Source: Hyphochytrium catenoides
Lineage: Eukaryota; Protista; Hyphochytriomycota
Assembly (NCBI GenBank): GCA_900088475.1
Contig: FLMG01003914.1
Coordinates: 57,025 to 121,024, forward strand
Direction of reading: 5' to 3'
Length of the DNA: 64,000 nucleotides
Shown: one piece after another, positions 1 through 64,000 of the stretch
Layout of the letters: every line of letters begins with the position of its first letter
Position numbering within the stretch: the stretch's first letter is position 1
Notes under the pieces: model-generated
The model's input: the letters and a program-made list of their open reading frames with translations, nothing else
Databases searched by the model: none
Told to the model about the DNA's origin: nothing
Made by a program: the position numbers and the translations under genes

Positions 1-1534
1 GGATGTCTGAACCAGGCACAGAAGGACGGACTCTGTAAGTCTCATCGCACCGCCCTAATCCGTGAAGCTTCTCGCGCTCTTTCTGCCACCGACGTCCTTC
101 CTCTGATGGACGGGAGCAAAAGGACTGCAGTTAGAGGTGAAACAGAAGAGAATGAGACATTGAAGGATAAAGTTCCAGAGCAGCAGGGAGAGACATTGTC
201 CACTGCGGCAGCCGGGAGTGAGGCACACGGAATATCGAAGCTTAAAGAAGAGAAAGCAAGCAGTGCAAAAGATAAAGACATGGAGGAACGAACGGGAGAC
301 AGACTATACATGGAGGAGGAGGGCGCCAGAGAGACAAGAGAACCGTGCTCAGTCCCTGGCTGCCTTCACCCTAGAAGCGATGGCAGTGAAGTCTGCATAA
401 GCCACCGTCTAAGAAGTGAGAAAAGAGCTAGAAGAGGCTGTGGTGCCCCTGGAGGCTGCGAGAAGCAAGCGAAGGTAAAGGGACTGTGCATGTCACATTT
501 TAAGCAGCAAAAGCGAGAGAAACGAGCGGCCCAGCGCCTCTCACGAAGCTCACAGCAAAAACTAGAAGCGACAGCAAACGCGAAAGAAGGCAGAGGAAAG
601 GACGAGAGTGAGGTCANNNNNNNNNNNNNNNNNNNNNNNNNNNNNNNNNNNNNNNNNNNNNNNNNNNNNNNGCGGCAAAAAGAAGATCAAGAAGTTTTGC
701 ACCGCTCCTGAAGGGTGCAATCGGCAAGTACACAGTCAAGGGCTGTGCCAGTCTCACAAGGCGGCATTGAAGAGACAAATAGTGCCTCCCACTAGACCGC
801 AACAATTAGGGTTTCCAATCCAGAGAAAGAGTGACACCGTAAGAGACGAGACCAAACAGAAGCGGAAGAGAGGGATATGCCGGGCTCCTGGCGGTTGTGG
901 GACATTCGCGAAAGTCAAGGGCTTTTGTCGGGCACATCACACCTTCTTCATCAAGACCCAAGGCTATCTTCCTGAGACTACATGGCCCGCAAAAGTAAAA
1001 GGAGAGAAGGAGATGGGTCAACCAGTTCAGAGGGTCCTACCGGAGAACAAGAAAGCGATGGCAGAACAACTGGCCTGCTCAGCTCCTGGCTGCTCTGGCC
1101 AAGCTCTAGCTTCTGGGACCCTCTGCGGGCCTCACAAGAGAGGGATCAAGAAGATCAAAAGGAAATGTCAGCATCATAACGGATGTGAGAAGCAAGCTCA
1201 AAGGCGAGGACTCTGCCTTCGGCACTTTAGAAGCTTCCAGGAAACGAGTGAGACCACTCGTCTGGGGACGGAGGAGCGTTGCTCCTTTTCCCTCTGTAAA
1301 GAAAGAGCAATGTTGGAAGGCCGCTGTTCAAGGCACAGTTCTGAACCCGTTGTGACGGCAAAGCCCAGTGAAGACAGCAGGTATAAAGCGACCTCAAGAG
1401 TTGGTTCATCTAGACCGCAGAAGACCGTGCAAGGTACCGCCGTTGAGCCAGGAACCGGCCACTCCTCTGGTTATGGTTCTGAAGACTCTGAATGGGAGAT
1501 CGTCGCTTTTGCCGCAAGACCAGCGAAGCGCTAA
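1..1534 (+). CDS. Protein with repeated C-x4/5-C-x10/11-C-x2-H modules ('WRKY19-like' Cys/His repeats); 5' partial, interrupted by an assembly gap
   Basis: Frame 1 is open from base 1 (GCLNQAQKDGLCKSH) and continues after the N gap (617-671) in frame 2 to TAA at 1534. There are eight repeats, e.g. CGAPGGCEKQAKVKGLCMSH, CTAPEGCNRQVHSQGLCQSH, CQHHNGCEKQAQRRGLCLRH, separated by basic or charged linkers. No WRKY domain is visible. Confidence 0.8.
617..671. other. Assembly gap (N run)
   Basis: Run of N. Confidence 1.
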
Positions 1535-3105
1535 CAGGATCGCCCACACCGTCATCAATGTCTATCATAGGCCCCAAGGCTGGTAAGAGACCTTGTACGT
1601 GAAGTAGAGAACTAGCTCTCCTCTCTTTGTTCTCCATTGCGGCCAGGTCCTTCTTCGTCTCTTCTGCGATAGCGTTGATAGGAGGACTATGAAGGAGGGA
1701 AGAGACATCTTTGCAGGTTAAAGAGTAGGTTCACCTATTAGTCAACAGCGTAATATGGATAAGTCTAATGAAGCTTCGAAGAGGGCAATGGCATCTATAG
1801 GAAGGATTAGACGCAGATCTGTCCTGCAGAGACACAGGTCTTCACTCCGCTGTGCTATCCGGCAAGCAGCGGGAAAGATAAAGAAGCATAAAGTGGAAGA
1901 CAGGCAGTACCGATTGCTAGAGGAATCGCAGGCTCGGAGAATGGGTGGACTCAGCAAGGCAGGCAAAAAGAAAGACGAGCAAGTGGCTGTGTGTGACTAG
2001 CGGTAGTCTTCTCCCAGAGTTGGAGAAGAAGACGTGATTCCAGGGCCAACATCATACGGCTCACTGTGTGCTGTCATACCAACGATCACTGTGTCTGGTT
2101 GGCCTGTGTGTCTCAGGGGCAGTAGAGTGGGCTCATCCATGCCCTAGCAGATGTGGATTGTGACTCTCAGCTGCCCTGTAGCAGCGCACAGACAGCGACG
2201 GAGAAGAGGGCGGATCACGAGGGTGGAAGACTCGACTATGTGATCTCAGAGATATATCAGCAGCATCCCAAGGGAGCAGCTCTGAGAGTGCTAGACTGGA
2301 GGCAAAATCCTGGATGCTGCATGGGCACGCATAGCTGATGCAGTAGGTGTCCCCAGGAGACTGTTAGTGCTTGCGACGCCTCGTACGGCAAGCTTCGGAC
2401 CTGAAGACGGGAGACTAAGGACTGACACCCTAGTGTTTGCCAATCTAAGAAACAAGGTGCTAGCTATTGCTTCGGCTCTGCTGCACCATGATACTTCGCC
2501 TGAGGCCGCGGCGTCGAGTGTCTAGTATAGTTGCACGCTAATGACGACGGTAGGCAAACTTTCTAGTACCAGAGACCTGTCCGACTGCAGCCTCACCTTC
2601 ATCCTCTTTCGTTCCTCTGCTGCCATACCGTCCAGCTCCACGTCCAAGCTCTCAATTGATGAGCTCACTCCTCATCCCGAGCTCATGACGGCCGCTAACG
2701 GCGCTGGGTTCCCGCCAAAACTGCGAAATTGCGAAAGAATTGTTAGTCTTCCGCTACAGCAAGGGAAGAGATGCAGATGCCTTTGGAGACGGAGCAGGTT
2801 GGGTCTCCCCGCCGGCATTGGCCCTTGAGAACTCCGTCATTGAAGAAGATGAGACAGTCTGGAGTTTCATAGACGGAGTTGGCATAACCTGGGGCTTAGC
2901 ATTATAGAGCATGCCTGTCAGTGACTGGCCTTAAAGCCAAACATCAAGGCTGTAGACGTGAAGGCCTATCATCGTTCAGACTACCTCGCTTCGGGAGCTC
3001 ATATGGTCATCTACTATGTAAGCACAACGAAGGTTTTTTGGCGGACTCCGACGACGTCAAAAGGGCGAGACTTAGAAAGAGGCATTTCTTATGAGCTGAG
3101 GAGCT

Positions 3106-5416
3106 ATGCCTCTGCTTAGAGCCTTTCAAGGGCTAGACGGTGGACTCCTGGAAGCTTTGGAGAAGGCGACACCTCCTGTGACTACCGGTTAGCTACTTGT
3201 TTGAACTGCAGTGCCATAGTGTCAACTCATTCCGATCTCCTCTGGGTTGTCTAGCTGAGCAGCTATTAACCAGAGACGCTCGCCAAATCCTCGGAGAGAT
3301 CAATGCCTATAAAGAAGCCTTGGCCGAGGGTAGCACCGCAGAAATAAGAACTCCTGCTTGTGCGAATCACATTCTCTACTCTATGGAGGACCTTCTATCC
3401 CTCATCGGGCAGGTGGCTGCACGCGTAGCGCCGGAGATGGTGACAGGGCTTGAGGTAGCTCTTCAAAGCGAAAGGCAAACGCTCTACATATCAACCGGTT
3501 CTATGAGGTAAATGTCCGATCGTAAAGTACGCGACTGATCAAACAGCACTTCCAAGCCGTCCTTACCTTCGTTTCTGCCTCTGACTGACTAGAGTGGACG
3601 AGCTGCTGGTTCGAGGCCTTGCTACGAAAGAGGTGACCGAGATCATTGGGCCCAGCCCCTCCGGAAAGACACAGGTGTGGACCAAACTAAAGCCGGAGGA
3701 GCTCTATACTGAGGGTACTATTTGTGTCCCTCTGTCTTGCTTCCCTTTGGATCCCTTTCTCCTTTCTCTAGCTCTGTGTTACGGCGGCTATTAATGCTGC
3801 TAGACAAGGGATGTCAGTCCTCTACCTTTGCGCTTCTCCTTTGGCGCTGAGCCGCAGAATGGTGGCCGTTGCAACGTCCAGGTATCCTCAGGTAGAGTGC
3901 ATAGCTGGCAGAGTGACCGCTAATTTCTACTTTAGATCAACTCCATGTCCGCATTTCTTCTCTTCTCTTGCACTGCTTTCTAATCCAGACGTCCAATGAA
4001 TGTCAGTAGATGCTAACACCCCGTATATGGCCAGGCAACAGAGACACAGCTCAAAGAAATTTTCTCTAGAATATCGCTGCAGCATGTTGGCTCAGTCTAT
4101 GACCTCATGGGAGTCCTAGAAAAGACTGAAACCTCCATTGCAAGGAGCGGTCAGCAGGTAATGGCCAGGCTCGGCGATAACAGCGTTGGCGGAAATGCCG
4201 TACTCTGATCTGCCTCCGTCGCCCCATCCGCTCGGACCTCTTCGCACCGTGTCCTTCCTTTCTCTGAGTTGGAACAATCAAATCGCTGCTTAGCACTTCA
4301 TACATTCTTTCCATGTGTCCTCCCCCTGAGGGCTAACGGCCTTTGCTGTTTACAGCCAGGCCAGGATGATGAATTTTTCGCATCTCTGCAGCTTCTCATT
4401 GTCGATCCTATTACCTTGCTATTGGTGGATCCGCTAAGTGGAGGCAGAGAGCATAAGACTTACGGTCAGTACACGGCAGGTCTTCTGGTCCCTTATAAAT
4501 TGACCTGTGTCTTTCTATGCTGACGTGGGATCGCCCTAAAGTTTCCTGGACTCCTATTCTCCCTCTTTGTCCACCTGGATTGCTTGCCTAGATCCCCTTC
4601 TGTGTGCGGTGACTGCGTAAGCAGAAGTAACGGGTGGTTGACTCATTGCTGTCATCCGCATAGGTAAAGGACTGATGCACAGTCTTGCGACTACCCTACG
4701 AAGACTGGCGGCTTTTTACTACATCGCAGTGCTTGTAAGAAGCTTTCCTTTCGTTCGTGCCCCTTCTTTCTTATGACATCAACCTCCCCTCTCATTGAAC
4801 CGCGCAGGTGACAAATAACACTGTTCTAGATAGAGAGATGAAAACTGTCAAACCCGCCCTAGGAAAAGGTTGGTCGCAGGTTGCTCACCTGCAGGTAGGG
4901 CCTCTCATAGCTTATGCCATAGGAGCTGAGTGATGATCAGCGGAGACTCCTTTTCATTATTTAAGGGCCCTCTTGTTCTCTTGTCAGCTCTTTTTACATA
5001 GCGACATCCACGGTGATCAGGGACAAGACAGACTGAGGTAATAGACAAAGTGAACTTCTTCCTGCTTTTTGCACTCGTTTAACGGGGTCCCGCAGCATTG
5101 ACCCACTGACTTCACTACCCATGGGAACAGAAGAGAGAGTAGCAGAACTTTTGAGGTCCAATCGGCAGGTAGGTCGGATCAGGCTTACTACCTAGCGCTG
5201 CGAGCGCTGAATGGATGGGGAGAAAGTGGCTATGTAGTGTAGAAAGTGGGAAGACTATTGTCAAGCTATGGAATAGGACAAAAGGGAATCTTTTACATTA
5301 TACCAAGAAGAAAACTAAAACGGGACTTCCCTTTCTGTCAGCGAGGTGAAAGGACAAAGGCCCCCTTTCGCATAGGCAAGTCAGGACTTCTGGACATCGA
5401 TGGGGAGGAGCGCTAG
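3106..5416 (+). CDS. RAD51D: RAD51 paralog D (multi-exon)
   Basis: The spliced model reads MPLLRAFQGLDGGLLEALEK... ISTGSMRVDELLVRGLATKEVTEIIGPSPSGKTQ (Walker A) ... LQLLIVDP (Walker B) ... VTNNTV ... KPALGKGWSQVAHLQ ... RVAELLRSNRQ ... FRIGKSGL, stop TAG 5414-5416. The KPALG-x2-W and L-x-S-x-RQ motifs are typical of RAD51D. Confidence 0.85.
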
Positions 5417-6341
5417 GAGAGAGGCTGGAATATAGGCTAGGAGGGGTCTAAGGTCACGATTGTCGAACATTATTCACATCTCCTATACTGAAGCAGCACA
5501 GTCTTGCTTTTACTGGCCCTATCATAGCCCTAGAATGACACCCAGGTTGACTCCTTCCTGACCTTGCTCCGTGCGTTGTCCGCTACTAGAGCCCATGTGT
5601 TCCCTGGAACATAACAAATGATCTTGGTGACTGGTGCAATATCACGCAGACATCTGCCAGCTTCTCTAAGCGAAGGGAAGGCCCCAGACACCTTGACTAC
5701 CATGCGTGGTAAGAGGCTATATCCAGAGATCGAAGAAGGCGCGTGCGCTGAACGCGCCGTCAGGATCTGCTTTGTTTCTCTTCAGCATTTGCCTCCCAAA
5801 GATCCGTTACAGAGCCCCTAAGATCTGCTACTGATTATCACACGGACTGATAATCAAATTGACCTCTGTCAGAACCCTTTCCTATGGGCGGAATATGATT
5901 GAGTAGCTATTGTCCTTCTCAAGTGTCATTCCCGCTGTCATGCGGTTTATTATTGGGGCAGCGTAGGTCAGGTCTGAAAGCTGATGGATCGATCGTGACC
6001 TTGGGCTGTCTGACCGCCGCAGCTCTGACAACAGACATGAGCGCCTTCGAAGTCTGAAGACTCAGACAGAGAGCCTTTGAGGCCTAACCGAGCAAAACGA
6101 CAGAGACGTAGACAGAGAGTGAGGGTGATGAAGGTAGAGAGACGATGAGACGATAAGGAGACACAGAGAGAAAGGCAGAGCAAAGTTGTTCGCATCCATT
6201 CTGGGGTTTGTCTTCGTCGACGCCAGGAACGTCTCGAAAAGTAATTTTATACTGAGTCTTCTGCTCTGGAAGCGCTGCCTGCACAAGCGCCTATGAAATA
6301 GACTGAGCATAGCAATAAGTGAAGATAAGCCTGAGGTCGGG

Positions 6342-9300
6342 ATGTGGAGACGAGTGTCTGTTCGGGCCGTTGGCGAGGCGCGTGGAAGGTCGCGACGTCA
6401 GGCGGTGCACCTCTTTCGGCCAATCGTCGTCCTCCCGAGCATAAAAAGGAAAAGAGACAAAGAGTACCCTGCAGTGCAGCTTATAAGTGGCTTCAGCACG
6501 CTGGGTGAGGTGAATGCCGAAGGCAGCTATGGACTCCCGTACGGCGGGCTTAGTGACGAAGAGAGGCTGCGGCTTCAGGAGGAGGAGAGGCGAGTTATGT
6601 TGCTGATTCGCGCGTTCAAGCAGGTATTATGAGGCTAAAGAACACGGGAAAAGAACGGAGAGTGGAGATAATAGGAGGACAAGGGCTGTATGGCTTTCTC
6701 TTCAAGGAAGCTTTCAGTTGAGGAGAAAGCTAGCTAAGCACTCGCACAAGGGAGGCAGAGAGCGACAGGAGACAGAAAAAGAAGAGGCAGATGGAGGGAG
6801 AGACTCTCCTGAAAGATCAATAAGGCTAGAGGGGTGGGAGACGCATTTATGGCGGGGGCCAGCTTAAGGTCAGTCCAAGATGTTCTAACTTTTTGCCGCA
6901 GCATGGCCATCTCGTGGCTGATTTGGATCCGCTCCGTATCCGTAAGTACGATAAAGAGTAGTAGAGGAGAGGATGCAAAGCTTGGAGACAGGAAAGAGAA
7001 GCACGCCCGCCACGTAGTCAGAAGGGCGGGGCGGTTGTCCAGTTTCAGCAGGAAGGGGAGGCGAGGAAATGGAACAATCTCTGCTGTTAGTTATGGTTTC
7101 TCTTTCCTTCTCTTTCCTTTCGCGTTCAACAGTTCACTTTTCTTATCGTTCTCAACCTCTGTGGCGCTACAACCCTGTTGACGGACTTCCACAGACGAGA
7201 TTGCACCGCGTTTGCACCAGTGGCGGACTGGGGAGAGATGGCTCCAAAACCCAGAGATAGATAGCATTCCGTTGAGAGCGTTCACGCAGGCGAACCGCAT
7301 AGACCCTCGAGTTCACGGTAAGATCATAGCACCGTTGCTGTACTTCTCCCGCCTTTCTATCATCAAGGCTTCGGCTCTTCCTGAAGCCCAGTTGTAGGTG
7401 TTTGCCTCTTAGGAGGATAGGTATCTTCTCCCTCTCTCTCCCTCTTTCCCCCTCTCTCGTGCTTTCCTTTCTGGTGCTCTTTCTTTGTGTGTGTCTCTCT
7501 CCATACACTTCATCCGGCGTAAGGGAGTCAGCACCACCCCTACCTCTCGCCGTCCTTCCCTCCCCGTTCCCCTCCTGAGCCAGCTGCTTGTAAGACAACT
7601 GATCCTCCCTTCAGGATTCACGACTGCAGATTTGAAGAAGAGCTTTTTTATTGGGGACGACCTTCGGATTGGGCCGGTAGCCACCTTAGAGAATGTAGGT
7701 TGATTATATCTACAAATAGAAGCGCTGAAAGTGAAAAATGGGAGGTGTCAGCTCTCACTGGGTCACACCGAGGAAACTTAGGCTACGAAGGACGAAAGGC
7801 TTGTGGTTATAGGCACCCCGACTGGCTACTAAAGCTAAGAGTGAACACCAGTTTGGCAATGCCTTACTTCTGCCGCTCTGACATCTCTCCCCACTCTAAT
7901 TCTTCTTTCCGGTCCGTCCAAGATTCTGGAAGAGCTGCAGCATATGTTTTGCGGAAAGATTGGGCTGGAATATCACCACTTGGCAGACCAAGAGCGAGAG
8001 TCTTTCGTTCAGGAGCTGCTCCAAAGGGCTACGGTAGGATTGAATGAGTGTATCGACGAGGCCGGAGCACAGCATCACAGAGGAAAAGATTATCTAGGGG
8101 AGGAAGTGCAGATGGACGACTAGAAAGGACCAAGGAGGTATTACCGATAGTATCCTGGCGCTCAGTCTACTTTCTCCTCAACTCCTGACAGGAAGCTCAG
8201 TTATCGGCTGAGGAGAAGCGGGATGTCTATCGTTCTCTCATTAGGGCAGAGATGTTTGAGAGATACCTGGGAAGACGGTAAGCAGCGTAATCGATCTCCT
8301 TCACCATATATATCGTCAGTTCGTCTGCTTACTTGTGGGCTCGTACGTCTTCTAGCTACTCAGGTGCCAAGCGCTTCTCCCTGGAGGGAGCCGAAGCACT
8401 AATCCCAGGGCTTGTCCATGCGCTGCGCCACGCTTCTGCATTGGGAGTCGACGCTGTCCACATCGGCATGGCTCATAGAGGTCAGCACGAGATCCTCCAT
8501 GTGCTTTGAAGGCTTATGCGCGATAGAGAGACAGATTGGGAGAGCAAGATTAGAGAGGGACGGTAGCCCACACTTATATCGTTGCCCCGTTGCAGGCCGT
8601 CTAAACGTGCTGGCCAATGTCCTGGAGAAACGACTCGCCCTAATAATGAGCCAATTCCAAGCTTACCTTCCGGACTCACCAGATTATCCCAACAACTCGG
8701 ATGACGTGCGCTATCACCTCGGCACCACTGTGCGGAAGTTTATGGAGAACACCAACAGAGTTATGGAGGTGACGGACAGTTTCTAGCCTTCAGTAGGTTC
8801 TGTTTTAGTCTCTTTTTTTATACGGCCAAAGCTCTTCGTGAGAAGAGGTTGAGTTTAGCATACCTGACTCCTTGTCTGCCCTTGGCTTTCATAGAACTAT
8901 TTATGTTTGGCTTCTCTCCATCGCAGCGTTGACTTCGGTCTGGTGGTGCCTCCTTCTGGAGGAAAGGTTGCTTTGGTACAACTCACTCTCTTTTCTCTTT
9001 TCGGACAGATCTGTCTCGCCTCTAATCCTTCACATCTGGAAGCGGTGAACTCGGTGGTCCTGGGACAAGTTCGGGCAGCGCAGTTCAAAAGAGGTATCTC
9101 TTACCGCCTGAGTAAAATCAATCCGTCACGACGACTCTTCACACTCCTCTTCCCGCCTCGCTGATCTTCAACTCACCTTTTGTCTTGCCTCTCTTTTCGA
9201 TCTGTTGCGCGCAGGCAATGAGCGCACAGTGATGCCTCTACTTCTGCATGGTGATGCCGCGATGTATCAAGGATCAGTAAGGTGAGATTTGGAAGGTGAA

Positions 9301-12300
9301 CCGTCAATCAACTAGTAGGGAGAAAGAGAGTTCATAGCCGTTGCCAGCCAAAGATGGTAGGCGGCAAAGAGAAGAAGCCGAGCAAGACGCCTCCTGCAGA
9401 GAGAGATAGCGGCGTAACCCAACAACTTCGGTTAGTGGGTGAGAATAAGGACAGAATTTTCGACACCGCTCTTATAGGCGAGGAAGCTAATAAGACCAAA
9501 CGCTTCTTTGCTCCCTCTAGAGAGGCATTTGGCCTTGAGACTCTGAAAGACTATCGCGTAGGTGGCACTGTCCATGTGATCATTAATAACCAGATCGGCT
9601 TCACGACCCTACCGAAAAACGCGGACTCTGCGGTCTACTGCAGGTCACTCTCACTCTATCTCACTTTTCGTTTTGCGATCTACCATCGTACTGTTGATCT
9701 GCTTCACAAATTCTGGTCGAAGACCACAGCTATCTCTATGTTCAAACTTCTCCCAGCTCTTGGGCCAAATAGTTACGTCTTTCCTTCCTCTCCACGGGCT
9801 ATTACCCAGCTTGATAGTTCATATAGCGTTCCGGAGTTTGGCCTGGAACAGTTTGCTCTCCTCTCTCCTGTTCGTACTGGTTCTTGAGAAACCCCTTTAA
9901 CTCCTTGTCTTGCTCGCTTCTCACAGTGATGTAGCAAAGATCACCCAATGCCCCGTGTTCCATGTGAACGGAGATGATCCCCGGGCGGTGATAGAGGTGC
10001 TGAAAGGAGCGGTGGAGTATCGCCAGAAGTTCAATAGAGACGTTGTCGTTGACCTCATTTGTTACCGAAGACATGGTCACAACGAGCAGGTCCTCCTTCT
10101 TGGTTCCGATAACTCCTTTAGTCTCCGTTCCAATCCGCTGCTCCTGTCATGGCTTCTATGCGAATATGCTTTCTTCCCACTCTCCCTTTCCCTGGTCTCC
10201 TCTCCCGGCTTACTTCCTGTTGGCTCCTTCATTTCTACAGGATTCTCCAGAGATTACGGCCCCTAAGATGTACTACCTTATCCGCCAGCACCCAACTCTA
10301 CCGACTCTGTTTGGGAGACAGCTGGAGAAGGAGGGGGTCATGACGAAGGAGGAGAGAGACCGTGTCGCTAAGGAGTTCAAGGCTGAGCTGCAGTAAGCAC
10401 TAGCATGAACCCAAACATTCGCTCTCAAGATCTTGATGCTCCTAAAGTTCTTGCCTCTAATTGGTTTGTCTTTGTTAAATTTGGATGATGGGCCATGTCG
10501 CAAAGTATACTTTGGCTCCGTCCGTCACTTATCTCCACTTCGCATCGTTCTAAGATTTACCTAGAACAGTAGCTAGTTTCGGAAGGTACTCTGCATATGC
10601 TCTCCCTTACTTCTGTTCCTCTCTTTTTCCCCTTGCTCTCATGTATATGTCCATTAGGAGCGAGCATGATTACTCTACGGTAAACCCTACAGGCTGGGAC
10701 ACCCCAGCTGACAGACCCTGGGATGTGGCTAATCCATCAGATTCAGCTATGAGGTACATTTAATGCCTAGGGCATCCGTCTTGTCCTCGAAGCACTCCCT
10801 CTGCTCTCTCTATCCTAAACTGTCCCAAACTCTGTTGCTGATGCCATGACAATTGGCTGGCATTTGAGGTATATGTGCTATATGTATACCCCTCGATAAT
10901 ATTTCAGAAGTACAAAGCTGTCCCTCTTCCATTCTATTGTCGGCTGTGCTAGATTGGACAGTGTCTCCATTGTCTCATTTACTATGATCGCTGTGATTTG
11001 CCCTCTACTGCCAACCATCCCTACACAGCGCGTTAACTCATCCTATGCCGTCCCCTGCATCATTCCTTAACAATTTTTGGCAAATGCAGATGGTATCCAG
11101 AGACATTAGCTGACGAAGAAAGCGAAGGAGAAGACGAAGAAGAGGAGAAGAGCGAGGTGAAAGTCTTGGGAGGGGAGCAGAGGGTTGTCACAGGTGTCAC
11201 AAAGAGGACACTGGAGAAGCTGGGACGGCTAATCTTTGCCATGGCTCCAGAAATGAATCTTCACCCTAAGGTCGCACTTGCCTATCTCCTCGATGTTCGA
11301 AGGTGTTCCCTTTCGCAATTGGTGTTGCCTCTTCCGCCGCTTTGCCTATCTGTCTTCCTCTTTTGGGGCCTTAAGTGATCTTGCGCAGGTAGAGGCGATC
11401 ATGAATAATCGGTTAAGAGCCGTAGACGTGGGCACTAAGATGGACTGGGGCACTGCAGAAGCACTTTGTTGGGCATCTCTCCTGTTAGAAGGTAAGGATT
11501 AGAAAGTGCCTCCTTGAAAAGAAATGGGGGAGAAAGAAGGAGGGAGACGCAGCTGGATGACCAAAAGAAATAAGGAACAAATGCTAGAAGGTCTAGAATG
11601 GTTCTCCTGATGCTATACTTTTGGTAGGCGTTGATGTCAGGATCAGTGGTCAAGACTGTGAGAGAGGAACCTTTAACCAGGTAAGCAGTTTGCGGCTGGT
11701 TGGGATGAAAAAAGAGACCTGTGACTCTCCATTCATCTCTATGACTCATCACCTCTTTCGTGCTTCTTCTTCCACTTCCTATTTGCTCTGTAGCGCCACG
11801 CTGTTTTGTACAGCCAGTATACCGACAGTGAGGGTCTAAATGCCCCTCCCCGGGAATTGATGCCACTCAGTCTCATCTCCAATGAGAATCATGACGAAGA
11901 TGTAGAGAGAACCTTTGGGTAAGCAGGAACATGTAGAATAGAAGTCGGTAAAGAGAGACAGGGAAAGTAAATGAGAGGAGGCTCCGGCCATAAGAGAGAC
12001 GGAGATCGTGGAAGTGGGAGGAAGACGTAGTGATCACGCATTATGACGTTTTCTTGAAGAAGATAGGGGACTCTGCAAAGTGATAAAATGCGTGCCTTTC
12101 CTCCTATCAGTCATAGTCTCCGTCCGGTCTAGTCTGGCCTTGCATAAACTCATTCTTCCTTCTTTGCTAGGGTGCCGGCTGACCGGCGGGGCCGCGTCTC
12201 CATCTGCAACAGTCCACTTAGTGAGGAAGCTGTCCTTGCCTTTGAGTACGGCTACAGCTCCAGGAGGTAAACCCTCATGCGCCTCGGTCAAACTATCCCT

Positions 12301-14659
12301 AGCTGTGACTAATTGCTCTGTTTCCCTGGCCTTGCACAACTCGGCTGTGTTATTAACTCCCGTATCTCACTTCCCGCTGGGTCGGCGATTGCCCATAGTC
12401 TGGATTCGCTGACAATATGGGAAGCGCAGTTCGGAGACTTTGCTAATGGCGCGCAGATTGTGATTGACACGTTCCTCGTCTCTGGGGAGCAGAAGTGGCT
12501 CAAACAGAGTAATCTGGTGAGCTTTGGGAAGGTTGACTTAGAAGTTACCTAGGGTAGACAAAGCAGACAGAATATTACGGCTTTAGTAGAGGTTGCGGCA
12601 GCAAGTGATGTTCCATTGGTCCTGTCGTCCCTTAAGCTCATTATCACTCCTTTTCGTCTTTGTTCAACCCTCGTCCACTCAGGTATTGCTATTGCCTCAC
12701 GGTTATGAAGGGCAAGGACCAGACCATAGTAGCGCGAGAATAGAAAGGTTTCTTCAGATGTGCAACGATCCTGAGACGAAGACGAAAGAGTGGTATGTCG
12801 TGCTCACTGACCCTCCGCTTAGTCTACTCTGCTCAGCCCCAAGCGGCCTTACTGGTATCACAGCCCTCCTCGAGTACCGGCGCTTGTTATCGCTAACCGA
12901 CGTGTCTTTGCTGATTCCGTCTTGCTCTTAGGGAACAAGCATGTAAAGAAGTCAATATCCATGTAGTGCAATGCACGACTCCCGCCCAGTATTTTCATCT
13001 CCTCCGCCTGCACATGAAAAGGGAGTAAGGATTGACACCATCCTCTTCTTTTGCTCTTGGCCAAGTTTCAACTCTCCCACACCTCTTCTTTCGTATTCTT
13101 TATGTCTTTATGCAACCCGTGGACCAAGCAAAACAGTCATTTATTTCCCCGAGGCTTTCTTCCTTCTCTCTGTCTGTTGCGCCCCTTGTTCAACAGGAAC
13201 TTTTTGTATTGTTCACTGGGCGCTCTGCGTGCGATTTACCTTACGTTTCCACCTCCTGCCTTCCGACCCATCCTTCAGCTTCAAGAAGCCCCTTATAATT
13301 TTCTCCCCAAAGTATCTGCTGCATCACCGGCCCTGCCATTCCGATTTAGTTGATCTGTGCCCGGAAAATTGTAAGCGTTTCCTCTGGATCTCCTCTGTCA
13401 TTCTCCCAGCGTCTTCACTTCCTCCCTACTCGTGAGGAAGCTTGGTTAATGCCTCCTGCCAGCAAGTTTCTTGCAGAGAAGTATAGCTTTTATGCCTGTT
13501 ATTTCTTGTGAGCTTTGATGTCAGTCCTATGTCTTAAAAAATTCTTTTCCCTCTGTCCCCTTCCCGTCTTGCTTCACTCCTTGGCAGTCTTCCATCCTGT
13601 GCTCCCTGTCCATCCAGAAGACCAGAAAGCTCTTAAGGAGCCGAAGGAGGTAAGGCTATCTATGGAATGGTCCATTCTCTAAGGCTCTGGGTACATTTTA
13701 GGAAAACGCTCACCCTGCTAAGCGCTACAATTTACGTCTGCGTCTGCTATCGTTCTGTGGCTCCTTCTTGGTTTCCACGCTTCGTATGGCGTCGTTGACC
13801 GCTTTTCTGGCTTTTGACTTGATTCTCTCGGTAACCCCTTGCAGTTCGAGAGCCATCCGTAACCTAGACATGAGTTTTACTGGCTGGCCTTTTTTCAACT
13901 CGTCTAAGCAGCTTGTTGTCCCAACTTCTTCTGTTCTGGCACTATCCCATAAGGAAATAAATCTCCTTCGTGCTCTTTCTTACATGTGTGCTTACTGCTT
14001 TGGCTGGCACAGATTCGGCGACTCATTCTATGCTCGGGTAAAGTCTACTGGCACTATATTCACGCTGCAAGGACAAGGAATGTGAGGGATATCGCGACGG
14101 CCAGAATAGAGCAGGTAGGCTTTGGAATAGACAGAGAAGGTTCACTGATGAGTGGCCGCTAACCTGGTCATTTCTTCCTTTTGCTCATGGAAGCTCTCGC
14201 CATTCCCTTACGACGAAGTGAAGGAGATGATAGGGAAGTATCCTAAGGCTGAGATCGTATGGCTACAGGTAAAAGCTCTATTTCGATGTCCTTTCTCTTC
14301 TACAACGTCTTCTACTGATCCCTCTTCTTCCTGACCGTAGGAGGAGCCAAGGAATATGGGTCCCTGGTCCTTCGTGGCGCCAAGAATTGAAGCGATTAGA
14401 AGAGACCTCGGGCATGTAAGACTGAAGTACCTCCTCTTCAGGGTGATTATCACCTAGCTAACGCTTGGCATCTATCTAACTTCAACGCGATTCCCTCTCC
14501 CTCCTTGCTACCGTGCTCTTTGTACTGCTCGATTACCCTCGCCAGACCGACGTAAACCTTCGGTACATTGGCCGGCCTTCTTCTGCATCACCAGCCACGG
14601 CATCATTCGAACTCCATCAGCAAGAAATGAGAGACATTATCACTGAGGCAGTGGAGTGA
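6342..14659 (+). CDS. 2-oxoglutarate dehydrogenase E1-family protein (atypical), ~28 exons, Arg-rich mitochondrial-type presequence
   Basis: Exons join in frame at GT-AG introns and give [62 protein letters not shown]...[105 protein letters not shown]; stop TGA 14657-14659. Confidence 0.95.
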
Positions 14660-15613
14660 GCCGTTGTCTGCCTTGCGTCTCTATCTTCCTTGCCGTCACC
14701 GCTCTGCCTAACGGCGTGACCTCCCCAAGACCGAGTATGAAGAGAGGGACAATTGACCGCCTTTCCTTTTTATCGTCTGCCAAGACATAGACGAGGAAGC
14801 GGATGTATTTATTTCGTTGTTATGTTGCACATACTTTATGGCAGACCTCGTGTCTTTGCTCTCCTGGCTCCGGGATGGCTGCATCTTCCGCCATTACTTT
14901 GTCTGTCTCTGGAGTTTTCCATTTGTGTCCCATAGTCCGAGGTGTTGAAGTCAAGCTACAAGCTTCTCGGAGAAAGCCTGTCCTATCTATCCTTGTAGGG
15001 GGTGACATCTCCTCGGTCGGAAGAGCTTGAGCAGGCATACTCCCCTAATACTATATGATGATGTGATCGAATCGAAAACGGTGAAGGCAGTGCGTGCCAT
15101 GTAGGTCGTAGACGTATCTCCTCCTTCGAGTCATTAGACATAGTGAATTTAACCTTATGCGAGACACAGACAGAAGGAGGCATGCCGCGCCTACGGTAGT
15201 TAATCAACGACGATGTCTGTGAGTAACCTCTCTGGCCTCCCTCAGCTCGAGAAATAGTTAGCGGCGTTTATGTGAGAGCACTAGTCCTATCGACGAGCAG
15301 CAACAAAAGTACCTGGCAAGGGCCAAGAGACAGAGGCAGCTACTCATTCTATGACGGCGTAAGAGAAAGAGAAGAGAGAGACGAGGAGATCCTTTTCCAG
15401 GTCAGTGAGTGCAACCTGCGACCTGCGACCTTTCCCTTGGTTAAGTGTGGAAGCCTGCCAGGCCCAGATCGTTCCGAATAGGAGGAAAGCGTATCAGCTA
15501 TATATAGCGCTTTCATAAGGTTATTCCTGATAATTAGATATGTCTACCTTGGGGCGTTTCAGTCTTGGCCCTCATCATCCCCTCCTGAAGCCCTTTCTGT
15601 CTCAGACCTCAAA

Positions 15614-15648
15614 NNNNNNNNNNNNNNNNNNNNNNNNNNNNNNNNNNN
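15614..15648. other. Assembly gap (N run)
   Basis: Run of N. Confidence 1.
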
Positions 15649-16072
15649 CTGCTTCCCCCTCCATGACCGCTTTTTCCTGCTGTTCTCATCACGTCGCTTC
15701 CCCCATGCTTCCTGCGCGTCACCCCAGTAGTCAAAAAAGTATCATGAAGAGAGAAATGATGCTGGTGACTCTTCTGTCAGTCGAGGCGTAGACCACTTCC
15801 TTCCTGCCTTTGCAGTCTTCCGCTGGACTCGCTGTCCCCAATACCTCCGTCATAGTGTTGACTCTCTACTTTCTCTCCCCTCCCTCTCTCTCTCTAATTT
15901 GTCCGTCGTGGTCGCTTGCTCATCATTTAGTTCCTGAGCAAGTTCTGACTACTAACTGCTCTTTCGCTTGGATGGCGCCTTGTGCTCTCTCTTCTCGTTG
16001 TTCTCTCCTCCTTCCAGCTTGACGCCTCCTGGCTGTCTCTGACCCAGCTGTGCACTCTCTCCTTCCCTGATA

Positions 16073-17918
16073 ATGTGGAAAAGCCGGCAGAAGGGACAGC
16101 GGAGAAACCTTCGCTCCGCTCTGGCTGATCTGCAGAGCGGGCTGGATGATGGGCCTCTGATAGTTGTAGAAGGGAAGATAAAGGCCAGAGGACAAGAGGA
16201 GGAGAAGAAGAGGAAGAAGTCCTCTTTGCTTCCCTCTTCTCCCTTCATCACCTCTTTGCTTCCCTCTATTCTTTCTTCCTCTTCTCCGGCATCTCTCCCT
16301 CCGCCATCTGTCTCGCCTGAGAGAGCTCTTGTGTCTCAAGAATCAGTAAGAAGTGCCATCGGCGTCGCGAGACAGAAGAAGAAGAAGAAAGACGGATTTG
16401 GGAAAAGCGGTGTGAGAGGAGAGAGAGAGGATTCCTCCTCACGTACTACGGAGGGAGAGGAAGACGAAGGACACGACGATGAGGGAGAAGAAGGAGATGA
16501 AGAGAGCAGATCATCAAGGCGGCACCTGGTTCCTAGAGCTATCAGGGAGAAGGCTGAAATGCCTGTTGTCAAAGCTTTCAAGAAGAAGGCATGACTCTCT
16601 TCCTCTCCTCCCGCTTCTCCCTCTCCTCTTCCAGTTTACCTACACTCAATTACGTGGTTTTCGATGTCTCTTTCTTTGCCGGCTACGACCGGGTCGAATG
16701 CGGGTTCTTCCCTCTCTCTCTTCTCTTTCTCTCTTTCTCTCTTTCTCTCTCCCCTTTTCTCCCTTTTCTCCATCCAGAATGCTGCCTTGAAGTCTTGATC
16801 TCTTCTTCTCTTCTTCTACAAGCTCTGCTGCTCAGAGAAATGAGCGATCAACCGCCTATTCCGTGGAGTGCTATATTAAACGTTCTAAAGAAACCTCTTT
16901 GTCCTGGTTGTTACTCCAGGATCTGAGAGGAGGCAAGATCGCTCTGACGAGGATCACTCAGGTAAGACGTGGAAAGAGAAAGGGGTCTCATCTTTAGAAA
17001 GGAATAGAACACGCTCAAAGAGAGAATTAGGAAGAGAGGAGGGGAAGGACATGGACGGAGGCTAACGAAAACGTGGGAGAGAAGAGAGTGAGAAGCAAGA
17101 GAGCGCGGGAGAGAGAAGAGGAGGAGGAGCGAGAAAGAGAGAGAGCGGAGGGGAAGAGTGAGTGAGAGCGCGAGCGTGAGTGAGAGGGCAGAGGGAAAGA
17201 GAGACAGAAATCGAGAGAGATTTGAAGGCATTTTGGTAAGGAAAAAATAACGCGGGAGACAAAGTGAGCAGAGGATTCTACCAGCGTCCTTACTTCTGAG
17301 GTTATATATCAAAGCTAGTACAATGGACGACTATGCTACGCTATCATGCTGCATATCCGCTATAGTATCTCTGCCTCATGCCCCCTCGCCCCTGGTTTGT
17401 CTCTTCCTGCCGAGCAGATTATGGGAAGACGCGTGAGGCTCCTGGACCCAATTGAAGAGGAGAAACAGCTGAGAATGGAGTTGGAACAGGTGTTGCCCCC
17501 CGCTGTACATTTGTCGTCCCTCTCTCCTACTATCTCATTGCATAACCAGCTTCAGTCATTGACTTTCTCCCTCTATCCCTCTCTCTTCCTCGCTAATGAA
17601 GTACATGGATGGGTAGTGTCGTCTCTCTTTCTCTCTTCAAGTCTCGGTGTCTTCCGTAGCCTCCACTATTGAACCAGACAGTCAAGTATAGTCACAGAAC
17701 CCTGTTCTTCTTCAGACTGATTCTCTTTCTTCTTTCTCTCTCCCCAGGCGCCCTCAGCCTCACCCTCATATCCTGTAGACCCTGATGCTTGGAAGGCAGA
17801 GGCCCGGGCGGCAATGCGTTTGGTACAGCTCCTAACTCTTCAGGGTAGAGAGGAAGAGGCGGATGGGATGAGACTTCGATATGCGAATCTATGCAGACAA
17901 GCCACCCGTGACGCTTGA
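16073..17918 (+). CDS. Uncharacterised multi-exon protein (K/E/S-rich N-half, helical C-terminus); 5' end uncertain
   Basis: The 173-codon ORF is followed by exons bounded by splice sites (~16836-16961 RNERSTAYSVECYIKRS...RITQ; ~17418-17489 IMGRRVRLLDPIEEEKQLRMELEQ; ~17748-17918 ...AWKAEARAAMRLVQLLTLQGREEEADGMRLRY...) separated by CT/GA-rich introns. No family recognised. Confidence 0.55.
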
Positions 17919-18117
17919 CAGTATGGTCTCCGTCGATTCCCGGTCGTCTGTCCCCTTCTCCACGACCGGAAATTGCTTTGATTCCCTATTGCGTCCACCG
18001 TCAACACGCACTTCGAGAATAGTTAGCCCCTCATTTCTCTGTCGTGGGACATAGGGCCTAACAGCCCCCATAAAAATATTTAGGGTTATGTTTATCCATC
18101 TGTGCCATAGCCTTCCT

Positions 18118-21100
18118 CTAGGCCACAGAGTGCGCCGGCGGAGAGGAAGATGAAGAGTTCTGCTCTTTAAAGAGAAGCAGAAGTGTACGAAGTCTCTCTT
18201 CCAGAGCTTCATCGAGTTGCCCAGTGGAGTCTATCACCTCCAAGACCTGTGGAGCGTGCTCGGCAATGTACCAGAGAAAGCCCTCTGCCGCTGAGGAAGG
18301 AGGAAGAGGGAGGCTACTTTCCTCTCCTGGGCTGTCTGCTATTGCCTCTAACTCATCCAAGAGCCCTGCCTCTGCGGCATACAGAGCGATGACCTCTTCC
18401 GATAGCTTCATTGCCTTATCTGGAGATTGCTGCAAGACTAAATAGCAAGGGTTAGACCCCTAACTCACAATACACGTAGGACCAGAGTTTTGAAAAGCGA
18501 GCGGAGGAAGCCAGCAGCTCTGAGTGGACTGGGAGAAGTTAAATCGCCCCAGAGAAAGAAGCGTAGGGCACGCCAAAAGCTTATCTAGCAGTATCGAGGC
18601 ATTATGGCTCCAATTTTCAGACAGACAAAGTAACCATGGGACCCATGTAAAATGAACGTTGGCCTTAAGGCTAAAATAGACAAAAGAAGCAGATACATAA
18701 GCTGCTAGCCACTTGGGAAGACAAGCGATATTTCTCTCCCGCGCTTCATGGTTTTGCTCAGATTCTCTCCACTTACCCATTTGCAATGCCCTAGACCGCC
18801 TATTCAGCCTCTTCCGAGCAGCGGTGTGATCCTTAAGCAGAAGGTCGCGAGCCGTTACAAGTTCCAGACGGAGCCCTCGAGCAACCTCCTGCAAAGCCGG
18901 TGGAGAGGGAAGTACGCCGTGCGCGCCAGCTCCGACCCTGCTGCATGATGACTTGGGATCTAGAGCTGGGCTATAGACAGAGCAGATTAGCCGACAGAAT
19001 AAGCCTGAGCTGTGCGGTGGTCCTAACAGGCAAAGTGGCTGGCTGGAAATCGAATATCGCAAACCTAAACGTTTGGATAGACAGAAAGAAAGGAAGAAAC
19101 GGCACTACCACGGCAGTACCTAAATCAGCATTAGCGCTGGGTACTACAACCGTCAGAGGCGTGAAGGCCGACTGAAGATGAGGGCCGAACTGAGATGGAC
19201 AACACACAAAAGAAGTGTTGCCTGACAGTAGGAAAGCATACAAAAAGAATGTCGTGGCCTAAACAGGCTCTATCTTCCAGGCGGGTTATCTTACCGATAC
19301 CCACGGTCGAAAAGCTGCTGGGAGAGAACTAGATGAGCATCGGAGATAGAGATCAGCTCCTCCACATAGCGACTTAGGGGCTGACTGCGAGCTGCTCGGA
19401 GGGCAGAATTCTCTGGGAGCTTCATCTTTAGTTTGAGGAGGACCTGAAGGGAGGAAGAAGAGACCAGTCCAGTAATAGCAAGAAAGGGCAATGGGGCCAG
19501 TTCTTAGAGGGTCTGCAGGTCCAAATTCTAACTTCACTCTCGCGCGACCACCACCAGGTCCTTCTTACTTCTACCTTTCTCTCCCCCATTAATTTCCTCG
19601 TAGCAGTAAATTCTCGCTGTGCTTTACGTCTTCATTAGCCTCTTCACTTACCTCGTCAGTGATCTCGACGCCTCGTACAAACAGTCGTCTAACGCGCTCT
19701 CTCTCTGACTCAGTGTACTGTTCTTCATAAAAGTCCTTCATATGGTAGAACTTCTTCTTCTCCTGCCCCTGAGTCCTCTCTGCCTTCTCCCCTCTCTCAT
19801 CCCCCCTGTAGTCAGAGACAGCCATCAAAGTAACTGTACCCCCTCCTTTCACTTCCTTAAGCTTCGCTGCCCTCTGTATGAGATTCGAGTAAAAACCCCG
19901 GACCTGGCCCCAGGTAGAGGCCGCCCATCCTCCCTCAGTATGAGATGAAGAAAGAGAGCTGACCCCTTCCCAAAGTCGCCGATATGGAGAGAGATCGTCC
20001 AGTACCAGGAATGCGTTCTTCTTTCGTGACGCCAGGGCCTACCCAGGGGCAAGTTGTAAGTGGAATATGGGTCAAGACCAGAATGGAAGCAGTATTCACC
20101 GAAGCCACGCCACGTTTTAGTAAGCATGATAATAAGTAGCGTCGCAGCAGAGCAAGACCGACCCTTACAAAGCCACATGTAAGGAGTCTAAGAGGGCAGG
20201 TATGTCTTTTACCTCGGCTAAAGTGCAAGCCACAGACGCGGAAAGGACACCGTCAGAAGCTGACGAGGCACCAGCCGCATTGTCCCTAGTAGGCGCTACT
20301 ATGGTCGTATAGTCCAAAATGTCAAGTTCTTGCATCCGCTCCACAAGAGTTGAGGGCGGAGCGTGGGGAAGAGCGTAAAAGCAGGAGACATCTCTATGCT
20401 TCTGTGCCAGCAGGGTCTGCAGAGCGATCGTTGTCTTTCCACATGATTCTGGACCTAGGAGAAGCAGTGGCAAGAGCAAAGAGAACGATTGAGGTGGCTG
20501 AGGTGAAATAGTAGCATGCTACATGGTAGAACAAGTAAAGGGTAACGTCCTGGTAGTAGTGGAGGGATTGTAAGGAGTCATAGAGATTCTGCATCAGTCC
20601 AATGTCTACCACCCTCTAGTAAGGAAGAAAGCGGTGTAAGAGGCCCAAAGCTGTGGCGGCACCGCAGTGAATAAAAGACTTATCCACCCGTGCTGCTGTT
20701 GGTAGAGCCACGTCAGCATGGGGAAAGGTGAATCATAAGAACTGGACGGGTGAGATACTTAGACGAGGAAAGGTAGGTTGCCCGACGCTGAAGTACCTGC
20801 TAGAAGGCAGCTTTGTCCTCTGCCAAGCGAAGTGAGGGCGTCTATGGCCGTGACACCTGTATGGAACGGCTCACAGATGCGATCGCGGTCCCACTGCGCT
20901 GGAGGAAATCTGAACACTCGCGGATGGTCGCTATCGAATTTCGCTTGTTCTTCTTTGAGGTCTTTTTCTAACTGTAGTTGCTCTTCTAGTGACAGCAGGA
21001 GGTCTTGAGCCTCTAGAACGGGACCAGACCCGGCAGGAATGGCGGTTTGTCGCAAGCGGCAATCTGCTGTGTATATTGAGACATCGCTGCCCAGTAAGCG

Positions 21101-21582
21101 TGAAAGAGCTCTTCACATTGCCAAGAACCGCGATTAGTCAGCGGCTATCTTCCTGACTCGTTCAAGTACATACCTGTATGAGGATGGTTGCTCGGCGTCG
21201 CTGAAGACCTTTGCAAGGTAAAGATGACCTCGTTGGTACAAAATGACGCCGTTCATAGACTCTCCAAAGCTAACCCAGCGGCCAGGATGACCCTCAATTC
21301 CTCCTCGGCCACCATCTATCACAGCCACGTCCTCAAAAAATGCCACCGTCTGGCCAAAGGCGCTCTGCGGCAAGGGCGATACAAGGCATTAACCAACCAA
21401 TGAGCAGTCACTCTTTGTTGGCGTCTGTGCATAACGATAAGCGGACGAACCTTTGCAGACCCGGCAGACGACGAAAAGTCATTGCCATATCTTGATAGAG
21501 AGAGAGGAACAGTGGCCTTAACAGTTCGTGGCACGGTTCCCCTACTCGCACCACTTCGAAGAGCTCGTAAGCTGGCCCACAT
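18118..21582 (-). CDS. Highly divergent F1-ATP synthase alpha-subunit-like protein, 8 exons, with mitochondrial-type presequence
   Basis: Alpha-family landmarks appear in order: RDRICEPFHTGVTAIDALTSLGRGQSCLLA-GPESCGKT (P-loop), FLVLDDLS (Walker B), FYSNLIQRAAKLKEVKGGGTVTL, ELISISDAHLVLSQQLFDRGYRPALDPKSSCSRVG, ALQEVARGLRLEL, LQQ...EEVIALYA. The N-terminus MWASLRALRSGASRG is Arg/Ser-rich with no acidic residues. Confidence 0.88.
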
Positions 21583-21899
21583 TCCTCAGGCCCACTTCAC
21601 CCAGCTGCACCAGGGTCGACTGCTGACGGTCCTAACAAGCTAGCAATTCCTATATTCAAACCTTGAAGCTTCCGTCGTAGCGCCTGGTCCAGGAGACATT
21701 GGCTCTGCAGACGGAGGCATTGCACTGCCAAGTGAGGCGCTGATGGAGCTGCAGATGAGTCTCTAGAAAGCTCCCCACCAAACCCGAAAGCCGATGAGAA
21801 CCATCTCAAGAGCCGCTAACGCTACTTTAAATGGACTATTATTTCCTACTCGCCACCAGGGCGATTCATTTTTACAACACCTAATCTTTTGAGCACCTC

Positions 21900-24800
21900 G
21901 AGCGTTTCTCATTGTTATTTATAAGGGGTTTAGACGTCTATTAGGTCCAAGCCGTGGCCCTCTAATAGTTCTGTGACCACCTCATCAATGATGATTGCCA
22001 TAGAAGTAAGGAGTGGAAGGCAGGAAGACCAGTAGAGGTCTGACTCCTTCAGACGCAGGATCGGTTTCTAACCAGTGGCATTCTTTCTTATACAAAAAGC
22101 TATCTTCCCGGCCGCTGGTCGATGTTATGAAGCTTCCGCGCCCGATGACGAGATCGTGATCCAAAAGCTCTAGAATTACCCTGAGCACACAGCTGTGAAG
22201 AGACACATCCACACTGAGGGCTTCGGGAACTATTTTGTTAGGGCATCGTACACACAGAGCAGGAGCGAGTCTGGAGTTCTTCTGCCAGGAAAGATACGAG
22301 TAAAGATGACTCTGTGATGAAGTAAGGTGCTGCTGCATTGACTTACAAGAAGATAAGTATTTATTATGCATTGAAAGGCTAGTTGTGCTCCTCTCTATAC
22401 ATACAAGTCAACATCATAATAGGCGACAGAGCAAGTATTTGCGAGTGCACAATTTCCCGCCTTCAGTCTGTTTTTTGAGGGCTTGTTGCTTGTTGCTGAT
22501 CTAAATGGTTTGCAAAAGAAACAGCAAGAAAAGCGAGAATTAGAACAACAGAATGACTGTGATGAGATGGTGGTGGCGCCGGCAACATTAGAAAGAGAGC
22601 TCAAATTGCTCTACAAATCTTTCTACTATGTAACAACACGGTCCTGCAAACACCACCAATTGTAACCATGTAAAAATGATGGGATGCACAAACTTTGTTG
22701 GACCAATCAACAAGTGACACCACCACCCACACGCCAGGGACGGCCTCCATTTCCTTTTCTTCTGTCTAGAACTAGAGCTCATCAGAAAGATTATGCCAAA
22801 CTGAAAGACGTCTGGCGAAGCTTCATGGCGACTCAGTATTCGCCGTTGCCCCCTCTAAAGAAAATATCGATGTTTGTATACCCAAACAATTATGAACAGC
22901 AGCAGCATGAGCTACGAAGATGATGAATCTGCGATGAATGGTGGGCACTAAGCAGGAGTAGCAGCAGCGTCTCTTCTCATAAATTAGTAGGAGAGTCAAC
23001 AGAAAAGTGCGTTATATAATATATAGTGGCGATGGAGCTCGATGGTGGCTAATAATGTAATGGTGACTTCCTTTTTAAAGAACGATGTCACCACCTACTA
23101 GTAGCTCTTCTTGTTTGTATAATAATAGAGTCTACTGTTCTAAGAAGCTCATTGATGAAAGGACCAAACAGGCATCATCTAGGTATAGATAACTATCTCC
23201 CAAGGGGACGCAGCAATCTGGAGCCAATAATAAAAGGTCGTGGAGCATTGTATATACACCAGAATAACTCCGGAAGATACTGTAGGATTCCGGGCTACCT
23301 TTTAAAATTTCAAGGAGCTTGTTGGGCGTGATTCGCAGCTTCCATACCACATCACCGAGGAGCCAGTGCTGGTGGAGCTCTGCTTGTTCTCAGAAGAGTC
23401 GCGCTTGTACGAGTGGTGTGTCGCGTCAGGTAGCTGATGCCCCCGCCATATCATGATGCTTGTATCAATTCAGGCCTCGTACCCTTAAGTAGAACATAGC
23501 AGCTCATTTCCTGTTGTGGAGCAAGGCAGACTTTGAAGCGCGGACCCATTCAATCTGACGAGCTTGGTGCTGAAGGTGCGAGGAGGTACCAGGACAAACT
23601 AACCATCCTAACTCTTGGTGTACCAAGCAATACTACCTGATCATTTATTGTCGACTGCCAATCGATGACCAGGACGACCCACCCAGAGCAATCTGAGCAA
23701 CCACCACGCGAAGTCTACTCACATTACAGAAGAGGAATCCTCAGCAGGAGTCAGACCACCAGTGCAAGCGGGCATTGGAGAACCAGCAGCAGTGCTGCAG
23801 TGCAATAAAGAAGAGTCTTTCTGCTGCTACTAAAAGAGGAGAGTAGTGTTGTTCAGCTACAGGAGGGGAGGGGCTCCATGAGGTTCAAGCTCTTTTTTGA
23901 GTGGGGAGAAAGAGCTCCCCTTCTCTTCCTTGCGCTGACCGTAACCACCGTCTTCGGTGGCACATCACGCATCTAACGGAGGCTCTCCCATCAGACATAG
24001 AAGAAGAGTGTAATAACAACTGGACGACCGACGAACGGACGAGGAGGGGCACCTAAAGATGATCAATCCAGATTTTTAATCATCTATAGACATAACTCTT
24101 CTTTTTTTCTTCATAATGAGCCTCCGTCAGTATCTCATCAAGAAAAAAATCATTATTACGTTTGTGAGGCAGCGGACGTTGATGCTGATGCTGAAGTCAA
24201 GTGGAGCGCTAAGAAAGGGTGAATCGACGACAGCTCAGGGCACCACCATCTAGCTTCTGTGGAGTCCAAGAGGTGTGAACAACACTCCTCCTACGATTAT
24301 AATACCGTGTTGGAAGCACTGCATACAAAGGAGGGCTAGTTGTCACAAATAGTATCCTCTTCTTCTGGTTATATTCCCGATATATGTTGCCGTTGGCGTA
24401 CTGGATCAGCGTCTCTTGGACCTGTCATGTGCTTTTGTAACGCTCTTTGTCCCAGCTGAAGTGACTAAGATGAGGTGTGCCTAATGTTATACCCCTTATT
24501 TTTCTTTTTTAAACGAATCCATTGGAGTCTTATTGAACGTTTGCTGTCCTTGTCCAGCCAAACTACGGTGTAGAAAACAATTGTCCTTGTCATCCGCTCC
24601 TCCTCCTTCTGGACCGGGCGAACCGTCGTTGTGAGGGTTTATGAAAGGGCAGCCCACTCTGTGTGTGAAGGTTTATGAAAGGGAGGGAGGGAGGAGGGCT
24701 ACTGAGAATGGGGAATGGGAGCCTTTCTGCTTACTTCTCGCATCCAACAACCAAACAACGCTGCATCATAAGAAGGCCTAAGACCACGGAGGACTACTAG
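21900..24800. other. Gene-free island of short stop-interrupted ORFs, possibly a decayed gene or mobile element
   Basis: About 3 kb with no spliceable gene model. It has more AT-rich patches and lacks the long CT/GA tracts typical of local introns. No family recognised. Confidence 0.35.
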
Positions 24801-25093
24801 AAAGACCAATGACTGACTCTCAACGTCTGGTGGCATGATGAGGCTAGCTACTATCATCATCTACTCGTCGTAGCATCGGATGATGAAGCACCAACGCCGG
24901 CCCTGAAGCCTCGTCTTCTTTCCAAGTGAAGTTTTGGACAAGCTCTTTAGTTTGGATATCTCAACCGAGCTGTGGAACCAGTTACCTGCTTTGTACGATA
25001 TCCATCGCGCATTATATATTTAATAGAACTAGTGACAGGTCGAAGTACGCAGCAGCCGCAGGCTCCATCGCGTTAGATGATAAACAGTCTAGA

Positions 25094-27125
25094 ATGAGAT
25101 GCTGCTGCGCCAACAATGAGGACGACCTCAAGAAAGAAAGGTCAACCAAAACGGGAGAAAACCGGATAATCCATATCATCAGCAGTAGTGGTGGTAGCCC
25201 TCATCGCTCTACCTTTATCGTCGACGTGCACGCAGCACCTTCCGCCTCTTCTTCGACCACGGGGCCACAACAAGGAAGAGATCATCACTCGTCTACGGTC
25301 ATGTGGATAGACTTTGACGAGTCTATTTGCAGCACACTCCTAGGAAGAGAGGCACATCGCAAGTTTATTCGCTGTCTACGTAGACACCGATACCTTGTCA
25401 AACTTTCCGCTGTGACATACAACGTGGGAATGTGTACCGTGGGTGCTATGTGCTTTGTGAAAGATGAGACTTATAGTAGTGTCATCCTGACTATTGCTGC
25501 CCTTGCCGCCGTTCTGCCGCCAGCCTACATACAGATGGGTCTAAGTATAAATCCCACGCTCCTAAGGAACGTCGCGCGTAGTTCAAGCTACTGGACGTTC
25601 ATCATCTTTCATCAGCTCGTGTGGATAGTGGTAGCTACGATGCTTGGCGGTCTACGCGGCGTCCTCTACTTCATTTTGGGGCTTTTAGCAACCGGGATCG
25701 GTTGCTCGACTGACTCTTTCCGCTTCCGCTTTAGATCCAACCAAGGCTCTTTTTGGGGCTTCGTCACTAGCCTGGTGCTTGGTATTGTCTTCACGTCGGC
25801 CGCCGTTCTTCTGCCTCCTCCTTCGGGTAAGGAACTAATAGTGTGGTCTATTGGCTCGCGGCAGATAACGTCACAAGACATCATTGTTAGTGCCACGGGA
25901 ACATTTGCGATGTTTATCTTCCATCAAATATACTTATCATCTAAATGGCTGCAAAGAGCTCTTTCCAAGCAGCCTCCATCACCTCGGTCGGATCGGAGGC
26001 GTATCTCATGTCCATCTCTGCAATGGCCGTTAGTTCTTCAGCCATTCTATACAAACAATGAGCGACCTCCCGCTGATACAAGCTCACAAGTTGGAAAGTC
26101 GCCAGCACTGAGCTTCCTGGTACCACTTACCGTCAGTCGACCCACGGACATTCTTTTTCAGTCTAATCACACCCATTCTGATTGCTTCCGAGAGATGCAG
26201 TGGAGTTGGAAGCAGAGATACCAGACGACTTGTTCAACAACCGAGCGAACTCATCCCTTAAGAGTCTCCCACAAGCTGCTCTCTCCCTTCTTTTTCCAAC
26301 TGTTGATGTTTCTTGAGACGGCATGTGTCATACCGATCAGCTTCTATCTCGGCACCGTTAAAAAACTTTCCTCACTAGACCAGCTATTGTGGATCTCTCC
26401 GCTAGTGGCAGCCACAAGCCTGATGGGGAGCATTGGTTTTTGCATATGCCTCTCCATGGCATGGAATGTTGATCTGCTCCGGCTGATCTTGCGCTCATCG
26501 GTAGACTTTTGGTTTTTGGTGGTGCAAGTTGGGGCTCTGGCGATGTCTCTGAGTGATGCTGTGGCTTACGATGAACGCTCTCTGGCCATGCATTCTCTAC
26601 GTAACCTGTATACTCAGCGACGCACAACTTCCCCACGCTGCTGGTGATCGCAGGATGATCACCTCAACGAAGGCAATTATCGGCTTAGCTGCATTCTTGC
26701 CGCTGCTTGTTACGCAGTGCGCGCTTGTCTACAGCTTATTTTTCTTGGAGGATAGTCTTCACCTTCAATTTCGCACGTTGATCCAGATCACACACCACCA
26801 GGACGACGAAGTTGTAGATATGCCACGAGCGATTCTGAGCTTTTCGACAGATAGCTTCATAATCGCAAGGCAATCCTCCGTCACCCTGTTCTCATTGCCA
26901 GTACTCTATCATCTAGCAGTTCGCTGCGCTTCGTCCGATGGATCCGTTTTGCCTATCGTTGGACCCAGTGCAACCTCCTATTCCGACGGTGTAACCAACA
27001 ATAGAGAGCAACACCTGTATTTTCTTACTGGTAAAGCTTCATATCGGGTACCGAGGTCCCAACTGCCATCTTTGCCAGTCAATGCTAAAAGTTCTGCTAC
27101 TGTCTCATGCACGAAGGCTCCTTAG
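25094..27125 (+). pseudogene. Intronless multi-pass membrane protein with two-fold internal duplication, broken by one frameshift near 26580 (pseudogene or sequence error)
   Basis: Two overlapping hydrophobic ORFs (frame 2 to 26647; frame 3 26553-27125). The halves align: INPTLLRNVARSSSYWTF vs WNVDLLRLILRSSVDFWFL. The first ATG in ORF1 is at 25094. Confidence 0.7.
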
Positions 27126-27851
27126 GGCTAGATGGACCACAGACGATGACGTTTTGCAGATGAAACACTGGTGATTACCTGCACACTGTAAAGTATGTGT
27201 GGTGGCTGTTATGGAGTCTATCTTGGTTGGATGACCCGCGCCTCTGCTGCTTTGTCCCTCCGTTCGATATCAGGAGTATGCTCCTCGAAGCTGAGGATTG
27301 GGACGTGTCACTTTTCTACACTCACAATACTACCCTTCACAGCACAACCCGCCCAATGCACCTTGACTAAGTGTGGGAAATACGGTCCGCAAGGAAGATA
27401 AGACCTGTAGGGCCGAGCAGTGGCTGAAGGAACAATAGCTGGTCAGTGTGGTAGAGGCGATAAGGACCTCATGAGCATGCTTCTGACCCAGTAGTGGCGC
27501 TATGTCTCATATGGGAAGAAGAGAAGCCCTTACTATGGTGCTCTAAAATATCGCCGAGCATCCATAGTGAGCTGCTTGTCGTCGCAAACCCAGCGAAGCT
27601 GCTATGTGTAAAGGGCCGTCTCCGCGCACTGCAGAGCGGCCTTTGAAGGAAAGAATTTAGCTGGACAAACCGCGCAGTTGCCGATGCTGGAAGACTGACG
27701 ACGTTCACCCTTTCAGGGCACGTTAGAAAATTTAAATAGAGGCTTACTATAAGAATGCTGACAAGCTGATTCCACTCTTGTACGAGAAGAGCCTGCGGTG
27801 ACAGAGAGAAGGGAGGCGTAGCAGTGGAGGAAACACAAAGGAAGCAGGGAC

Positions 27852-30647
27852 CTAAAACTTCGGTCTTTGTTTAATTTCCTTCTCTGACGTGTCGTGGATG
27901 AGGATCTGGCACGGAGACGTAGCCGGATTGTGGTTTTCAGCGCCCTGTTGCAGACCACTTAGCTTACTTTGGTGAACAGAAAAGTTATGAAAGACTAACA
28001 AGACGGAGAGATTCTATTCTCCTTTTTTGATATGGAGGCAAGGATAACAGCTAGAAAGGTTGGGATGACGCGTTGCAATAGCGGCATCCCGAATGACCGA
28101 TAGTAACTGACCTTGCTCCAATCATAGCCCACAGCATATGCGTACATGTCTCCAGGGGTGTTGAAGGCGCCCGTGGTAATAGGCTGGTTACTGTGAGAGC
28201 CAAATAGGTCAGCACAGCAATTTGAATGAATGAAGAGAGAAAGCAGAAGCCATAGAAGTGACACTAAATCTATAAGAACCCTTACAAGTGTAAAAAAAGG
28301 AATGGAGAGCGAATAGCACACTGCTGAGATGAAAGGGAGCGGTAGGCAATGACGTCAGGGGACCATGGGTGATAGGGGTCATGATCTACTGCTCCGAAGG
28401 AGCTGTGGGCTCACCATCTCTGGAAAGCCTTCAACCTTTGTTTGCTATCCTTGTCCCAGAAGTGGAAAGCTCCGTCGGAGCCAGCCGTGCAGAAGGTTCC
28501 GAAGTGATGGAAGGCGATGGAGTTGACTGCATAGATCTCAGTCAACCCTCCGGATTTGGCTGGTTCACGGTGGCATTTGAAGGCAAACGACTTCATGTCC
28601 CTATGGGCGACAAAGAAGGCATACTTAGCCGATGGCAAGCCTGTTCCAAGTGGTGCAAGAGAAGCTAGCCAGACCGAAAAGGGAATTGAGCTACCACAAC
28701 TGACGTGGATGGCAGAAACAGAAAGAGCACTCAGACTCCGAGCACATAGGAACGATACCAATATGCCGTCCACCCAATAGGCGACTTACTGAGTCATTTC
28801 CTTGGGCCTATTGATCTCTTCTATGTACTGAATGGACACTCTGCCCTCGATAGAGCCTACCGCAAAGCCCGTCTTATCAGGAAAAGTGGCCACGCACCGA
28901 GTCTGGTGCTTTAGATGGCTCTTGTGGCTCTGTTGCCAACTGTACGCCTACCGACAGCAGCAGAAGTTAATGCATGGAAACAGTTCTGAGCCCGATAATG
29001 GGGACGGAATGAGCCAGACCGGAACGATTAAGACCCACACTGTAGGAAGATGTCGACGGGAACTGTAGGTAGATGTTGAGGCGAACAAAAACAAAGAAAC
29101 AGAGATACATGAGAAAACCCACATGGGGCGATGCTGAAGGGCGAAGTACTCTAAGCGAAACGGACAAGATACAGGCGAGAGAGATAGAGAGACAGAGAGA
29201 TAGAGGCCAAGGCTGAGGTCTAAAGATGCAATAAATGCTGCAAGGAGAGCATGCCGATCCTCCGTTACCTTGTAGACTTGCTGCGGCTTTGTGAGGTCAT
29301 AGACATGAAATTGCTTCTCTGCTAAACCGACAACTAATAGCGGATAGCGACAATCCATCGCATATACACGCTCTGCCAGACGAACAGAAAAGTTAGCGTA
29401 GATTGAAGCAGCTGTTGTTTGAACTGATCTCCGTTTTCTCAGCTTTCGATTCAAAAGCCTCTCTCTCCTTTCCCGAAAAGCTATGACAGCGGGAACAGAA
29501 CTACTTGCTGAAACATTCCATCTCTATAGGGGATCTAGTTTTGATAGGTCCCCCATGCGTCCGAGCATTGCATCCGGGTACAGGGATGACGTCCCTCACA
29601 TTTGCATTCAGCATTGTTTCCTCATCTTTGTAAGCCTTTCTGCCCTTCAATTCTAGTCTTTCCGTCGCAAGAGCTCCCTTCTTTTCGAAAGCGCTCTTCT
29701 AAGTGGCCTTACCTGGAAGATCGACACTACAGATGGGATTAGGAGATCTGGTATCCCAATAGCGCAGCCTTTTGTCCCAACCAGCCGACAGAACGCAATT
29801 ACTCATTTCCGGGATGAAAGCGACATGTTTCACTGGAGCATCGTGCTGAATGATAGGTGCAACAGAACTACGTGAGCAGGATAGGAACTCTCAAATTGTC
29901 AGTGAGGTATGAACAGGAGATAGGAATCAGAGGGGTGAGGGATGAGGGCAGGAAAATGGGCCAGGTACCCCGGACCCGTATATTGTCAGTTCAACGAGTC
30001 GCACAAAAAGCAGTCAAAGTGCAACAACAAGTCTCACAGTCCGCACTGAAGTTATTTAAGCAGGAGAAGAGTCCCTCCTTACCGCTCCTATTTGCGTGCC
30101 CTGAGTGCCTGCCTGCCCTAACTGCCACATTTTCACAGTCTTATCACAGGACCCAGAGAAAACTGTTGATCCGTCCTATACAGATTGAGGGGTCAGAGGA
30201 GGAGATCCACTGGCAGATGTAAGACCGCAGCCGGCAAAGCACAGCTAAGCAGCACGAGGTAAGTTCTGGACTCCAAAAGGGAAAACAGAGCTATAGAAAA
30301 CGTTTGTATACCGCGCTAAAGGCTGTATCTAACACTGGAGCTTGATGGCTGATCATCGCTTTGGGCTCAGCCACGATATTCGTACCACTCTTCTTTACGT
30401 CCCAACAGAGCACCTGGTATAAGCATAACAGATGTCAGTCATCCCATTGAGGACGTCACTTTCAGAGGCAATTGCCAACGTTCTCCAGTCTTTTCTCTAC
30501 CAGTACCTGGCTATTCCACGAACCGGCCACCATGAGGTTCGATGTAGGGCTCCATGATATAGAGCTGACACTATCATTTGGAGAACTCGGAACCTCATAG
30601 TCATTGTTTGGGTTGCCTGGCTTCGTGGCGGCTCCAAAGGCAGCCAT
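27852..30647 (-). CDS. RAE1: mRNA export factor Rae1/Gle2 (WD40), 9 exons
   Basis: The spliced model gives [133 protein letters not shown]. Confidence 0.97.
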
Positions 30648-31016
30648 TTATCACTCCTTCTGCTATGACCCTCAGAAAGTCCCTGATCAAATGACCTTAC
30701 TTAACAGCTCTGCACGCTATACGATGTCACCAGCAAGGTCCAAGAGCGCTTGCCATCAGTGTGCAGCAGGACTGACGAACTGCCGACGAGGCCTCTGCTG
30801 TTGAAGAAGGCAAGCTTCTCCGTTCTGCATCCTTCCCACTCTTCTGAAGCTCCAACTAACCTCCATCAACACACAAATCTTAGATCAGAGCGCCGATAGC
30901 CGCAAATAATCTTGGCCAAGTCGTGATCAGTTATCAATAATAATGCAAGCTCTGCACTCTGGACTCGTACAATCGGACGAACAACTCTACAAAATCTGAC
31001 TACAGTTTATGAAGAC

Positions 31017-31327
31017 TTGGTCTCTTCAACTCTCTCTCTCCTCTTCATCAGCAGGAAAGGAAGAACCACACTTTCCTTATTCCAAGCAATAGTGATTTAA
31101 TAATAAATAGAGACCCATGCGGGGAAGGAAGAAGGGCGCATCGTCAATCCTTTCAGGCCAGCAAGAGATGAAGGGCTTTGGTCTCTTCAATCCTCTCTCC
31201 TCAACAACATTTTTACTAGTAGGAAAGGAATATTCACACTTTCCTTATTAACAATAGTAATAGGAGAGCGGAGAGGGTAAAGAAGAAGTGCGCATCGTCA
31301 TCCCTTCAAGGCCAGCAAGAGAAAAGA
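31017..31327. repeat. Two diverged ~160-bp tandem copies
   Basis: Copies start TTGGTCTCTTCAA at 31017 and 31178 and share AGGAAAGGAA...CACACTTTCCTTATT, CAATAGT, GCGCATCGTCA and GGCCAGCAAGAGA. A third TGGTCTCT is at 31329. Confidence 0.85.
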
Positions 31328-31732
31328 ATGGTCTCTGCTGAAAGGCGGATGCGCTTCAAAACTTGAGGCGCATTCTCTTTCACGGATGGCTAAAAGACCC
31401 TAGTATGAACGCGTAAAGCCATCCTTTAGTCGAATCCAACGACCCCGCGAGAGCAATCTCATCGAAGCTTCACAAGCCACTGCAAACGCTACAGTGCAGG
31501 ACACGAGGCATAACCCCAACCAATGATTCCCGGAGCAACGGGACAAACTGCAGTCCTTCTGGCTTTGTTCAATCCAGTATCACCATGACTTGAGAGTCCA
31601 TTAACCCTCCCTTGTATTATAAGCTTGAAAAACTCATGTAAAGTGGAGGGTCAACAGCTGCTGGCGTCACAATCATAATATTGATACTCATGCAGAACAG
31701 CTTACCCAACCTAGGCGCCACTCTTTCGCACT

Positions 31733-31952
31733 CATGAAAGACTGCTGAGAACCACACTGGGACCTCCAAGAGCAAAAATCTCCAAGAGTGGTACTTGTTC
31801 CAAGGTGATAGCCAGGAGATGTAATGGTTATGAGGCTACCTCCATGAAAGACTGCTGAGAACCACACTGGGACCTCCAAGAGCGAAGCTCTCTAAGAGTG
31901 GTACTTGTTCCAAGGCGATAGCCAGGAGATGTAATGGTTATGAGGCTACCTC
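31733..31952. repeat. Near-identical 110-bp tandem duplication
   Basis: CATGAAAGACTGCTGAGAACCACACTGGG...GAGGCTACCTC at 31733-31842 and 31843-31952, differing by only a few substitutions. Confidence 0.95.
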
Positions 31953-32506
31953 CTTTGAGTCCTCTAAAAAAAAACTCTATCCATTTCCGCCTTTCTTTCT
32001 TCACTTTTTTGCTACGCTACGAGGAGGGTGCAAGTGCTAGCTACCAGTGTGTCCAGAAAGGGTCATGTGTACTTAGTCTGCATCACGCTAAGTTGGGTGA
32101 CACATCACGCTACCGTACGAATGGAGCTTACGACTGCTGACCAAAGCCTACGGCGCGCTGCCTCTGTCATCATATCCTTATACGGCCTCCATCTAATATA
32201 TAGCGGGAGCCACGCTGCGGGAGGAGTCATATAACTGACTAAGGTTACTTTCTAAGACATGCTATAAGCAGTCGGAAGAGCAGTTATCCTATAATAAGGC
32301 TTTTCTGGACCGACAGGTTCCCCCCTCCAGGAAGTTTCAAGAGGCCAACTAAGAGTATAAGCAGGAAGTAATATTACTTACAAAGGAGTACGCCACCATG
32401 AAGCCAGTCAGTCCCGTGCTTCACGTTCCAGCCCCGTAGACATACTTTAAAAGGGAGAGAGAAAAGAGGATGGAGCAAGGTAGAAGATCGCTATAAGGTT
32501 GAATGC

Positions 32507-32832
32507 CTATAACTTATCTAAGCACTCAAACTGGATGATACTGTTTCCTCGGATAACCTAAAGATGTAATAAGCGCATGAGATAAGGTACAATAAGCGTA
32601 CAGGTTGACATATCTGGGGCATACGAGGCCAACTTACCACCATGCCGATCTGGTTCTGCTCGGTCGTTGACACTTCCTCAATCGACTCATCGAGCACAAT
32701 GTTCATGAAGTGATCAAAACCTCTAAGAACGCCAGAAACTTTCCTGTTGCCATTTAGCTTGAGGGAGAGTCTCTTGTCCATGTATTTCTTGAGGTCAGGA
32801 CCTCCCTTGGCTTTCTTCGCGGGTGCGCTCAT
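32507..32832 (-). CDS. SNRPG: Small nuclear ribonucleoprotein G (SmG), 2 exons
   Basis: [38 protein letters not shown]...IGMV | [16 protein letters not shown]; intron 32558-32637. Confidence 0.97.
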
Positions 32833-33717
32833 CCTGACTATTAGGCACCTATAGCATGGTTAGCAACAACTGTTTAGACCCTAAAAGCATGATAATCCCT
32901 TGAAGTGGCTTTGGATACCTTTCTTGCAGATGCCGTTGCTATCTCCGAAGTAGAGCCCTGATAGTGTCAGCGGAGTGGTAGATGGTATAACGTGAAGAGT
33001 CTGCGATGTTCTCGAGTAGCTTGGCAATGGATCTTCAAAAGCTTCAAAAAGCTGCAGATTTTGAGGGAGACAAACCAAAGACAGAGGAGAATCTACGGTG
33101 GCGAGGATAAGCATCTTTTACCGGCTAACCGGCATCATAAGAGGTCCTTTTCTGCTGCCCATAAGCCGTATGTTCTTTCTTGTTACAAGGCCCCCAGGAT
33201 CTCAGGGGAAATATATCTAAAATGTCTCTTTCCAATATTTCTGGGTATTAGTCTCCTAGATTCTGAAGGTTTCAGCTACACTATAGTACAGTTTCGTCGC
33301 TTAGTGAACGATTGGGTAATTGGTGCTGTACTCTGACAGGCCGTGGATTGGCAATCAGAAGCTCGTGCAAGGTCTGCTTTCTGGTGATGCTGCTCTGTTG
33401 TCCCTTGTGTGAGAGTTTCTGAGAGTCTCAGCTAATGCTGACAGACTCCGAGCTACGCTGTTATACCGCCGTAAGCTGCCTTCAAGCCTATTGCCCGCTT
33501 GGCACGTGAATGGGCCGCTTCGCACTGGCGACTTAGGTGAAGAGAAAGCGCGCTTTGAACGCCTGACAGTCCAAGTAAGAGTCACTATTCAATCAACCAA
33601 AAGAACTTTGACATCGCTACATTGAATATCCTACGTCTTACGGTCTCTCTGTTGGTACTGAATCCGTTTTCTGGATTGCCCTATGCTAGGACGGTACACA
33701 CTGACATTAAGAACAGA

Positions 33718-34450
33718 ATGAGTGCCATAAACTTTCTGGCCCAGTTCTGCCGTGGGAAGAATGTTCACATTAGTGGACGCGCTGCCAGAGGTCTTTTCAT
33801 GGGCAAAGACATTCGCTTTGGAAACAACGTCAGCTTTTCCAACCGGAAGTATGCATGCTTGCGCTCTTCACTACACATTGATTATATCCTTTCTTCAGTT
33901 GCTATGCACGCTTATCTAGACAAGCCCTGTCGCCCTCGCTTGCAGGCTTACTAACGTTTATGATATCTTAGGACACGGCGTTCGTGGAAGCCTAACGCGC
34001 AAAATAAGCGCCTTTATAGCGAGATACTGGACGACTTCATAGACTTTAAAGTGACAACGCACGCCTTGCGCTGGATTGATAAGGTAATTGTACACTCATC
34101 GAGAAGAGGGGAGTGGTGGGCCACTGTTAACCTGTCTCCTTGGTGGCTGCATCATGTCTGCTTCACCGCTCGCAATTGCTGTCCATTATTCCGTGCATTG
34201 TTGGTCCTTATTATCTATTGCGGTACCTTCTGGACAAACTTGACCCTGATACCTCCCTCCCTGCCATTTACTTTAGGCCGGAGGTATCGACAACTTTCTA
34301 CTAGGTTTGTCAGACAAGCGCATCAACTCTGTACAGGGTCTCAACGCCAAACGACGGCTAGAGGAGGCTCTTAGACTGAAGGATATGGCTGCGTCTGCGC
34401 TTACTGAAGCCACGGAGGCCGAACAGAGATTGGAGGAAGAAAGAAGATAA
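33718..34450 (+). CDS. MRPL28: Mitochondrial ribosomal protein bL28m, 3 exons
   Basis: RAARGLFMGKDIRFGNNVSFSNRK | TRRSWKPNAQNKRLYSEILD...VTTHALRWIDK | AGGIDNFLL, which is the L28 signature. Confidence 0.93.
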
Positions 34451-34780
34451 GTCGTGAAATCTATATAGCACGACATGCTGGCCCTTCCATGTATGCTACC
34501 AATATAGGAAAGATAGCAAATGTGAGACGCGGGGATTAGTGTCTTTCAGTGCAAAGGCCGGACCGAGACACAGGTGTCCACTGGAACAGGACACAGTGGC
34601 ATCTGACCAATATTTAATAATGCTCAAGACCATGTCCATCACGAACAGGCAGTGCAGCCTGACTTAGTATGGGGATATGAAGTAAGCGCTGGTCCTGTCA
34701 TTTACACTCACTTATGCTTTGACAGCTCCTAGAGAACGGTGGGTCTGAGCCGGCCAATAAATAGTAAGAACAAAGATGCC

Positions 34781-35597
34781 CTATTTAGAGGAGACCTTTC
34801 CATATGCTAGTGAAGGTGCAGCCACTCTTCTACCTATCAGATAGGTTGAGCTCTTCACCCTCCTAGCTCCTGGATCTCCTTTCCTCAGCCTCTCTGCAAA
34901 GTTCTTGGCGCTCTCAGGCACTGTTGACACTGACGACGTTCCAGCAAGCTCTACCCGCGTCACGTGCAGGTTTCCTGAAACGAGTTCGGAAGGTTGATGG
35001 GCCTTCTTGTCCCGCTTTCTTGACAGTCGATTGTCCTTCTCAACAAAAATTGTCTTCTTGGACGAAGGAAGACGGTCGAGCTTGGCTATTGCACCAGATC
35101 TGTGTAGGAGCAACATCAGACTGTTAGAGCTAGGGGTACGTGACTACGAAATACGCTTCAGTCCATATGGCACTTACTCTCTGGCTCTCTGAACGCTAGC
35201 GAGGAGGTCCTGTGGTAGTGCTTCACTGCTTTCGTTTTCATCTTGGCTGCTCGTTTCCTTCAGCTGCATACCCTTCTCCAGCTCGCGCTCTGCTGCTTTT
35301 CGTGCTGCGTCCGCCTGGTGCTTTTGCCTCTTTTCAGCCCTTTTCTGCTGCCTCTCGCGCTCCTTATCCTCAAGTCTGTAGTGTCCGCCCAAAGAATATC
35401 AGCTACGAACTATGTAGTCAAAAGAGGCTAAGCTAACTAAAGAGTACGGGGACTTACGCTTTCTTTCCCTCTTCCTCAGCTCTCCTCGCTTCTTTAGATA
35501 ACTGTTTCGCCTGACTCACTGTCAGGGACTCAGGCACCTCATCCTCTGAGGCGTCCGATTCTGGTGCCGCAGCCACCACTCGCCGCGTACGCTTCAT
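34781..35597 (-). CDS. Small charged protein, possibly NOL7/Utp16-like SSU-processome factor, 3 exons
   Basis: MKRTRR...SDASEDEVPESLT (resembles the SDDEAPEE motif), an R/K/E coiled coil, ALPQDLL, and a C-terminal SAKNFAERL...ARRVKS. Both introns have GTAAGT donors. The gene is well supported; the family call is tentative. Confidence 0.6.
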
Positions 35598-36531
35598 CTT
35601 TACTTTCCCTGAGGTATCCTCACAGACTGCCTCGCTTCTTCAACTTGCTGCTGCGCGATTGACCGCGTCACGGATCTCTCTCTTTATTAATCGCAGAGCA
35701 GGAGCTTTTGAAGCTCTTACAAAGAATGTGATACGCTGTCAAACGACCTTCGTCAGAGCTGCCCAGCCAAAGGTCAGAGCTTCAAAGGATGACATGTGAG
35801 CCCAAGAAACATTCAGAGCTTTCATAGCAGAGTGCAGTTGGTGGGCCGCAGCTTCTGATCACGGCAGTCCTGGGGGAGTACAGAGAAGGTACTGTGCTCT
35901 ACATGTCCGGCAAGGGACCTCTAGCGAGCGTATGGGTAGCTCCCATCCACTATTCACAAGGGTAGACTATAAGGATTACTGGGACAGGGAGGGTGGACCA
36001 CTTAGATAGGTTATCCTGGAGGAGGTCAGAAGAGAGGTCGTCCTGTCCCGCACGTTACCGGTCGTATGGCGGGAAGCTTCGAACAGACCTTCCACATGCT
36101 GCATATTCGGGCTCTTTTAGAGTCTCTCTATAAGTACTCTACCTCTCTCGCGGTCTCCTTCCCCTATGTTATAATATGGGGCTAGGCCTTTTGGTGTGTA
36201 TCTCATCCGTACTCTTTCTCATTAGTTTGGAATTTGTCTGCATTGAGCCGCCGTTTTCCAGAGATCACACAACCACCGCAGGTTAATCGCAGTACTTATC
36301 TCTTATCCGCAGCTTTAATCTTCAAAGCCCGTGGTGGAAGTTAACTTGGCCCATCCTTGCGATAGATTAGAGTTTAATAAAACAGGTCAGTGGACATGTT
36401 TATGATTCTCGGTTACCTCAGCCGACTTTGCCGACACGACCGTCAAAGTCTCATTTGCTTTCTTGATCCAGTGCCTCCTTTCCGCCGTCTCTAGCCGCTT
36501 GAAGCACCAAGGAGCTTTACCAACAGTCACA

Positions 36532-37524
<993 letters not shown>

Positions 37525-38000
37525 AGGGAAAAGACAGGAAGAATAGGGGGGTCGTGCAGCCCGTGCTGTCTGGCTCTATTGGATATGATATGCGGATGAT
37601 TGTTCCTTGTACATTCATAATAGGAGTTTATGTTCGAGTTGCGCTTGTTCTGACAGACCTGGCTCCTCTCAGCGTGGAAAGGGAACATTAGAACTCTCCT
37701 CTCCTTAGATCCCTACTCGCGTGGGCTCCTGTTTGGTCAGCGTCTTCTTAGAAGGAATGTTAGGCACTCCACGAAGTAATGAAAGCTCCTGTGACTCTCA
37801 ACGGAGATTACTTTCCATGCCGTCTCAAAGCGCTGATCCCTAACCGCTTGATGTGATTACTGTTGAAGGGTTGTCAGTCAAGCCTTTTCCTTTGTAGTAA
37901 AGAGAGCCTTATTCCGGTTCTCTCAATACCACTAGATTCTTCATTTTTCGAGGCTCCCATGTCGCTGGGCTATAAGTGCCCAATGAAAGAGCGGCACAGC

Positions 38001-38484
38001 TTAAACCATCGCTCTTTCTTGGTGCTCAGGAACATTGTCTTGGCCGTTCTTGCCTCTGGCCAAGTCCAAATATCGGGCCTTCATCAACTCGTTCAAGGCG
38101 TATATTTCAGCGCGTCGGGCCTCCCTCTTCGCTTCCTTCTCCTTCCAAGTCTTCTTGTCCTTCTGCGTGGTGGTCTTCAGGCTCCTTTGGCCTTGAGGAG
38201 ATAACATGCGAGTCCGGCTCAGCAACAGCTTCCGCTCCTGGTCGATAAGTTGGAGCCGTAGTGTCAGATGGGACCACGTTAGAAGTTAAACAAGTAGAAT
38301 GATGGCTATATGTGTAACACACTGTTGCACTGGTAACAAGACAGCTGTTCTCAACTGGACGGTGTCATCCCTCCGCCGGAAAACTCACCGCCGTCGATCC
38401 CGACGGCTTAAGTGCAGGAGTTTCTGCCTTCGAAAGCGGATCTACACTGAGACAAAGCACCGTATCTCCTGGCTCGCTCTTCAT
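38001..38484 (-). CDS. SVBP: Small vasohibin-binding protein (SVBP/CCDC23)-like, 110 aa, 2 exons
   Basis: Exon 38484-38389 (32 codons, GTGAGT donor) joins exon 38237-38001 (CAG acceptor) in phase 0. The product contains KEKEAKREARRAEIYALNELM, matching human SVBP QRQRAEIYALNRVM as recalled. Confidence 0.75.
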
Positions 38485-39664
38485 GTCAACTGGGGGTGGG
38501 GTACCCAAAGCAAGGTTAAGCTTCCGATTGAGAGTACTACCTCTCTAGCTTCTCATTAACTCTTATCACACAGTTCCTTGTGGTGCGTGACCCATGAATC
38601 CTTTTGATGTATGGTGCCTCTTAGACTTATCGCCGCGATGGTGGTCCCTTGCTTCCGACCAACAGGTCCTTTAGAGAGGAACTGCTGAGCATCAGCGGGT
38701 CAGCAGGTGAGCCACTTGCTAGGGAAGAAGACTACAACCCATAGCTTGCAGGAAGAAAGGAGGAGCAAACCCTTGATGATTGATGAAGTGGAGAGAGCGC
38801 TGCAGTAAGTGCAAGCACAGATTGATGAGGGCGTTACAAACAGGATGGTATTGCGAATATATCTTGTCTATCTCTCGCAAATCCCGCTTTATAAATGGAG
38901 TATATATAACTATCGTGATAGCTCTATGGGTACGAAACACCCTTTGGTCCCGGGCGGAAAGCAATAGCGAATATCGTCGTCCTCGGACATACATACAGTG
39001 GTTGTAGCACTCCTTTCCCAGACTTTCCCTTGGACTTCCCAGAGCTTCTCCTGGAGTAAGGACAGAACTTCTTATTTTGCTTGATGTGGCAGCGTTCTTG
39101 TTGCTCCTGCTTCTCTCACTCTCTCTCCCCCTCTGTCTCTGTCTCTGTCTCTGTCTCTATCTCCCTCTCTCTATGTGTCTCTCTCTCTCTATGTCTCTCT
39201 CTTCTTCTTCAATCTTTCTCTTGCCTCTGTTCCCGTCGATTCACCTCAGTAGGCTGGTGCTTCTCATTGCGCTTCTTCTCTCGTTGCTCGCTTTGTCGCA
39301 AGCTTCTAGAGGCCTTTCCTTCCCCAAAGGCCGACCGCAGCATCTGGTCTGTCCGAAGCAGTGCTTTATTTGTACCTAACAAACGCCTGTCGGTCGCGTT
39401 CTCTGCTGGCAGAGCGTGTAGAAGAAGGTAGAGAAAGCCACGGAGAGATCACGAGCAGCAAGGGAGGGAGTCAGCACTGCTGACGTGCAAACAAACCCCT
39501 CGAGTTAATGAAGAGAGGGATAGCTGCGACGTTGAAGGAGGCTGGGAGGGCTTGGGAGCGTCCAGAAGTTGAATGATCTACATGCAGAAGACAGCAAGCC
39601 GTGAGGAGGTCAAAAACGCCAAGAGGCACAATTGAAGATCAGTGCCTGGTATTAAGGAGTCACT

Positions 39665-42600
39665 ATGGGTAACGCCCGCTCCAAGCACTCGAACGCAGGC
39701 GGAGGGCCCTCGAGGCCTGGTGAAGGAGGAAGCACTGTCGGTGCGCTGGGGCTCAGTCACTTCTACTTTGAAGAGGTAAGACCTTGCTCTCGCTATTCCT
39801 CACTAATTTCCTATCTTTTGCTGAGGCCTTCTACTCATCCTGGTGGTACTTAGGATCTCGAAGAGAAAGAGGAGCACAGTCCTCGCCTTCTTACTCCCAG
39901 TAGGTTACCCTTCTCAGCTAGCGGAGAGGAAAGCATGCTGGGCCAGAAGCTTCGTCCAGGCATTTACTGCTGGGACGGCACTCTGAAAAGGAGTACTAAG
40001 GCTGCGCACCCTCTGTCGGAAGAACAAGGGGAGGAGGAAGAGGAGAAGGAAATAGATACTGAGCTAAGGGAAGAGGCAGGGAAGGAGGGTAGGATGGTCC
40101 AGCCTCACCGCTGTTTAGAGCTTTTGGGAGTGGAAGCTGCGTCCGCGTCCGCTGGCAGCCGTCATACGTGTGTGCTAGCAGAAGATGGTACGGTCCTCTG
40201 CTCCGGAAGTAATGCAGACTACCAGGTACGGGCTATGTTCTTCTTCTGTTATTGTCCTTGTTACCACTTTTGTCTTCTCTTCTAAACACTGGGTACTCTA
40301 AGATGCTGAAGAGCGTGCTTCGTGGACTGCTGCAGTTCTGGGCCCTAACCCTCCTCGGACTTTCTTCTGCTTGCTCGGGGTTCTCTAATGGTAGATTGGG
40401 CACGAAGATCGGTCCTTCTATAGCGAGATGCCTGCCCCGCTATCCTTCTCGCCGTCTTCTCTTCTGTGCGTCTCCGTGTCCTGTGGGGACTCCTTCACTG
40501 CACTTGTGACTTCCACCGGTGCACTATATACCTTTGGTGCCAATGAGGCAGGACAATGCGCACAATCCGTCCGAAACTGGAGCCTCCAGGGCTCTACGCC
40601 GACTAGGCCCAGAAAGGTGAATCTTCTTTTGTTTTTTGAACGAACTCGTTCTCGATCGCTTTTTTCTTCTTCACCTTGTTCTAGAGTCTGGTTTCCTATA
40701 CCTCGTATCTCCGCAGCTATGTGTCCTATTGCCAATGAAGCGCACCTACGCCCACAGGCAGTCCTTTGTGTATCGATTGTACGAGGTCTAGCTTGCCTTG
40801 CCACCGTTGTGGGCTACTCCCAGGTGCTCCTCCGTCGGCAAATTGCTTTATCGGAGACTCTTTTTGTCTCTCGCTTTATCAAGGGCATCTATCTATTTAT
40901 CTATCTACAGTACTCAACCATCGTCACTTGGTTTCTCTTGGTGCTAGGTTGAAGGCCCTCTAAAGGATGTTTTCCTTGTTTCGGTGGCCTGTGGATCGCA
41001 TCATCTTCTGGCTCTTGATCGGATGGGAGGAGTCTGGACTTGCGGGGGAGGCGAGAGTGGACAGCTAGGAATAGTATTGGAAGGAGGAAGAAAGAAGTAT
41101 GACGAGCTTTCTCGGCCCCATCTGTCTCTTTCCACTGCCCTAATCTCCTATCTCCTGCCCTAGTTCCAAGACTGTCACCAAGTTCCCTCTGTCTCTGCGA
41201 TGTGCTGCGCTAACTCCTCCTCCCCCATCTCCTCCACTTTGCTCTTTTCTCTCAATCTGGGCTGCACTCTTTTCTTCCCTCCATATGTTGCAGCTTGTCT
41301 ACCCCTACTTTGATCCCGACCCTCCAGGGGAGAGCCGTCACCCAAGTGGTGGCATCTGGAGCGCAGTCTGCAGCCTTGACCGCCAGCGGCCAGGCATTTA
41401 TCTGGGGCGCACAGATCTCACCTTCGAGCTCGCCGGCTCCTTCCTGCCTCTGTCGCACCTGCCGGCTACGGGCGTCATCCTCGGCTTCCCTATCATCCTC
41501 TGTACTGACAGCGAAAGGACAGGAAGAGAAAGCGCGAGCAAGCACAGCAGTAGTGCAAGTGAGGAAGTTTACCGTCCCTCAGCCAGTGCCTCCTCGGCTA
41601 ACACAAGAGCAACGGATAGTCTCTTTGTCCTTGTCTCGATCATTCTGTCTGGCACTTACACAGCCTGGTTTGGCCTACTGCTTAACCTTCATTGATGCAG
41701 TGGGACAACCATCATATCTGGACTTTTTCCGGGACTATATACCCCTAACAGATGGCGGCGGCAGAGAGGAAGAAGGGAAAAAGGCCGGACACCCTCACGT
41801 GCGCCCTGAGAAAGGGAGAGAGGGCAAAGGCAAAGGGAAGAAAGGGACACTTGGCATAGACGGGCCTAAGTGGGGGTTAAGTTCAGCGATTGTTTGCACG
41901 CAGGGGATGCCCCTGACGGAGGAGACGGCAGAAGAGCAGGTAAATCTAAGAAAGGGAGTCGAATCACAGTGTAGAACAGGCCATAGTACGGTTGTAGTAC
42001 CAGAAGAGAAGAGGAAGGACCCTTTGATAGCCTAAAGTAAAGGGGCACAACCTGAGGGGGGAAATGCGCGTGCCCACACCGAACGCCGCGTAGTAGGCAG
42101 ATAATGTGGAAGAAGGGGAAGCACTAAATAATTCGAATGGCTTCGAAGCAGATAGAGAGGCGAAGTTTGAGAGGAGGAGCTGACAGCGGGGGTTAGGGAT
42201 AATTTCCCAAGGTCGATTGACGAGGACCGCTCTTGCTTGTTAGGAATCCTCTACCTTTGCTCCACTACGAGCGGTCTTGCAGAGTTCTTCGACGCAAGAC
42301 TGCGCCTTCCTTCTGGCTCTTGACCGAGATGGGCACCCTACCCAACAAACTGCCTGCTACATGGTCACCGGCAGGACCAGACAGAGAAAGCACTGTGCAT
42401 ATGGTGAGGACTGCGGTCTAAAGCGTGTGTTGAGTTAAAATCTTCTTACAGATGCTATAAGCTAAAGCTGGTGCTCTGAGCTATCATCCACCTTGTGTCT
42501 ACTTATACAATGCCGAGACATCAAACGCGTGTCCAAGTCTCTCAAACCGCACTTCGTGGCATTTAGCCTCTCATCCGTGTCACTAACTTAGATTTGGGTG

Positions 42601-45600
42601 TCCATGACTTACACAGACTCAATCACTCTGATGGGCTTGCCTCACTCTTCAGAGCTGAGCATTGCTGTGGCCTCGCAAGTAGATTATTTCTGGTGATGCT
42701 TCTTTCACTTCCTCCTTCTGCTCCGTTATATCCCTATGTTGACAAGTGTTCCTTCTGGCATTCGTCGTCGGCTCCATCAAGCTCTCACTGAACCCTTTTG
42801 CCGTTTGGTCATTGCGTCTGTCATCGCTTTGCCTTTAGAATTTAGAGAAGCTTTCTCGAGGTCAGCTCACACGGTTCTCTCTTTCTCTTTGATAGGTTGT
42901 TTGATCAGCTAGAAGAAACGGAAGTTTACGAGGTACAGCAGCTTTTGGCTTGCTCGAATAGCAAGACCGCTTACTTCCGGTCAGTGCTAGGAATATAACC
43001 TGACCTACATGTCAGCCACCTTGCCACTTTTTTCCCACTCACTCTCTGTGACTGTCCGGGGCGTCCCGTGCTGTTAATCTCTGCTGCTCGTGTTGCGATC
43101 AGTGTGGGCCGGTCGAAGGACACTTCTCAGATAGTGAGGCGCGCTGATGGTCTCTATCGCCTATATCGCATTGACTGGGAGGACTTCAACCGCCTACTTG
43201 AGGCCGAAGACTTCGATAGGATTGAGCAGATTATAAGGTAAACGCACTCTTCATGGCGCTCGCGTTTGGGTTGATGTGTGGCGTCTGGTACTGCGACTGT
43301 CTCTCTTTCTGTCTCTCCCTCGGTCTCTCTCTCTGTCTTCTCTCTCGCTTCCTGTCTCTCTTCCTGCAACTCTACATTTATCTTACACTTTATCGTTTTC
43401 GACTTTCCATTTTCTGGCTACGTTTCCAGTCTCTACATCCCTAGCCGGCTGTGTCTCTGCTGGCTTTCCCTTCTTCGTTTCGTGCGTTGGTTTTCTCTCT
43501 CTCTTTGTCTCTCTCTTTCTCTCCCTCTCTCTCTATGTGTCTGTGTCTGTGTCTGTGTAACTCTCGGTCGTGAGCCCTCAACCTGTTTCTTTTATTTCTC
43601 TCTCTCTCTCTCTGGCAACCTTATCCCTTATGAAACATCAGCTCACCAAAATCATCCCTTAGGACGGCATTCCTTTCCCCTGGAGACTGTCTCTCCACCA
43701 CTGGGTGCTTGTCTTTTGTTACCGATGTCGGAAGCCTGAGGCCAAACTCCCCACGCGGAGGCTTGGATCTAGAGTGTGTGCTACGGTTAGTTGACGATTT
43801 CCTGTGCCTTCCACTGTGAAAAACTCTTGATTTGTTGTGTGTAAGCGATCACTAAGGATCCTCTACTCACTTTGACATAGTTGCTTATCTTCCTCACTGC
43901 GATTCGCACTGTTGGCCCCCTCCTTGCGGACTGACGCCTTGTTCACCTGCAGTTTTTACGCTTATCTGGTGGATGTTGCTCCCTTCCAGCTTCAGCGTAG
44001 AGTCTTTCGCCTCTTCTGCGAGCTGCTGGAGCGCCTACCCCTTATACCTCTTGATACAGCGGACGGCCCTCGAATGTGGCTTCTCCTTCTTTGTTGTCCT
44101 CTTTACTCTGTCATGCTTAAAAGCAGCAAGGAAAAGGTATGGGATAAAGAGAGAGCGAGAGGGGCTGGAAATGTAAACAGGACACTCAACGGCTCTGTAA
44201 CTCGCCCTTCCTCTTCTATCAGCATTCTCCTGTCCTGGGATCACCCTTTGCCTGCTGATCGCTTATATCAAAGGTCTTACGGTTCTTTAATTTTAGGTGC
44301 GGGCCGCTGAGGCCATTGACCGACTGATCCTCTCTTGGTCCCAAGCACCTGAAGCTCTTCGCCTTCTGCTGAAGCACTGGATCGCCCTTCAGGAGCCAGA
44401 AGCTCCGAAGTTCCTTATGAGGCTTTTCAAGGTTGGACCCCTGTCGATCACTGGTGTCTCTTATGTAAACTTCACGGCAGTCATCCATTCTTCTGTCTTC
44501 TTCGTCTCTCTCTCCATCCCCCGCAACCTTCCCACCATCCCTCTCACTCTGTTCCTCTCTCTCTGTTCTCTCCTCTCTCCAGGCTATGGTGGCCACTATA
44601 AATGGCTATCTGGACTTCCTCATCTCTACAAAGTCAGCACTCACACCTAATGCTCTGCAAAAGGTAAGGGCTGGAAAAGAATGGCAACAAGTTTAACTAA
44701 TTATCAGATATTTCTCTCTTTACGCTCTTGCTCGTCTCATATTAGACGCTGTGTTCATCAGGCTTCCTCTCTTGTTTAGGTGTTTGGCCACCAACTACTC
44801 TGGGATCCTGGCTAGCTCTGTTATCACTCCCTCCCTCTGACTGTTATACCGTTAGTTGACATTGTCAATTCATTGCCATTGTAGCCAGTGGAGATGCTGA
44901 AGGACCTTTACGAAGCCAACTCGGCTGCAAAGCTTATACCTTACCCGTATTTCTACAATGACTCGGTCAACGCTTTCCTTCTGAAGCACACATTGCTGGC
45001 GAACGACTACATGCGATGGCTGACGCCGACTTCTTCATCTTCTTCCTCTCCAGCCTCTCCGTCTGCTTCCCTTTCACCGTCACCTTCACGGCAGTTCTCC
45101 TTCTGTCAGTATCCCTTTATGCTTAACACGTACACCAAGAGTCTACTCATCAAGCTGAACTCTATGAGAGAGATGAGACAGAGCGTGCAAAACACATTAA
45201 TTGAGAGGTAAGCCTAGCGTTGGACATGTCCACTCACGATGAAGAAGGAGAAAGACGGAATCCTAGCTGGGGGCAAGGGTTGGAGAAGGGGCTAGAATAG
45301 CAGAAGCGACACTTTTTCGCCCAAGGGAAAGATGTTGAAGATTGTCATAAGATTGGCTATAGTGGAGACTGCTTCACAGTGTTTTGTGAGATAGCATCTC
45401 CTTTTTTTTGTCCTGCATAAGTACTTGTCGACGCCTGACCCTACGTATCTCTGCCACATGCCTCTCTCTACAGCTTAGTGCTAGGGACACATGTCAACGG
45501 CTCGTTTACAATGGCTGTCCGACGTGAACGGATTCTGGAAGATGCGATGAACAACCTTGTGCATGCGCCACACACCGAGGTTAGATATCTCTCCGCGTCA

Positions 45601-48164
45601 GGTGTATTGACTTCTTGCCAGAGCATTGTCCCTAGAGCCTTGACCCTGTAATGCTCTCTCTCTTTCTACTCTCCGCTGCTTGATATGGAAGAACATGTAC
45701 CGAGCTGCATTCTTTACTCTTTTTATCCGACTAATTTGGGGATATAATCTCCTACGACTTGACAAAATGCCGACCTTTTATGATCTAAATGTTGTAGCTC
45801 AAGAAGCCGCTTCGAGTCGTGTTTGTTGGCGAGGACGGGCTCGATGAAGGAGGAGTGCGCAAGGAGTTCTTCCAGCTGGTCATAAGAGAGCTGTTTAACC
45901 CAGACTTTAGGTGATAGCTGAATATGGGACCTTCTGTACCTGCGTCACCTTGGCAGACGGGCTCTGCCACCTCGTACTTCCTGTTCGTTCTCTCGTTCCT
46001 GCTCATGTCTTACTTTTGAGCGTCTTTATCTTGCTCTATGGTGACCTTACCTTTATTTTGCATGCTCTTTGTGTCTGTTCTGCCCTGCCTAGCGCTGAAG
46101 ATGTCGTTACCTTCCCTCCCTTTTCCTACGAAAAGCTTCGTTTGTGTCGATTTCCCTGGATCTAACACTGACTACCCGTCAATCCCAGTATGTTTATTTA
46201 TGAAGAGGAGCACGGCTTGTACTACTTCAATCCAGACACCCTCGAAACCACAGTGCAGTTCCTCCTGGCAGGTTCGTCCTCTCTAGGGTGTCTTCTTACA
46301 ATCCCCTGGGGACTACCACCTCAGAGCGGCTAGGAATGCCGTTCAGACTTGTATCACCATGCGCAAACTGATTCCTCTCGGTCTACTTCGGTCCTATGCT
46401 GCAGGGATACTCATAGGCCTAGCTATCTACAATGGGATTCTGCTGCCGGTGCACTTTCCCCTTGCTGTCTGGAAGAAGCTGCTCGGTGTACCGCTAGATC
46501 TTTCAGACCTTAAGGAGGCAGACCCAGCGCTGGGGTGAGCTCCCTCTCTCTCTTCTTCACGGACTCTATGTTCATTCCCTTTTGACCCTTTCCCCATCCT
46601 TTAGTTTATCGCACTGTTCTTGCCCTCGCTACGCTCTTTTTAGGGCGGGGCCAGGGCAAGATGAGTCTTGCCTAGTATCCTCTTAACTCGTCCTTCTTTA
46701 TATCTCTTAAGATACGGATTAGAGGCTCTCTTGGACTACGAAGGGGAAGACTTAGAGTCGGTCTTCTCTCTGAGCTGGGTCGTAAACCGCGTCACAGCTT
46801 ATGGAGAGACAAAGACAGTTGAGCTTGGCCCTGGAGGGCAGGACGTTGCGGTCACACAGGTAACTAGAGACAACAACCAGATTAAGAGGGACGTCGATCG
46901 CTATACGACGCGAGAGGGAGATAGGGCGCCAAGATAAGGGCGGGCAGGGACTTGTCCCAGCTGAGCAAGCATCTTTCGTCGTGCAGATTGTTCGTCACAT
47001 TTATATAGGTGGTTCTTCCGGACATTGTGGCTGTACTCCTCTTCTATACGGGACCCGGTGTACTAGCATCTTTGCCAAGAAAGTTGTCTCGGGACTAAGT
47101 ATTCACAGCCCTTCTCTCTCTCGTCTATCTCCTTGCAAATTCTCCTCCACTCGAATTAGACCAACAAGCGCGAGTACGTTCGTCGGTACACAGATTGGCG
47201 GCTGGTGGAGAGCGTTCGCTGCTACTTTGACTCCTTCGTCGAGGGCTTTCACAGAGTCTGTGGGGGCCCGGTCCTTACGCTATTTAGGCCCGAGGAGCTC
47301 CAGGAGGTGAGGACGATGCGGGCAGGCAGGCAAATTAAGTGGCAGGGATAGGAGGAGAAATAGAGTAAGGCACACGTGATGGAAGTGACAAGTTGGACAT
47401 GCTAATGCAGAGGCTAACAGCCCAAGCAGTCGATGACTAAAGCGACACTGAGAAGGGATTTAGGGTTGCCTCCGACGCTACTGTCGCTTCGCTCGACAGT
47501 ACTAGACCCTTCACTGGCCGGGCTAAGCTGTCTCACTCTGTTTCGCCTACCTCTGTATTTTATCTAACCTTGTTATCGCCATAGGTGGTGATAGGCTCCA
47601 CTCACCTCGATATGAGAGAGCTTGAATCTGTCACTCATTATGGCGGTGGCTACCGGGCCGACCACCCAGCAGTGCGCGCCTTCTGGCGCGTGATACACTC
47701 GTGGCCCGTGGAGTTGCAGAAGAAGCTCCTCTTCTTTGCGACTGGGACTGATAGAGTGCCCGTAGGAGGGCTTAGAAGTCTTAGGTAGCACACCCCCACC
47801 CCACCCTGGTCATTGTGCGCTACATTGCTTGTAAAGTCCTTTCGTTCTGCTTGTGGTGCTGACTTCTTGCCATTTTCCACGGTTTGCTCTTTCTTAACAC
47901 TGCCGATAGCGGCAGGATCACGCTTAGCAACCAAGCTCTTCAACCACGGTACTCCTCCATTTTATGAACTTACGCAATTTCTTGCTCTCAATTTCCATCA
48001 TCGGCAGGTTTGTCCTCCATTGCTCTGGAGATGATACAGAGCGCTTGCCGACAGCTAGCACGTGTTTCAACACTCTCTACTTACCGCATTATGCCTCCGA
48101 GGCCAAGCTAGAATCCAAGCTTAGGGCAGCCATAGAGTTCGCTGAAGGATTTGGGCTGATGTAG
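39665..48164 (+). CDS. HERC-like E3 ubiquitin ligase (N-terminal RCC1 repeats, C-terminal HECT), multi-exon
   Basis: RCC1 repeats: [62 protein letters not shown]...[14 protein letters not shown]: [82 protein letters not shown] (catalytic Cys), AEGFGLM*. Confidence 0.93.
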
Positions 48165-48887
48165 TGCCTTACATATATCACTTACACGAAAAGGCCCTTT
48201 AAAGTGCGCAGTTCTTAGACCCTCTGCCTTGAACTTATTGTCAGCTCATGAAGGGCCCTATCTAGCGACTCGATGCATGTGGTTGCTAACAAAAGGACCG
48301 CAGCAACTCCGTAATGTTGAGCATACCTAGATAATCCCTATGGGCGGTGTCTGCCATCCTAGGCATCCTAACTGTCAGTTTAAGTGGGCCCCAAAAGGCT
48401 AAATGCCTTACGGGCAAAAGATAAAGCGCGATGGAGTTCATCCTTTGGCCAGCTTTCGTCAAGCGTAAAACTGGCGTAGGTCCATCTCGGATAATATCAC
48501 GGATAATCCCATCTGCCAACGCGCCGCAACGCCCAACCTCTAGATTGCCCACGATTAATTAGCTGAAGGATGGCCTACTCCTGAGATGAGCATGGACATA
48601 AAAGAGCTGGTGCAGGTAGTTATTTATGCAGAACACGAGAGGGGCGACTATTATGAAGCTTCCAGTGTGAACCGCACTCTTCCCAGGCGATATCGAAGGT
48701 AAATGAAGGCGGAAAGGATGATGTACATTCGAGTGCTCGTTTATTCTTACAATCTATGCCATGTTGCATATAGCTGAAACTATAGCTGATCAACAATAAT
48801 AAATAAATAGCGCTGGGGTAAGAGGAAGAAGCAGCAACATGTTGGGGAGAAAGGAAGCAGGGGAGTGACACAGAACAATAGGTCTTA

Positions 48888-49811
48888 TCACACTCTCTGC
48901 CGCCGCAGTGCATGGATGGGGCTGTTTCTCCCACTGCTAGAGGTTCCAGTGCTAGCCGTTGAGTCTGATGATAGTCGTAGTGCCTCTTTCTCTTGTCCTG
49001 GAATCTTGTTTCTATTAGCTCCGTTGCCGCTGCCCTTCTCTAATCCTTTGCTCCAACCAAAGTACTCCTCTTCTAGGTCGTCACAGTTATCGGTGTAGGC
49101 CAGGAAGCCATCCATAATGTATGCGAGAGAGTGGACTATTGAGTTCTTCTGGTTTCGTTCTTCCTCCCCTCCATGGTCAAGAAAGATTGCTGACCCAAAA
49201 GCTGTGAGACAAACGGTAACAAACTGGTGCAGCTTTAGGCACCGCTGCTGCAGACTGGAGCGTCTATTTAGAGAAAAGAGAGCTTTCTTCGGAAAGCCAG
49301 TCAATTGTAGGCGTGTTTCCCAGTCTTTGAAAGTGAGGAGGCCCCACTGCTGATCAGGATACGCCCGAAGTAGAGAGAGAATAGCCTTTCTGAACGAACA
49401 AAACTGCCGAAAAGAATAGGCTACCCGCCAGGTCCGGCACGGTACCGCCTGATAAGAAGAAGACAAAGCACCTGGAAGTGATCTCCTGCCTGGTGTTGGG
49501 ACTGTGCTGCTACGACCCCAAACGGCAGGAGAGTCCTCATAAGAATAGGTTGAACAAGTTGCACAGGAAGCAAGGGCTCTTCCATAGTGTAGACCGTGTA
49601 GAGAGACGACTAGGTCGTAGCATGACTGATCATCTGAAGTCGACAGTGGATGTTTCTCGCTGTTTAGGAGGACCTGTGCCGACAATCTCACCGGGACGCT
49701 GAGTGAAGAGCAGTCCAGCCCTGGTCGCTGTGTACTAAAGCTAGCTCGCAAAGAGTGCAGACTCTGCGAATACCTATCCGTAAAGTCGCTACTTGAGCGT
49801 GTCTTTGCCAT
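48888..49811 (-). CDS. PX (phox homology) domain protein, single coding exon
   Basis: 307-aa ORF with WRVAYSFRQFCSFRK...FPKKALF...LQQRCLKLHQFV, which follows the PX domain pattern. Confidence 0.7.
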   Translation of the reverse strand: MAKTRSSSDFTDRYSQSLHSLRASFSTQRPGLDCSSLSVPVRLSAQVLLNSEKHPLSTSDDQSCYDLVVSLHGLHYGRALASCATCSTYSYEDSPAVWGRSSTVPTPGRRSLPGALSSSYQAVPCRTWRVAYSFRQFCSFRKAILSLLRAYPDQQWGLLTFKDWETRLQLTGFPKKALFSLNRRSSLQQRCLKLHQFVTVCLTAFGSAIFLDHGGEEERNQKNSIVHSLAYIMDGFLAYTDNCDDLEEEYFGWSKGLEKGSGNGANRNKIPGQEKEALRLSSDSTASTGTSSSGRNSPIHALRRQRV

Positions 49812-52582
49812 CACGCTGGTATTTTGTGTACAATAGGGTTCACCCTGTAGAGCTCTGGCGTGACCTTACGGCTCCAGAGCTTCAGTATCTGAAATGTGAA
49901 GGCTCTTTGCCAGAGGAGCTGTAGAACCTCAGCTTGAGACTCCCACTGACTGCTTACCGCGGCCCAGTTGTTTTCAGAAGAGACGTATTCTTTTGGCGTA
50001 CCAATGCACCACTTCTTAGAAGCAGCGGCAACAGAGACGAAATTTTATGACCGCATAACTCCTTTGCGAAGAGTCCTACACTCTTGGCTCTCCTCTCTCT
50101 ACACCGCTCTGTTACTTGGCAATGTGAATATTTGATCACTTGATCTTCCTGGTTCCACGGTTGGCTAGTCTCTTGGCGCTATCGGTGCTCCATTTGCTTG
50201 CAGATTACTTTTGGAGGTCGCTTTGGCTGCGCCGTCAGCGCCCGATGACCAGCATCGGCCTGCAGGTATCGCCGCACCTCAGGGGTGAATGTCCCCACAA
50301 TGGTCACTAAACCTATCTTTTAGATGGGTACTGTCGTCGTCCTGCTAGGATTGTGGGAGTATGTGGCCGATGATGGACACACAAGAACAGAGATTTGGAC
50401 GTTTAGTTTGGGGAAAGAGAAAGGCAGAAGCAGGTCTCTGGAGCAGAGGGATACCACGAGACAGAGCACCGCTAGATGAGAGATTGATGAGAAAAAAGAC
50501 TGACATCTTGCAAGACAGGGTGATAAGAGGTGTGGATGCTGGAAATATAAGAAGGGCTTTGTCTGTTGCAGAATCAGGGAAGAAAAGGGAGAACACAGAG
50601 GCATTCGCCCAGACCAGGCACTTGACTTCATAGCTGAGGAAGAGCGAAGTATCTCAAGAAAGAGCGTCTGAAATGATAGATAAGTATAGGGTTAGGGGGT
50701 AGGAGATAGAGTCTGTGGGTGATAGATAAAGGGAGAAGCAGCCTGCAGTTGCAGTTCCACTACAGTTATTCTCCGATGGAGTATTGGACGTTGGGTGAGC
50801 GCAGCCAGGGGTATTATCTATAGACCGTTGAAACCCACAACATCAACGGCCAAATTGTATGGGGAGGGGAAAATTTTTTGAAGGCACGGCTGCCACAAGC
50901 AGCCAAAAGCGGGATGGGTGGGGTGTACTTGTTAGTAAAATGTATGTGGATCAAAAGCCGTGGAATAATCCATTAGTCTAGGATGACGAGTTATACCTGT
51001 CTGGGGCGGATGGGGGGACCGGGCTGGGTTTGGGTCTCGCACCTCACCTTCCTCTTGTCGCCGCCAACACACTCTCAGTCTCTTTCAAGGGACTTTAGCG
51101 AACAGGTCTGTGTAAAGGCTTGCAGGCTCTGGAAGAGTGTTCTGTACTTGAAGTTTGAGCCCTGGCAGGCAAAGACAGGTTTCGAAGGTGGAACAACTAC
51201 AGAAAGCTGACGGTCAAGCGGGGGTGAGAAGGCTGGCTTTCAAGATAAGAGCAAAAAGTCAAAGAACCTTCAAAGGGTACGAACATCTGTGCGCACTGGA
51301 CTTGTAGAACCACTTTCAACCTCTGGCCTACTCTTGCTGTCAAGGACCTGGGCAGCTTCTACCCATAGAACTCTTACGAGTAGGAACAGCGGAACAGCTA
51401 CGTCCAGAAAGTAATCGCAAGCACATCCCTTAGAAAGTACAAGTCCAGAACGTATAGAATTCTGCTTTCATCAGCACCACCTTCATAGGTCTGGGTATTT
51501 CTTGTAAGCGTGATTAGGGGAGTGAGAGCTGGAGTGAGCTGTACAACGTAAAACAGGTAAGACGCAGTAGTATCTGACCTGTTAAGGGCGCGTCTGGATT
51601 CCGGCAAGGGACTTTTCCCTATAGAAGCAATATTCCATTTTCAAACTTTATGGAATAATGGGCGAATATTCTATAATACCCCTTTATTGGGAATACCTTG
51701 GAAACTCTCATCGTGTTTGGATTCACAAGAGCTGTGAGAAGGAGGAGGAGCTCGATGTCGCTAACGGCAAGTGATCGGTTGAAAATTTCATCTCACTCTA
51801 GCTCATCGCTCGTCGCCGTGATGAGTGATGAGAACAAGCAATAAAATAGCTTTTCCTTCTCTCTTCGCCATCTCTTTTCGCCATCATCATCATTGCCAAA
51901 TCACGAGGAGAAAGAGGTGGTAGGACGAACGAGAAGAGGAGGAGCGGGATTGACCTCATGGGAAGTAGAGTCTGCCTTCTAGCCTTCTATTAATTTTAGG
52001 GAGAAACGAAGAAGTATCTGCCTGTTCGTAGAGCAGCACGCAGCGATCAGCAGCATGATGCCGTCATCGTTATCACGAGGAAGAGATGATGATAATGGTA
52101 TGGAGCAGGGCAAGAGGAAGAAGAGATTTGTTTGCAAGTCACTACTGATGATGAGAGAATAAGTTAGGTAAATAAGTAGTTACCCAGCCGGAACTTTAAG
52201 GCCACCAAATGCTAGCCGTTACCCAGCCGGACAAAGGACGAGCAGTTTTTACTTGTACCTGCACAGGTACTCGTACAACTACAGCGTACTCTTATCTGAA
52301 GATCTGAAGCCTGGGAATTGAGTGCCAACCAAAGATAACCATACGGTGATTATCTGTCAGAATCAGTTCAGGAAGGGTTTGACACTTCACAACAGAAATT
52401 ATCCGAAATCGGGGTCATACGATTCCTGATAATGATGACCTTGTTGACGGATCTCCAGCCATTCACCGCACCAATTCCTGACATAGAGACTCTCTGTGGT
52501 AACAGAGGCAGAGAGGCCACCATCAATGACTGAGAAAGCAGTTCTTTCAGAGATCAAACCCTACTCGCCCCCACCACCAAGA

Positions 52583-52621
<39 letters not shown>

Positions 52622-52716
52622 NNNNNNNNNNNNNNNNNNNNNNNNNNNNNNNNNNNNNNNNNNNNNNNNNNNNNNNNNNNNNNNNNNNNNNNNNNNNNNN
52701 NNNNNNNNNNNNNNNN
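52622..52716. other. Assembly gap (N run) following a (CT)n tract
   Basis: Run of N after CT repeats. Confidence 1.
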
Positions 52717-53338
52717 TTATTTGGTGCCTCTGTCTCGCTTCATCCAGTTCCCAGATCTGGTTCTGATCTCCGGATCTGTAGACTTTCATTGAGAAACATA
52801 ACTCTGCTATTATTATTATCTTATCAATCTTCGCGCCTCAGTCCAACGCTTGCTCGACGATCTCTATCTGTGACTCTACGAGCTCCGTGATATTCTCTTC
52901 CGACTCCCCTGCAATCGTGGCCAAGCCGATAGACGACTGGTAAGCAATTCTGGGTGCCAAAGAACGGGGAAGCACGATGGGAACACACGGTTGACTTCGA
53001 AGAATCGTAGTGAAGATGACATTGGAGGTGTTGAGCTTTGAGTGACTAAACTTATGTTAGTGAGAGAGTTGAGAGTTTGGCGGAGAAAGAGACTCTCCAA
53101 GATCTGTTGGAAGGACAGGCTGATCTGGGTACTTTCTCCCTGTTCTTTGGGCATCATCTTCTGATCTGTCTCGCGCTTCGGCTTTCGCTCACCCTCTCCT
53201 GACGATCATGGGCAGACTTTTGGACTAGACGAAGTGCGAAGAAGCCAAGTGACAGGCAAGAGTGAGCACCACGCTTCTACGTCGCAGAACTTTGTGCACT
53301 TCTATAGTGGAGAGCGAGGACGCGATTGCTCGGTCACG

Positions 53339-55374
53339 ATGTTTTCAGGTAGGAAGGCCAGGAAGCAGACCATATGGAGAGAGGCAGAGAAAGAGATACA
53401 GGACAGGATGAACACTGGGCGCAAAGAGATATGGGGCAAGGAAGAGTTGTCTCCGCCCTGGAGACAAAGAAAGGCTATTGAGGGTCAGGAGGTGGGAATG
53501 TGATGAGTCCTTGCCAGGGCAAAGGCGCCCAGTAGTCGAACATCTATCCAACTGCACTTCTTATAGCTTTGAGGGAAGCTGAGGAGGAGGCAAAAGCGAA
53601 GGAGGCCGTTAAGGTTAGCAAGCCGCTCAAGTTCTTGCCGACCTTTTTTTTCTTCAGTGCCCTCCATTCACCATAGCTGCTCACTCTCTCTCTCTCTCTG
53701 GTTTCCCTTTCTGGCGTCTCTCTCTCTTGCTTGGTTGTCTTCTTCTCTCTCCCTCTGGCTCTTTCTTTTTTTTTTCTCTTCCTTTCCTCGTGCGGCCTCC
53801 TCTGTCTCCTCATGCCGCCTTCTCTGTCACTTCTCTCTAAATCTACTGTCATTGGGAGGAGGAGTATTTTGTGTTCTAGATATGTTCTAGGCATCGGAAG
53901 TCTCTATGTAGAGAACTTATATGTGCACGTCTGTCCGCTCCTCTCCTTTTCTGTCTCATAGGGCTCTCTCTCATTGCTCCTTTCACACTTACCTGATCAT
54001 TACTCCTTGGATTTGCCTCTACGAAATATGTCATATCTCTTAGGCGCTGTCGTTCAAGCTTTCTGCCAAGTCCAACATTAACTGGGGAGATGAAGATAGT
54101 GACGATGACTTCGACCCTCTCGACGCTGTGAGGGCCACAAAGGCAGCAGCAGTAGCAAAGGTATTAGGCATCTGAAATAAGCCTAGATTGAGAGGGGAGA
54201 GGGGGCCGTAGGGAAAGAAAGCTAAAGAGATAGAGGCAGCCCATAGTGGCAATCAGTGAAGAGCATCCTGAGTTGACTGATGTCGCTTAACGCTGGGACG
54301 TCTTCTCTCAGGCTAGAAAACAGTCAGTGGATAGTGAGAGCGAGGAAGAAGAAGAGGAGGAAGAGTCAGACAAGGACGAGACAACAGAAGAGGCGACTAC
54401 GAACAAGCAAGAGGGAGAGTCAGCAACACAGTCTGCGGCTGACAAAGGTAAATCCTCTTCCTAGGCAAAGTAGAGAGCGTCATTGTCATTCTCTTCCTAC
54501 CCGTCTATCAATCGCTTGCTATGTCACCTCCGTTGCCTTCAAAGCGTGTATGTCAATTCCTCTCTAGTTATCCTTCTCTCCGCCTCTCTCGGACACAACG
54601 GGCATGGTCCCTCTATGATGATGCTTTGGCACTTCTGGGCTTTGCTTGGACTTCGCGGTTCTGGGAGTTTTGTTGGCTAATGGCGCCTGTTATCCTTGCT
54701 TATTATTGGCTAAAGCCGCAAAGGTTGTGAAGCCTCCACAGCGGCAATTGTCAAAGAAAGAAAGGAAGAAGAAGGAAATGGAAGAGCTAGAGAAGATTTT
54801 GGCAGAGATGGGAGTTGAACAGGCGGACCAAGAAAAGGATGGCAAGCCTGCAGAAGAGACGAAGGCAGAGAGAGACGAAGGAGAAGAAGCAGCCGAGGAC
54901 GATGGAGAGACTGGAGAAGCGGGGGATAAGAAGAAGCGGAAGAAGAAGAAGAAGGAGAAGGAAAAGGCAAAAGAAGGTGAGTTATACTCAGAATTCTCCT
55001 TGGAGAGGAGGGCAGACCCTGATAGAAAGACTGTTGAAGGGAGCATGGAACGAACCATTCGACTCTTGGTCTCACAGAGACGAGGGGAGAAAAGACGGAA
55101 GAGAGAGAGAGGCAACGACTCTTGTTCTTTTTGCTAACACCGTCTCTTTCCTCCTTCTCTTTCCCGCGTGATGACTCCTATAGCCACTCCTGCACCGGCC
55201 AGTACAGAGCCACCAGTAGCAGCTCCCTCAGATATCAAGGAAGTTCTGAAGGCGAAGGGAAAGAAGAAGCCTCAGAAGAGTGAGGCAATCCTCCTTGCTG
55301 AAAAAGAAGCCAAGAGCAAACCAAAGCAGAAGAAGAAGGACAAGAGCCATTATAACCAGATGCCTACGAGATAG
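53339..55374 (+). CDS. Uncharacterised K/E-rich protein of a conserved eukaryotic (plant-like) family, multi-exon; start uncertain
   Basis: The model reads MFS|ALREAEEEAKAKEAVK|ALSFKL...NWGDEDSDDDF...|...RQLSKKERKKKEMEELEKILAEMGV...|...KKKDKSHYNQMPTR*. The motifs recall an uncharacterised plant family (RQLSKKERKKKELAEL...HYNQQPVR). Confidence 0.75.
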
Positions 55375-56056
55375 TGTGCTTCTTTCCTCCTCTCTTTTCT
55401 CTTCCTATTCTCCCGGTAGCAACTAGCTCTCGTACTAATAGAAGACCATACGATTGGGAAGCTTTGTGGCCGTTGTCTGTACGTCACTGATGACACGTGA
55501 TTAGGGTTCAAGAAGCTGAAGGCACTGCCTTGGTGGGCATTGCACTTATTAGTCAGTCTGAGCCTTCCTTGGAGGCTCGGTTGTCAATTCGCCTCTGCTT
55601 CTAATATTCGCATGCTACACGGGGCCATAGAGACGACAGCCAACTAAGTGTTTTCCCTTGCCAGCTTGCTTACTAGTCTTAGAAGGAAGGCTTGGGGAGA
55701 GGAGAAGGATTGCAGGGGGCTCTGTCTCTGCCACAAACGATCGACGGCCAAGAACAGGAAACTCTCTGCTGTCGGATTCTCACTTTGTCTCTCTCTGTTG
55801 TTTGTGAGTTCCTTGGGCTATCTTTGCACTCTCTCTGTGCAATTGTGTCACTGTGGTAAGGCTGCTTAGACTGTTCTGCCAAATATGTGGCGACACGCAG
55901 CACCGCATACGCTAGATGGACGGCTAAAGATAGATATACATGCAGAGATGCAGACCAGTACTGAGAGGACTTATTCTGCCTTCAGAGAAAGAAGCGTAGA
56001 ACTAGAGATCTTTCTAGCGGTCATCACCTGTTGGGTTCTATGATATAGATGGGAAG

Positions 56057-58183
56057 CTATGACTGGAGATTTGCTACTGCTCTAACCTCCTCTGCTTTTT
56101 GGACTGCCCGAACCGTCTGTCGGGCGCGTGAGGAGGGACGAACCGTGTTCCCTTTAACTCCTCCTAGGGTTTCTCTCTGATTATCTCTCTCTTTCCCTCC
56201 TTGATCCGATGTGTCAGGGATATGCTTGAAAGCCTCTGCGTAGTACGAGCGGTCTAGCCCGTCTCTCGCTCCATGAGAGGGAAGATCTGCTCTTCCTATT
56301 CCTAAGACTGACGACGCTCTTTCTCGAACCAGGCCCTCTGAAAAGGGATAAGCAAGTTCTTGTTAGAAGAAACGTTGAAAGAAGGATAGCGGATACTTCC
56401 AAAGATAGGACAACATAGTTTGTTGACCGAACTCAGGGATGGAGAGAGAGACCGAAAGAGTGAGAGAGAGAGCGCGAGAGAAAGAGAGAGAAAGAGACAG
56501 AGACAGAGAGAAATAGAAAGCGAGAAAAACGAAGAAGCGAGAGCTCCGAAGAGAACAGTCCAGAGAGAGGTTATCGCCACATGTAACAAGGAAGGTGTGA
56601 CAGACCTGATACTTGGAGCTGTTGCCGTCTCTCTATTGCAGGCCCTGTGGCTGCTGGTCTATGATGTAGGTAATAGTTAAAGGAACAGCGCCAGCACAAA
56701 ATGGTCAGTGATAATGCTCTCAAGTGGACGGAAGAGGTCTCAGGCAGAAAGAGAGACACTGCTGATAACCAAAAGCCAGAGCAGGATCGTAGAAAGTAAT
56801 AGAGAGAAGGTCATCTGTCGCGCTCAAAGTCTTTCGGAGCTTCATCAGCAGAGTGGTTTCATAGGTTAGGATTAACAGTGAGAAGGTAAGCAGGCTGGGC
56901 CGCAGACGCTGCAGGGCGAGCCTGTAAGTCAAGAGTCACCAGCCACGCGTGCAGATGACGACAGCGCTGCGAAGGACTGAAGGTCGCGCAGATTCGATGA
57001 GAAACGTACAGGAAGAATCTGTTGGCGGACTCTCTGAGTGCCACTGCTCCTTCCGCCTCAAGGCGCTTAGTGACTTCCTCCAGCAGGTACTTCCGACCCT
57101 TCTCTGGTTTGCGCTCCAGGGAGGCAGCGTCAGGGTACTCGGCACAGGAAATAATATTGAATCCGTGAGGCTGAGACATGAAGAGATGATAGACAGAGGA
57201 ACTGCATAAGAGGTTGCCATGTGTCCAAAGCTCCAGAAGAAGAGAGTAGAGGAATTGGAAAGGAGAGAAGAGAGAAGGAAGAGAGTTAGGAGTTTCCATT
57301 GTTTTACCTTGTCAGCTTGATTAAGCTTTCTTCTTCTCTCAATGACGGCAGAATCCGGCTCTGTCGGACCTCGATCTTCTTCAAACCGCACCGAATCCTC
57401 TGACGCCGTAGCCGGCCGACGGCGGTTAAATCCTAAAGAAAGGATAGCGGGATGAAAGGACGGAAAGGTTATAACTTGAGAGAAAGAGAGAGAGAGAGAC
57501 AACGGAAGCCTAGAGAGAACAGCACTGACGTCTATGGCAAATCGAACCCAGGCCACCCTTGAATTTCAATGAAGAAGGAGAAAGAATGCGAGAGAGAGAT
57601 ATTTGACGTTCAACAGGTAGAAGAGATAGCTCTCATCGACTTTTGGGATAATCTACCCTTTAGCTCTGGTGCAATCCATCTCTGTCTCTCTTTCTCCCTG
57701 TCTCTCCCTCTATTTTCTGTTCTGTCTCGCTCCCTGTAAGCTTCTCTCGTCGCTTTCTGTCTCTTTCTCTCTCTCTGTCTCTCTCTCTCTCTGTCTCTCT
57801 CTCTCTGTCTCTCTCTCTCCCTCACACACACAAACGCAAACACATAGAGCGTCTCTTCCTCTTTCTCCCTTCTTCTCCTCCACTACTAATGTCAACACTA
57901 TATTCCTCTTATTCTCAGACTCGGGTCCATTGTCCTTACCTCTGCCAAACTTGCTGCTGACGCGGGATCCCGGTCTATGATCGTCAAGCGTCGTGTCTGG
58001 CGCTCTTAAAAAGTGCCAGCGCTCCATCTCGGTTTCTACTCTCACTTTCCCTCTGACATTCCTGCTCTCTACGCGTCTCTCTAGCTTGGAGAGCTCCAGA
58101 GGCGAGAGATGCCGAGGAGGAGCCTCACCCGTGAAGTCCACCACGGAGGCCGTCTTCTTGTCAGCGAATAACTTCTTCGTCAT
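56057..58183 (-). CDS. Uncharacterised protein, ~5 exons
   Basis: An in-frame spliced model gives MTKKLFADKK...SKFGR|GFNRRR...DSAVIERRRKLNQADK|YPDAA...ESANRFFL|PAATGPAIERRQQLQVS|EGLVRERASSVLGIGRADLPSHGARDGLDRSYY...EEVRAVANLQS*. The last exon frame is not in the ORF track. Confidence 0.65.
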
Positions 58184-58759
58184 AATGAGGACGCAGTGGG
58201 TCTGAAGACGGGAAGAGGACGACAAAAGAGACAGCCAGTTCGGGACTAATAGATTTGAGAAGAGAGAAGAGAAGACGAGCTTGGTAGACCTACTAGAAGG
58301 AGCAATCGAAGGGCATGGCCATGAGTCGGCGCTGTTCACTATGATAATATAGCGATAAGGTGATGCCGACTTGGCCCTCTACGGCATCAGACTCCTTCTA
58401 AAGGTTCGGCGGCACGGTGCGCGATCGATCGATCGAGAGAGCGAGGAAAGAGAGTCAATAGAGGACAATCAGTGGCAAGAGGGAGGCGGAAAAAAAGCAA
58501 CCTCCCGCAACGTAGAGAGTTTGGCAAGCTGTTGGTGGCTGAGATTGACGCGCTTTGGAGACTCATCGCCAGGCGTGACCATCTTGCACTGCTGTCAAGG
58601 CGAGCAGCAAGTGAACATGCAACCATTCTTCAGGGTATGAGAGAGAGAAAGAGAGCGATAGAAGAGATTGGTAGAGCGACCCATAATAGGGAGAGCAAGA
58701 GAGTGTGAGATAAGCACAAACAGTCAATCAACTGGAGGGAAGGAACGGTGAAAGAGGGA

Positions 58760-58844
58760 GAGAGAGAGAGTAACGAGAGAGAGAGAGAGAGAAAACAAGA
58801 GGAGAGAGAGAGAAGCAAGAGGAGAGAGAGAGACAGAGAGAGTG

Positions 58845-58889
<45 letters not shown>
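58760..58889. repeat. (GA)n microsatellite / purine-rich tract
   Basis: Near-pure GA repeats. Similar CT/GA tracts occur at ~39120-39200, ~43300-43610, ~57760-57820 and ~62450-62600. Confidence 0.9.
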
Positions 58890-58895
<6 letters not shown>

Positions 58896-58964
58896 AGGCC
58901 TGTGATTACGCTGGCTGAAGAGACAGAAGAGAGAGGATGATGGGAAGAGAGGAGAAAACCCAGA

Positions 58965-61128
58965 TCAGAATCTTTGGGAGGTTACATCATTCCACTGCAG
59001 CACGGTCATTGGGTTGGATTCAGCATCCAAAGCTTGTATTACATTGAATGGATGTCTGGATTCATAATAGCATGGCCTAAACTGACCCGTAACGGCTAGT
59101 TGGAGCGCCCTGTGAATACTGTCAGAGGATGATGGATCGCCTCCAAGACAATGCCGCTCGTTAAGCATGAAGGCTTTGCAAGAGATCAGTGTCACTGAGG
59201 AGAAAAGAGGGCTCTCGACGCGAAGGAAGCAGGGCATATGGTCGACAGTGCTGCTGGAACGGTCTCTAACTTCTTTCCATGACGATAGCAACTGCTTTCC
59301 CTAGTGCTCAGGATCTCTAGTTTAACTACCTCTTCCAGTGTTGCTCTCCCCACCGGATGGAGAGCGGTGGTGGCGCCCAGTTATTGAGTGCAAGCATTTT
59401 GCTCCTGTCATTTACAAGCGCATAGCATAATAGAGACTGGGCTACTAATCGTGACTGGTAATCTTGACCCAGTCAGCACTTTGAACTGGAGCCAGAAGGC
59501 GCAGTTGACTAGGCATCATCATCAGGCTCTCCCATAGAAAGAGAACTAGAAGAGAGATCGATAAAGCTCCTGATGAGCACTTTTTGGGGAGCGTGGAAAG
59601 GAGTCAAATGGTCACTTTCCTTTATTATTTGTCCTTTCAGCACTCAAGTCGACCCACTCGCCGCAGACTCTGCTATTCTCATCCTTCTACCTGAAGGACG
59701 CTCATCGCATAACCCTCTAAATAGGGCTCCTCAAGGTCACCATGCAATCCGTGCGGTGCCGTTCTTTTCCAACCTGTCGCCATATCGCTGTCGCTAGGGC
59801 TCAGCATGCTACAGCGAGGAAAGCCTTTCCTAACGTCCCCAAACGAGCATAGCATTGTCTTCTTTGGCAATGTGAGGTTCAGACACCCATGGCAGAACCT
59901 CCTTCTGGTCTAGGCAGCTGACCAGAAACGCTCTTGAGAGGTAATTCCGCAACAAGTCTATGGCCAATATCAGAATAGAGTTATTTATAGAGATACGGAC
60001 AGACAACCAAGAGGAGAAGAGAGGCACATCGACCCAAACAGAGCGTCGCCTGGGCCCGGCGTCAATCAGTTGACGACAATGACACAGTGTAAGGAAAGGA
60101 AGAGATAGAAGAAGCGAATGTAAGAATAGCCAGAGTTCCTCCATTCGGGCTCATATACAAGAGACACCTGCGGAGAGTGAGGAATGAAAGTTGAGGTAAA
60201 GAGATAGCCAAGCGGCACTGGCGCCACTGCAGAGAAGCATTTTGGAGGAGAAGAAGAAAATTGCTCTCACGAAACGCTCTCGTTAACCAAGGGTTCTTCA
60301 GGGCCTGCTGGCCGTCGTTGTACGATGTCAAGAACTGTGTTCGGCTATAGCCAAGTGCTTATTACTCATCATCCGTCGGAGTAAATCATCCCTTAAGACA
60401 AAGAAACAGTCAAACGGCATTGGCTAGTTAGCGCGCGTACGTGCCTAGTAGCATAGATGATAAAATAGGATTATCGGTGCTTCAAGATCATAATAACGTT
60501 CTAACCAAGCCCTTATGTTACAGTCGTCACTACCATCGGCGTGTCTTGGAAGAATACATTACCGAGCTATTCACATTTTTCTTAGCTTTCCAGACGAGGC
60601 CAAGCAGTCTCAAGACTGGACGGATCATGTGAATAGTGGTCACGCGCTGGCGCGACTCAAACACTGTTTGATCTTCGGTTGAGTGGTTACGGCGGTCAAT
60701 GAAGGAGAATAGCTCGTGCTTCAATAAAGAAAGATCACCAAGTATAGGAGGGTCGAGCACCGAGTATAGAAAGAAAAAGAAGGAGACAACAAGCAGACTA
60801 GGTTCCGACTCCTGCCTCCAACAACAATACCGCTTTGAAGTCACATTTTGTATGATCTACTGAATGAAGCGTCCAGCCTATGTTGGACATTACTGCTTGT
60901 TCCTCACCTATAAAGTGGTGATGAGGTGTTGCTAGGGCTTCTTCTGTGGACAGAAGGAGAAGACAAGCGACAAAGAGGAGAGAGATTGACACTGCCTTCA
61001 AGCAAAGATGGAACAAACAGCGGCGTAGAAGGAGAGCAAAGCGGGCCGCCGTAGCAAGATGCTTACAACCATTGTCTGTTGCAAGATTGAAATCTGAAGG
61101 GACGGGTCTTGCTACGGTATCTCTTCAT
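58965..61128 (-). CDS. Probable multi-exon gene of unknown function; model unresolved
   Basis: Several open segments are bounded by GT/AG and pyrimidine tracts (e.g. RTQFLTSYNDGQQALKNPWLTRAF; DLLRNYLSRAFLVSCLDQKEVLPW; terminal exon ...LLSSWKEV...VLQWNDVTSQRF*). I could not join all exons in frame. Confidence 0.35.
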
Positions 61129-62881
61129 GTACCATAAAAATGAGAACCTGCGTGAATGTTGAACAAGACGTCTTTTCTCCTTCTCTGGACACACCTCTAC
61201 CTACCTTTGTAGATCGTGAGCAAGGAGGAGGAAGTCTCCTTATTAACTGGTCCGTCTCTCGTCCACCTAAATACTTCCCGCAGCGTGTTTCTTACTTCAC
61301 CACCTACAGACAGCTCTTGTGGCCAGTTGGCTCCGCCTCCTTCTGCCAACATGAAGCCTCCACTGATGGTCACCTTGTCTTCACAGTGTCTATCTACTTC
61401 ATGGCAGATCAAGGTCCACTCGAACGGCCTTGTCCATGTACGGACCTGCACTTACTTCGGCCTTTTATTAGTTCACTCTATAGAGTCCTCCTTCAGCCCT
61501 CATGACCCGCCTGTCAAGCTTCACGTCTCCTAGGAAGCTGCGGACCTACTGAACTCCTTGGCCATGATGATGATGATGTCCGTCAACCCCGCATCTTTCT
61601 TCTACTAGAGGAGGTGGCACGATTATGAGGAGAGAGACCAGTAATAAAAAGACTGCAACAGAGACTCTCATTTGCGGCTGGCCTGCCGTCGGACAGTCAC
61701 CTGACCTATCAGATGATTCTGCCACGCGCATCTCTGGTTCGCTGCCTCATGCCCGACTGTGAAAGGGGGTGACCGAAGTTAGCCCAGTATGCGACCGTTA
61801 GCGACTCTCTTATCTCGCGCTATCTAGGACATTGGTGGTTATTACTCTATGTAGATTTAGACGGACTCTAGGTCTCGTCAGTATTGGTCTTTGTTCTAGA
61901 CCTTAGGTACTAAGATCGCCGATTGAAATCAACAGACCTTAATCTGACCGCTGACCTCTGACCAGACTGTGGGCCTACTAGAGTCCTGCAAAGCTTAGCG
62001 AATTTATTTAGTCATCAGAGTAGGACAGCGGTCTAGAAAGTCCATACAGAATCTTTACCTCTTCTCCCGGCCATTGTCGTTCTAAACCCTAAGCTGTGTT
62101 GGACAAGGCAGTTCTGGTGATAGATGCTGGAACCTAAATTCTCACTGGACAGACAAGAGGATCTAGGTTTCAGTTCTAAACTGGTCGGCCGGCCGTTTCA
62201 AGGAGAAGTGCAAAGTGAGCTGCACTGGACCTCAAGATACTGATTGGCCAACCCACTTCTCTCCCCTCTCTCAAGCCTCTGTCTCGCTATGTTCAATTAT
62301 GTATTATAGGCTTTAGCTCATCTCTCTATCTCTCTGTCTCTCACCTGTAGTGAGCCCACACTCCGCCAAGGTTCAACCATCAACCGTCACGATCACTCAC
62401 CTCCTGTTCCTTTCTCACAGTCCGGCTCTCTCTTCACACTCAGCTTGCTTTCTCTCTCTCTCTCCTGTCCTCTCTTCTCTCTCTCTCTCTCTCCCTCTCT
62501 TTCTTTCTCTCTCTTTCTTTCTCTCTCTCTTTTCTCTCTCTCTCTCTCTCCCTACTTTGTGCACTCCTCCTTCCCTCGTCTCTCTTCCTCTCTTCCTCTC
62601 TCTATTCTCTCCCTCCCTTTCCTTCTCCAGGTGTCACATTACTATGAGGCCGTTTGCACGACCGCTGGCTGCTGGCCGTTCTTCTCCTCCAAAGTTCCGG
62701 AGCTCAGAGACTTCCCTCTCTTCTCTGGCTCTTCTGCTCGTAGCCAAGCGCCTGACCTCTTCTCCTTTCTCTTCCCCGTACCTGCGACCATCCTCCTCAT
62801 CACAAATCCTCTTTCTTCCTGCCCCTCATCCACACCACGGACGGGGTAAAACCACGCCAGCAGTCCGTTCTGCTTCCTTTT

Positions 62882-62888
62882 TATAAAA
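62882..62888 (+). promoter_or_regulatory. Candidate TATA box
   Basis: TATAAAA ~120 bp upstream of the ATG at 63005. Confidence 0.4.
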
Positions 62889-63004
62889 AACCGAGCCAAG
62901 AGAGTCAACGCACGGCAAAGCAAAGCATCCATCACTGCTGCCTCCCCGTTCATTTCTTTCGCTTTCTATAGTGCAGAGTCCATCTTCAGCGCTGTTATCT
63001 AAAG

Positions 63005-64000
63005 ATGAAGCTCTCTACACTGTTTCTCTCTCTGGCCATGACGGCCCTAGCCCTTCCTTCCTCTCCCTTGGTTCAGGCAGAAGTTCCTCAGGAGCATTCG
63101 CATGACTCCATCACCAATCTCATGCGCCAGACGTTTCTTAAGAACACTGGTGGGCTCCCTGACCCAATCTTCGGTCTTCTCGGCGACGCCAAAGCCAATG
63201 AGAATGCCCCGGATGGAAATGGCGCTTGCTTGCAGCAGAACATTGCGGACCAGGCAGTCACCAACGCTAAGGCCGCTAATGATATGAAGGCTCTTGCTGC
63301 CGCTTTGAAGTACCGCTCGCTAGAGCGCAACACTAATGGCGTTGGCGTGGCTTCTGTGGCTTGTAACAAGCAGCCAGTCAACCAGGAGCTTGCTGGGCTT
63401 TCTCAGCACCAAGATCCTGCTTCTAACAACGCTGCAACCGTCAACAAGAATGTTGAGATCAACCTGGCGAAGGCTCTGGCGGCTTTGGGCGAGAACCCTC
63501 TTGAGGCTCTGGAGACGGCAACATTTGCCCCAGGTAACAAGGGAGACAACACCGGCAAAGGGAATACCTGTGATGATGTGCACAACACAACGGACTTGCA
63601 GCAAGATTGCATCGTCAAGAATAAAGCTCAGGTCCCAGCAGCAACGGCGGAGGAGATCCAGGCCGCAGTGGGTGGCGCTCTGCAGGCTGGGAATGGAGGA
63701 GCAGCAAATCAGCAACAGGATGTCACTGCCGCGCCAGAAGCCAACGATAACAACAACGGAGCTGACCAGCAGCAGCAGAACAATCAGCAGCAGGCCACCA
63801 ATAACAACAACCAGCAAGCTGCTGGTGGGTTAGGATCTTGCAACGCTCAAGAGGCTCAGCTAGTCGTCGGTCTTGGAGTCGACAACGCTGGAGAAAGAGC
63901 TCAAGAGGTGCGCTTTGCACCGGGAGCATTTGGCCAGGCCAACTCTCCCTTTGGAAACCAAGGCTCTGCCTTGAATCCTGCCATCATTGCAAACTTCATC
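63005..64000 (+). CDS. Secreted protein resembling an uncharacterised fungal family (3' partial)
   Basis: Uninterrupted ORF from ATG 63005 to the window end: signal peptide MKLSTLFLSLAMTALALPSSPLVQA, then EVPQEHSH...DPIFGLLG...CLQQNIADQAVTNAKAA...YRSLERNT...QHQDPAS...TFAPG...GKGNTCD...CI, an N/Q-rich linker, then GSC...GSALNPAIIANFI. Confidence 0.9.
   Translation, partial: MKLSTLFLSLAMTALALPSSPLVQAEVPQEHSHDSITNLMRQTFLKNTGGLPDPIFGLLGDAKANENAPDGNGACLQQNIADQAVTNAKAANDMKALAAALKYRSLERNTNGVGVASVACNKQPVNQELAGLSQHQDPASNNAATVNKNVEINLAKALAALGENPLEALETATFAPGNKGDNTGKGNTCDDVHNTTDLQQDCIVKNKAQVPAATAEEIQAAVGGALQAGNGGAANQQQDVTAAPEANDNNNGADQQQQNNQQQATNNNNQQAAGGLGSCNAQEAQLVVGLGVDNAGERAQEVRFAPGAFGQANSPFGNQGSALNPAIIANFI

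Follow-up and report, generated by a model that had tools for sequence, protein, structure and literature searches.

A gene on the minus strand of the Hyphochytrium catenoides window (the whole 64,000-nucleotide stretch of contig FLMG01003914.1 that was analysed), at positions 18118..21582, codes for a 634-residue alpha-like protein, here termed Q, which by its sequence belongs to a distinct eukaryotic family derived from the alpha subunit of F1-ATPase. The family, labelled aL here, carries a characteristic insert and is apparently unstudied, being hidden under automatic alpha-subunit names. Its pattern of conservation, in which the arginine finger is kept in every member, favours a role that would involve a beta-type partner. 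F1 alpha is among the most conserved proteins known, and eukaryotes are generally considered to hold one alpha per F-type ATP synthase. The first-pass annotation of this DNA, which had proposed a remodelled alpha paralog with a new role, stands in part: the derivation from alpha and the non-housekeeping character were upheld, while the novelty of the insert was not, nor do nucleotide binding or a tie to the mitochondrion hold as traits of the family.

The gene is real and intact, as had been read from the letters. The rebuilt splice model gives eight exons and an open frame of 634 codons (a CDS of 1905 nt, i.e., 634 aa plus stop), with introns that are all of the GT...AG type and consistent in phase. 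Six of the seven exon junctions lie inside stretches that align unbroken to homologues; the one between exons 1 and 2 falls where conservation is lacking and has the splice signals as its only support. The window holds no second copy, as tblastn of spliced Q onto it returned only Q's own exons. Exon 1 (21451..21582; all coordinates refer to the minus strand) carries the start codon; the N-terminus that it codes for (aa 1-44) resembles a presequence, being basic and Ser/Thr/Ala-rich, and has no hydrophobic signal peptide. Exon 2 (21174..21364) codes for the bulk of the crown domain, a divergent N-terminal beta-barrel which aligns with the canonical alpha barrel. The end of the barrel, a charged helical linker specific to Q (aa 127-162) and the conserved HTGVTAIDALTSLGRGQ loop are assigned to exon 3 (20797..21086) on the basis of NCBIfam atpA models (positions 115-168), PDB alpha matches and the alignment. 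Exon 4 (20213..20454), which by itself matches Pfam PF00006 at E=0.0026 and NCBIfam atpA at 5e-7, contains the P-loop GPESCGKT (aa 205-212, with the Lys211 codon at 20435-20437) and the sequence ALPHAPP (aa 232-238), which stands where the IGQK segment belongs. The Walker B strand FLVLDDLS (aa 295-302; 19988-20011) belongs to exon 5 (19652..20038), as do the gamma-sleeve loop in its altered form (19904-19960), the GGGT strand and the aL motif R-G-F-Y-S-x-L-I-Q-R-A-A; the family insert begins in this exon as well. The insert (aa 360-443; 19357..19816) is split by intron 5 (19444-19651) and ends in exon 6 (19295..19443), which also holds the LISISDAHLVL core strand. In exon 7 (18777..18970), RPALDPKSSCSRVGAG supplies the arginine finger, Arg475, whose codon occupies 18937-18939; the C-terminal helical domain begins here too. 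The remainder of this domain and a Ser-rich tail are coded by exon 8 (18118..18437), which alone matches Pfam PF00306 at E=2e-5 and NCBIfam atpA positions 422-500 and ends at the stop codon (18118-18120).

By its matches Q is alpha-derived and not beta-derived, since the best hits in the PDB, in NCBIfam and in fold comparisons are all alpha subunits and are collinear with them, in agreement with the earlier statement that the alpha landmarks follow one another in order. In NCBIfam the exons match the atpA models successively at positions 115-168, 174-236, 253-320, 326-354 and 422-500. Features shared with F1 alpha (Atp1/ATP5F1A/AtpA; PF02874+PF00006+PF00306; TIGR00962) include the collinear three-domain architecture with its C-terminal helical bundle, the TG..A.DAL.P.GRGQ loop, the P-loop GKT, the Walker B Asp, the GGGS and SDG strands, the R-P-A motif and the S-R-V-G finger, which in Q takes the form SCSRVG and contains Arg475. 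Judged by sequence, Q retains the three-domain alpha architecture, and its nucleotide site is of the non-catalytic alpha type, with GKT and the Walker B DD but lacking a catalytic carboxylate. The position that is Gln in alpha and the catalytic Glu in beta (beta-E188) is occupied by His235; there is no Glu at this site, and the position is variable across the aL family.

Q also differs from F1 alpha in several respects. The canonical 12-residue, proline-rich gamma-sleeve loop is replaced in Q by SSLSSSHTEGGWAASTWGQ (aa 312-330), a segment which is longer and variable across the aL family; the IGQK motif is lost; and the interface loop has given way to an ordered insert. No part of Q aligns with the canonical N-terminal delta/OSCP-binding helix, the barrel coming in the alignment right after the presequence, and the barrel itself is too divergent for PF02874. 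The motifs quoted in the first-pass annotation (GPESCGKT, ALPHAP, LVLDDLS, SRVG, the replaced loops and the lack of a beta-type Glu) were all recovered in their places, and its view that the nucleotide site is kept holds for Q itself, in which GKT and the Walker B DD appear alpha-like and intact.

The database searches were made with the separate exons of Q and with full-length relatives as proxies. The single-exon scans all stayed under the curated cut-offs (Pfam PF00006, PF00306 and PF02874; NCBIfam TIGR00962). In the full-length aL relatives PF00006 is present, PF00306 is found in some and PF02874 in none. The structure model is that of a relative, P0133, with ~30% identity to Q, and not of Q itself; this AlphaFold2 model (pLDDT 85.8) includes the crown barrel and matches F1 alpha chains with a target-normalised TM score of 0.74-0.84. 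A structure search of the Atlas returned bacterial alphas only.

The insert is the most distinctive element of the protein. The canonical alpha HMM leaves residues 360-437 of Q (~78 aa) unaligned against 8 model positions, which amounts to ~70 aa net, and the stretch from GGGS to SDG measures 108 aa in Q, ~39 in canonical alpha and 91-131 across the aL family. The earlier estimate of ~80 aa is therefore reduced to a net value of about 70, and the insert, which had been regarded as new to this gene, proves to be a hallmark of the whole aL family, conserved throughout and about 57-70 aa long across the comparison with alpha. It takes the place of a canonical 10-residue loop (DVSAYIPT) ahead of the S-I-T-D-G-Q strand, adjoining the catalytic interface. 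Among the members it is marked by F, D-F, R, L, T, L-x-K and I-P positions that are invariant or nearly so, and Q keeps F..DF, R400, L404, T412, L416 and K418, with three positions substituted. In the model of P0133, ~30% identical to Q, the insert is ordered and helical, and relative to a partner it would lie next to the finger, where alpha and beta meet at the catalytic interface. Folded alone, it reached a pLDDT of 67.9 and a best PDB match of Z 2.8, and no known fold was found for it in this comparison; a likeness to a SAP or helix-hairpin motif was not supported.

The aL family has more than 125 members, many of them from diatoms, other algae and metagenomic protists, with the membership of chlorophytes derived from Atlas feature matches alone. 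Its members, which include proteins of Nitzschia inconspicua, Pseudo-nitzschia multistriata, Fistulifera solaris and Cylindrotheca closterium as well as UniRef A0A7S3ZG94, have been named automatically, either as 'F0F1 ATP synthase subunit alpha' or as 'ATPase F1/V1/A1 complex alpha/beta subunit nucleotide-binding domain-containing protein'. Literature searches retrieved no paper on the family. Q aligns by blastp with P0004, P0005, P0007, P0011 and others at 28-32% identity (E 1e-30 to 1e-56), and scores 347 and 315 bits on the aL family HMMs, compared to 152 bits, in two pieces, on the canonical alpha HMM. It retains 25 of the 38 family-specific conserved columns and 35 of the 44 that are shared with alpha, comparable to other aL members; the family-specific residues that it shares include W308, R332, F334, Q340, D387-F388, R400 and D468. 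Over 158 columns conserved in the diatoms its match is 0.48, within the range of other non-diatom members (0.42-0.64) and above that of canonical alphas (0.35-0.38).

Q shares with other aL members the insert and the positions conserved in it, the loss of the loops and the invariant arginine finger, yet it is only ~30% identical to any of them and has a charged helical linker of its own (aa 127-162). It also keeps GKT and DD, both of which are lost in the diatom clade. An exhaustive search with exon 5 yielded nothing above 36-41% identity, i.e., no close orthologue of Q, and a scan of metagenomes for its relatives gave one spurious match, which contains a stop codon.

In two trees the aL family, Q included, splits from the sampled canonical alphas with support of 100 (SH-aLRT) and 100/100 (UFBoot/SH-aLRT), on long branches and against a canonical outgroup without mitochondrial alphas. 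The family lies outside all of these sampled canonical alphas, mitochondrial ones being absent, and does not fall among the cyanobacterial or plastid alphas. Its profile gives 217 bits for chloroplast alpha and 215.7 bits for mitochondrial alpha, values which do not separate the two origins. Q is placed at the base of the family, in a position that is not resolved, on a long branch of 2.3-2.4 substitutions per site. A clade of the presequence-type members (Q, P0134 and P0004) was not recovered, nor was it rejected (p-AU 0.26). The claim that Q is not the housekeeping alpha is borne out by its place among the remodelled alpha-like proteins, which form a clade of their own with strong support, and the HMM scores agree with this.

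The elements of the nucleotide machinery are kept to different degrees within the family. The arginine finger is invariant (127/127 members) and sits in a conserved D-P-x-x-S-x-T-R-[VI]-G motif at ~30% overall identity, and the Walker B Asp is present in 125 of the 127, whereas a GK[ST] P-loop survives in just eight, Q among them. Nucleotide binding, suggested earlier as part of what the paralog does, is thus not a conserved property of the family. Such a distribution points to selection on the face that reaches the neighbour's site. A comparable arrangement is familiar from the B subunits of V/A-ATPases, non-catalytic subunits without a P-loop of their own that supply an arginine finger to the catalytic neighbour. 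The likeness would be one of function only: aL is alpha-derived and is not a member of that group, and the V-type B matches are marginal (E 0.16-0.29) compared to better ones with atpA. An affiliation with FliI or the type III secretion ATPases was also considered and rejected, the FliI/SctN matches of exon 3 being weak and confined to the shared loop, the catalytic Glu being missing and an alpha-type C-terminal domain being present.

The destination of these proteins appears to vary. The first 44 residues of Q contain 7 R+K, 1 D+E and 18 S/T/A; they are basic and include no signal peptide, and this composition suggests targeting to the mitochondrion. The presequence proposed earlier is supported by this basic, Ser/Thr/Ala-rich N-terminus, though less so by its amphipathic moment, which is weak. 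Diatom aL members carry bipartite presequences of the plastid type, and P0018 has a plastid-type signal as well; Q differs from these in having no signal peptide plus A-x-A|F/W plastid-type site. Two different organelles thus seem to receive members of the family, which as a whole is not tied to the mitochondrion. In both lineages considered here, aL seems to be directed to the organelle that itself encodes the canonical alpha.

We consider the chances about even that Q is a functional member of this uncharacterised family, derived from F1-ATPase alpha and non-catalytic, that docks with its finger face on a partner of the beta type and does so outside the rotary enzyme. According to this proposal, Q would be imported into the mitochondrion by means of its basic presequence and would bind nucleotide without turning it over. 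Its finger face, reshaped by the insert, would dock where a catalytic subunit of the beta type has its nucleotide site, the organelle's own F1 beta being the likeliest candidate for this partner. With the gamma-sleeve loop gone and the delta/OSCP helix not aligned, Q would be unable to hold the rotor or the stator, and it may act as a beta-holding assembly or regulatory factor. Docking on a beta-type site would then imply action outside the rotary enzyme. The constant retention of the residue which reaches the partner's ATP site suggests that aL proteins probably work alongside the ATP synthase and not in the rotating enzyme. The presence of the family in what seem to be two organelles was also counted in favour of a beta partner, the head of the F-type ATP synthase being what offers an obvious partner for an alpha in both.

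An unlikely alternative is that aL proteins are non-catalytic subunits of a separate, non-rotary F1-like ATPase which uses ATP for a new task, with a recruited beta or another alpha-like subunit as the partner and the insert as a working or substrate-binding element. The invariant arginine finger, the loss of both rotor and stator contacts and the ordered, conserved insert at the interface would all suit such a machine, yet the catalytic Glu is absent in Q and in its aL relatives, the insert has no recognisable fold that would indicate a substrate, and nothing separates this reading from that of a simple beta-binding factor. There is a bacterial precedent in the F1-like ATPases of Mycoplasma, which are operon-encoded and have their own beta subunits, MMOB1660 being a subunit of the gliding motor. 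These proteins (MMOB1660, the MSC_0619-type F1-like alpha), and likewise the alternate alpha of N-ATPases, illustrate how an alpha type can be recruited outside ATP synthesis. The MMOB1660 and MSC_0619 models match exons 3-4 weakly (E 7e-6 to 1e-3), no better than ordinary atpA and far under the curated cut-offs, and the Mycoplasma F1-like proteins are without the aL insert. In a bolder version, which is improbable, eukaryotic organelles would possess a second F1-like ATPase that does not rotate, in the plastids of diatoms and here in mitochondria, with aL proteins as its non-catalytic subunits and beta or another alpha-like protein as their partner. The insert, replacing the rotor-facing and interface loops, would serve as its working element, and the assembly would be a eukaryotic counterpart of the mycoplasma F1-like motors.

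The finger arginine of the family could instead be structural. It is rather doubtful, however, that aL has become a scaffold in which the alpha fold is reused apart from any component of the ATP synthase, binding some other protein or a nucleic acid through its insert. Most members have no nucleotide site of their own, they are seemingly sent to different organelles and the insert contains several invariant residues, all of which a scaffold would accommodate. In pseudo-enzymes, on the other hand, a dispensable arginine at a catalytic interface normally drifts, and the finger is kept in 127 of 127 members within its D-P-x-x-S-x-T-R-[VI]-G motif, even though overall identity is ~30%; nor did the insert reveal a nucleic-acid-binding or any other known fold (best Z 2.8).

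Decay of a functionless alpha duplicate would agree with the very long branch of Q (2.3-2.4 substitutions per site) and with the failure of the exhaustive exon 5 search and the metagenome scan to find a close orthologue, but it is very improbable for a gene whose eight exons, joined at canonical splice sites, keep a frame of 634 codons open, and which retains the family-specific residues at the rate of other members as well as the insert motif and the arginine finger. That Q is simply the real, fast-evolving housekeeping alpha of the organism is hardly credible: its alpha fold, GKT, Walker B, arginine finger and presequence-like N-terminus would fit, and some stramenopile mitochondrial Atp1 proteins are very divergent, as in eustigmatophytes and Cafeteria (PMC4824035), but in Q other sequences stand in place of the gamma-sleeve loop, the GQK motif and the catalytic-interface loop. 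Q also falls in a family whose diatom members occur side by side with canonical alphas, the canonical atp1 of diatoms being nuclear, and the mitochondrial DNA of hyphochytrids, oomycetes and bicosoecids is reported to encode an ordinary atp1 (PMC4824035).

The members of the aL family have dropped the contacts to rotor and stator, and most have dropped the nucleotide site, while none has dropped the arginine finger. This pattern points to an unrecognised partner of catalytic beta, which may serve in assembly, in regulation or as an alternative head, and which seemingly operates both in the plastids of diatoms and in the mitochondria of non-photosynthetic stramenopiles. The family also matters for annotation, since in algal genomes and metatranscriptomes its members pass for ATP synthase subunits, and its function is open to direct testing in transformable diatoms.

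The gene for the 634-aa alpha-like protein (Q) lies on the minus strand at 18118-21582. Its model, obtained by three-frame translation of that strand and then explicit splicing, comprises eight exons (21582-21451, 21364-21174, 21086-20797, 20454-20213, 20038-19652, 19443-19295, 18970-18777 and 18437-18118), separated by introns of 86-342 nt that are all GT...AG, and gives a coding sequence of 1905 nt. Without splicing, the reading frame of every exon closes after a few codons at most. Homologues align unbroken across six of the seven junctions, for example at LLAG/PESCGKT (intron 3) and VEITDE/VLLKLKMKLP (intron 5), and the exon 1/2 junction falls in an unconserved region. The gene is intact, as the first-pass annotation had described it, and alignment and a motif check located in Q every motif which that annotation had quoted. 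No second copy was detected in the window, where tblastn with spliced Q matched only its own exons. Elsewhere in the window, exon-like ORFs at 9910-13000 (plus strand) carry OGDH E1 motifs (HVNGDDP..., RHGHNE) and probably represent an ordinary intron-rich OGDH (2-oxoglutarate dehydrogenase) gene, while WD40-repeat exon-like ORFs at 28411-29454 (minus strand) resemble Rae1/Gle2- or Bub3-type proteins. An uninterrupted ORF of 573 aa at 24926-26647 (plus strand), with many hydrophobic segments, is unusual for such intron-rich surroundings.

By its sequence, Q is derived from an F1 alpha subunit. Taken one by one, its exons give sub-threshold matches to Pfam ATP-synt_ab and ATP-synt_ab_C; against the NCBIfam atpA models they are collinear at model positions 115-168, 174-236, 253-320, 326-354 and 422-500, which bears out the earlier reading that the alpha landmarks occur in order. 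Among PDB sequences, exons 3 and 5 match almost nothing but F1 alpha chains. The best 60 PDB matches to the profile of aL, the eukaryotic family of remodelled, insert-bearing F1 alpha-like proteins that includes Q, are alpha chains without exception, each aligned in two segments with a break at the insert. This homology indicates an alpha fold for Q. The AlphaFold2 model is that of a relative, P0133 (622 aa), rather than of Q, and was built from an alignment of aL members, Q exons and canonical alphas (mean pLDDT 85.8, pTM 0.85); its best Foldseek matches are all F1 alpha chains (target-normalised TM 0.74-0.84), and it keeps the beta-barrel, divergent in sequence. Q itself retains the TG..A.DAL...G.GQ loop, the P-loop GPESCGKT (Lys211) and Walker B LDDLS, the core strands GGGT and SDAH together with R-P-A-L-D-P, the arginine finger within S-C-S-R-V-G (Arg475) and the C-terminal helical domain. 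IGQK has become LPHA, and His235 stands at the beta-Glu188 position, which lacks a carboxylate, in agreement with the proposed absence of a beta-type catalytic glutamate. The proline-rich sleeve loop surrounding the gamma shaft is replaced, and the alignment indicates loss of the delta/OSCP-binding N-terminal helix of canonical alphas. The insert takes the place of the alpha loop [10 protein letters not shown]; in F1 that loop adjoins the finger where alpha and beta meet at the catalytic interface. A charged helical linker (aa 127-162) is peculiar to Q.

The insert adds ~70 aa net to the canonical alpha, rather than the ~80 aa first estimated, and is not novel to Q as had been thought: an exhaustive HMMER search with exon 5, a contiguous window sequence, returned 13 proteins, 12 of which share the architecture and align through the insert. 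In P0133 (approximately residues 385-456) it is predicted to be ordered and mostly helical, with a pLDDT of 87-97 in context and 67.9 when folded by itself, and a search of the PDB gave no counterpart of its fold (best Z 2.8). Its invariant or near-invariant positions among 59 non-redundant aL members are F, R, L, T, L, K, I-P-x-P, H, L and S-x-S-D; we infer its orientation relative to the neighbouring subunit solely from the alignment.

Spliced Q aligns by blastp to the exon 5 relatives at 28-32% identity over up to 500 residues (E 1e-30 to 1e-56). Word-indexed searches with relatives added more than 120 members, mostly diatom, the named sources being Pseudo-nitzschia multistriata, Nitzschia inconspicua, Fistulifera solaris, Cylindrotheca closterium, Attheya, and MMETSP Chaetoceros and Pseudo-nitzschia; a language-model search of the Atlas points to possible additional clusters in Chlorophyta. 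The sequences are already in databases, all named automatically as alpha subunits, for example 'F0F1 ATP synthase subunit alpha' or 'ATPase F1/V1/A1 complex alpha/beta subunit nucleotide-binding domain-containing protein', and no paper on the family was found in the literature. In profile searches aL members score at least 383 bits, against at most 252 for canonical alphas; Q reaches 347 bits with an HMM built from seven non-diatom members, 315 with that of the whole family and 152, in two pieces, with that of 111 canonical alphas. Pfam PF00006 is always present in aL members, PF00306 sometimes and the N-terminal PF02874 never; the last is present in all canonical alpha matches of the same searches. 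In maximum-likelihood trees (LG+C20; the canonical alphas sampled exclude mitochondrial ones), a fully supported branch separates aL from all sampled canonical alphas (SH-aLRT 100 in one tree, 100/100 in the other). Diatoms form a clade with the relative P0018 (98/94), which the P0133 group joins at 96/92. Q, whose branch is very long (2.3-2.4 substitutions per site), is basal with the relatives P0134 and P0004 in an order not settled, a clade of the three being neither recovered nor rejected (p-AU 0.26). It keeps 35 of 44 conserved columns shared with alpha and 25 of 38 specific to the family, and its match over 158 diatom-conserved columns is 0.48, compared with 0.42-0.64 for other non-diatom members and 0.35-0.38 for canonical alphas. 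These sequence comparisons place Q in a distinct family. Neither the exhaustive exon 5 search nor a metagenome scan found a close orthologue. P0134 itself is encoded, almost without introns, at 3055-4992 of a 39.6-kb eukaryotic metagenome contig (L001, ERZ27247933), and its called C-terminal end seems to run into an intron. The public protein P0340 (1008 aa, JGI) differs from aL as a remodelled alpha of another kind, in which a long helical N-terminal region is fused to a degenerate alpha-like domain that keeps GDRGTGKTS, the Walker-B and sleeve segments being gone.

The conservation pattern provides the main argument on function. The finger arginine, which in F1 reaches into the catalytic site of the neighbouring beta subunit, is present in 127/127 aL sequences and the first Walker B aspartate in 125/127, but GK[ST] occurs in only eight, namely Q and a handful of non-diatom members; GK is wholly absent in 113, and the second Walker B aspartate and the GQK position vary freely. 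Thus the selected function of the family would be independent of its own nucleotide site and dependent on the finger, and nucleotide binding, for which Q keeps the motifs, is not what the family conserves. Non-catalytic B subunits of V/A-ATPases are in the same state, their own site being dispensable and the finger kept. The pattern argues for pairing of aL proteins with a catalytic partner of beta type.

Diatom members that look complete begin with a hydrophobic signal peptide and, directly after it, a small-x-small/F or W site (...LHVQA/FAP, ...RTEA/FAP, ...KVSA/FSP, ...TSSA/WTS), which a crude scan detected in 46 of 73 sequences, several others being visible by eye. This is the bipartite signal of ASAFAP type known from plastid proteins of diatoms, reportedly described by Kilian and Kroth (2005) and Gruber et al. 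(2007). Many diatom gene models (e.g. P0154, P0158, P0162, P0179, P0186, P0256) start upstream of the signal-peptide methionine, so that automatic targeting predictions on those records would often fail. P0018, sister to the diatoms, also has the signal when its wrongly called start is moved upstream: the public call (L004:170-482) begins more than 100 codons late, and the upstream in-frame part encodes a signal peptide and a plastid-type site, ...VLS/FTV. Q has no hydrophobic N-terminal stretch. Its N-terminus, in which 44 aa include seven R+K and one D+E, is basic, Ser/Thr/Ala-rich, presequence-like and weakly amphipathic; those of P0134 and P0004 resemble it. If the plastid and mitochondrial readings are both true, the family would serve two organelles, for which the obvious common alpha-binding partners are the head parts of F-type ATP synthase.

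On this evidence, the most likely role of Q is in assembly or regulation of the organelle's F1, as a factor that holds beta. It would be imported into the mitochondrion, bind nucleotide without turnover and dock on a beta-type subunit through its finger face, reshaped by the insert, acting neither as rotor bearing nor as stator anchor. Alternatively, aL proteins may belong to a separate non-rotary F1-like ATPase, or may be an unrelated scaffold. Decay of a redundant copy is less compatible with Q, since retention of alpha-shared and family-specific columns on so long a branch is not the pattern expected of it. That Q is the organism's real and only alpha is opposed, as the first-pass annotation had held, by the lost rotor and stator contacts and by published findings on atp1 (PMC4824035). 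Oomycetes, hyphochytriomycetes and bicosoecids are reported to retain the gene in the mitochondrion, that of Hyphochytrium evolving at a normal rate, and the canonical atp1 of other ochrophytes, diatoms among them, is reported to be nuclear; sequence searches find aL in diatoms as well.

For an assembly or regulatory factor, a more speculative pattern can be proposed from two lineages, whereby aL proteins are sent to whichever organelle encodes its own canonical alpha, the plastid in diatoms (atpA) and the mitochondrion in the lineage of Q (mtDNA atp1). Such a pattern, if true, would fit nuclear control of F1 assembly.

Follow-up and report, generated by a model that had tools for sequence, protein, structure and literature searches.

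A secreted protein gene of the pseudofungus Hyphochytrium catenoides with the module architecture of fungal proteins and a probable fungal origin

Hyphochytrium catenoides, a stramenopile 'pseudofungus', is free-living, belongs to the sister lineage of the oomycetes and serves as a textbook example of how a fungal lifestyle can evolve convergently. Transfers of genes from Fungi into Pseudofungi have been described by Richards et al. 2011 (cited in PMC5795050), by Savory et al. 2015 (PMC4447370) and in a 2026 study that reports 16 of them, of which 6.5 have Chytridiomycota as the donor and at least four have H. catenoides as the recipient (PMC13345962), with H. catenoides recipients and chytrid donors on record for OG21829, OG5986, OG6077 and OG4574 (PMC13345962). 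Regarding the protein family considered here, the one namesake that has been studied genetically is CLU5d ('pathogenicity cluster 5 protein d') of Colletotrichum graminicola, a secreted protein (PMC9146757, PMC8381356) and, according to reviews, one required for full appressorial penetration by this fungus.

The window analysed, a stretch of 64,000 nucleotides, ends at base 64000 with the final base of scaffold C2973 (121,024 bp). Exons of the host genome are 100% identical over 194-195 aa to the H. catenoides channelrhodopsins HcCCR (8gi9) and HcKCR2 (8h87), which bears out the earlier impression of a non-fungal genome. The host assembly comprises 4759 records, the last of which is organellar, and the only SSU rRNA copy found in it was organellar. 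At the end of the window, translation of the + strand revealed an open reading frame of 332 codons without a stop, from an ATG at 63005 to base 64000. Since there is an in-frame stop directly upstream, with the stop-to-stop frame beginning at 62972, position 63005 is the first ATG, and because the frame reaches the scaffold terminus the gene is truncated at its 3' end by the assembly. The signal peptide and the stop-free, intron-free frame of at least 332 codons noticed in the initial annotation are thus present, and their absence from the ORF track is explained by a list that omits frames running off an end; a gene at the end of a scaffold can escape annotation in this way. An exact look-up of the 332-aa product gave no identical record, and the missing 3' end was found neither in the host assembly nor in a scan of metagenome contigs for this end or for close relatives. 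The 1.6-kb contig C195 was rejected as the missing end, as the gene it carries is distinct from the window gene, complete in itself and equipped with a signal peptide. The best explanation is that the frame covers at least the 5' two-thirds of a genuine nuclear gene of H. catenoides that lacks introns.

The N-terminus of the product, MKLSTLFLSLAMTALALPSSPLVQA, has the look of a signal peptide (aa 1-24, 63005-63076, + strand), with a hydrophobic leader ending in VQA and followed directly by EVPQEHSH, the nearly invariant mature end of the family; as read from the sequence, cleavage is predicted before this motif, and the fungal members share the layout. Module A follows (aa 25-230, 63077-63694, +), a conserved secreted domain, helical for the most part, in which four cysteines are conserved, then a low-complexity linker rich in N, Q and A (aa 231-272, 63695-63820, +) that was recognized from the translation and has a pLDDT of about 50-60, and finally the N-terminal part of module B (aa 273-332, 63821-64000, +), a small cysteine-containing domain cut by the scaffold end. 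The gene product would therefore have the fungal 'A-B' architecture of signal peptide, helical module A, low-complexity linker and cysteine-containing module B. The same order is found in GLRG_07748 (P0104) of C. graminicola, which is 48% identical to the window protein over 241 aa including module A, and fungal A-B proteins that carry the Pfam region PF27672 share conserved motifs and cysteines with the window protein, while their linkers, at the same place as the N/Q linker, are of other composition. A literature search for the locus tag GLRG_07748 found no paper, and P0104 and CLU5d are not equated here. The host also differs, being a saprotrophic stramenopile without appressoria, unlike Colletotrichum.

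All of the motifs that the initial annotation had named for the family (EVPQEHSH, DPIFGLLG, CLQQ..ADQA.TNAKAA, YR.LERNT, QHQDPAS, TFAPG and GNTCD) are present in the window protein and correspond to invariant or nearly invariant columns of an alignment of 72 sequences. In this alignment the invariant columns are L59, E107, N109, Q136, D137, A139, T173, F174 and G177, and the conserved cysteines are C75, C120, C189 and C202; the window protein keeps all invariant and nearly invariant columns, including E26-H33, C75, C120, E107-N109, Q134-A139, T173-G177, C189 and C202. The invariant polar residues E26, Q29, E30, H33, E107, R108, N109 and Q134-D137 suggest a putative ligand-binding or catalytic site. 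For module A, the AlphaFold2 model has a pLDDT of 91-98 at aa 31-180 and again at aa 201-220, whereas the values for aa 181-200 are lower, at 63-78. No match to this fold was found in the PDB (Foldseek E>1; VIA-align Z<=4.7), nor was the window protein matched there by sequence or profile, and a Pfam-A scan of the window protein and five fungal relatives, with a release that lacks PF27672, gave no match. Source annotations of module-A relatives include 'cell wall protein' and 'cell wall mannoprotein'.

The second cysteine-containing domain that had been proposed after the N/Q linker is real (aa ~273-332) and similar both to a domain encoded elsewhere in the host genome, at locus C810, and, at 33-45% identity, to fungal domains. 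The window copy is 66% identical to aa 33-93 of the C810 product and, truncated as it is here, about 30-45% identical to fungal B modules; the nearest relative outside the host is from Cladochytrium (42-45%), with Dikarya next. A profile built from B modules matches aa 277-332 of the window protein and also the C-terminal parts of three proteins flagged with PF27672 (P0003, P0030 and P0104), to which the window module, cut by the scaffold end, is 33-40% identical by BLAST (E about 1e-5). The window module aligns weakly to aa 467-516 of the PF27672-carrying P0104. Judged from these sequence matches, module B probably corresponds to the region named CLU5d_C (PF27672) in Pfam 38.

The host genome contains at least four further intronless genes for secreted proteins with module B and/or a third module, C. 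These loci are within other scaffolds, namely C810 (26 kb), C195 (1.6 kb) and two of 17 kb and 72 kb (C3217 and C3832), and in their products the modules are joined to long tracts rich in T, A, N, Q and G. The four host copies form one clade (97/98, starred). Module C of the C810 product was modelled as an Ig-like beta-sandwich, which superposes on the C-terminal module of a Thermotoga petrophila mannanase (6tn6), the Fn3-like module of CbhA (3pdg) and a porphyran-binding CBM (8wae). Superpositions on modules of these types gave Z of 8.9-9.1 and rmsd of 2.6-3.0 A over 84-103 residues, at a sequence identity of 9-16% to the Ig-like, Fn3-like and CBM modules; since such Z values are at the level the tool calls common for the fold, they identify a fold class and no family. 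This Ig-like or Fn3-like module is absent from the window gene as assembled, the 3' end of which is cut. Module C gave 18 matches, all from zoosporic fungi, Gigaspora or organisms without a name; it occurs also in Glomeromycotina, with look-alikes in Mucoromycota. Look-alike clusters in the Atlas are fungal.

Regarding the distribution of module A, an exhaustive HMMER search of 1.84 billion representatives detected 263 clusters at E<=1e-3 and 70 at E<=1e-30, with phmmer E-values down to the 2e-53 of the Sorochytrium match, an alignment that spans aa 2-190 of a domain of 191 aa. A name is available for about 60 of these 263 clusters, and each of the named ones is fungal; homologues widespread in the host lineage, which the initial annotation had given as an objection, were not seen among them. 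The module occurs in Chytridiomycota, Blastocladiomycota, Ascomycota and Basidiomycota, with one clade consisting of chytrids only, and the best clusters are from Sorochytrium (Blastocladiomycota, 61%), Blyttiomyces (a chytrid, 66%) and Paraphysoderma. The family is not limited to ascomycetes and basidiomycetes, as had first been supposed, but is pan-fungal, with zoosporic fungi closest. In a word search with the window protein, the best 120 of 1199 matches were all from Dikarya or without a name, at 42-53% identity. The fungal-only distribution refers to the matches listed, the best 120 and the best 150, and no oomycete or other protist relative of the window protein was detected among the matches named or placed from the 1.84 billion representatives. 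All near-full-length module-A clusters fall in clades with named fungi, with the exception of the window gene, its sister fragment from a soil metagenome and two nameless sequences in the group of the window gene.

The closest named relatives, Sorochytrium milnesiophthora KAL7746562.1, Blyttiomyces helicus RKO93777.1 and RKO89487.1, and Paraphysoderma sedebokerense KAI9144471.1, are 56-66% identical to the window protein over module A and belong to the same starred group of the tree, while a profile scan indicates that they are A-only or partial gene models, unlike the A-B protein of the window. Fimicolochytrium (P0160) was the one zoosporic fungus in which the A-B arrangement was detected. 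The careful tree joins the window gene to the soil fragment at 97/86 (starred) and puts the window gene within a starred group of eight rows, together with Blastocladiomycota and Blyttiomyces (97/86, starred). Neither the core chytrid clade (100/98, starred) nor the Dikarya clade (100/99, starred) is part of this group, which sits between the two; the place of the window gene inside the group is weakly supported, at 84/54, and the path from the window gene to the node of the group, about 0.42, is shorter than the paths of the fungal members. The module-A tree has no outgroup and contains one stramenopile lineage, so that fungal monophyly is trivially satisfied when the tree is unrooted, and a position 'nested within fungi' therefore depends on where the root is placed. 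Of the phylogenetic support sought in the initial annotation, the starred grouping with zoosporic fungi was recovered, whereas nesting within fungi follows from every placement of the root other than on the branch of Hyphochytrium itself.

The best explanation, to which we assign a probability of about 0.8, is the transfer of an A-B gene from a fungus to a hyphochytrid, followed by duplication into a small host family. The transfer of a secreted or surface protein from fungus to protist that had been proposed at the outset is supported by the host, the distribution, the tree position and the linkage of the paralogues. The donor was probably a fungus, zoosporic rather than a member of the Dikarya, and the event concerns a small gene family built of three modules, not one gene. 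Since the three modules are, among the matches named, otherwise found only in true fungi, transfer from a zoosporic (chytrid-like) fungus is most likely.

Ancient vertical inheritance, in which the modules would have been present in a very early eukaryote and lost except in Fungi and the hyphochytrid lineage, is very improbable. In the unrooted tree Hyphochytrium and its soil relative form one side of a branch and fungal monophyly is not formally rejected, and the codon usage is fully host-like, as for an old resident; however, independent losses would be needed in oomycetes and all other stramenopiles as well as in alveolates, rhizarians, plants, amoebozoans and holozoans, and no member of these groups is among the matches named or placed in the exhaustive and word searches. 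Furthermore, the fungal neighbours of Hyphochytrium have longer branches than Hyphochytrium itself, the identity to zoosporic fungi (56-66%) is higher than the chytrid-to-Dikarya identities within the family, and modules A, B and C all show the same pattern.

Very improbable is an assembly artefact, either a scaffold 3' end derived from a contaminating fungus or a chimeric join at a CT-rich low-complexity repeat (62446-62627) that lies 380-560 bp upstream of the ATG. The frame is at the extreme end of a short-read scaffold, close to this repeat, and no datable host gene was found in the final 8 kb. Positions 52717-64000 contain no N-run, and a gap of 95 N at 52622-52716 parts this block from the rest of the scaffold. 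Within the gapless 10 kb that precede the window frame, no gene assignable to stramenopiles was detected, and Pfam scans of ten ORF-like stretches there gave no significant family. Because of this block and the gap, direct linkage to the host is provided by the C810 paralogue and not by the window copy, which is tied to the host indirectly, by a repeat of host type located 380 bp upstream, by its host-like composition and by the scaffold link across the gap. The C810 scaffold (26 kb, zero N) carries its B-C gene about 1 kb from a gene for an ABCG half-transporter, the best 120 matches of which are led by oomycetes (45-50% identity) and include no named fungus, while Reeler-domain genes lie upstream of the C3217 and C3832 copies. 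Contamination is unlikely because this paralogue is so near an oomycete-type transporter on gapless sequence, and with four related module genes elsewhere in the host a chimeric contig, which the initial annotation had raised as an objection, is likewise unlikely. Against an artefact there are also the mere 56-66% identity of the closest named fungal protein, the host B and C copies being each other's closest relatives, as expected from duplication in one genome, and GC, GC3 and codon usage of all five module genes within the range of host genes. The approximately 8 kb upstream without long ORFs are unlike compact fungal genomes, and the screens of the genome paper (BLAST, blob-plot and tetramer) identified no contamination apart from nine small scaffolds of possibly prokaryotic origin (PMC5795050). 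Regarding a chimeric join, the repeat and its copies at 57679-57823 and 58750-58897 have more than 200 matches at 75-90% identity on many other host scaffolds, being of a type dispersed through the host genome; a join made through a repeat type that belongs to the host would, in the simplest case, connect two loci of the host, leaving the inference of transfer unchanged. A reverse transfer, with a hyphochytrid-like stramenopile as donor and an early fungus as recipient, is least probable of all, for although the unrooted tree gives no direction and a few Pseudofungi-to-Fungi cases are on record (PMC13345962), modules A and C span several fungal phyla with many lineage-specific clades against one stramenopile species, and the Hyphochytrium sequences form a tip group that is not basal to each fungal phylum.

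Under the preferred explanation, horizontal transfer would have brought the gene from a fungus into the hyphochytrid lineage, the donor most likely belonging to a zoosporic lineage near Blastocladiomycota or Chytridiomycota. These fungi and the hyphochytrids share saprotrophic habitats in wet soil and freshwater. The transferred gene would then have joined the small host family that includes at least four further intronless genes with modules B and/or C. The product is probably exported and may be retained in the wall or at the cell surface through low-complexity, probably glycosylated tracts, where it would act as its fungal relatives do. A fuller version, in which a zoosporic fungus gave the surface modules A, B (CLU5d_C) and C and the recipient then rearranged and amplified these to give a set of at least five mucin-like secreted proteins, is tentative and in our view rather doubtful in its entirety.

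The route from Fungi to Pseudofungi is already documented, and the window family adds one more case. It resembles the published transfers in its donor and recipient groups, in its secreted products and in its link to osmotrophy, but these are mostly of enzymes or transporters, whereas the present family is of wall or surface type, with three modules and at least five genes. No match to it by description was found among the Fungi-to-H. catenoides transfers listed in PMC13345962, of which the unannotated OG4574, OG9023 and OG35382 are possible counterparts. A transferred and expanded wall or surface family would extend the borrowed toolkit from the enzymes and transporters of osmotrophy to the cell surface.

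In this fuller version, the confidently modelled module A would also represent a fold class new to the PDB, and its very high model confidence and lack of a solved look-alike make it a good target for structure determination; its polar site would then point to an undiscovered activity on the wall or a substrate. Module B is probably common to the window protein and a Colletotrichum penetration factor, and the only characterisation of fungal members of the family is one mutant phenotype, described in reviews for a distant ascomycete. Thus, H. catenoides offers a tractable, non-pathogenic setting for asking what modules A, B and C do, and, if the fuller version above is true, the 'fungus-like' wall and rhizoid surface of this pseudofungus would in part derive from fungi in the literal sense.

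The window gene (63005-64000, +) consists of an ATG followed by 332 stop-free codons up to the window end, in a frame that is open from 62972, after an in-frame stop, and offers no start before ATG 63005. Scaffold C2973 ends at its base 121,024, which corresponds to window base 64000, and the assembly therefore lacks the 3' end of the gene; the gene is absent from the ORF list because that list leaves out ORFs running off an end. The protein has a typical hydrophobic leader (MKLSTLFLSLAMTALALPSSPLVQA) directly followed by EVPQEHSH, the first motif of the mature domain, which is nearly invariant in all relatives, in agreement with the stop-free ORF and signal peptide of the initial annotation. 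A helical secreted domain (module A, aa 25-230) is joined by an N/Q-rich linker (aa 231-272) to a small Cys domain (module B, probably the region named CLU5d_C in Pfam, PF27672) which begins at about aa 273, is cut at aa 332 and represents the second domain that had been proposed after the linker.

A six-frame search of the whole host genome for paralogues revealed a second copy of module B in an intronless secreted protein of 525 aa on scaffold C810, where it is combined with an Ig-like module (module C) in the order B-C. The two host B modules share 66% identity; outside the host, their best relative is from Cladochytrium, a chytrid (42-45%), and Dikarya come next (33-41%). Module C, absent from the window gene as assembled, is present in four host genes, namely the C810 gene and those on C195 (453 aa), C3217 (862 aa) and C3832 (504 aa), all with a signal peptide and long T/A/N/Q/G-rich tracts. 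The 18 matches to module C in a word search are all from Chytridiomycota, Blastocladiomycota or Gigaspora or are unnamed (identity 41-56%), its Atlas look-alikes are clusters of Basidiomycota and Mucoromycota, and in the tree all four host sequences fall together in a single well-supported clade (97/98) among fungal sequences. When all retrieved proteins were scanned with profiles, the fungal ones showed the architectures A, A-B, C and C-B. The layout of the window gene, A-B, is thus common in fungi, and it is also found in the chytrid Fimicolochytrium. In the Blastocladiella protein P0134, PF27672 is flagged upstream of module C, and the B profile built here gave no match to this protein.

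[quoted passage not shown] Two rhodopsin exons of the genome match the solved H. catenoides channelrhodopsins HcCCR (8gi9) and HcKCR2 (8h87) at 100% identity over 194-195 residues, and the host is therefore this stramenopile 'pseudofungus' and not a fungus; the genes neighbouring the ORF had initially been described as protist-like.

GC content is even along the window, which is scaffolded sequence with N-runs at 617-671 (55), 15614-15648 (35) and 52622-52716 (95); the last divides the 11-kb block containing the ORF from the rest, and there are no further N-runs from 52717 to the window end. No ORF in the gapless 10 kb upstream of the window ORF could be assigned to any family. This block contains copies of a CT/GA-rich low-complexity repeat at 57679-57823, 58750-58897 and 62446-62627, the third of them 380-560 bp upstream of the ATG; similar sequence (75-90% identity, both orientations) recurs at more than 200 places across many other scaffolds. 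Elsewhere in the window, several K/E/S-rich coding-looking stretches at 54291-55371 (+), ending in KKKDKSHYNQMP and matching no Pfam family, probably represent the exons of a single small charged protein, and ORF pieces with RCC1 repeats (PF13540, PF00415) at 40428-42035 (+) appear to belong to a native gene with several exons.

The paralogues are a stronger argument for residence in the host than the surroundings of the window copy itself. Scaffold C810 (26 kb) contains no N, and the neighbour of its B-C gene, at a distance of about 1 kb, encodes an ABCG half-transporter of 776 aa. Among the best 120 relatives of this transporter there is no named fungus, and Phytophthora, Pythium, Saprolegnia and Aphanomyces head the list with 45-50% identity. 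The five module genes are inside the range of native genes in their GC, GC3 and codon usage. A 699-aa ORF upstream of the B-C gene (7397-9493, +, of C810 stretch L007) weakly matches a hydroxyproline O-arabinosyltransferase family (PF23452, 31 bits). On C3832, a 289-aa ORF between the Reeler-domain and module-C genes (4485-5351, -, of stretch L023) matches DUF4142 (PF13628, E = 2e-21), a family known mainly from bacteria, and could be a further acquisition. Both C3217 (409-2976, +, of stretch L019) and C3832 (1570-3321, +, of L023) carry a large secreted Reeler-domain ORF upstream of their module-C gene, suggesting a segment duplicated within the host; a 'Reeler domain' family, OG17088, is listed with an uncertain Pseudofungi/Fungi transfer topology (PMC13345962, Suppl. 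Table 4).

A word-index search with the window protein matched 1199 proteins, the best 120 of which are from Ascomycota or Basidiomycota or are unnamed (identity 42-53%); many of these 120 have source names such as 'cell wall protein' or 'cell wall mannoprotein', and many have PF27672. Since the transfer claim depends on absence elsewhere, an exhaustive HMMER search of 1.84 billion representatives was carried out with module A alone, which returned only 263 clusters at E<=1e-3. Names, obtained for the best and the tree-informative clusters, included the Blastocladiomycota Sorochytrium milnesiophthora and Paraphysoderma sedebokerense, the Chytridiomycota Blyttiomyces helicus, Nowakowskiella, Quaeritorhiza, Fimicolochytrium and Phlyctochytrium, and further Dikarya, while no oomycetes, other stramenopiles or other non-fungal eukaryotes were among them. 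The family described initially as one of ascomycetes and basidiomycetes thus extends to Blastocladiomycota and Chytridiomycota. A 98-aa read-ORF from a soil metagenome (P0203, SRR5690242) matches aa 25-95 of the window protein at 87% identity but carries another signal peptide, showing that soil contains a close relative, which may be another hyphochytrid or the donor lineage.

Two trees of module A, a quick one of 116 rows and a careful one of 51 rows, agree on three blocks with good support, namely the core chytrids (100/98), the Dikarya (100/99) and a group of eight (97/86) comprising Sorochytrium, Paraphysoderma, two unnamed sequences, two Blyttiomyces proteins, the window protein and the soil fragment. 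The last two form a pair (97/86), and support for the branching order within the group is low. From the Hyphochytrium tip, the base of this group is about 0.42 changes per site away, a shorter path than those of its fungal neighbours. The phylogeny called for earlier thus places the window protein with zoosporic fungi, but because the trees have no outgroup and a single non-fungal lineage, nesting within fungi is true for all roots except one on the Hyphochytrium branch.

With a non-fungal host, only fungi among the named relatives and paralogues on host-like scaffolds, the simplest account is that the hyphochytrid lineage received the genes from a fungus, one of the two readings proposed initially. 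The donor would probably have been a zoosporic fungus of the same habitat, and duplication and module shuffling would have followed in the recipient. The truncated window gene is compatible with a single transfer as well as with two, one of an A-B gene and the other of a C or B-C gene. Vertical descent accompanied by massive loss, an assembly artefact and reverse transfer are all very improbable, in this order of decreasing probability, and each is at odds with several observations. A contaminating fungus is not credible, as it must supply five diverged paralogues, each within host-like scaffolds.

The 72-sequence alignment of module A contains nine invariant positions (L59, E107, N109, Q136, D137, A139, T173, F174 and G177) and about 45 nearly invariant ones, including the cysteines C75, C120, C189 and C202 and the N-terminal E26-H33; the invariant acidic, amide and histidine cluster suggests a putative specific binding or catalytic site. 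AlphaFold2 with this alignment modelled a compact, mostly helical domain with a pLDDT of 91-98 at aa 31-180 and aa 201-220, decreasing to 63-78 at aa 181-200, and gave low confidence for the linker and truncated module B. No solved look-alike of module A was detected by Foldseek (E >1) or by VIA-align among 48,161 representatives (best Z 4.7, well under the tool's noise level for helical proteins), nor did PDB sequences match in single-sequence or profile searches. The module C model is an Ig-like beta-sandwich which superposes at Z ~9 on glycoside hydrolase modules of the accessory and carbohydrate-binding types, a likeness of fold class only.

The family name CLU5d_C derives from CLU5d ('pathogenicity cluster 5 protein d'), which the literature describes as a Colletotrichum graminicola protein that is secreted and needed for full appressorial penetration (PMC9146757, PMC11432805, PMC8381356). 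The C. graminicola protein GLRG_07748 (P0104), which may or may not be CLU5d itself, has the same A-B layout as the window protein, with 48% identity in module A; a literature search for its locus tag found no paper. Export signals, domain conservation and fold class are shown, and the folded modules on long low-complexity tracts, the fungal source annotations and the CLU5d phenotype would point to the wall or cell surface as the site of action, the most likely role (roughly 50%) being that of a putative secreted, wall-associated binding or remodelling protein.

Among pseudofungi, oomycetes are established recipients of fungal genes (PMC4447370), and a 2026 survey counted 16 transfers from Fungi to Pseudofungi, with Chytridiomycota as the donor in 6.5 and H. 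catenoides as the recipient in at least four (PMC13345962). Compared by description, none of the families listed in that survey is recognisably the A/B/C family, three unannotated entries being possible candidates. The window gene would thus add to a documented transfer route, its points of interest being a putative non-enzymatic surface family, with a module A without solved look-alike, that is built from three fungal modules and has grown to at least five genes.
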